Source: Oligoflexales bacterium
Lineage (GTDB): Bacteria; Bdellovibrionota_B; Oligoflexia; Oligoflexales; RGVZ01
DNA: 24,019 nucleotides
NCBI GenBank assembly: GCA_044236265.1
Contig: JBIIGV010000037.1
Location: forward strand, 1-24,019
Reading direction: 5' to 3'
The position numbers and the translations under genes were made by a program. This document shows positions 1 through 24,019 of this stretch, piece by piece. Below the pieces are notes generated by a model. That model was given only the letters and a program-made list of their open reading frames with translations, was not told where the DNA came from and ran no database searches. Positions within the stretch are counted from its first letter, which is position 1, and each line of letters begins with the position of its first letter.

Positions 1-597
1 GGAGTCCCCCTCAACGCCAACGTTTCCAATATTGATAGCTAACTTTGAGGTTGCTGTTGTCGGCAGGGGGAAATGAAAGCCGTTGGTCATTGAGGCTGAG
101 ATATTACGAAGGTAAGCGGTGTTTGTCTGATCGGATTTTTTGAAGCGGAAGTTTAGTGATTCGAGGCTGTGACTCAGCTTTGATGAGATTTGGATGTTGT
201 CATTTTCTTTTCTGTTTTCGTCAAACTGGTAAGCAAAGTTGTAGTTAGTCATCGATAAGCCCAGCGAAGGAAGTGATGCTTGCAATTTTTTTCCTTCGAT
301 CACAGCGGATGTTATGTTCGGCATTAATAGGTAGAGTTTTGATTCAGATATATTTTGGGCGACCTGATCAGGTCGTATATTCCCCGCGATTTTGCTGACA
401 GCGAAACTTATTTCTCCATCTGATTTAAATTCAAGAGGTAGCAGTTTTGACAGATTGCTGGGTAGTTTCACGTTTAATCTAGTTTGGTGGCTTGCCGAAT
501 AGCTGAGGATTTTGTCGTCTTCTGAGTTTGGATATATCGAGAGGTTTGTTTCGGATCTGAGAAGCTCATCCAGTATTTTCAATCTTAAGCTTATCGG
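1..597 (-). CDS. Open frame running off the window start; probable continuation of the AsmA/TamB-like gene 566..1327 (frameshift) or an overlapping gene starting at TTG 582
   Basis: Manual translation of the minus strand finds no stop from 597 to 1 (PISLRLKILDELLRSETNLSIYPNSEDDKILSYSASHQTRLNVKLP...NIGNVGVEGDS). Beta-strand-like alternating pattern. Absent from the ORF track because it has no stop in the window. Confidence 0.7.
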
Positions 598-1327
598 TCA
601 GAATATTATTCATGGCAAAATTCTGGAGGCTTATGTCCAACTCTGCATCAAGATGGCGCCAGTATGCCGATAGGTTTATTAACGCCGATAAGTCAGTCAA
701 AGTGACTTTTTTTCCGTCTTGAAGAATGTTGACGTCTAGATGTTCGATCCCGATTTTTGTCGCTTTTATGCGGATTGGTATCCAAAACATCTTGGATAGA
801 CTTCTTATGACTCCGCCAATCGGTGCGGATTCACTCGAAGCTTCAGGCTGTTGGGGTTGTGATTTACCCGATTTAATTCTGTAAAGAGTGATCCCCTGGA
901 ATTCGGATTTGGCGTAGTCACCATTTACTGCGACCATTCCGCCATGTATCTGCGCTCGCGTAATTCGCAGGGTGCCATAGAGAAGTGCCCAAAGATTGTA
1001 ATGTAGCCTAAACTCTTTTATGTGTATGAACTCTTTAGCTGGGATCTGACGCACAGTTCCGTCGATTTGTGGTGGTTCAAATTTTATGTTCCTACCTGTA
1101 AATCCTCGGAATGCATTGAAGTCCAATGATTCAATTGCAAGTTTTCCGCCTGTTTCTTCGGCAACACTTTTCTCCAGGAGACGGAGCACTTTTTGAGTGT
1201 CAGTCACCAGATAAAGAGTCACGGCTAATGTTATGACGATGGTCGCTCCAGCTGCGAACAGCGCAAGCAACCAGCGAATTATTTTTCGCCACACGTTTAA
1301 CGCTCCTAAGAGAGCCGTAAATATCAA
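566..1327 (-). CDS. AsmA/TamB-like membrane-anchored protein, N-terminal part
   Basis: N-terminal TM anchor (RKIIRWLLALFAAGATIVITLAVTLYLV) followed by a typical AsmA/TamB-type N-terminal pattern (GGKLAIESLDFN...LHYNLWALLYGTLRITRAQIHG). Confidence 0.55.
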   Translation of the reverse strand: MIFTALLGALNVWRKIIRWLLALFAAGATIVITLAVTLYLVTDTQKVLRLLEKSVAEETGGKLAIESLDFNAFRGFTGRNIKFEPPQIDGTVRQIPAKEFIHIKEFRLHYNLWALLYGTLRITRAQIHGGMVAVNGDYAKSEFQGITLYRIKSGKSQPQQPEASSESAPIGGVIRSLSKMFWIPIRIKATKIGIEHLDVNILQDGKKVTLTDLSALINLSAYWRHLDAELDISLQNFAMNNILTDKLKIENTG

Positions 1328-1428
1328 GGATAATTAAATTATATCAGTTTTCGGCAGGGGTACGTAGAGGTGCTTCTGGGTTGAAACGATCACCTTACAA
1401 CGGTTTGACTTGTCTACAGATAAGCCAA

Positions 1429-2502
1429 CTATTTCTTGTTATTCCAAAAGCGAACGGGCCATGGGGCGCGTTCAACAGCCTTAATTCCCATGCTCGAAGC
1501 GGTTTTAAGGATGGCCTCAAAGTCGTGACTGATGGTTGCTCCAGCCTTTTGAGTGACCTCGTCTTCAGTTGGCAAATCAAAATCATTGGCCCCAAAGTTC
1601 AGACCAAGTAATGCATCCGCATTCTTGGTGAGAACAGATGTGCGGATATTTCGAATGTTATGTAGGTAGATACGACTAACGGCCAACCAGCGAAGATATT
1701 CGTTCGTTGAAATTTCATTTCCACCGAACTCGTTGTTCCAAGGCTTGTAGGTCCAACATAGAAAGCTTGCGAGTGTACCACCGACGCGGTCTTGGAACGT
1801 TCTCAGAGATTCCAAATGATTGAGTCGTTCATCCAGTGTTTCGTCAAAGCCAATAACCATGGTTGCTGTTGAGCCCATTCCGGCCCGCAAGATGGCCTCT
1901 TGGCCATTAAAGTAATCCTCAACTGTGAATTTTCCGGGGCTGTGGCGCTTGCGGAAATTATTATCCATGATTTCCGCGCCTCCTCCAGTAACCCAGCGCG
2001 TGCCGCTTGCCGCAAGGATTTGTGCGCCTTCGTCATAACTGATTTTCGACACCTTGCAAGAGAACATAAACTCAGCAACGGTCATTTCGTAAAACTCAAG
2101 GTCGGGGTAGCGTCTTCTCACTTCGGAGAATAGTTGCGCGTAGTCGGTGATCTTTAGTTTTGGATGGAAACCACCGTTGAAACCGACCAGTTTTCCGCCG
2201 AGCTGTACGAGTGCATTAATTTTCTCGCACACTTGGTCGGTGCTGAGCAGGTATGTGTCCTTAGCGTGAGGTAGTCTATAAAAAGAGCAGTAGTCACATT
2301 TGGCAACACATACATTGGTGTAATTGACGATCGCCATGATCAGGTAGGTCGCTTCGTCTAGTGAATGAAATCTCGATTTGACGGATGTTGCGAGCTTGCT
2401 CAGTTGCTCGTCTGTAGCTTCAAGGAAGAGAAAGCCAGCGTCCTGGCGGGTTATCGGTAAGCCAGATAAAACCTTCTTTTCAATTTGATCCATGACAGCC
2501 AT
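1429..2502 (-). CDS. mqnC: CofH/MqnC-family radical SAM protein (cyclic dehypoxanthinyl futalosine synthase-like)
   Basis: NYTNVCVAKCDYCSF (CxxxCxxC), GGGAEI, STATMVIG.ET..ER..HL..LR..QD, YLRWLAVSRIYL.NI and FGANDF match the MqnC/MqnE/CofH family. Several positions deviate, so the exact function is uncertain. Confidence 0.7.
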   Translation of the reverse strand: MAVMDQIEKKVLSGLPITRQDAGFLFLEATDEQLSKLATSVKSRFHSLDEATYLIMAIVNYTNVCVAKCDYCSFYRLPHAKDTYLLSTDQVCEKINALVQLGGKLVGFNGGFHPKLKITDYAQLFSEVRRRYPDLEFYEMTVAEFMFSCKVSKISYDEGAQILAASGTRWVTGGGAEIMDNNFRKRHSPGKFTVEDYFNGQEAILRAGMGSTATMVIGFDETLDERLNHLESLRTFQDRVGGTLASFLCWTYKPWNNEFGGNEISTNEYLRWLAVSRIYLHNIRNIRTSVLTKNADALLGLNFGANDFDLPTEDEVTQKAGATISHDFEAILKTASSMGIKAVERAPWPVRFWNNKK

Positions 2503-2780
2503 GACGCTTGTTCTCTTAAAATAGTGGTCGCAACAGTCACAAAATAGCTGGATAGCAGGGGTTTGCCACTGAATTTTTCAAGAAATTTTTAAGAATTTAT
2601 TTAATCACTTTCTATCGAGCTATTAATATCTGCGCATTATGTGTTTAAAAAACTAAGTAATTCATGCATTTAAAAGAAAATGGGGGCTTGCATGTTGCCG
2701 ACAAAGCCACTAGAAACTCGGCGTTCGACGGGCAGGGTGCCCCCAGTAGTAGTACTTTTAATCGAAGGAGAACGCATACG

Positions 2781-3260
2781 ATGGATCTGCTTCACTTCAT
2801 GAAAGAGGAGTATTCGGCGATTAGGTCCGAATTTCCGGCGCTGGTTGCCAATGACATCCCGCAAGTTTTGTCGGGTAAGGCGCTTGATCAATTTATGATG
2901 CGTGTTGAGCTTGTGACCAGAGTTGGCGGCGAGCTTGTGATTCCAGAGTTGGTCGATGCTGGCCGCGGAGCGTCGGCTGCGGCAATGCTGGCAGAGGAGC
3001 AAACCAAAGTGATTCGTCGCTTGGTGGCATCTTACCGCAAGAATCAGGAGCTTCCAGAACCGAAAATTGTTGAGATATTTCGAAAGGTTGGCCGACACCT
3101 GGACCAGATGGAAAAGGTTGTTCTGCCATTGGTTCGAGAGCTTATTCCCACGGCAGTCCGTGAGGAAATTGGCGAGATCGCATTGGATTACCGCGAAGAC
3201 TTGGCGGCAGTTAATGTGAAACCGGCTAGCAGCAAGCTCAAGACCACAATAAGCGCTTGA
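2781..3260 (+). CDS. Hypothetical helical protein resembling a degenerate hemerythrin (HHE) domain
   Basis: AAGGAG Shine-Dalgarno at 2765-2770 precedes ATG 2781 (ORF track starts at 2664). Helix spacing matches hemerythrin-like proteins (MDLLHFMKEEY...ELVIPEL...RHLDQMEKVVLP...REEIG). Confidence 0.55.
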   Translation: MDLLHFMKEEYSAIRSEFPALVANDIPQVLSGKALDQFMMRVELVTRVGGELVIPELVDAGRGASAAAMLAEEQTKVIRRLVASYRKNQELPEPKIVEIFRKVGRHLDQMEKVVLPLVRELIPTAVREEIGEIALDYREDLAAVNVKPASSKLKTTISA

Positions 3261-3389
3261 CCGTGCTGAAAGTTTTGGGGTATCAGAGGTGTCTTCAACT
3301 TGCGCGGAATGTCTTGGTTAGGTCCAAGGCGGAGTAGTTTAAGTCGTTGATTTTGTGAGAAGAATGTATTCGATATTTTGGGTGAGTCC

Positions 3390-3794
3390 ATGAAAAATCT
3401 GATTATCAATAAGTTTGAAAAGCGCGTGTTCAAAGACGTTAAGCCTCTACCTGAGTTCCGCTCTGGTGACACAGTTCGCGTCCATTACAAAATTCAGGAA
3501 GGCTCTGATGCTTCCAAGTTTCGTATTCAGACCTACGAAGGTGTTGTTACTCGTTACCGCAAAGGTACTGCAGGCGGATCTTTCACTGTAAGGAAAATCT
3601 CCGCAGCAGGCGTTGGTGTCGAGCGCGTATTCCCAACGATGAGCCCTCTTGTCGACAAGGTTGAAATTGTGGCGCAAGGTCGCGTTCGTCGCAGCCGTCT
3701 TTACTATCTTCGTGATCTCTCTGGTAAGGCTGCTCGTATTCGTAGCCGTTACTTGGGTGGTGAGAGCGAAGGCGAAGCTAAGACTGAAGGATAA
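3390..3794 (+). CDS. rplS: 50S ribosomal protein L19
   Basis: [55 protein letters not shown] and GKAARI are L19 signature motifs. ATG at 3390 is the preferred start. Confidence 0.98.
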
Positions 3795-3821
3795 TTCGGC
3801 GTCGTTTATTTTACGTATGAG

Positions 3822-3853
3822 AGCCCCGCTGCATTGGTCAGCGGGGCTTTTCT
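3822..3853 (+). terminator. Rho-independent terminator after rplS
   Basis: AGCCCCGCTG (3822-3831) / CAGCGGGGCT (3839-3848) form a 10-bp stem with a 7-nt loop, followed by TTTCT. Confidence 0.8.
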
Positions 3854-3872
3854 ATTCCCAGTTAGCAATCTT

Positions 3873-4379
3873 TCAGTCGGAAAGAATGTTGGGCCAGCGA
3901 TAAGCTGTCAGCTCTTGTTTCCAACTGTAAATATCAACGGCAATAAGATCGACGCTGATCGTTTGACAATGGCTTCCCTGACGCGGAGGTTGACTAGCTA
4001 CGTAAGCCATTCCGCGATGAAGTGAGTGCTGTTTGCTGCGATTCATCCAAGATGCCGTCGTGTTCATATCTGGAGGCTCTGCTGGGTTTAGTCTGGTCTT
4101 GATCTCAAGGATCTGAATCGATTTCATTCGTTGTAATACGATATCAAGTTCAAACCCTGTGTGACGAAGATTACGGAATAGCAAAGTAAACCCATCCTGT
4201 TCGGCCCATTTGGCCACAATGTTTTCCCCCAGTTTACCTAATGATTTCTGATCGAGTTTTTTTAATGTCAATTCAGACCAGCGATGACGCATGGAGACAG
4301 ATTCAATGGCAGCATTTCCTAACCAAAACGCGTGCCGAGTCTGCGAATGATCGTGATCTAACATTGTAGAGAATTCCAA
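3873..4379 (-). CDS. yraN: YraN (UPF0102) family PD-(D/E)xK putative endonuclease
   Basis: LGKLGE..., RNLR...ELDIV and LEIKTR motifs; lies directly downstream of rnhB as is typical. The true start may be downstream of 4379. Confidence 0.8.
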   Translation of the reverse strand: MEFSTMLDHDHSQTRHAFWLGNAAIESVSMRHRWSELTLKKLDQKSLGKLGENIVAKWAEQDGFTLLFRNLRHTGFELDIVLQRMKSIQILEIKTRLNPAEPPDMNTTASWMNRSKQHSLHRGMAYVASQPPRQGSHCQTISVDLIAVDIYSWKQELTAYRWPNILSD

Positions 4380-4392
4380 CTTTTTGAAAACG

Positions 4393-5040
4393 TCACGGGT
4401 TTGTGACGATGTCTCTTATCGGAGCAAAATTTCGACGGTGTAAATCACAGATTCCGTGGGAGTGAATGGCCGCAATATGATCGGCTGTGCCGTAGCCAAC
4501 GTGGCGATCAAAACCCCAGTGAGGATGAAGGGCGGCCTGAGTTTGCATCAATTGATCGCGAAACTCTTTGGCAACAATTGAAGCTGCTGCGATGGAGTAA
4601 CAGAGGCTATCGCCCTTTACGACAGTGACCTGACGGAGGGGTTGATTCGCAATCTTTTGATTGCCGTCAACCAATAGGACTCCAGGCTTTTCTGACTTCA
4701 AGCTATCAATTGCGCGGTTCATGGCGAGGAACGTCGCTGGTAGAATACCGTGCTGCTCAATTTCTCTTTCTGATGCTAGACCAATAGCCTTACCGATACT
4801 GATCTCATCAATCAGTTGGATAAGTTCTGCTCGTTGTTTTGCAGACAAAGTTTTGCTGTCGCGAACTCTGGATTTCGTCTTGGTATCGAGGCTGTCAAGA
4901 CGAGTGTAATCAAGCATAACGCAGGCTGCGACGACTGGACCTGCGATACAGCCGCGCCCCACTTCGTCGACGCCGGCAGGGATCAGGCCTTGATCTAGCC
5001 AAAAGCGTTCGATCGCGCCTTTTTCTTTGGGCACTGCCAC
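4393..5040 (-). CDS. rnhB: Ribonuclease HII
   Basis: GVDEVGRGCIAGPV, DSKTLS, LLVDG, KGD, IAAASIVAK, GYGT and HRRNF motifs. Confidence 0.97.
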   Translation of the reverse strand: MAVPKEKGAIERFWLDQGLIPAGVDEVGRGCIAGPVVAACVMLDYTRLDSLDTKTKSRVRDSKTLSAKQRAELIQLIDEISIGKAIGLASEREIEQHGILPATFLAMNRAIDSLKSEKPGVLLVDGNQKIANQPLRQVTVVKGDSLCYSIAAASIVAKEFRDQLMQTQAALHPHWGFDRHVGYGTADHIAAIHSHGICDLHRRNFAPIRDIVTNP

Positions 5041-5058
5041 GTCGACTTGTCCTGTTAA

Positions 5059-5385
5059 TTAGAGAGCCTTGTTCAGCATGTCGACCAGTTTAGCCTTTGG
5101 CACTGCGCCAACAGCGCTATCGACAACTTTGCCGTTTTTCATGATGACAAGATATGGAATCGAGCGGACGCCAAATTGTGACGGTGTATTGGCATTTTCA
5201 TCGACATTCATCTTCGCAATAGTAACTTTGCCTTTAAACTCTTCTGCGAGTTGCTCGAGAGTTGGCGCGATGGCAACGCAAGGGCCGCACCATGGTGCCC
5301 AGAAGTCCACCAGAACCGGAACTGAAGATTTTACTACAGCAGACTCGAAGTTTGAGTCTGTAACGTTAATGGTATTCTGACCCAT
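5059..5385 (-). CDS. trxA: Thioredoxin
   Basis: LVDFWAPWCGPC active site, VRSIP cis-Pro loop, 108 aa. Confidence 0.97.
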   Translation of the reverse strand: MGQNTINVTDSNFESAVVKSSVPVLVDFWAPWCGPCVAIAPTLEQLAEEFKGKVTIAKMNVDENANTPSQFGVRSIPYLVIMKNGKVVDSAVGAVPKAKLVDMLNKAL

Positions 5386-5503
5386 GATGATGTCTCCAAA
5401 TGAAGTACTTTGAACGCTTATTCAAGCCAAGACGAAGCCTTTTGTAAAGCGACGATCGACATAAAAACAACAAACTGCTCAAAAATAAGGCTGATTGTTA
5501 TAA

Positions 5504-6529
5504 TTAGCTGACTTTAACACTTAATCCAGGCCCACCAACCACAACATCCATGACCTGGCCGCCGGCATTTGTCATAGCTTTTGAGACTTTTTCCGTGAGT
5601 TCGCGTGGACAGAAGACACCCATGACACCACCGCCTCCCGCACCGCAAACTCTCGTAAACATCGCCCCTGCGTCCCTGGCTGCGATATCAATCCGTTTTG
5701 TTTCCTCGGTTTCGATCTTAGGCCAAAGTGCGGTTCTTAGTAGCCACTCGCGTTTAGACGCAGCAATCGCCTCTTTCCACATTTTTTTGGAGACCGCTTC
5801 GGCGCAATCAGCAGCTTCGTGGCCAATGGCGGCAATTTTTTCGAGAAGGCCTTGGTCACCATCGAAGATGCGTTTGAAAATTTCCCAGTTGTTAATGGCG
5901 CTGGCTCTTGATTTGCCGCTGTAGCAGCAAATGAGGTTAAAGTCCTGCCCCTCCCAGATTGAACCTGGAAGCGTGGTAACAGTTGTGCGCCCAAATGGAA
6001 ATTCGATGATGTTTATGCCACCACGCATGCCGCCCCAGTAGTCTTGAACCCCAGTTGGCGCATGTATGACTCGCGACTCCACGTCTTGGGCCGTTCGGAC
6101 CAGCTCAAACTCATCGGGAATTTTATAGGATGGTTCAAACTGTTTGCGCGCTTGAGCAATTGCTCCAACGAATGCAACAGAGAGGCAGCTAGATCCCCCT
6201 AAACCTGCTCCAGCCGGTGATCTTGCGCTGGTTTTGATTTTTATCGTAGGGAGATTCTTATTCCAAAATGCGCTTAGCAAAAGCGAGAAAAGGCGAAGCT
6301 TTGGTGAACTGATGATTTGTTCAAAAGTCCCACTATCAGAAATTTTTTGGTCTGTGCTTTCGAAATAAAACAATTTGTCAGGAGAGGGTGTCACTTCAAC
6401 AGAGGCTTCGAGACTCACGGCAACGTTGACGGTCGCTTTGCGGTCCAAAAGATTATGAATGGGCCAAAGGTCAATTGTTCCTCCCGCAAGGTCTACGCGA
6501 GTGGGTGCAATGGAGTTGATTTTGAACAT
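5504..6529 (-). CDS. GHMP-family sugar kinase (HddA, heptose-7-phosphate kinase-like)
   Basis: APTRVDLAGGTID, PAGAGLGGSS ATP-binding loop, GVQDY and CGAGGGG motifs. Confidence 0.85.
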   Translation of the reverse strand: MFKINSIAPTRVDLAGGTIDLWPIHNLLDRKATVNVAVSLEASVEVTPSPDKLFYFESTDQKISDSGTFEQIISSPKLRLFSLLLSAFWNKNLPTIKIKTSARSPAGAGLGGSSCLSVAFVGAIAQARKQFEPSYKIPDEFELVRTAQDVESRVIHAPTGVQDYWGGMRGGINIIEFPFGRTTVTTLPGSIWEGQDFNLICCYSGKSRASAINNWEIFKRIFDGDQGLLEKIAAIGHEAADCAEAVSKKMWKEAIAASKREWLLRTALWPKIETEETKRIDIAARDAGAMFTRVCGAGGGGVMGVFCPRELTEKVSKAMTNAGGQVMDVVVGGPGLSVKVS

Positions 6530-6575
6530 TTTTAATTCCCCATGTTTTTATGTGGTAAAATTGTAACATGACAAA

Positions 6576-7142
6576 ATGGGTGACGCTCTTGTGTCGAGTG
6601 AGGTTCAGTTGACTATAAAACATTTATTTGACCAAAAACGCATGCGCGTCGGTCATTGGAACGCAACTCCAGGATTTATTTCTGCAGCTTCTGCTGCCAT
6701 AGAGCATCACCTGAAACTTTTAATAAAATTGGATATGGTTGAGGTACGTTCACTAGACGACCCCAACCTAAGGCCGGCTGATGTGCTATTTATTTCAGCA
6801 GATGGTATTGAGGACGAGCAGTATCCCGTATGGCTAAAAGGTATAAGTACTCGAATTCCCAAGGCTCACGGCATTCCTGTGCCTACGATTATTTTTGGTA
6901 ATATTTCGTCGGCTGTCCAGTCAGAGATTCTGCGATGGGCAGTTGAAGGCAATTGGTATTTTGATATTGTCGACCCCGGCCATGTCTCAAGCTTAACTGT
7001 GCGTGTTGCCAACTTCCTAAGGATTCATGATCACCTTCATGAGATTCGGCGCATGAGTAGCGCTAGCAAAACTTTGGAGGACAAGGTTGCGGACATGGAA
7101 AAACAAATTGAGCAAATATTGAAAGGCCCCACCAAGCCGTGA
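6576..7142 (+). CDS. Hypothetical protein, degenerate receiver-like domain plus C-terminal coiled coil
   Basis: 188-aa ORF with an alpha/beta pattern (ADVLFISAD, PVPTIIFG, FDIVDP), then LTVRVANFLRIHDHLHEIRR...LEDKVADME, which resembles a receiver alpha5 plus signalling helix. Confidence 0.5.
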   Translation: MGDALVSSEVQLTIKHLFDQKRMRVGHWNATPGFISAASAAIEHHLKLLIKLDMVEVRSLDDPNLRPADVLFISADGIEDEQYPVWLKGISTRIPKAHGIPVPTIIFGNISSAVQSEILRWAVEGNWYFDIVDPGHVSSLTVRVANFLRIHDHLHEIRRMSSASKTLEDKVADMEKQIEQILKGPTKP

Positions 7143-7429
7143 CGATGATTGACGCTAAAAATTTGTCCGATGAAGGCTTCATCGCACAGTATGTGATTGA
7201 ACTTCTCGGATCGGGACATTTCCTGTCCCATGATGACTACGCGCGGATTGGAAAGTGGCGTGAACTGTCTTCGTCAACGGACGAGCTACTTCTCGTCTTA
7301 GATGAAGTCCTGTCCGCGAAAATTATGAAATCTCGTCAAAAGGGTAAAAAAGTTTTCTCTCTCTCCTCGATCAGCAAGACTATGGAGAAAAGGCTGAGCG
7401 AGCGAAAAATGCTCGTTCAAGGGGCTTAA
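7139..7429 (+). CDS. Hypothetical protein (96 aa)
   Basis: GTGA start/stop overlap with the upstream gene at 7139-7142; ends 1 nt before the next ATG, consistent with an operon. Confidence 0.65.
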   Translation: MTMIDAKNLSDEGFIAQYVIELLGSGHFLSHDDYARIGKWRELSSSTDELLLVLDEVLSAKIMKSRQKGKKVFSLSSISKTMEKRLSERKMLVQGA

Positions 7430-7430
7430 C

Positions 7431-7826
7431 ATGTCAAAAACCACTGATGTCGATATGGATAAGATTGTCGAAAGACTGAAAATAGACCGCATAAAGCGGC
7501 ATATTTTTTTGTGTACTGGAGACAAATGTTGTTCGGCAGAGACTGGCATGAAAGCCTGGGAGTTCCTCAAAGAACGAACCAAGGATACTGATGCTGTTGA
7601 CGCGGGAGTTTACCGAACCAAAGTTGGTTGTCTTCGCATTTGCCGCGAAGGTCCTATAGCTCTCGTTTACCCCGAAGGTGTTTGGTACAAAAATGTCACG
7701 GTTGAAGCCTGCAAGAAAATCGTCGATCAGCATTTGATCGGTGGAAAAATTGTGGAGGAACTTAAAGTCGCGGAGCATTCATTGCATCCGGCCTTATCTT
7801 CAGCTGACCAATGGGACACTCCCTAG
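7431..7826 (+). CDS. Thioredoxin-like [2Fe-2S] ferredoxin
   Basis: HIFLC....CC, GCLRIC.EGP..LVYPEGVWY and IV..HL..G.IV motifs. Confidence 0.92.
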   Translation: MSKTTDVDMDKIVERLKIDRIKRHIFLCTGDKCCSAETGMKAWEFLKERTKDTDAVDAGVYRTKVGCLRICREGPIALVYPEGVWYKNVTVEACKKIVDQHLIGGKIVEELKVAEHSLHPALSSADQWDTP

Positions 7827-7934
7827 AAAATCAGAATTGGTGACCGTCATCTGTTTTTTGTCAGAGTGCGTAAACTAAACACGAGTCTGCACAGCATAAA
7901 ATTTATGACAAACAGTGAAATCAAGACTCCGTTT

Positions 7935-7966
7935 AATTGACGTCGTCAATTTAAATATGAGACAAT
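7935..7966 (+). promoter_or_regulatory. Putative sigma70 promoter of the rhodopsin gene with an overlapping palindromic operator
   Basis: TTGACG (7937-7942), an 18-nt spacer, then TGn-GACAAT (-10 at 7961-7966). A perfect inverted repeat AATTGACG-T-CGTCAATT spans 7935-7951. Confidence 0.5.
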
Positions 7967-8033
7967 CTTGTTAGTTATTCACATTAATGTTCAGTGTCTA
8001 GGTTGCTAATTTAAATTGGAGTGGAGTCAAAGT

Positions 8034-8795
8034 ATGACGGAACTAACAGCAGCGCAGTTTTCGCTCGTTTACAACATGTTTTCGTTAACCATTGCTAGTA
8101 TGGGAGCAGCTTTTATCTTCTTCCTAGCATCTAGATCGCAAGTGGCGCCAAAATACCGCGGCGCGCTTACTGTGTCATCTTTAGTGGTGGCTATCGCTTG
8201 CTATCACTACTTCCGCATCTTTAATAGCTGGAACGAAGCGTTCACCCTGAGCGGCGCCGTATATACGCCGTCTGGCAAGCCATTCAACGATGCCTACCGC
8301 TATGTCGATTGGCTTTTGACAGTTCCACTTCTTCTTGTTGAACTTGTCGCAGTCTTGGCATTGCCGAAAAATCAGCGTGAAGGCCTCTTTGGTAAGCTAG
8401 CTATCGCGGCTTTCCTAATGATTGCACTTGGCTATCCTGGTGAAGTCGCCACAGACAATACAACTCGGGCTATCTGGGGCACTCTGTCCTCGATCCCATT
8501 CGCTTACATCCTAATGATCCTCTGGGGCAAATTGGGTGCAGCAATCGAAAGCCAGCCAGGCGAGGCAAAAGTCTACTTGACCAACATCCGCCTACTGCTT
8601 CTTTTGACCTGGGGCTTCTACCCAATCACTTACATGCTTCCAATGTTCGGCATTGACCCACAATCCTCGGTTGTTGGTATTCAGGTTGGATACGCTGTCG
8701 CTGACGTGCTTGCAAAAGCCTTCTACGGCGTGATGATCTACTGGATCGCAAGAGCTAAGTCAGAAAACGAAGGTTTTGCTGACGCCGCTCACTAA
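8034..8795 (+). CDS. Xanthorhodopsin/Gloeobacter-rhodopsin-type light-driven proton pump (DTE motif)
   Basis: Seven hydrophobic segments. Helix B has YHYFRI; helix C has FNDAYRYVDWLLTVPLLLVE (D-T-E, Leu at the tuning site). Also GYPGE, TWGFYP and helix G ADVLAK (Schiff-base Lys at 8715-8717). GGAG SD at 8023-8026 supports ATG 8034 over TTG 8016. Confidence 0.96.
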   Translation: MTELTAAQFSLVYNMFSLTIASMGAAFIFFLASRSQVAPKYRGALTVSSLVVAIACYHYFRIFNSWNEAFTLSGAVYTPSGKPFNDAYRYVDWLLTVPLLLVELVAVLALPKNQREGLFGKLAIAAFLMIALGYPGEVATDNTTRAIWGTLSSIPFAYILMILWGKLGAAIESQPGEAKVYLTNIRLLLLLTWGFYPITYMLPMFGIDPQSSVVGIQVGYAVADVLAKAFYGVMIYWIARAKSENEGFADAAH

Positions 8796-8835
8796 ATCAG
8801 CAACTGGTCGCACTAGCGTCCTAAATTGCAATTGA

Positions 8836-10884
8836 TTAAACCGCCTTCGCTGAAAAGCAAGGCGGTTTTTTTTTCAGAAATCTCTTCATGACTGGCGCAT
8901 GAGACGCAGTTAAAGCTCCGATCCCCAAGAAAACGATCTTCCAAATTTGTTGACTACCGCCTGAGTGCGCATAAAGCCAGGCTAGCAGCGTAATCCCCAC
9001 AAGGCTCAAGGTTGTGTAGGGGAGGCTTTTTATCAGGTATTGCTTGGATGACCAGCCCTTGACAGCTCGTTGGACCGCAATCGAATCCCACCCGTGCCAG
9101 AATGCGAAGAAACAAAAAAATCCGGGCAGCAGGGGAAGTGCCAAAGTTGAAGCGGCGAGAACGACGGTGGCGGGCATACCGATCACAGACCTGCCAAGAG
9201 TCTTGCGCTCATATCGATCAAAAATCGCGGACGCAAATAGTGCGGCAAAGAATACAATTACCCCGCAACCGCGCGCAGCTTCCAAGGTCATTCCTTTGAT
9301 TGAGAGAGAGTCTCCGAGAATTAACTGGATAATCGGGCTTGCCTCCTGCCAATGGACTAGAACGCCAAATGTTGCAGCGAATAAACCCCATATCCATGCT
9401 GCTACGCGGCTCCAAGTGGCATATCTAGAACTTTTTATGGCACGAATCCAGTATGCTTCACCGAAATGATCCGCTGACTGGAACAGAAAAAATACCAACG
9501 CCAGTGGCGGAAACACAAACCAGGTGAGAATAAATAAAGCTATGGAGCCTAGATAAACGCTATAAAACTGGTAGGGCTTTTGAGATGTGGGATCAAGGAG
9601 ATGATCCAAGCTGCCGTGTCCAATCCCAGTCGTCAATAGACCGATAAAGGGAATCACCCATCCTGCCAAACCGCCAATCGTCCAATGAAGAACGACACTG
9701 GCCAACGCCGCAAAGATAAACGGATATAAAACAAAAAGACTACGTAAAAATGGAGCCCACGGCAGACCTAAAAATATTCTAATTTCTTGGGAAAATTTCG
9801 ACTTTTCATCGAGGAATAATAGGATTTTTGAGGCACTATTCGCTGAGAAAAGAATGTAAAAGATTTTCGAGATCATCTCTCCATTTGTTCTGATAATTCG
9901 CAGTAGAAGTGCGTCATAAACCTGAAAACGAAAATGTCCGTAGGACGTGGTCGCTAAACCACTCAAGTGCCGAAGGTTTCTCTGAAATGAGTAGCCTGTG
10001 CTTGCTTTCACCATACCAGCAGCACCACCAATGACCTGGATAACTGAACTAGAGTCAGACGCTGGGAATTTCGGTTCTGCATTGAGTGTCATCGGGATAG
10101 CACCTGATTCTACCTTCAGAACGCGAAAATTCGGTAAGCAAAGCTTGTGAGCAATATACTCTCGAAGTATCGACTCGCACGCTTCCGGTGGAATTTTTTG
10201 GGCTGCAAATACCGTAAACTCGACCAAAGCGCGACGTCGATCAAACGGTAAAACATAGACAAAGCGAACTTCGCCTTGTTGTTCAAGTCTAAAATCCATC
10301 AAGTCGACCAGGTGCGGATCAAAGTGATCCTCCTCTGTTTCAAGTTCAAAACCGAGGAAATATTGCAACAGCTCTGGCTTCTGGACCGTCACAGAATTAA
10401 AGACGCGCCCTGCTGAAAACGTCTGACCGGATGCGGTCGTGACCAAGGCTGTCCTTTTTGCGTTTAACTCCTCGGTTCTCTCGAGAATGCCCGTGACCGA
10501 ATCTTTGAATTTTTGAAATCTCTTATCATTTTCAAGTCTGTGCTTGATTTTAATGAGTAGACGTTCGCCGGGAATCCTCTCGTAGTAATAATCACCAAAG
10601 TTACAGATAACTGGCTGACGCTCTGTCGATGTTATCCGAAATTTATCCCAGCGGTTCTCGATACAATCTGAATAACGATGGGGAGTGGCCGTTTTGAGCC
10701 GCCAGGAGGCAAATGTCTTGGATGAAAGCGACTCAGGGTCTGGATCGATGATCGCCACTCGGAGATCTTGTGACGTATCGTCTGCAAGAATATCGGCTTG
10801 CATGAGGCCGGCCAAACCGCCACCAACTATTATGACGTCGAAATCCGTCAAGTGGGCGACCATTTTACCACCCGTCCTTTCCAT
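8836..10884 (-). CDS. crtY-blh: Fusion protein: lycopene beta-cyclase (CrtY-type, N-terminal) + beta-carotene 15,15'-dioxygenase (Blh/Brp, C-terminal)
   Basis: N-terminal ~380 aa: DVIIVGGGLAG FAD motif, LMDFR, FVYVLPF, ALVEFT, ESGAIPM, GGAAGMVKASTGYSF, FLDE...LP..PF. C-terminal ~290 aa is multi-TM with GIGHGSLDH, SADHFGE, FFAFWH and LTASH. One uninterrupted frame; the start may be ATG 10863. Confidence 0.9.
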   Translation of the reverse strand: MERTGGKMVAHLTDFDVIIVGGGLAGLMQADILADDTSQDLRVAIIDPDPESLSSKTFASWRLKTATPHRYSDCIENRWDKFRITSTERQPVICNFGDYYYERIPGERLLIKIKHRLENDKRFQKFKDSVTGILERTEELNAKRTALVTTASGQTFSAGRVFNSVTVQKPELLQYFLGFELETEEDHFDPHLVDLMDFRLEQQGEVRFVYVLPFDRRRALVEFTVFAAQKIPPEACESILREYIAHKLCLPNFRVLKVESGAIPMTLNAEPKFPASDSSSVIQVIGGAAGMVKASTGYSFQRNLRHLSGLATTSYGHFRFQVYDALLLRIIRTNGEMISKIFYILFSANSASKILLFLDEKSKFSQEIRIFLGLPWAPFLRSLFVLYPFIFAALASVVLHWTIGGLAGWVIPFIGLLTTGIGHGSLDHLLDPTSQKPYQFYSVYLGSIALFILTWFVFPPLALVFFLFQSADHFGEAYWIRAIKSSRYATWSRVAAWIWGLFAATFGVLVHWQEASPIIQLILGDSLSIKGMTLEAARGCGVIVFFAALFASAIFDRYERKTLGRSVIGMPATVVLAASTLALPLLPGFFCFFAFWHGWDSIAVQRAVKGWSSKQYLIKSLPYTTLSLVGITLLAWLYAHSGGSQQIWKIVFLGIGALTASHAPVMKRFLKKKPPCFSAKAV
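8838..8874 (+). terminator. Rho-independent terminator for the rhodopsin gene, overlapping the last codons of the convergent gene
   Basis: AAACCGCCTT (8838-8847) / AAGGCGGTTT (8859-8868) form a stem that runs into a T9 tract (8866-8874). Confidence 0.8.
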
Positions 10885-12008
10885 TCATAGCGTCCTCGCA
10901 GGCTGGAACTAATGGCTTTATAAGCAGCTATGTTCAGAAGTAGTAAACTTAGAGGGTGCAGAAGTAGATCTCGAAGCGGCATCTTAAAAGATCTTGCTGT
11001 CAAAATTCGACTTAAAGCCAATAAACAAAGCGAAATAACTGCCAAGTCAGGGCGATAAAAATAGCCCCAAAATGGAAATAGAAAAACAAAATTGACGGAA
11101 GCAATAATGCATCCAAAAATTAATGGTGTGCCGCCACCGATCGCGACCAGATTTTTTGAAAATCCAGCCAAGGTGGCCCGCCAATTAGGATACATGGATA
11201 CGCGAATGTGATTGGCTGCCAAGACTGGCTGAACACCGCGACCTGTAATTCCGTGAATCTGGCGCGCCAGTGCGACGTCCTCTAATGGCGTCAGGCCAAG
11301 TTTTCGGTGACCTCCGCTTTTAAAATAATCACTCTTGAATAGTGCGACCCATTGCCCGTTGGCCATTTGCATGGACTTTGTTGGCAAGCGCCAGCAGCAA
11401 AACAACGGTAGCGATATCATCAATGGAAGATTCATGATCCATGGTATCAGTAAACGCTCAAGCAAGCCTTGACACGACTGTGCAGGTAAAGCCGATAGCC
11501 CCGACATTAGCTTGCGCGCCTGTGGCTGCATCAAGAGATCTACCGTGCAACGAACAGCACTCGTCGAGGGTCGCACATCGGCGTCGCAGAAAATTAAAAT
11601 ATCTCCATTCGCTAGGTCAGCAAGTTGCGCGCAAGCATGAGCTTTCCCAGAGATTTTTTTGCTCTCGTTCCATGGAGCTCCCCGCACGATCTTTAACGGT
11701 ATGGTAGCATTTGATATGAACGAGTTTACAATGGCTGAGGAGTCATCGTCAGACTCGTCATCAAGAATGATCACCTCCATTGGTCTGTAAGTTGATGACA
11801 GCAGAGCCGTAAGGAGGTGGGGGATATTTTCGGCCTCATTTCGAACAGGTATAAGTAAACTGACCAGGGGTTTTTCACCGGTATATTCAACTGTGCTTCC
11901 CAGTTTAGTTGCAAAAATCGCATTAAGGATGACCATTACGGTCGAAATTACGATTGCTGAGAATGATAACAAACTTAGGGAGTCACCGAGGAGGGTTAGA
12001 TCCATCAA
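10848..12008 (-). CDS. GT2 glycosyltransferase, carotenoid glycosyltransferase (CruC/CrtQ-like)
   Basis: VSLLIPVRNE, LDDESDD, GK..AC.QL, FCDADV, ANGQ, EDVALA, MY......GFSKN and WKGR motifs; carotenoid cluster context. AGGAGGT SD precedes TTG 12008 / ATG 12005. Confidence 0.85.
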   Translation of the reverse strand: MMDLTLLGDSLSLLSFSAIVISTVMVILNAIFATKLGSTVEYTGEKPLVSLLIPVRNEAENIPHLLTALLSSTYRPMEVIILDDESDDDSSAIVNSFISNATIPLKIVRGAPWNESKKISGKAHACAQLADLANGDILIFCDADVRPSTSAVRCTVDLLMQPQARKLMSGLSALPAQSCQGLLERLLIPWIMNLPLMISLPLFCCWRLPTKSMQMANGQWVALFKSDYFKSGGHRKLGLTPLEDVALARQIHGITGRGVQPVLAANHIRVSMYPNWRATLAGFSKNLVAIGGGTPLIFGCIIASVNFVFLFPFWGYFYRPDLAVISLCLLALSRILTARSFKMPLRDLLLHPLSLLLLNIAAYKAISSSLRGRYEWKGRVVKWSPT

Positions 12009-12664
12009 CGGACACCTCCTGCTAGTAAATTTTGGGGAGCATTCAAGGACGCTAGATCTAAAATTTTTGTGACTTCGGTCTCTAACGTTTTGTGATCAAC
12101 TTCAGTCCGCGCGCTATCAATTGGTTGACCGGCATAAATGAAGGCTGTCGGCCTCTCATGATTCATAGGCTCGATGTGTAGCCCAATAGGTACGTACTGA
12201 ACTCGCCCTGTAATTTTAGATAGTATTTCAATTCCACGCTGAAAACCGAGGGGTCTTTGACGTAGAGGAGATATTTTTCCTTGCGGGAAATAAGTCAGCG
12301 TCCGGTAAGGATTTGCAGCTACAAGATCTCGAAACTGAACAAATGCTCGACGGATACTTGCTGGATTTCCTGGCTCGATTCCGAAACATCCAACCTTTCG
12401 TAAGATTGGGAATTTCTTTAGCTCGCTCTCCAGCATCAGTGAGAAGATGCCGGATCCGGGCCTCAATCGATTTTGGACTTCAAAGCAGAAAAAACCGTCC
12501 CACCAGCTAATGTGATTTGGCACCAAAATAACTGGTACCTCGGGATCTAGTTGACCAATGGCATTTTTCAAATCGAAATGAATAGATGCAAAACATCTTT
12601 GGTACTTCCATTGGAGGTACCGATCCCAAAACCATCTGACAGTGTTGTTATGTCGAGGTGCCAC
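12005..12664 (-). CDS. PlsC-family acyltransferase, probable carotenoid-glycoside acyltransferase (CruD-like)
   Basis: PNHISWWDG (HxxxxD) and YFPQG motifs; overlaps both the CruF-like and glycosyltransferase genes. Confidence 0.82.
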   Translation of the reverse strand: MAPRHNNTVRWFWDRYLQWKYQRCFASIHFDLKNAIGQLDPEVPVILVPNHISWWDGFFCFEVQNRLRPGSGIFSLMLESELKKFPILRKVGCFGIEPGNPASIRRAFVQFRDLVAANPYRTLTYFPQGKISPLRQRPLGFQRGIEILSKITGRVQYVPIGLHIEPMNHERPTAFIYAGQPIDSARTEVDHKTLETEVTKILDLASLNAPQNLLAGGVR

Positions 12665-13529
12665 GGGTCAATAATCCGAGATGCAACGTGCCTCGCGTGG
12701 AACTAAAAAGACAGAGTAAGAGCAGTGTGACCGTCGTAAGAATAACAGGTGACCAGGCTGATCCAGCAATTGACAGGCCGACCGGAAGGGACAGGCTTAA
12801 CAAGTAAAATTTAGCAGGCCATGAACGCTCGAAGCGATTTCCATAATTTGAAAGACCCAAAATTTCAAAACTGAGGAATATTAAAAAGCCAGTGAGCAAC
12901 CATCCGAAAAGATTTCTGACGGCGACCCCGAAGAAAAAGACCCCTGACTCTTCCCAAATCCAGTAAGGAGTTAACTGACTCATGGCAGGCTCCAGGGTGA
13001 AATCCCAGGCGACTAGGAGCAATGATGCTATGATGATTCGTCCAAGGCGATGCCACAAATGACCTTTCGCGCCTCCAAAAGCCCTCAGAGGTTTAGGTCC
13101 GAGAATCTGATTTGCTAGCAGATAACAACACAGAGACATGCAAAACCAACTGACAGGAATCAACACAGGAACTTTATCGCCAAGCTTCCAGCCAAGCAGG
13201 CTAGTATAAGAATATTTGCCAAACGGGATCCCGTAACTAGTGCCGCCAAATTCCATGAAAAAACTGATCAAAAAGGCGGGTAGAAAGTACAGCAGCCAAC
13301 GCCAACTCAAAACTTTGTGGGCGGCCCTTATGCACAACCAAAAGCAAAGAAGAATCTGCAATCTCGCAAAAAGCGGGTATGATATGGCGTAAATTGGCGG
13401 CGACCATGGATAGCGCGCAAAAAGTTCTGGATGTAGCGTAAAAGTTGCGTATCCAAAAATTGATATAGCATTGATGAAAAGCAAGGCCCACATTGGAGAA
13501 AAGAATAGCACATGAGTCACTCGGGGCAA
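12648..13529 (-). CDS. cruF: Carotenoid 1,2-hydratase, CruF family
   Basis: E..GTSYGIPFGKYSYT..LG.K....VP.LIP.SWF, AWD..LEPAM, YWIW and RNLFGW motifs; multi-TM. The start is uncertain (TTG 13529 or ATG 13493). Confidence 0.85.
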   Translation of the reverse strand: MPRVTHVLFFSPMWALLFINAISIFGYATFTLHPELFARYPWSPPIYAISYPLFARLQILLCFWLCIRAAHKVLSWRWLLYFLPAFLISFFMEFGGTSYGIPFGKYSYTSLLGWKLGDKVPVLIPVSWFCMSLCCYLLANQILGPKPLRAFGGAKGHLWHRLGRIIIASLLLVAWDFTLEPAMSQLTPYWIWEESGVFFFGVAVRNLFGWLLTGFLIFLSFEILGLSNYGNRFERSWPAKFYLLSLSLPVGLSIAGSAWSPVILTTVTLLLLCLFSSTRGTLHLGLLTRGTST

Positions 13530-14273
13530 GGATATTTAGGACGTACCACAGTCACAAACAGTGACGGCGCAGCCCCTGCCCTAGGAGTTTTAGTCGTTAC
13601 CACGTGGCTTGTTAGTGTTTGGTTTGCTTTTACACGCGTTCGTACAGGTGTTTTCCCTGACTCTTTAGCCAGTATTGCCATGATGCTGTGGATACAGTTT
13701 CTTTACTGTGGTCTTTTCATCGTGACCCACGATGCCTGTCATGGCACCGCGTGGCCGGGAAAACCAAGGCTGAATCGATGGCTGGGAAAGACCACAGCGA
13801 TGCTCTATGCGGCCTTTGATTTCGATCATCTGGTACCAAAGCACCTTGCTCATCACAATCATGTTGCCACCCTCCAAGATCCGGATTTTCACGATAATAC
13901 CTCTAAGGGAAGCTCTTTTTGGGCCTGGGGTTGGCGATTTTTTAAGCATTATCTGAGCCTGAGGCAAATTCTTATCATGATGGGTGTGGCTCAGATTTTT
14001 TTTCATGTGCTCAAGATACCAGAGAGAAACGTCATCCAGTTCTGGGTCGTTCCAGCTATCTTGAGTGGCATCCAGCTCTTTCTATTTGGCACTTGGCTAC
14101 CACACAGAGCAAAAGCTGGCGAAGAGTTTCCCGATCGGCATCATGCCAGAGACTCTGGACTACCGTGGTTATTATCTCTCGTTTCCTGCTGGCATTTCGG
14201 CTACCATCATATTCATCATCTGAAACCCGGCGTGCCGTGGTTCAGGCTACCGTCCTACAGGAGGCCATCATGA
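13512..14273 (+). CDS. crtW: Beta-carotene ketolase, CrtW type
   Basis: GLFIVTHDACHG, KHLAHH, DPDFH, QLFLFGTWLPHR and CWHFGYHHIHHLKPGVPW: three His boxes with CrtW-specific flanks. Confidence 0.92.
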   Translation: MSHSGQGYLGRTTVTNSDGAAPALGVLVVTTWLVSVWFAFTRVRTGVFPDSLASIAMMLWIQFLYCGLFIVTHDACHGTAWPGKPRLNRWLGKTTAMLYAAFDFDHLVPKHLAHHNHVATLQDPDFHDNTSKGSSFWAWGWRFFKHYLSLRQILIMMGVAQIFFHVLKIPERNVIQFWVVPAILSGIQLFLFGTWLPHRAKAGEEFPDRHHARDSGLPWLLSLVSCWHFGYHHIHHLKPGVPWFRLPSYRRPS

Positions 14274-14476
14274 AATTGCGATCGATCTTAATGTGGACCT
14301 TGGGTGGAGCGTTGTTTGGAGTCGCCTTCGGAGCGATAGCCTCTATCTTTCAAGGAGGCCCAGACGCTATGCGAGGTATCCAGGAATCATGGTGGTGGTT
14401 TGGCGTCGCTGGATTTTTGATGTCAACGATCGGAAATGGTAGCGACCGCGCGAGAGGCTCCAGCCAATCTCATTGA
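14270..14476 (+). CDS. Small (68 aa) Gly-rich membrane protein translationally coupled to crtW
   Basis: AGGAGG SD at 14259-14264 and an ATGA overlap with the crtW stop. Sequence MKLRSILMWTLGGALFGVAFGAIASIFQGGPDAMRGIQESWWWFGVAGFLMSTIG... has two hydrophobic segments. Confidence 0.6.
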   Translation: MKLRSILMWTLGGALFGVAFGAIASIFQGGPDAMRGIQESWWWFGVAGFLMSTIGNGSDRARGSSQSH

Positions 14477-15307
14477 TCCCAGTCCCTTGATCTTGAATAC
14501 AAGTAATAGACCCTGAGCGACCGCGACTAACTTGCCAGGCTTCGAAACCACGGTTCGCCTGCGGAACGCAGTTTCTGTATTTTCTCTCGCAGACCGCAAA
14601 AGTTTATGTCCGATTCGTTGGTAAACCTTGCCTGCGATTGCAATGGCAAAAGAGACTCTCCACGGCAGCCAGTAGATGCCTTGAAATCCATGTTCATATA
14701 ACTCATCGGCTCTACGAAGGAGTTTAATAACCGCATCGTGTGCGAGCTCAGGATTAGTCGACAAAACCTTCGCATCGACGTTTTCCAAAAGATCTTTTGA
14801 AATATAAATACGACCAATACTTGCATCTGCTTGGACATCACGGGCGATGTTCGTCAGCTGCATTGCAGACCCCAGAGAAATCGCGTGAGCACTTGCCTGG
14901 TCTGGATCAGCGCCGAGAAGTGGACACATCATAAGTCCCACGACGCCTGCGACACGAAAGCAATACTGTTCGAGTTCTTGGAGATTCGCGTAGCAACGGC
15001 CTTCCACATCCATACGCATACCGGCGATGAATTCTGATCGCTGCCAGTCGTCCAACCAGCGAGGTCCAGAAAGAGCTGCATTCAGTGACCCACGATCCTC
15101 CATCAGTGAAAGTTGTGCCTTTGCCGATAGCAAGTCGGGTGCATCATCGATGGCATCATCACAGCGTCTACACCACTGATAAAGCAATAAGACTTGTTCC
15201 CGGCAGCTTTTAGGCAGGAAAAGTGAGGCTAAGGAAAAACTTTTTGATCCTTGCTTGATGGCTTCAGCGGGAGACGAATTAAAGTCAAGCGTTTGTGAGT
15301 AAGTCAT
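14423..15307 (-). CDS. crtB: Phytoene synthase
   Basis: GSKSFSLAS, LYQWCRRCDDAIDD, GMRMD, YCFRVAGVVGLMM and AMQLTNIARDV..DA..GRIY motifs. GGGAG SD supports ATG 15307 (ORF track starts at 15334). Confidence 0.95.
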   Translation of the reverse strand: MTYSQTLDFNSSPAEAIKQGSKSFSLASLFLPKSCREQVLLLYQWCRRCDDAIDDAPDLLSAKAQLSLMEDRGSLNAALSGPRWLDDWQRSEFIAGMRMDVEGRCYANLQELEQYCFRVAGVVGLMMCPLLGADPDQASAHAISLGSAMQLTNIARDVQADASIGRIYISKDLLENVDAKVLSTNPELAHDAVIKLLRRADELYEHGFQGIYWLPWRVSFAIAIAGKVYQRIGHKLLRSARENTETAFRRRTVVSKPGKLVAVAQGLLLVFKIKGLGSMRLAGASRAVATISDR

Positions 15308-16841
15308 TTGTCGCTCCCGGCTCGCGGCTTCCAATTGGGAGACCTGCTCTCAAGTCTTCAAGCACCAATGTGGCAGTGGCCTTAGCCGAGTTGACAACTC
15401 CGGGTACGCCTGCGCCTGGATGAGTCCCAGCTCCCGTAAAGTACATTCCAGAAACCCGGCCATCGCGGTTATGAGTGCGAAAGAATGCGCTCTGCCAGAG
15501 AACGGGTTCACTGGAAAATGCTGAGCCAAGATGCGAGTTTAATTCAGTCTTGAAATCCATCGGAGTGAAAATCTTCTGAGTCACGATGTGCTTACGTAGA
15601 CCGGGTGCGTAATGTTGTTCGATATAATTTAAGATCCGGTCAGCATATTCTGGGCCTTCCTTTTGCCAGTCCACTTGAAGATTCCCGAGGTGTGGTACTG
15701 GAGAAAGTACGTAAAAAGCCTCGCAGCCTTCCGGCGCCATCCCTGGATCGGTCCGAGTCGGTGCATGCAAATAGAGAGAAAAATCATCGGGGATTTTGCT
15801 GGCCTTGGAAAAGATCTGACTTAAAAGTCCGCGGTACGACTTGCCGAAAAGAATATTATGGTGCGCAAGTTCTGGGTACTGCTTATCGGTACCAAAATAA
15901 ACTAAGAATAATGACATGCTCTGCGAATGACCGAGAACTTTCTTTCGTCCGGCCTCTGCCTCGGGGGTGTTTCGCAGTAGATGACTATAGCTGTGCACCA
16001 CATCCGCGTTGGAAACAACAACATCACAAGGCCATACGCCACTTGCGGTCCTAACGGCGCTAACGTGACCCTCAGTTGTGATAATTTCCTCTACTGGAGA
16101 TGATAATCGCACCTCTCCACCAAGCTCCTCAAAGACTTTGACTAAAGCGCGAACCAAAGCACCTGTGCCACCGCGCGGGAAGAAGACACCCCACTTGCGT
16201 TCAAGATAGTGGATCAAAGTATAAATAGAGGACGTTTTAAAAGGATTGCCGCCAACCAATAGAGTATGAAAACTGAAAGCTTGACGCAGCTGTGGGTCCT
16301 TGATGAAACGTGCGACCGTCTTGAAAACGGAGCGATGAGCGCTCAGTTTGGTCAGTTGCGGAGCGACACGGATCATGCTCCACCAGTTTAGAAACGGCAC
16401 GTGGGCTAATTTCGTGTAGCCCTCATCAAAAACCTCTTTTGAATATTTCAAAAATCTGGAGTACCCATCCACATCTTTTGGGGATTTTTTTTGAATCTGT
16501 TCAGACGTACTAGCGGGGTCATTGGAGTAATCAAATGAAAACCCGTTCTCCCAGAACAAACGATAGAAGGGCGTCACTGGCATCATCTCGACGTAGTCTT
16601 CCATCCTTTTGCCGGAAAGGTCGAAAAGTTCCCGCAAACAATCTGGAGCAGTGATAACGGTCGGTCCAGCATCAAACGTAAAGCCTTTATCCCGGTAGAC
16701 GTATGCTCGGCCTCCAGGCTGATCGCGTTTTTCAAACACAACAACCTTATTTCCTGCCGCTTGCAATCGGATGGCGGCAGCAAGACCTCCAAACCCACTT
16801 CCGATCACAGCAACACGAGCAGAGTTCTTATTTTTATGCAT
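15285..16841 (-). CDS. crtI: Phytoene desaturase (CrtI, lycopene-forming type)
   Basis: VIGSGFGGLAAAIRLQAAG, FDAGPTVIT, FSFHTLLVGGNPF, DDFSLYLHAP and GAGTHPGAGVPGV motifs. Confidence 0.97.
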   Translation of the reverse strand: MHKNKNSARVAVIGSGFGGLAAAIRLQAAGNKVVVFEKRDQPGGRAYVYRDKGFTFDAGPTVITAPDCLRELFDLSGKRMEDYVEMMPVTPFYRLFWENGFSFDYSNDPASTSEQIQKKSPKDVDGYSRFLKYSKEVFDEGYTKLAHVPFLNWWSMIRVAPQLTKLSAHRSVFKTVARFIKDPQLRQAFSFHTLLVGGNPFKTSSIYTLIHYLERKWGVFFPRGGTGALVRALVKVFEELGGEVRLSSPVEEIITTEGHVSAVRTASGVWPCDVVVSNADVVHSYSHLLRNTPEAEAGRKKVLGHSQSMSLFLVYFGTDKQYPELAHHNILFGKSYRGLLSQIFSKASKIPDDFSLYLHAPTRTDPGMAPEGCEAFYVLSPVPHLGNLQVDWQKEGPEYADRILNYIEQHYAPGLRKHIVTQKIFTPMDFKTELNSHLGSAFSSEPVLWQSAFFRTHNRDGRVSGMYFTGAGTHPGAGVPGVVNSAKATATLVLEDLRAGLPIGSREPGATNDLLTNA

Positions 16842-17892
16842 ATGCAGTCATCACTTTCTGTGCCAGATCTCGCAGCGACGAAATGGCCGCCACTTGCGCG
16901 TTAGTTTCGACGACACAATTTAATTCATCTAAACATGCTTCGAATTCTGCCATTGCTAGTTCTTGAGCCTTCTCGACGATTCGCTTGAAGAGTAATGAAT
17001 CATCACCAGAAATTTCATTGGGATGTCCCATCAAGTACTGAAATTTAATGAAGTCTGGTGCCTCAAGCTCTCGAGCGGCCACAGCCCACACCCATGAAGG
17101 TCTAATTAGTGGCCTACAGATCATTTGGCTTTTGTTTTTTGGCGATACGTCTCCGATATCGTTAAACATCTGTAAGGCTACGCCGAAACGCTGGCCGAAT
17201 TTTGCCAGACAGAGGCGTTTGATAGAGTCCGCGTCACCAACGATTGCGCCCAATTCAGCGCACATGCCGGTTAGCTCTCCAGTCTTCAGTTCTATCGCTG
17301 TAACTGAAATATCGAGCGCTTCACGCTGTGAGCATTGGGTCATATCGTGGCCAAGATCAAGAGCCTGCCCCTGATGGGCGAGGAGCATTGTCCTGTGGAA
17401 AAGGCGGTAAATCTCAAGCTCAACAGTTGGAGTTAGAGCCTGCTTTCGTAGCAAATCTATTGGCCAAAAATATAGCCAGTTCGCCGCGTTGATGGTTCGG
17501 GGAACTCCGATCTGCATATGCAGCGCCGCCTTGCCTCGGCGCATTTCGTCTGCATCTTGGATGTCATCGATCATAAGTGAACCAGCATGCAACGCTTCAA
17601 CCACGCAAGCCAAGCAGTCGAGAAGTGATTGCTGGCTTTCAATCAATGATCCAGCCGTAGTATTGGCAATAGTAAAACCAATATGAACTAGTTGCGCACG
17701 AACTTGCTTGGAATTACGACTTGCGAACTCACGAACTGGGGCCACTAAAGCAGCATCTAAACTAGGATCAGAAGTGCTCGGAAGATGGGCAGCCAAAATG
17801 GGCAATAGCTCAGTCCGGGTATTATTTTTTTGCAAGGTTGTTTTATGATTTATCACCGCTAGAAGGGTAATAGATGTCTCATCTGGGGTCAA
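16834..17892 (-). CDS. crtE: Polyprenyl (geranylgeranyl) diphosphate synthase
   Basis: HAGSLMIDDIQD....RRG, GQALDL, KTG and LQMFNDIGD (second Asp-rich motif as NDxxD); 8-nt overlap with crtI. The start codon is uncertain. Confidence 0.85.
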   Translation of the reverse strand: MTPDETSITLLAVINHKTTLQKNNTRTELLPILAAHLPSTSDPSLDAALVAPVREFASRNSKQVRAQLVHIGFTIANTTAGSLIESQQSLLDCLACVVEALHAGSLMIDDIQDADEMRRGKAALHMQIGVPRTINAANWLYFWPIDLLRKQALTPTVELEIYRLFHRTMLLAHQGQALDLGHDMTQCSQREALDISVTAIELKTGELTGMCAELGAIVGDADSIKRLCLAKFGQRFGVALQMFNDIGDVSPKNKSQMICRPLIRPSWVWAVAARELEAPDFIKFQYLMGHPNEISGDDSLLFKRIVEKAQELAMAEFEACLDELNCVVETNAQVAAISSLRDLAQKVMTAYA

Positions 17893-18121
17893 GAAGTGTG
17901 AGTAAAAAGATGCATGCTAGTGGAGCCTGTTTTTTTTAATTTGGCCACAGCATGCGTCGAGTCGGGCTGAACGGCAAACGCCTTATAAGTTCCAGACATC
18001 AAATAGATAACTCCTTAGCACAGTCAGGACTGAGTGAACGGATTTGGATAATTTATGTGACCTTTTTCTGTCTATTGGAGCTTTAATGGGCTCGAACTTT
18101 GAATGTTATTAATGCGGAAAT

Positions 18122-19255
18122 CTATTCGGCCAAAGATCTTAATCTTTTCGGATGAAAGATAGCCGGTACAGTTTTGGATCTGCCTTCAATGATGAACTCC
18201 GAAAGTCCTCGCCCGGCCGCGCAGCCCAGTGTAAGTCCCGATCCCATGTAGCCTCCAGCCATCAGAACTCTTGAATCATCATACATCGGTCCAATAATTG
18301 GAATTTCATCGCAGGCTCTGAGCTCAAGCAGTGCGTGCTGCAGTGTCGGATTGGAAAGTTTCACATCGAAGAGTGACTCGATTCTTTTTTTGACGGTGCT
18401 TGTGATCTTTTCGTCGAGATGCGCTTCGATCGCCTCCACGCCAGCCCACTTTCTTAGATACCTCGCTCCACCGGCGCGGAGCTTTCTATCTGACGTGACT
18501 GAAATCCAGTATTGGCTAAAATCTGAGAGTAGAAGGTTGCCAGGAGTCAAAAATGGATATCTTCCATCAAACTCAAATTCTGCCCACTGGTCGGCATGAT
18601 TGACGAGGCAGGACTCCATGTTGGGAATTAGTTTTTTGATTCCAAGGTGACTTGCTACCACAACAACTTCTGCCGTCAGTTTTATTCCTGAAGACGTCAA
18701 AACAGAGATGTGACGAGGTGTTGTTTCAATCCTGATGACATCCTCTGGAAAAATCTTGCTACTAAGGTCTTCTTCCATATGACCCAGTAAGGATTCCATA
18801 TTGATTGATGCGGAAGCCGTACCATCCGACTGGTAGGTCAGTTTTTGCGTCCCACGCCCATCAAGACTTACAGAGCTTGGAAAGCCATTGCTGGCAAGCC
18901 AAGAGCTTGCGACAGCCATCTCCTGCGCTTCCATATCTGACTGGGTGAGCCGGTAAACCCGTCCCTCGTGGTGGTCAACTTTAAACTGAGTTGTCAGATC
19001 CATTAAATCTGAAAAGCCGATACGACCCAGTCGTAACAGATTTCTTGCAGCGTCCTCGCCGTGCCCGTGCACAGTTCGAGAGATGTTATCCAACGTGGAA
19101 ACGGCTGCGTAGCCAGAGTTTATAGATGCGCAGTTGGTAAAATCGCGACTCGGAGCAACAAAGCAAAAAGATCCAATGCCATAGCGCTTCAGGTGAAGGC
19201 CTGTACTCAGACCCGTAATACCCCTTCCAATTATGATGACGTCGAATGCTTGCAT
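18122..19255 (-). CDS. FAD-dependent oxidoreductase (DAO / glycine oxidase-like family)
   Basis: DVIIIGRGITGLS, ASINSG, D.IPIIG and AGGYMGSGLTLG motifs. Confidence 0.85.
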   Translation of the reverse strand: MQAFDVIIIGRGITGLSTGLHLKRYGIGSFCFVAPSRDFTNCASINSGYAAVSTLDNISRTVHGHGEDAARNLLRLGRIGFSDLMDLTTQFKVDHHEGRVYRLTQSDMEAQEMAVASSWLASNGFPSSVSLDGRGTQKLTYQSDGTASASINMESLLGHMEEDLSSKIFPEDVIRIETTPRHISVLTSSGIKLTAEVVVVASHLGIKKLIPNMESCLVNHADQWAEFEFDGRYPFLTPGNLLLSDFSQYWISVTSDRKLRAGGARYLRKWAGVEAIEAHLDEKITSTVKKRIESLFDVKLSNPTLQHALLELRACDEIPIIGPMYDDSRVLMAGGYMGSGLTLGCAAGRGLSEFIIEGRSKTVPAIFHPKRLRSLAE

Positions 19256-19348
19256 GAGGGCTTAAATAAGGGTTTGTTAGCCTGTAAACTCAGTCAAAAC
19301 AATGTTAAGCTACATCGTACGTCAATTCCACTAACAACGGGTAAGAAT

Positions 19349-20857
19349 ATGGTCCTCTTGTCACGGAAGTTTGTCTCATCAATTATCGTTACAACTACGA
19401 TGTTTGTTTCAACGTTGGTCTTGGGCGCATCCCTTGACGTTATTGGATGGGGCCCGACCTCGCATATCAAAGCCAAAAAAGAACCACCCACCTGGCTTGG
19501 GGATGATCCCATCCTGGGTCGTCTAGCTTGTCCCGCCATTTTGCGACTTGAAGGTGATCAGCTAAAAAATGACGCCCTACTTCTTAAGGTAAATCCCTCG
19601 GTGGAAAAGGTTGGTTCAGGTGAGCGTTGGACTCTGACCCTGCGCCCAGGTTTGCGTTGGTGGTCGGGATTTCCGATTGATGCTTCGTCATTATCCAACT
19701 GGCTTAAAACAGCTCTTCCGCAGGCGGTCACCGAACGGTTGAGTGCCGCTTTTCCAGCGGACGTTACATTCTCAGTTGCTGGCCCATTGGCAGTCAGAAT
19801 TGATTTTCCAAAGGCACCGAACTTTGGTCCTTACGTCCTTTCTGGCATCAGCTTGATGCGCCCTACTCCAGATGAAGGGTTTGAGTGTGCTGGTTTGTAC
19901 TCAATGAATGTCATGCCGTACGGTGTAGATCTTGTTTTGAACAAAGGTTACACGGCAAAGTACGACACAATAAAAGTCTACGGATCTAGTACGGCCCTTG
20001 GCACAAGTTCGGCTGGTATTAAGTTTTCCATGGCCAATCAGGCATCTAAGGCATCTGCAACCGCTATTGAAACCAAGCAGTGCGTAAACCGTATCGATAT
20101 ACCTCTGTTCACGACATTAATCTGGAATCCTTCCTCGCCTCTCTCATCGTCAGCACTGCTTAGGCAGGGTTTGACCATGGCGACTCCTCGAGGAGAGATT
20201 TTGAGAACTGCTGCCGGCGACATTGGTTCTCTGGTCTCGGCTCCTATTCTGCGTTCACATCCCGGCTACAATTCAAAAACATTGATTCGCCCCTACAACT
20301 TGGAGGCGGCATCTCAGATTTTTGAACAAGCTGGCTACAAGCAGGCTCACATTGGTCTTCCGCGTGCAAAAACTGCTGATAAGCCGGTTTCCATCCAGAT
20401 TGCCCGCATGAGTGGCCGCCAGGACTTGGTCGAAAAGATTATCAGCGACTCGTTCGCCTCTCTTGGAATTGAGACCCACTTTGATGATATTTCCAATAAA
20501 AACGAAAAATTTGATGCCGTCATGGCTGGGATTTTCATTCCAATGTTATCACAGGACCTGAGGTCTGTGGCCCACACATCAGCCATCAAAACGGGCGGTA
20601 AAAACGGTCTTTCCTTTCCTTTTGAGTATCAGGGTGATAAGAAGCTGGACGAACTTTTAGACGACTACTCGGTGTCATTGACGAGAGACAATGCCGACTT
20701 TGGGCTGCTCAGAAAAGTTCATGAACGATGGTTCGAGGTTGAACCATGGACTGTGGTGATGGCTCATCAGTACTGCGTCGAATCGAAGGGACTTAATGTC
20801 CCTAAGAAGCTAAATACGCGAGATGCAGACTGGTTCCGTCGCTTGACCGTTGATTAA
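19349..20857 (+). CDS. Extracytoplasmic solute-binding protein, family 5 (OppA/DppA-like), divergent
   Basis: Signal-peptide-like N-terminus from ATG 19349; WTLTLRPGLRWWSGFPI, LRQGL..A..R.EI and YNLEAA.QIFEQAGY motifs. The ORF-track start at 19061 overlaps the divergent gene and is unlikely. Confidence 0.75.
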   Translation: MVLLSRKFVSSIIVTTTMFVSTLVLGASLDVIGWGPTSHIKAKKEPPTWLGDDPILGRLACPAILRLEGDQLKNDALLLKVNPSVEKVGSGERWTLTLRPGLRWWSGFPIDASSLSNWLKTALPQAVTERLSAAFPADVTFSVAGPLAVRIDFPKAPNFGPYVLSGISLMRPTPDEGFECAGLYSMNVMPYGVDLVLNKGYTAKYDTIKVYGSSTALGTSSAGIKFSMANQASKASATAIETKQCVNRIDIPLFTTLIWNPSSPLSSSALLRQGLTMATPRGEILRTAAGDIGSLVSAPILRSHPGYNSKTLIRPYNLEAASQIFEQAGYKQAHIGLPRAKTADKPVSIQIARMSGRQDLVEKIISDSFASLGIETHFDDISNKNEKFDAVMAGIFIPMLSQDLRSVAHTSAIKTGGKNGLSFPFEYQGDKKLDELLDDYSVSLTRDNADFGLLRKVHERWFEVEPWTVVMAHQYCVESKGLNVPKKLNTRDADWFRRLTVD

Positions 20858-20889
20858 ATAGGAAGCCTTGCGCAAAGTATGGTCGCGAG

Positions 20890-21669
20890 GTGTTCTGGGG
20901 AACGAAGCATCCAGTGATTGTTTTAAAATCTGACTTTGAAATTGATAAGATGCGGTCTGCCGGACGCCTGGCAGCTGAAACGCTGGCTATGATTGAAAAG
21001 CACATCCGGCCGGGCATTTCCACGCTTGAGTTAAATGATATATGCCATGACTTTACAGTAAGTCGCGGCGCAGTCTGCGCGCCCCTCAATTACCGGGGTT
21101 ATCCAAAGAGTATTTGTACATCTGTTAATGACGTTGTTTGCCACGGAATTCCCAATTCGAAACAAGTTTTAAAGGACGGCGACATAATCAACGTAGATGT
21201 CACTCCAATACTGGACGGATACCACGGTGACGCGTCGAAAACTTTTTTTGTGGGGACTAATGTCTCGGCTGCTGCGAGAAAATTGGTAAAAGTAACAGAA
21301 GAATGTCTAGAGATCGGCATCAGTCAAATTCGGGTTGGAGCTCGAATTGGTGATATCGGGTATGCCATTCAAGAACACGCAGAAAAACATGGTTATAGCG
21401 TCGTCCGTGATTTTGTCGGGCATGGTATCGGTAAGGTGTTTCACGAGGATCCTCAGGTTCCTCACTACGGTGAGGCCGGAAAAGGTGTCCGCATTGAGCC
21501 TGGAATGACCTTTACTGTGGAGCCAATGATCAATGCCGGTGATTACCGCTGCAAAATTCTAAAAGACAAGTGGACAGCTGTGACTGTAGACAGAAGTCTA
21601 TCGGCTCAGTTTGAACATACGATCGCCATTCGCAGTAACGGAACGGTCGAGATTCTGACCTTGCCGTGA
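20890..21669 (+). CDS. map: Methionine aminopeptidase type I
   Basis: SICTSVNDVVCHGIP, DGDIINVDVT, GHGIG..FHEDP, TVEPMIN and SAQFEHTI motifs. Confidence 0.98.
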   Translation: MFWGTKHPVIVLKSDFEIDKMRSAGRLAAETLAMIEKHIRPGISTLELNDICHDFTVSRGAVCAPLNYRGYPKSICTSVNDVVCHGIPNSKQVLKDGDIINVDVTPILDGYHGDASKTFFVGTNVSAAARKLVKVTEECLEIGISQIRVGARIGDIGYAIQEHAEKHGYSVVRDFVGHGIGKVFHEDPQVPHYGEAGKGVRIEPGMTFTVEPMINAGDYRCKILKDKWTAVTVDRSLSAQFEHTIAIRSNGTVEILTLP

Positions 21670-21670
21670 T

Positions 21671-21973
21671 TTACTGGTTTGCAGAGTCCTCTGACAGTGA
21701 ATTCACATAGAGTGCCAATTCATCTTCATAAACGATGTCGGGCGCGGCAAGTCTTGACTTGATCTCGTCGATTTTGGCGTATGCACTGGCTGCAATTTGT
21801 GCAGGAGTGCTAGCTTCTTTCAGGCCAGCTTTTTGTAAAGTTTTGAGAGCCTCGTCTGGATCGGCTGCCATTTTTTCATAGTGAGCGAGTCGAATGCCGC
21901 GGAGCATTTTGATCTCGTGTAATGTTTCTTGATCTAAAACAGCATCAACAATAATTTTTACGGCAGTCATCAT
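21671..21973 (-). CDS. Hypothetical protein (100 aa, helical)
   Basis: Clean ORF filling the gap after map, with a GGAG upstream and natural-looking composition. Confidence 0.65.
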   Translation of the reverse strand: MMTAVKIIVDAVLDQETLHEIKMLRGIRLAHYEKMAADPDEALKTLQKAGLKEASTPAQIAASAYAKIDEIKSRLAAPDIVYEDELALYVNSLSEDSANQ

Positions 21974-22398
21974 GGGTCTAGTGGCTCCAACACGTCAGGG
22001 CTTGTCGCCCGAAAGGACGACTCTGACCCCTTAGAGCAATGTCTAGGCCAAGTCTTAAAGCAATGAAATGAATGATATAAATATTTGTCGGGGCCAGTGA
22101 AATCGAGTCAATCCCATAAACTTTGTAGGTTGTTTTGACACCTCGGACATATGGGAATCTTCACTCTTTTAAATTTAGTCAGCGATTATCGTGACTTGGG
22201 GACGTTTTCGAGCGCCCTTAAACATCCGAAATCATTGAGAAAACTGAGATTGAAGACCAAAAAACAGCATATATCTTAATTTTTTCAGCCCTTTATGACC
22301 TCTTAATAATCATAAATTACAGTGAAGGTTAGATTATCGAGTTGCCATCTTTGTATCTGTTTTGTATCTGGAACTGAGGATTGGAGGAGGTCCATTTT

Positions 22399-23256
22399 AT
22401 GTCTCAGAGCATTGTTTCGGGTCAGGGTCGAAGCTACCGGATGCGTGCCGTTGAGGGGGTCAAGCAAGGCCTCGGATGGTTAAATCCCGCCTACAAAGAT
22501 TTTCAATATCGTGTTCCTGTCAACTTTACTCGGGGTCACTTCACCGTAAAAACGGTGGAATCCAAGCGTGAGCTTTGGCAAGTGATGACGCTACGATACG
22601 AAGTTTTTCATCGTGAATATATGAACAAATTGATTCCATTTGGGATCGATCGTGACCGCTATGACCTTTCGGCCGATCACTTGGCTATTATTGATAACCG
22701 CATCAATAAAATAGTCGGCACCTATCGACTCATTCCGAGTCATCGAACAGGTGACTTCTACTCTATGACGGAGTTTGACATTTCCGACCTCGTCTCCCGT
22801 GAGGGTGTAAAAGTCGAATTAAGTCGGGCATGTATCCACAAAGACTACCGCAATGGCGCCATTATCACGTTACTGTGGCGCGGAATTATTGAGTATTTGA
22901 ATGCCGCTGGTGCGCGCTGGCTTTTCGGTATGGGCAGTGTGAAGACGATAAATCCTGATGAAATCACAGAGGTTTATAAGTGCTTTGCCGACGAGGGTTC
23001 AGTTGATCCTTCGTTTATGATTCCGGCGAAATCCAATTACCGAATCGACGATTTTGCTAAGCGTCTGGAGCGAGCTCAAGTGACCGACCGTGCTCGGGAG
23101 TTGGTTCCAACCTTGGTCAAATCCTATGTTCGAGCTGGTGCGGTCATCGTGGGTGACCCTGCTATCGACTTGGCGTTCAACTGCAGTGACCTATTTGTCA
23201 TTTTGGATGTGTCAAAGTTATCAGCAGCATACAATCGTAAGTATCAAGTAAACTGA
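22399..23256 (+). CDS. GNAT-family N-acyltransferase, OlsB-like (ornithine/amino-lipid synthesis)
   Basis: LRYEVF, DRDRYD...HL, VGTYRL, FYS..EFD, ELSRACIH.DYRNG and P.LVKSY.RAGA...G.PAID..FN..D motifs; GGAGGAGG SD precedes ATG 22399. Confidence 0.82.
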   Translation: MSQSIVSGQGRSYRMRAVEGVKQGLGWLNPAYKDFQYRVPVNFTRGHFTVKTVESKRELWQVMTLRYEVFHREYMNKLIPFGIDRDRYDLSADHLAIIDNRINKIVGTYRLIPSHRTGDFYSMTEFDISDLVSREGVKVELSRACIHKDYRNGAIITLLWRGIIEYLNAAGARWLFGMGSVKTINPDEITEVYKCFADEGSVDPSFMIPAKSNYRIDDFAKRLERAQVTDRARELVPTLVKSYVRAGAVIVGDPAIDLAFNCSDLFVILDVSKLSAAYNRKYQVN

Positions 23257-23287
23257 ACGAAATTTGATTGAGATTTCTCGTTTGCCA

Positions 23288-23329
23288 AACCCCGTAAAGC
23301 CTTGAGCTGAGCGGGGTTCTTGGTTTTTT
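23288..23329 (+). terminator. Possible Rho-independent terminator after the GNAT gene
   Basis: AACCCCG (23288-23294) / CGGGGTT (23312-23318) with an inner AGC/GCT pair, followed by CTTGGTTTTTT. Confidence 0.45.
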
Positions 23330-23396
23330 CGATCAGAACAGCGTAGAATAAAGGTACCCGCAAAAATGAACACCCCTTTCTTGGGAGCACACGCCA

Positions 23397-24019
23397 GTGA
23401 CGATCGAAGTTTCAAGATCGCTCTTACTTCATCTTCCCGAGCTCATCGAAATCCAGCGATTGGTGTCCCATGCTGCAAAAGATTTGGTGCGCGTCGAAGA
23501 ACTCGTCACGGTCCGTCATAAGGACTTGTCGCTGCCGGTGATGGCTCTTGAAATCGGTAGTAAAGATCCAAAATCGCCGGCATTTTTCCTCACAGGTGGG
23601 GTCCACGGTCTTGAGCGTATTGGAACGCGCGTTATTATCTCTTATCTCAAAACATTAACCCATTTGGCCCATTGGGACTCGTCAACGAGAGAGCTCTTAG
23701 CGCGAGTTCGGTTTTGTCTGATACCCATTGTAAATCCCATAGGCATGTACCTGGGACGACGTTCCAATGGTAACGGCATAGATTTAATGAGAAATGCTCC
23801 AGTAGAGGCGGAAGCAGGCAGTCGCGTCGGAATTGCTGGCGGCCATCGCATCTCCAATCGATTGCCTTGGTATCGAGGCTCGATAGGTTCAGACATGGAG
23901 CTCGAAAACCAGGCTTTTGTAAAATATTTTGAGGAGACTTTTGCCAAGTCATCGGCTGTCATTGGCCTTGACGTGCACAGTGGCTTTGGTGCCGTTGACC
24001 GCATCTGGTTTCCCTATGC
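23397..24019 (+). CDS. M14-family zinc carboxypeptidase-like protein (partial, runs off the window end)
   Basis: Manual translation from GTG 23397 (GGGAG SD at 23383-23387) gives GGVHGLERIG (HxxE), PIVNPIGM, RRSNGNGIDLMRN and LDVHSGFG..DRIWFPY. Absent from the ORF track because it has no stop in the window. Confidence 0.88.
   Translation, partial: MTIEVSRSLLLHLPELIEIQRLVSHAAKDLVRVEELVTVRHKDLSLPVMALEIGSKDPKSPAFFLTGGVHGLERIGTRVIISYLKTLTHLAHWDSSTRELLARVRFCLIPIVNPIGMYLGRRSNGNGIDLMRNAPVEAEAGSRVGIAGGHRISNRLPWYRGSIGSDMELENQAFVKYFEETFAKSSAVIGLDVHSGFGAVDRIWFPY

Follow-up and report, generated by a model that had tools for sequence, protein, structure and literature searches.

Which carotenoid serves a fenestrated rhodopsin in the organism that makes it? 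The native carotenoid of these proteins is known for few organisms, and most tests used added pigments. The locus described here lies in a window of 24,019 nucleotides (the whole stretch of DNA analysed) from an Oligoflexales bacterium and brings a pump, the retinal route and a candidate antenna route together in one 10-kb piece, clonable whole and open to gene-by-gene dissection in E. coli, so that the question of the native antenna becomes directly testable. With slightly better than even confidence, the whole is best explained as a phototrophy island of ten genes, with a ketocarotenoid antenna, which freshwater Oligoflexia/Bdellovibrionota acquire, lose and relocate as a unit.

Organization of the Gene Block

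A preliminary description of this DNA named nine genes, all of which are real: each is an intact open reading frame where it had been placed, with 0 internal stops. The description needs correction in that a tenth gene (14270-14476, + strand) had been overlooked and the block, extended to 17999 in that description, has its last gene ending at 17892. The ten genes span about 10 kb and are arranged as follows.

7827..18121, no strand: the full insert, flanked by two convergent genes, for ferredoxin (stop 7826) and FAD-oxidoreductase (stop 18122)
8034..8795, +: xanthorhodopsin-family, putative light-driven proton pump (DTE, fenestrated), 253 aa; PF01036, E 1e-37
8838..8873, no strand: hairpin, bidirectional and intrinsic-terminator-like, between the convergent rhodopsin and crtY-blh genes; fold z -4.7 (+), -3.8 (-)
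8836..10884, -: crtY-blh fusion; PF05834 at aa 16-308, PF15461 at aa 415-667, TIGR03753 above cut-off
10848..12008, -: GT2 glycosyltransferase, CruC-like, putatively for carotenoid 1'-O-glycosylation; PF00535
12005..12664, -: PlsC-type acyltransferase, CruD-like, putatively for sugar acylation; PF01553, 24.6 bits against a cut-off of 23; HxxxxD; synteny
12648..13529, -: CruF-type carotenoid 1',2'-hydratase; PF04240, E 1.5e-43; NF045693, 140 bits, below cut-off
13512..14273, +: CrtW-type beta-ring 4-ketolase; NF045690, E 4e-65, 220 bits; three His boxes
14270..14476, +: orf68, a 68-aa glycine-rich two-helix membrane protein, candidate xanthorhodopsin accessory
14423..15334, -: phytoene synthase CrtB; PF00494, E 2e-51
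15285..16841, -: phytoene desaturase CrtI; TIGR02734, 668 bits
16834..17892, -: prenyl diphosphate synthase, CrtE role suggested by position; PF00348, E 7e-33; one DDxxD motif

The cruC, cruD, crtE and crtW assignments are family-level calls, with scores below the NCBIfam equivalog cut-offs. For the ketolase, NF045690 gives 220 bits (cut-off 350) against 57 bits for CrtR, and its relatives bear the JGI label "beta-carotene ketolase (CrtW type)". The GT2 gene is matched weakly, below cut-off, by the CruG and HpnB models and holds a constant place after cruF-cruD in related blocks; the GGPP-synthase models likewise score below cut-off for the prenyl diphosphate synthase. The true start of cruF is probably a downstream ATG, judging from homologues, which start later. 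The fused crtY-blh gene contains four His motifs and is a single open frame in 16 of 25 other loci checked as well. The hairpin, with a U-run on the + side, was equalled in stability by 0 of 200 shuffles and is absent from the listing of a consensus terminator scan. An assembly artefact is ruled out by X4 contigs from another lake run, which carry different alleles and bridge both block edges; read depth is even across the block, and no joint skipping it was seen.

The Rhodopsin and Its Putative Carotenoid Window

The best solved relative of the rhodopsin in the PDB is the Salinibacter ruber xanthorhodopsin (XR) 3DDL (E 3e-86, 292 bits), followed by Gloeobacter rhodopsin (GR, 287) and Kin4B8 (281), with psXR also among the best and the proteorhodopsins below 92 bits. 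Together with the tree, the motif D92/T96/E103 (DTE) and the retinal lysine K228, these scores assign the protein to the xanthorhodopsin family, subgroup I. The motifs make it very probably, once supplied with retinal, a green-absorbing outward proton pump. Moreover, the residue at XR position 156 is a glycine (G149). The fenestrated xanthorhodopsin-type pump of the preliminary description is confirmed, with an intact gene.

Residues of the helix E/F carotenoid slot were tallied by hand on the alignments with PDB relatives, using published reference lists (PMC3646047; PMC9151804). Five of the seven S. ruber positions are identical, one is conservatively replaced (T160>S) and one changed (A198>L) (PMC3646047), and six of the eight Gloeobacter positions are identical, the other two being conservative (PMC9151804). 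At the base of this carotenoid window the residues are hydrophobic (M204/F205); in Kin4B8 the same place holds the polar pair S208/Y209, tied to hydroxy-carotenoids. The protein has T150 as in GR (F157 in XR), E177 in place of XR R184, and N184 at the position of XR N191; R184 and N191 are sugar contacts in XR.

The Predicted Retinal and Carotenoid Pathways

All five retinal genes (crtE-I-B-Y-blh) adjoin the opsin gene, crtY and blh being fused, so that the complete retinal route from prenyl diphosphates, as first proposed, is present in the block. CrtE, CrtB and CrtI would convert host IPP/DMAPP to lycopene, of which the CrtY domain would cyclise both ends to give beta-carotene; the fused Blh domain would then cleave this to retinal, which would bind K228. 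The description of the locus as self-contained is accurate from IPP/DMAPP onward and fails upstream: idi was not found within the block, and HMG-CoA reductase is encoded elsewhere in the host genome.

A second branch, towards a hydrated, glycosylated, acylated and probably 4-keto monocyclic carotenoid, had also been proposed, and its genes are there. In this branch CruF would hydrate one end of lycopene and CrtY cyclise the other; glycosylation by CruC, acylation with a fatty acid by CruD and introduction of the 4-keto group on the ring by CrtW would complete it. The likely product is a 1'-hydroxy-4-keto-gamma-carotene glycoside ester, with echinenone or canthaxanthin as possible side products. 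For the salinixanthin pathway, family-level matches exist for CruF, CruC, CruD, the cyclase and the ketolase, the latter of CrtW and not CrtO type. In the genome G000 (88.7% complete) neither crtD nor crtZ was found, inside the block or outside it, nor any 2'-hydroxylase candidate, and the block's crtI is the only crtI-family match. The predicted pigment is therefore a 4-keto-gamma-carotene 1'-glycoside ester and cannot be salinixanthin itself, though CrtI may itself perform a fifth desaturation. Cloned, the block would open genetic access to a pigment resembling salinixanthin.

A Small Membrane Protein Linked to Xanthorhodopsin

The tenth gene, orf68, has an AGGAGG site, overlaps crtW at an ATGA and, compared with its counterpart in G006, shows a dN of 0.14 and a pS of 0.54. 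Its product, with helices predicted at 2-26 and 33-55 (pLDDT 71), belongs to a discrete family with 61 matches among 1.84 billion representatives; no match above cut-off was found in Pfam or NCBIfam and no sequence or fold match in the PDB, and the best Atlas score (0.84) is no more than a lead. In several phyla the gene lies directly behind xanthorhodopsin genes, and in G430 and L038 the stop and start codons of the two overlap. In eight loci (L053, L084, L101, L103, L169, L171, L172, L203) orf68 follows the xanthorhodopsin gene and no carotenoid gene was detected in the locus, which leaves the rhodopsin as the constant neighbour. On this gene linkage, orf68 may be an accessory subunit of xanthorhodopsin, and would serve it most likely by packing against the pump or its carotenoid.

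There is almost an even chance, however, that orf68 makes no contact with the rhodopsin and instead assists retinal formation or cyclisation, or acts as a stress peptide under shared regulation. Here its gene lies behind crtW, with 5.5 kb separating it from the rhodopsin gene. In 66 of 80 loci, and in 19 of 27 Rhodothermales genomes, it is not behind xanthorhodopsin. It comes before blh in G430 and G571 and, in several Rhodothermales, before a lycopene cyclase gene; a partial copy is present in G860, where xanthorhodopsin has no match; and it was not found at Salinibacter-type loci. The codon overlaps and the eight loci named above speak for the accessory role. A further-reaching form of that role is rather doubtful. 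The block would then be a complete, portable two-chromophore photosystem whose pump is a three-part complex, in which xanthorhodopsin is joined by an antenna produced by the block itself, a 4-keto-gamma-carotene glycoside ester, and by orf68 as a dedicated subunit that positions this antenna or helps the oligomer to form; orf68 would represent an undescribed accessory family for one antenna-xanthorhodopsin branch found in Bdellovibrionota, Rhodothermota, Ignavibacteriota, Myxococcota and Sericytochromatia. Binding of orf68 to the pump, if real, would provide proton-pumping rhodopsins with a partner protein not found described in the literature searched.

Distribution and Movement of the Block

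This rhodopsin, crtW, a full-score crtI and orf68 are carried by the same 9 of 21 genomes of the family. Across the phylum, crtW occurs in 9 of 130 genomes, exactly those with this rhodopsin, and orf68 in the same nine; cruF is found in eight of the nine and also in 6 of 130 genomes without this rhodopsin. The seven carriers whose contigs are long enough to tell share this gene order, and rearranged versions come from five remoter Bdellovibrionota records (L033-L037), whose rhodopsins cluster with that of the block (support 98, quick tree). Of 10 congeners, 8 have nothing inserted at the site used here: their flank markers lie 0.67-0.72 kb apart, against about 11 kb in this window; in G012 the ferredoxin and FAD-oxidoreductase genes abut. 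Empty sites in relatives and patchy, all-or-none presence make the block a genomic island, and with the differing flanks of its carriers they bear out the earlier view of one movable unit. It shows no marks of an integrative or transposable element: no integrase or transposase was found among the open reading frames of the window, and no repeat pair, among the repeats listed, joins the two block edges as terminal repeats or target duplication.

It is rather unlikely that the block was never passed between lineages and is instead a long-standing feature of the family that has been lost repeatedly and has changed place within genomes. The missing mobility genes and end repeats, a GC content matching that of the genome, and the rhodopsin tree, in which the family's proteins form one clade with carriers in two groups, as under descent (quick tree), all fit such a history. 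However, the nearest backbone relative tested (G012) has an empty site, the carriers G004 and G006 hold the block elsewhere with this site empty in both, and relatives of the block turn up in records labelled Bdellovibrio and Bacteriovoracaceae. Positions 7958-17752 of the window align with G006 at 75% nucleotide identity, the rhodopsins being 98% identical in amino acids (dN 0.013). In this comparison synonymous distances are 0.47-0.74 within the block and 0.74-0.87 in 10 genes of the flanks, and no block gene of the ten exceeds the lowest flank pS, which speaks against the old-trait reading; in its favour, comparison with the other genus shows saturation at synonymous sites, and codon bias may explain the low pS of the rhodopsin. 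The block suggests that antenna phototrophy can spread among lake Bdellovibrionota as a single unit.

The Antenna Question

In the proposed mechanism the keto ring would dock in the Gly149 window beside retinal, passing blue-light energy to the pump. From the sequence, an antenna role for some ketocarotenoid made by the block seems rather probable. Fenestration and residue matches predict neither ligand nor transfer: Kin4B8, also of Bdellovibrionota origin, binds salinixanthin but receives no energy from it, its antenna being lutein or zeaxanthin (10.1101/2022.08.24.505090), and psXR, in which the base of the carotenoid window is less hydrophilic, bound lutein and not canthaxanthin. Nor is the ketolase always part of the block: L033 and the G430 locus combine rhodopsin with cruF/D/C and have no crtW within about 20 kb (loci only), and the L035 block carries an extra CrtZ-like gene. 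Moreover, co-occurrence with the pump is expected of any pigment gene borne on the island, whatever its job, and the nine carriers are kin.

The pump could instead use retinal only, or take a carotenoid from environment or prey. The keto acyl-glycoside would then serve as a membrane photoprotectant and stabiliser, carried along on the island because cells living in lit water need it. This reading is improbable, yet several observations agree with it: hydroxy-xanthophylls, and not salinixanthin, transferred energy in Kin4B8; photoprotection is given as an alternative for a similar pigment in acI Actinobacteria (10.1101/367102); cruF occurs without this rhodopsin in the six genomes mentioned; and a photolyase gene adjoins the L035 block. 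It is opposed by the absence of crtW from those of the 130 genomes that lack this rhodopsin, by the conserved carotenoid-site residues and by the requirement of S. ruber XR and GR for a 4-keto group (10.1101/2022.08.24.505090).

Least probable, and by some way doubtful, is a bicyclic ketocarotenoid antenna (echinenone or canthaxanthin, from CrtY and CrtW) as in Gloeobacter rhodopsin, with the CruF/C/D product as a separate membrane pigment. CrtY has to make beta-carotene for Blh, CrtW works on beta-carotene, and T150 and E177 agree with this reading, as do the conserved canthaxanthin-binding residues of GR (PMC9151804); against it, the rhodopsin keeps cruF/D/C at its side in G430 and in 5 of 5 distant blocks, including loci that do not contain crtE/I/B/Y. 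The retained N184 also favours the glycosylated antenna.

Comparison With Known Systems

The preliminary description knew of no earlier account of this arrangement and left its novelty to be checked by a search. Our literature search found no single block in print that joins pump, retinal and keto-carotenoid glycoside genes, and to this extent the claim stands; the two-branch logic, on the other hand, had already been proposed for the "actinoxanthin" of acI Actinobacteria (10.1101/367102), and the pathway logic is likewise published for Rhodothermus (PMC7414004).

Proteorhodopsin and subgroup II xanthorhodopsin operons (XR-crtEIBY-blh) resemble the block in that pump and retinal genes travel as a single operon, and horizontal transfer of such an operon, flanked by IS elements, has been reported in Tardiphaga (PMC7701988). 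These operons contain retinal genes only, whereas the block adds five genes and the crtY-blh fusion and has no mobility genes that were found. In Rhodothermus marinus, a cluster of cruF-crtB, cruD, crtI, crtY and crtO displays the same enzyme logic, tested by knock-outs and leading to 4-keto beta,psi-carotene acyl glycosides; it differs in using CrtO and not CrtW and in an extra 3',4'-desaturation, and that paper mentions no rhodopsin and, in its accessible sections, no blh (PMC7414004).

The actinorhodopsin of acI Actinobacteria is a freshwater pump of the xanthorhodopsin clade with Gly156, accompanied by a retinal route and a gamma-carotene branch (CruF, glycosyltransferase, acyltransferase) whose product was proposed as antenna; however, actR is mostly distant from the pigment genes, which form several operons, the cyclase is CrtYc/Yd, and CrtA and CrtD are present and CrtW absent (10.1101/367102). 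Kin4B8 (PDB 7YTB/8I2Z), from an uncultured Bdellovibrionota, shares the broad host group, the habitat and a fenestrated xanthorhodopsin, but binds lutein or zeaxanthin through S208/Y209 where the block rhodopsin has M204/F205 (10.1101/2022.08.24.505090).

The xanthorhodopsin of S. ruber, the nearest solved structure, has the DTE motif, the Gly156 window and most of the helix-F slot residues in common with the block rhodopsin, and its partner is a monocyclic 4-keto acyl glycoside, the class predicted here. In S. ruber the ketolase gene crtO is associated with the xanthorhodopsin gene, and subgroup I clusters are without the conserved retinal genes (PMC3646047). The block, in contrast, encodes a CrtW ketolase with no CrtD or 2'-hydroxylase found, includes the orf68 gene that Salinibacter-type loci lack, and holds its pigment and retinal genes all in one place.

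Gene Content and Layout of the Block

The nine genes named in the preliminary description (rhodopsin, crtY-blh, cruC, cruD, cruF, crtW, crtB, crtI and crtE) are all intact open reading frames with profile matches to the expected families; a tenth gene, orf68, had been overlooked. The proposal that the set behaves as one unit was borne out, the block being real, well conserved and island-like. The window is the entire contig C179 of a 3.25-Mb genome that is 88.7% complete, and contains the following features:

1-7826 and 18122-24019: block flanks, ordinary chromosomal genes (MqnC-like radical SAM, thioredoxin, GHMP kinase and 2Fe-2S ferredoxin; further, FAD oxidoreductase, family 5 binding protein, OlsB-like acyltransferase and genes presumably to be labelled rplS, rnhB and map)
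8838-8873: strong hairpin between the convergent rhodopsin and crtY-blh genes
12648-14476: stretch with divergently oriented cruF and crtW, separated by hardly any spacer
14270-14476, plus strand: orf68, encoding a 68-aa membrane protein
16834-17892: prenyl synthase gene

The rhodopsin gene lies on the plus strand, crtE, crtI, crtB and cruF, cruD, cruC, crtY-blh all lie on the minus strand, and crtW, on the plus strand, sits between these two groups; crtW and orf68 form an antisense pair amid the minus-strand string. The hairpin can terminate both convergent transcripts, and a promoter scan of the window returned 6 sites against 11.9 expected. Since the cruF/crtW spacer is near zero, each promoter must sit within the 5' end of the other gene; the divergent gene pair is retained in four more distant Bdellovibrionota loci (L034-L037). 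The scores of crtW, cruF, cruC, cruD and crtE are below the NCBIfam equivalog cut-offs, so that their roles rest on family match and gene order. A single DDxxD motif occurs in the prenyl synthase, NDIGD standing in place of the second; among NCBIfam models the protein best matches a family 2 encapsulin cargo polyprenyl transferase, though below cut-off.

A chimeric assembly was rejected, as contigs of lake run X4 with different alleles bridge both block edges, and no joints skipping the block were found in four runs examined. A contig from run X6 departs into unrelated sequence at position 7994, a short way upstream of the start of the rhodopsin gene, as would be seen if a different gene lay to the left of the block in that lake. 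The stretch is contained in 20 sequencing runs, 16 of them labelled lake water metagenome; single runs carry the labels aquatic, freshwater and metagenome, and one has no label. Two of the 20 may be the source of the window DNA itself, and no RNA run is listed among them. The nearest named records that share this block are MAGs of Oligoflexales/Pseudobacteriovoracaceae; together with the lake-run labels they point to a freshwater Oligoflexia bacterium as host.

Distribution Among Relatives

Among 130 genomes of the phylum, a rhodopsin was found in 24, cruF in 14, and crtW and orf68 in nine each. These nine are the same for both genes, and among the 21 genomes of the family they are exactly the ones with an 89-100% identical rhodopsin. 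Within the family, a true crtI was found only in these nine carriers (the G020 copy is cut by a contig end, and a 131-bit match in G018 is below cut-off), and cruF in eight of them; the ninth genome (G019) is 77% complete, and its assembly is interrupted here. Of the 12 non-carriers in the family, one (G005) has a different rhodopsin accompanied by blh only and 11 have no rhodopsin. As the carriers are kin, this co-occurrence is to be read as a pattern rather than as a test. Seven carriers have contigs long enough to show the gene order, which is identical in all of them.

When the best 80 rhodopsin loci from named genomes were compared, many of them short contigs, three had the same order and five (L033-L037) a rearranged block, in which cruF/D/C and blh are kept in 5/5, crtW in 4/5 and crtE/I/B/Y in 2/5; with these queries, no cruF, cruC, cruD or crtW was found in the remaining 72. 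In a quick tree the block rhodopsins form one clade (11 rows, support 98). Of 25 further loci inspected for the crtY-blh fusion, 16 have it as a single open frame, two of them beside a proteorhodopsin-like gene. In L028 and L029 (from G043 and G050, of another family of the same order) the fusion follows a proteorhodopsin-like gene ~30% identical to the window rhodopsin; cruF is on other contigs there, and crtW was not found.

Several neighbouring genes deserve mention. At L035:2367-6090, the block in its Oligoflexia form is bordered by photolyase, DUF2256/DUF2805 and CrtZ-like hydroxylase genes; CrtZ with CrtW could yield hydroxy-keto pigments there. Fasciclin-domain genes (PF02469) adjoin distant block versions (L033:20011-20472 and L035:11814-12239), with similar gene starts at L034:4815-5087 and L217:6180-6689; none was found in the window's own genome with the L035 protein as query. 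Fasciclin-type carotenoid-binding proteins occur in algae. In addition to an intact block, G015 has a second rhodopsin, split over two frames and tail to tail with a second cruF (L027, G015:C2, ~25900-27300). A 2.2-kb Chloroflexota contig (L077:266-1953) bears two xanthorhodopsin (XR) genes of equal score that point towards one another, a pair that may be an assembly artefact.

Insertion Site and Possible Movement

The two flank markers of the block are 11 kb apart in the window, 0.67-0.72 kb apart in eight of ten congeners and 1.37 kb apart in one, the tenth giving no match. The carriers G004 and G006 are among the congeners with an empty site, and in G012, the closest backbone tested, the ferredoxin and oxidoreductase genes abut. 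Flanking genes differ among carriers, except in G015 and G016, which have common flanks. Relative to G006, synonymous difference ranges over 0.47-0.74 for the block genes and 0.74-0.87 for ten flank genes, the map row, computed on the wrong strand, having been set aside. The empty site, the differing flanks and the lower synonymous difference of the block favour, with a modest signal, movement between lineages after their split. The GC content of the block resembles that of the genome; no integrase or transposase was found in the window, and no terminal repeats or target duplication at the block edges. Plasmid records gave only two XR matches, at 53%.

Predicted Pigment Pathway

CrtE, CrtB and CrtI would convert host precursors to lycopene, from which CrtY-Blh would make beta-carotene and then retinal; CruF, CruC and CruD would modify one open carotenoid end, and CrtW would ketolate the ring. 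The host genome has HMG-CoA reductase, DXP reductoisomerase was not found in it, and idi is absent from the block. Neither a second crtI-family gene nor crtZ was found in the genome (88.7% complete): the L035 CrtZ-like protein gave no match, and the two PF04116 matches look like sterol-desaturase-type proteins. On these grounds the product is probably a keto acyl-glycoside, 1'-hydroxy-4-keto-gamma-carotene glycoside ester. A pigment like this one is known from Rhodococcus. Salinixanthin, the carotenoid of Salinibacter ruber XR, was rejected as product since CrtD was not found in this incomplete genome; the predicted pigment differs from it in having neither the 3',4' double bond nor the 2'-hydroxyl. 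Knock-outs in Rhodothermus marinus showed such a modification of one open end by CruF, CruC and CruD (PMC7414004), and CrtW paralogues producing ketomyxol are mentioned in another study (PMC2889829).

Rhodopsin and Predicted Carotenoid Site

The best solved relatives of the rhodopsin are S. ruber XR (292 bits), Gloeobacter rhodopsin, Kin4B8 and psXR. It has D92/T96/E103 and K228, and G149 corresponds to XR position 156; a light-driven pump with its own retinal supply is very likely. By hand count on alignments, 5/7 of the S. ruber carotenoid-site residues named in the accessible text of PMC3646047 and 6/8 of the Gloeobacter residues named in that of PMC9151804 are identical, and the base of the fenestration at the carotenoid site is hydrophobic, the same place being polar in Kin4B8 (10.1101/2022.08.24.505090, as far as available). 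These features favour an antenna role for some ketocarotenoid made by the block. Weighing against it, Kin4B8 binds salinixanthin with no energy transfer (same source), canthaxanthin is not bound by psXR in the accessible part of PMC12779958, and crtW was not found in the fetched loci of two related blocks (L033 and the orf68-bearing G430). On balance, an antenna role is somewhat more likely than not.

The orf68 Family

The start codon of orf68 overlaps the end of crtW in an ATGA, which couples the two genes, and AGGAGG lies ahead of that start. Compared with G006, dN is 0.14 and pS 0.54; the gene is under purifying selection. The predicted fold is two helices. Searching 1.84 billion representative proteins with an orf68 profile gave 61 matches, 56 of which reach E<=1e-10; a single one falls outside the length range of 42-107 aa. 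No informative name was found among ten clusters looked up, a fold search with the model gave nothing at E<=0.001, a PDB sequence search gave 0 matches, and scores in an Atlas search were under 0.9.

Among the best 80 named XR loci, orf68 is present in 14, directly behind the rhodopsin gene in nine and inside a block-type locus in five; the former records are named as Rhodothermaceae, Rubricoccaceae, Bacteroidota, Ignavibacteria, Deltaproteobacteria, Sericytochromatia and Tanganyikabacteria. A metagenome motif scan gave 57 loci, of which 22 were counted as real members and 35 dropped (34 at 20-25 bits against the profile, the two inspected both falling in another gene, and one cut by a contig end). 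Thirteen of the 22 are directly behind a same-strand XR, six in a block-type locus and three too short; all 12 readable XRs ahead of orf68 are DTE with Gly156, several of the metagenome loci being repeats of one organism. In the order of the Rhodothermaceae record (151 genomes), XR was found in 27 genomes and orf68 in nine, eight copies directly behind XR and one partial without it. The partial copy (L229, G860) precedes a lycopene-cyclase-like gene in a genome without XR match, and is possibly a remnant after pump loss. The phylum of the L033 record (401 genomes) gave three strong matches: the first lies in a block-type locus, the second is coupled and sits between XR and blh, and the third precedes blh where a contig ends. 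A Bacteroidota-wide sample gave orf68 in 1/251 genomes, namely the seed itself.

The constant neighbour of orf68 is therefore the rhodopsin and not any carotenoid enzyme, in searches whose seeds were XR neighbours, so that distant XR-free relatives could be missed. We prefer to read Orf68 from this neighbourhood as a candidate physical partner of the rhodopsin, at about even odds with a looser helper role. Prediction of the complex from alignments scored 0.20 and 0.31, both below the mark of 0.32, and is not counted as evidence. Loci with Salinibacter-type XR sequence have no orf68, which is thus not needed for antenna function there.

Comparison With Known Systems

Every block enzyme belongs to a known family, and the two-branch pathway logic is already in print. 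The one-block arrangement, the crtY-blh fusion and orf68 were not found in a literature search of main texts, chiefly of open-access papers; the accessible parts of 10.1101/2022.08.01.502354, PMC6669644, PMC10576062, PMC12137139 and PMC8113403 do not describe the arrangement. PMC7701988, in its available text, lists rhodopsin-bearing Oligoflexia MAGs, including those behind L034 and L035, shows horizontal transfer of an XR-crtEIBY-blh operon, and does not describe the carotenoid blocks of these MAGs. Likewise from partial texts, rhodopsin operons are described as consisting of blh with at most four carotenoid genes (PMC13043013), and no carotenoid genes were found near cyanobacterial XRs (PMC12779958). 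With the block, the question of the native antenna could be tested from a single clone; the block also draws attention to a protein without a name that accompanies one branch of xanthorhodopsins. For acI Actinobacteria, the available text of 10.1101/367102 proposes retinal synthesis together with a branch to a gamma-carotene acyl-glycoside that is a candidate antenna; in most cases actR lies at a distance from the pigment genes there.

What the first reader, a model, noticed from the sequence alone, without database searches (positions are those of the whole stretch)
8836..10884. Lycopene cyclase-Blh fusion: a candidate one-polypeptide lycopene-to-retinal enzyme
Seen: one 682-aa frame in which the cyclase C-terminal motif (FLDE...LPWAPFLRSL, ending ~9735) runs straight into a TM segment and the Blh motif GIGHGSLDH (9601-9627), with no stop, no Met and no clear internal SD at the junction. 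Established: CrtY makes beta-carotene and Blh/Brp cleaves it to two retinals; they are normally separate genes. Inference: the fusion anchors the cyclase to the membrane and may channel bicyclic product to retinal while monocyclic gamma-carotene escapes to CruF/CrtW for the antenna. That would set the retinal:antenna ratio and protect beta-carotene from the ketolase. It is also of potential use for retinoid bioproduction.
Basis: partly seen in the sequence, partly recalled or inferred. Interest (0 to 1): 0.82.

Follow-up and report, generated by a model that had tools for sequence, protein, structure and literature searches.

The report
Natural lycopene cyclase–Blh retinal fusion
One gene beside a light-driven proton pump gene joins the last two enzymes of retinal synthesis into a single membrane protein; the fusion is real and common in uncultured lake bacteria, and it likely secures a supply of retinal, but its activity is untested.

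Summary
A minus-strand frame (8836-10884; likely start 10863, 675 aa) joins a Bacteroidota-type FAD lycopene cyclase to a complete Blh with no linker. Contigs from 3 of 4 independent lake runs bridge the junction intact. Both halves are under purifying selection, and 97 of the top 150 clusters at 50% identity are full-length fusions.

The ketolase-protection idea is not supported as a general reason. 28 of 34 fused genomes show no crtW, and crtW-bearing relatives have dropped the cyclase half once a canonical crtY was present.

A better reading is a retinal-supply module. In Bacteroidota, 22 of 25 genomes with a Blh-linked cyclase, fused or adjacent, carry a second cyclase, mostly beside cruF. 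CruF, the likely real competitor, is known to divert flux to monocyclic pigments. In this genome the fused cyclase is the only one found, so it likely feeds both retinal and a keto antenna. Channeling is not shown.

Ten literature searches found no description; a four-domain protist CrtI-CrtB-CrtYc/d-Blh is precedent. This scan noted the same fusion twice before on other DNA. Verdict: new variant of a known kind, moderate interest.

The parts
8836..10884 (-). Lycopene cyclase-Blh fusion gene (682 aa from Met1; likely true start Met8 at 10863, 675 aa, overlapping the end of the glycosyltransferase gene)
9736..10845 (-). FAD-dependent lycopene cyclase domain, Bacteroidota type (residues 14-383; GGGLAG 21-26; E222 at 10219-10221; KASTGYSF 293-300)
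   Evidence: PF05834 7e-51; geranylgeranyl-reductase-like fold; E222 in 98 of 98 full-length fusions
8869..9735 (-). Blh/Brp beta-carotene 15,15'-dioxygenase domain (residues 384-672), all helical; H423, H473, H597, H662 at 9616-18, 9466-68, 9094-96, 8899-8901
   Evidence: TIGR03753 113.7 bits, cut-off 95.25; PF15461; His conservation
9601..9765 (-). Seamless junction: last cyclase helix runs into Blh's first helices, no stop, no Met
   Evidence: dN/dS 0-0.14 in 6 of 7 pairs, one not computable
8838..8874 (+). Terminator-like hairpin plus U-run behind the rhodopsin gene; its reverse strand encodes the fusion's last 13 residues
   Evidence: -20 kcal/mol, z -4.05; similar hairpin inside the gene end in 6 of 9 relatives checked
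8016..8795 (+). Xanthorhodopsin-like proton pump (likely start ATG 8034); DTE motif, Gly at XR position 156, hydrophobic PMF at the TM6 end like S. ruber XR
10848..12008 (-). Family 2 glycosyltransferase (CruC-like; label recalled)
   Evidence: PF00535
12005..12664 (-). Acyltransferase (CruD-like; label recalled)
   Evidence: PF01553
12648..13529 (-). CruF-like carotenoid 1',2'-hydratase
   Evidence: PF04240 1.5e-43; NF045693 139.7 bits, under its cut-off of 400
13512..14273 (+). CrtW-like beta-ring ketolase, divergent from cruF
   Evidence: NF045690 3.8e-65, 219.7 bits, under its cut-off of 350
14423..15334 (-). Phytoene synthase CrtB
15285..16841 (-). Phytoene desaturase CrtI
   Evidence: TIGR02734 667.9 bits
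16834..17892 (-). Polyprenyl (GGPP) synthase CrtE

Best explanation
The gene encodes one protein with a lycopene cyclase half and a Blh half, which likely cyclises lycopene to beta-carotene and likely cleaves it to retinal for the neighbouring xanthorhodopsin, the fusion likely serving to keep a retinal-supplying cyclase at the membrane, one-to-one with Blh. SHOWN: one frame, two complete domains, key residues kept, purifying selection on both halves, wide spread. INFERRED origin: stop-loss in a rhodopsin-crtY-blh operon whose cyclase belongs to a Blh-linked lineage, separate from the pigment-cluster cyclases that sit beside cruF. INFERRED working in this organism: it is the only cyclase found, so it must make both products. 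Lycopene or gamma-carotene caught by CruF can no longer be cyclised twice and would go on (glycosyltransferase, acyltransferase, CrtW) to a 4-keto monocyclic glycosyl ester, a likely antenna. Molecules cyclised twice are cleaved by the attached Blh. Sorting would come from proximity in the bilayer plus Blh's preference for beta-carotene, not from a sealed tunnel, and the fusion is dispensable when another bicyclase is present.
For: Fusion real and conserved: 54 other full-length 90%-clusters; 8 of 39 related genomes; 52 of 80 loci (query biased to fusions); 97 of the best 150 clusters at 50% identity. dN/dS 0.05-0.16 (cyclase) and 0.07-0.15 (Blh) in 7 of 7 pairs. H423/H473/H597/H662 and E222 in 98 of 98; by motif and spacing they match the His-21/78/188/256 plane of bioRxiv 10.64898/2026.08.06.743266 (passages). 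Precursor state exists: 9 of 80 loci have rhodopsin-crtY-blh as abutting or overlapping separate genes, and a cyclase adjoins blh in 7 of 30 Bacteroidota blh loci fetched independently of the fusion. Division of labour: 17 of 20 fused Bacteroidota genomes have a CrtYcd, 16 of the 17 within about 1 kb of cruF; 5 of 5 split genomes have a second CrtY-family gene, 33-37% identical, in a separate 99-supported clade. Nonlabens CrtY alone gives beta-carotene, but with CruF mainly 1'-hydroxy-gamma-carotene (PMC11855829). Blh kcat/Km is 97 for beta- and 0.55 for gamma-carotene (PMC9227343). In L030 the cyclase half is eroded by in-frame deletions that remove E222 and TGYS while Blh is intact, in a genome with a canonical crtY; this suggests the half is kept only while it is needed. 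No other cyclase or RPE65-type oxygenase in G000.
Against: No activity data for any member. The His192-equivalent is S601, and H192A cut 66A03 Blh activity below 5% (PMC9227343); His is absent there in 111 of 111 fused and 9 of 9 adjacent domains but present in 22 of 29 other Bacteroidota Blh. The segment after TGYSF is about 10 residues shorter in this clade (median 18 against 27-28), effect unknown. The dedicated-cyclase pattern does not hold in the window's own clade: 13 of 14 fused genomes have no second cyclase and 6 of 14 have no cruF, so there the fusion persists without a competitor. Grouping the window's clade with pigment-cluster cyclases is not firmly rejected (p-AU 0.053). Blh did cleave gamma-carotene in E. 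coli. G000 is 88.7% complete, most genomes compared are incomplete MAGs, and kin are not independent.
Confidence: 0.6

Rival explanations
1. Near-neutral operon compaction: two overlapping, co-translated genes lost their stop, the product works as well as the two separate enzymes, and it spread in small-genome lake bacteria with no kinetic benefit.
For: Split versions overlap or abut. Fused genomes are mostly 2-3 Mb, while the 5 split Bacteroidota are 2.8-5.0 Mb. The fusion has been undone in 4 relatives and is kept in 6 of 14 genomes with no cruF or crtW. Only 2 of 50 sampled Blh-bearing Bacteroidota genomes are fused.
Against: The junction is itself conserved (dN/dS 0-0.14), and the model fixes the two domains confidently (pTM 0.88). 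About 100 clusters at 50% identity have kept the fusion. The cyclase tree suggests more than one origin (p-AU 0.026), though not consistently.
Confidence: 0.2
2. True channeling: the substrate is cyclised twice and handed to Blh through a shielded path, so the fusion sets the retinal:antenna ratio and avoids 4-oxo-retinal.
For: Linker-less junction and confident two-domain model. Blh cleaves canthaxanthin to 4-oxo-retinal and competes with CrtW for beta-carotene depending on expression level, so a reason to shield exists. cruF is present in 28 of 34 fused genomes.
Against: crtW found in only 6 of 34 fused genomes. Clusters with crtW and cruF run without the fusion (L029, L030, L033). Blh kinetics and CruF capture explain the sorting without a channel. 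No tunnel could be inspected.
Confidence: 0.12
3. The cyclase half is a monocyclase: Blh cleaves gamma-carotene to one retinal plus an acyclic retinal, and the rest goes to the antenna, so beta-carotene hardly forms.
For: Bacteroidota CrtY family members include a monocyclase (CrtYm, cited in PMC11855829). Blh cleaves gamma-carotene in vivo. The segment after TGYSF is shortened in this clade.
Against: Gamma-carotene is an about 175-fold poorer Blh substrate. In Bacteroidota the fused cyclase coexists with a CrtYcd, a type described as a monocyclase in PMC2889829, so a second monocyclase would be redundant. A CrtYm-like enzyme from Nonlabens is a bicyclase.
Confidence: 0.06
4. One half is inactive (for example Blh is only a membrane anchor because it lacks the His192 equivalent), or the fusion is an assembly artefact.
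For: S601 in place of His192; sub-threshold scores against CrtY models.
Against: Four His invariant in 98 of 98. It is the only retinal-forming enzyme found in a rhodopsin-bearing genome. Stand-alone Blh of the same clade also have Ser there. Junction intact in 3 independent runs.
Confidence: 0.02

Closest known systems
Separate crtY and blh genes of rhodopsin gene clusters, closest the rhodopsin-crtY-blh operons of Chitinophagaceae, Spirosomataceae and Cytophagaceae (e.g. Parasediminibacterium paludis CECT 8010, locus L089)
   Same: Same two enzyme families, same order, next to a rhodopsin; their cyclases group with the window's clade (support 96, not)
   Different: Here one polypeptide with no stop; it is the genome's only cyclase found, whereas 5 of 5 split genomes have a second, pigment-cluster cyclase
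Thecamonas trahens CrtI-CrtB-CrtYc/d-Blh protein (PMC10016063, passages)
   Same: A lycopene cyclase domain directly followed by a C-terminal Blh in one natural polypeptide
   Different: Eukaryotic, four domains, and an unrelated membrane-type CrtYc/d cyclase; this one is bacterial, two domains, FAD-type cyclase
Blh of uncultured marine bacterium 66A03 (PMC9227343; bioRxiv 10.64898/2026.08.06.743266)
   Same: Family profile met; four His matching the proposed His-21/78/188/256 iron plane
   Different: His-192 position is Ser601; carries an N-terminal cyclase
Flavobacterial CrtY/CrtYm (Nonlabens spongiae, Flavobacterium P99-3; PMC11855829)
   Same: Bacteroidota-type FAD cyclase coexisting with CruF
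   Different: A different clade from pigment-cluster cyclases, about 10 residues shorter after TGYSF, membrane-anchored through Blh
Salinibacter ruber xanthorhodopsin with salinixanthin
   Same: Fenestrated XR (G155 = G156), hydrophobic TM6 end, genes for a 4-keto monocyclic glycosyl ester
   Different: No crtD found, CrtW-type ketolase, freshwater Oligoflexales-like host; antenna structure is inferred

Membership tests
CrtY/CrtL-type FAD lycopene cyclase (PF05834) | Pfam profile above gathering cut-off | tested here: met
   173.9 bits against 23.4
CrtY/CrtL-type FAD lycopene cyclase (PF05834) | N-terminal GxGxxG dinucleotide fold and geranylgeranyl-reductase-like structure | tested here: met
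   GGGLAG 21-26; best Foldseek hits are GGRs, E 5.7e-12
CrtY/CrtL-type FAD lycopene cyclase (PF05834) | Conserved Glu of the LP..(L/V).E.T motif (catalytic role recalled, not read) | tested here: met
   E222 matches the IEDT Glu of canonical-type CrtY in L106 and L108; invariant in 98 of 98
Canonical Erwinia-type CrtY (TIGR01789) | Equivalog cut-off 215.2 bits | tested here: not met
   60.4 bits; canonical-type CrtYs form a separate branch
CrtY/CrtL-type FAD lycopene cyclase (PF05834) | Forms beta rings; bicyclase versus monocyclase | not testable with these tools
   needs expression
Brp/Blh beta-carotene 15,15'-dioxygenase | TIGR03753 / PF15461 above cut-off | tested here: met
   113.7 against 95.25; 102.9 against 28
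Brp/Blh beta-carotene 15,15'-dioxygenase | Four coplanar His (66A03 H21/78/188/256) | tested here: met
   H423, H473, H597 in 160 of 160 domains, H662 in 158 of 160; matched by motif and spacing, geometry not inspected
Brp/Blh beta-carotene 15,15'-dioxygenase | His192 of the original four-His proposal | tested here: not met
   S601; His also absent in 9 of 9 adjacent stand-alone Blh. The 2026 preprint places His192 outside the iron plane, so I do not treat it as defining
Brp/Blh beta-carotene 15,15'-dioxygenase | Cleaves beta-carotene to two retinals | not testable with these tools
   needs assay
Substrate-channeling bifunctional enzyme | Intermediate shielded from the bulk pool or competing enzymes | not testable with these tools
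   model coordinates not available; comparative data show the fusion is dispensable
Antenna-binding xanthorhodopsin (neighbour gene) | DTE motif and Gly at XR156 | tested here: met

The most novel reading that the evidence does not exclude
Rhodopsin-bearing lake bacteria evolved a retinal-dedicated lycopene bicyclase lineage. Its fusion to Blh, likely more than once, makes a processive lycopene-to-retinal enzyme that holds gamma-carotene through the second cyclisation and passes beta-carotene to Blh within the membrane, out of reach of CruF. This would be a natural channel for a membrane-embedded intermediate and a single-gene retinal cassette.
Probability: 0.15. Interest if true: 0.68.

Novelty: new variant of a known kind. 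Interest (0 to 1): 0.42.

Why it matters
It answers a small but real question: how rhodopsin bacteria that make mostly monocyclic carotenoids still get beta-carotene for retinal. The comparative data point to a separate Blh-linked cyclase, often fused. The protein is mis-annotated as one enzyme or the other in databases, so surveys that count crtY or blh can miss a step. About 100 diverse natural versions with the cyclase N-terminal to a membrane enzyme give retinoid engineers ready-made fusions in an orientation that failed for engineered CrtY-CrtZ (PMC10165439). Natural fused, split and eroded versions make channeling directly testable. Fusion of consecutive carotenoid enzymes is itself common, so the surprise is modest.

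Tried and rejected
Complex prediction of the naturally split cyclase and Blh of L089: no answer, score 0.00, no evidence either way. No RNA holder listed, so expression is unexamined. No solved structure related by sequence to the fusion profile; Foldseek hits shown were FAD-enzyme folds only. The promoter/terminator scan missed the hairpin at 8838-8874; it was found by folding. Number of origins is unresolved: all fused cyclases as one clade gave p-AU 0.139 on 44 rows and 0.026 on 45 rows with more unfused neighbours; Blh domains gave 0.54. Rows were hand-picked subsets of 194 cyclase and 160 Blh domains, LG+G4, quick search, and fission from a fused ancestor would give the same pattern. The 'stops inside' three relatives lie upstream of the true start and are not breaks. 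The weak 'crtW' hit in L020 was not confirmed by NF045690. The primary CrtY mechanism paper could not be retrieved, and a flavoenzyme review had nothing on it. Literature searches without a description of this fusion; most subscription papers and all supplements were unseen. No earlier scan notes near this place.

Full report
OBSERVATION. The frame 8836-10884 is on the minus strand, 682 aa, no internal stop. Pfam finds a lycopene cyclase (16-308) and a BCD/Blh domain (415-667). NCBIfam passes Blh (113.7 against 95.25) but not canonical CrtY (60.4 against 215.2). Relatives point to Met8 (10863) as the start. The window is the whole contig C179 of a 3.25 Mb, 88.7% complete genome. Its nearest named relatives are Oligoflexales MAGs, and the runs that hold the DNA are mostly lake metagenomes.

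NOT AN ARTEFACT. Contigs of 3 of 4 independent runs span the junction with no indel; the fourth has a gap. In one run 11 of 14 variant positions are third codon positions. 54 other full-length fused 90%-clusters at 26-89% identity were found among the 130 proteins stored. 8 of 39 related genomes carry the intact fusion. A profile search over 50% clusters gave 112 of the best 150 with both domains, 97 full length. dN/dS was 0.05-0.16 for the cyclase, 0.07-0.15 for Blh and 0-0.14 for the junction over 7 pairs; the two pairs with the window are near saturation.

ANATOMY. The AlphaFold model (pLDDT 90.5, pTM 0.88) shows an alpha/beta FAD domain resembling geranylgeranyl reductases, running without a linker into an all-helical domain. 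Stand-alone Blh of this clade start at the junction. H423, H473, H597, H662 and E222 are invariant in 98 of 98. A 2026 preprint (10.64898/2026.08.06.743266; abstract, introduction, sections 7 and 10, passages) puts the iron plane at His-21/78/188/256, matching these four by motif and spacing. Against: the His192 position is Ser601, and H192A lowered activity below 5% (PMC9227343, passages and Table 2). His is absent there in all 111 fused and 9 adjacent domains but present in 22 of 29 other Bacteroidota Blh. The stretch after TGYSF is about 10 residues shorter in this clade.

CONTEXT. The cluster is crtE-crtI-crtB, divergent crtW, cruF-acyltransferase-glycosyltransferase-fusion, facing a xanthorhodopsin; CrtW and CruF score below their equivalog cut-offs. 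The rhodopsin has DTE, Gly at XR156 and a hydrophobic TM6 end like S. ruber XR, unlike Kin4B8. bioRxiv 2022.08.24.505090 (passages) suggests this site may select keto over hydroxy antennas. No second cyclase, CrtYcd, RPE65 oxygenase or crtD was found in the genome.

DISTRIBUTION. Of 80 loci kept from 207 matches: 52 fused, 9 adjacent but separate, 5 Blh only, 14 cyclase only (some are cut at contig ends, and the query favours fusions). In the window's phylum 14 of 130 genomes have Blh and 11 are fused (one of the other three is cut at a contig end). In a Bacteroidota sample 51 of 401 have Blh, and 2 of 50 apart from the centre genome have a frame over 600 aa. A cyclase adjoins blh in 7 of the 30 loci fetched there. 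Fusions form a Bdellovibrionota clade and a large Bacteroidota clade. One origin was rejected in one cyclase test (p 0.026) and not in another (0.139) or for Blh (0.54), so the number of origins is open.

I screened 43 hand-picked genomes: 34 fused, 5 split, 4 with the cyclase half lost. CrtW was found in 6 of 34 fused and CruF in 28 of 34. Six of 14 fused Bdellovibrionota-side genomes had neither. The four relatives that lost the cyclase half keep cruF (4 of 4) and crtW (3 of 4) and have a canonical-type crtY elsewhere. In L030 the half survives as an in-frame remnant lacking E222 and TGYS. So the fusion is neither tied to CrtW nor required with it. These are incomplete MAGs and kin, so absence means not found.

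A BETTER READING. 17 of 20 fused Bacteroidota have a CrtYcd, 16 of them beside cruF. 5 of 5 split genomes have a second CrtY-family gene, 3 of them beside cruF, 33-37% identical and in a separate clade. Single-peptide CrtYcd includes a described monocyclase (PMC2889829, passages). A flavobacterial CrtY makes beta-carotene alone but mainly 1'-hydroxy-gamma-carotene with CruF (PMC11855829, passages). The Blh-linked cyclase therefore looks like a retinal-supply enzyme, and CruF the likely competitor. In the window's clade 13 of 14 fused genomes have no second cyclase, so here it likely serves both branches. Blh prefers beta- over gamma-carotene 97 to 0.55 and outcompetes CrtW when abundant, so products can be sorted without a tunnel. 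Membrane tethering sped engineered CrtY (PMC10165439, passages). All of this mechanism is inference; no member has been assayed.

KNOWN VERSUS NEW. It works like separate CrtY plus Blh. It is a member of the PF05834 and Brp/Blh families by profile and residues, but not of canonical CrtY. Precedent for a cyclase-Blh join is the Thecamonas CrtI-CrtB-CrtYc/d-Blh protein (PMC10016063, passages), with an unrelated cyclase. PMC5877348 (passages) treats crtY and blh as separate genes. Ten full-text searches found no description of this fusion; subscription papers and supplements were not seen. Databases name it as one enzyme or the other. This scan reported the same fusion on two other genomes.

VERDICT. 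Real, widespread, apparently undescribed; a new variant of a known kind. Interest 0.42. The added value is the dedicated-cyclase pattern and the natural fused, split and eroded series. Strict channeling has about 0.15 probability.

Noticed in passing
window 8838-8874: The fusion's last residues (KKKPPCFSAKAV) are encoded by the reverse strand of the rhodopsin gene's terminator-like hairpin (z -4.05). 6 of 9 relatives checked keep a similar hairpin with paired changes, so the conserved tail likely reflects an RNA constraint, not a protein one.
   Followed up: yes
L030:5482-6759 (G131): A 426-aa fusion caught decaying: three in-frame deletions remove most of the cyclase while Blh is intact; the genome has a canonical-type crtY elsewhere. 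A MAG, so misassembly is not excluded.
   Followed up: partly
L011-L033, L044 (rhodopsin genes): Rhodopsin type tracks the antenna genes: 14 of 15 loci with the XR-like PM(F/M) TM6 end have cruF in the locus, against 0 of 7 with a different DTE rhodopsin; 4 of those 7 have Pro at the XR156 position by alignment.
   Followed up: partly
L089 and L153 (G570, Parasediminibacterium paludis CECT 8010): A cultured strain with two cyclases: one in a crtI-crtB-idi-crtD-cruF pigment cluster, one in a rhodopsin-crtY-blh operon; a ready test system.
   Followed up: partly
P0062, P0063 (703 aa): Divergent fusions on long branches, outside the Bacteroidota clade and only weakly tied to the window's clade; possibly a third origin, host unknown.
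   Followed up: no
L091 (G005, same genus): A same-genus genome has a stand-alone, unrelated Blh next to a rhodopsin, so this genus gained retinal modules more than once; the fusion is patchy (2 of 12 same-genus genomes).
   Followed up: no
window 14093-14476 (+): A small ORF after crtW, probably starting at ATG 14270 (overlapping the crtW stop, strong GGAGG upstream), hydrophobic, no Pfam match.
   Followed up: no
window 7431-7826 (+): Thioredoxin-like [2Fe-2S] ferredoxin (weak PF01257, below cut-off) just upstream of the rhodopsin; link to the cluster untested.
   Followed up: no
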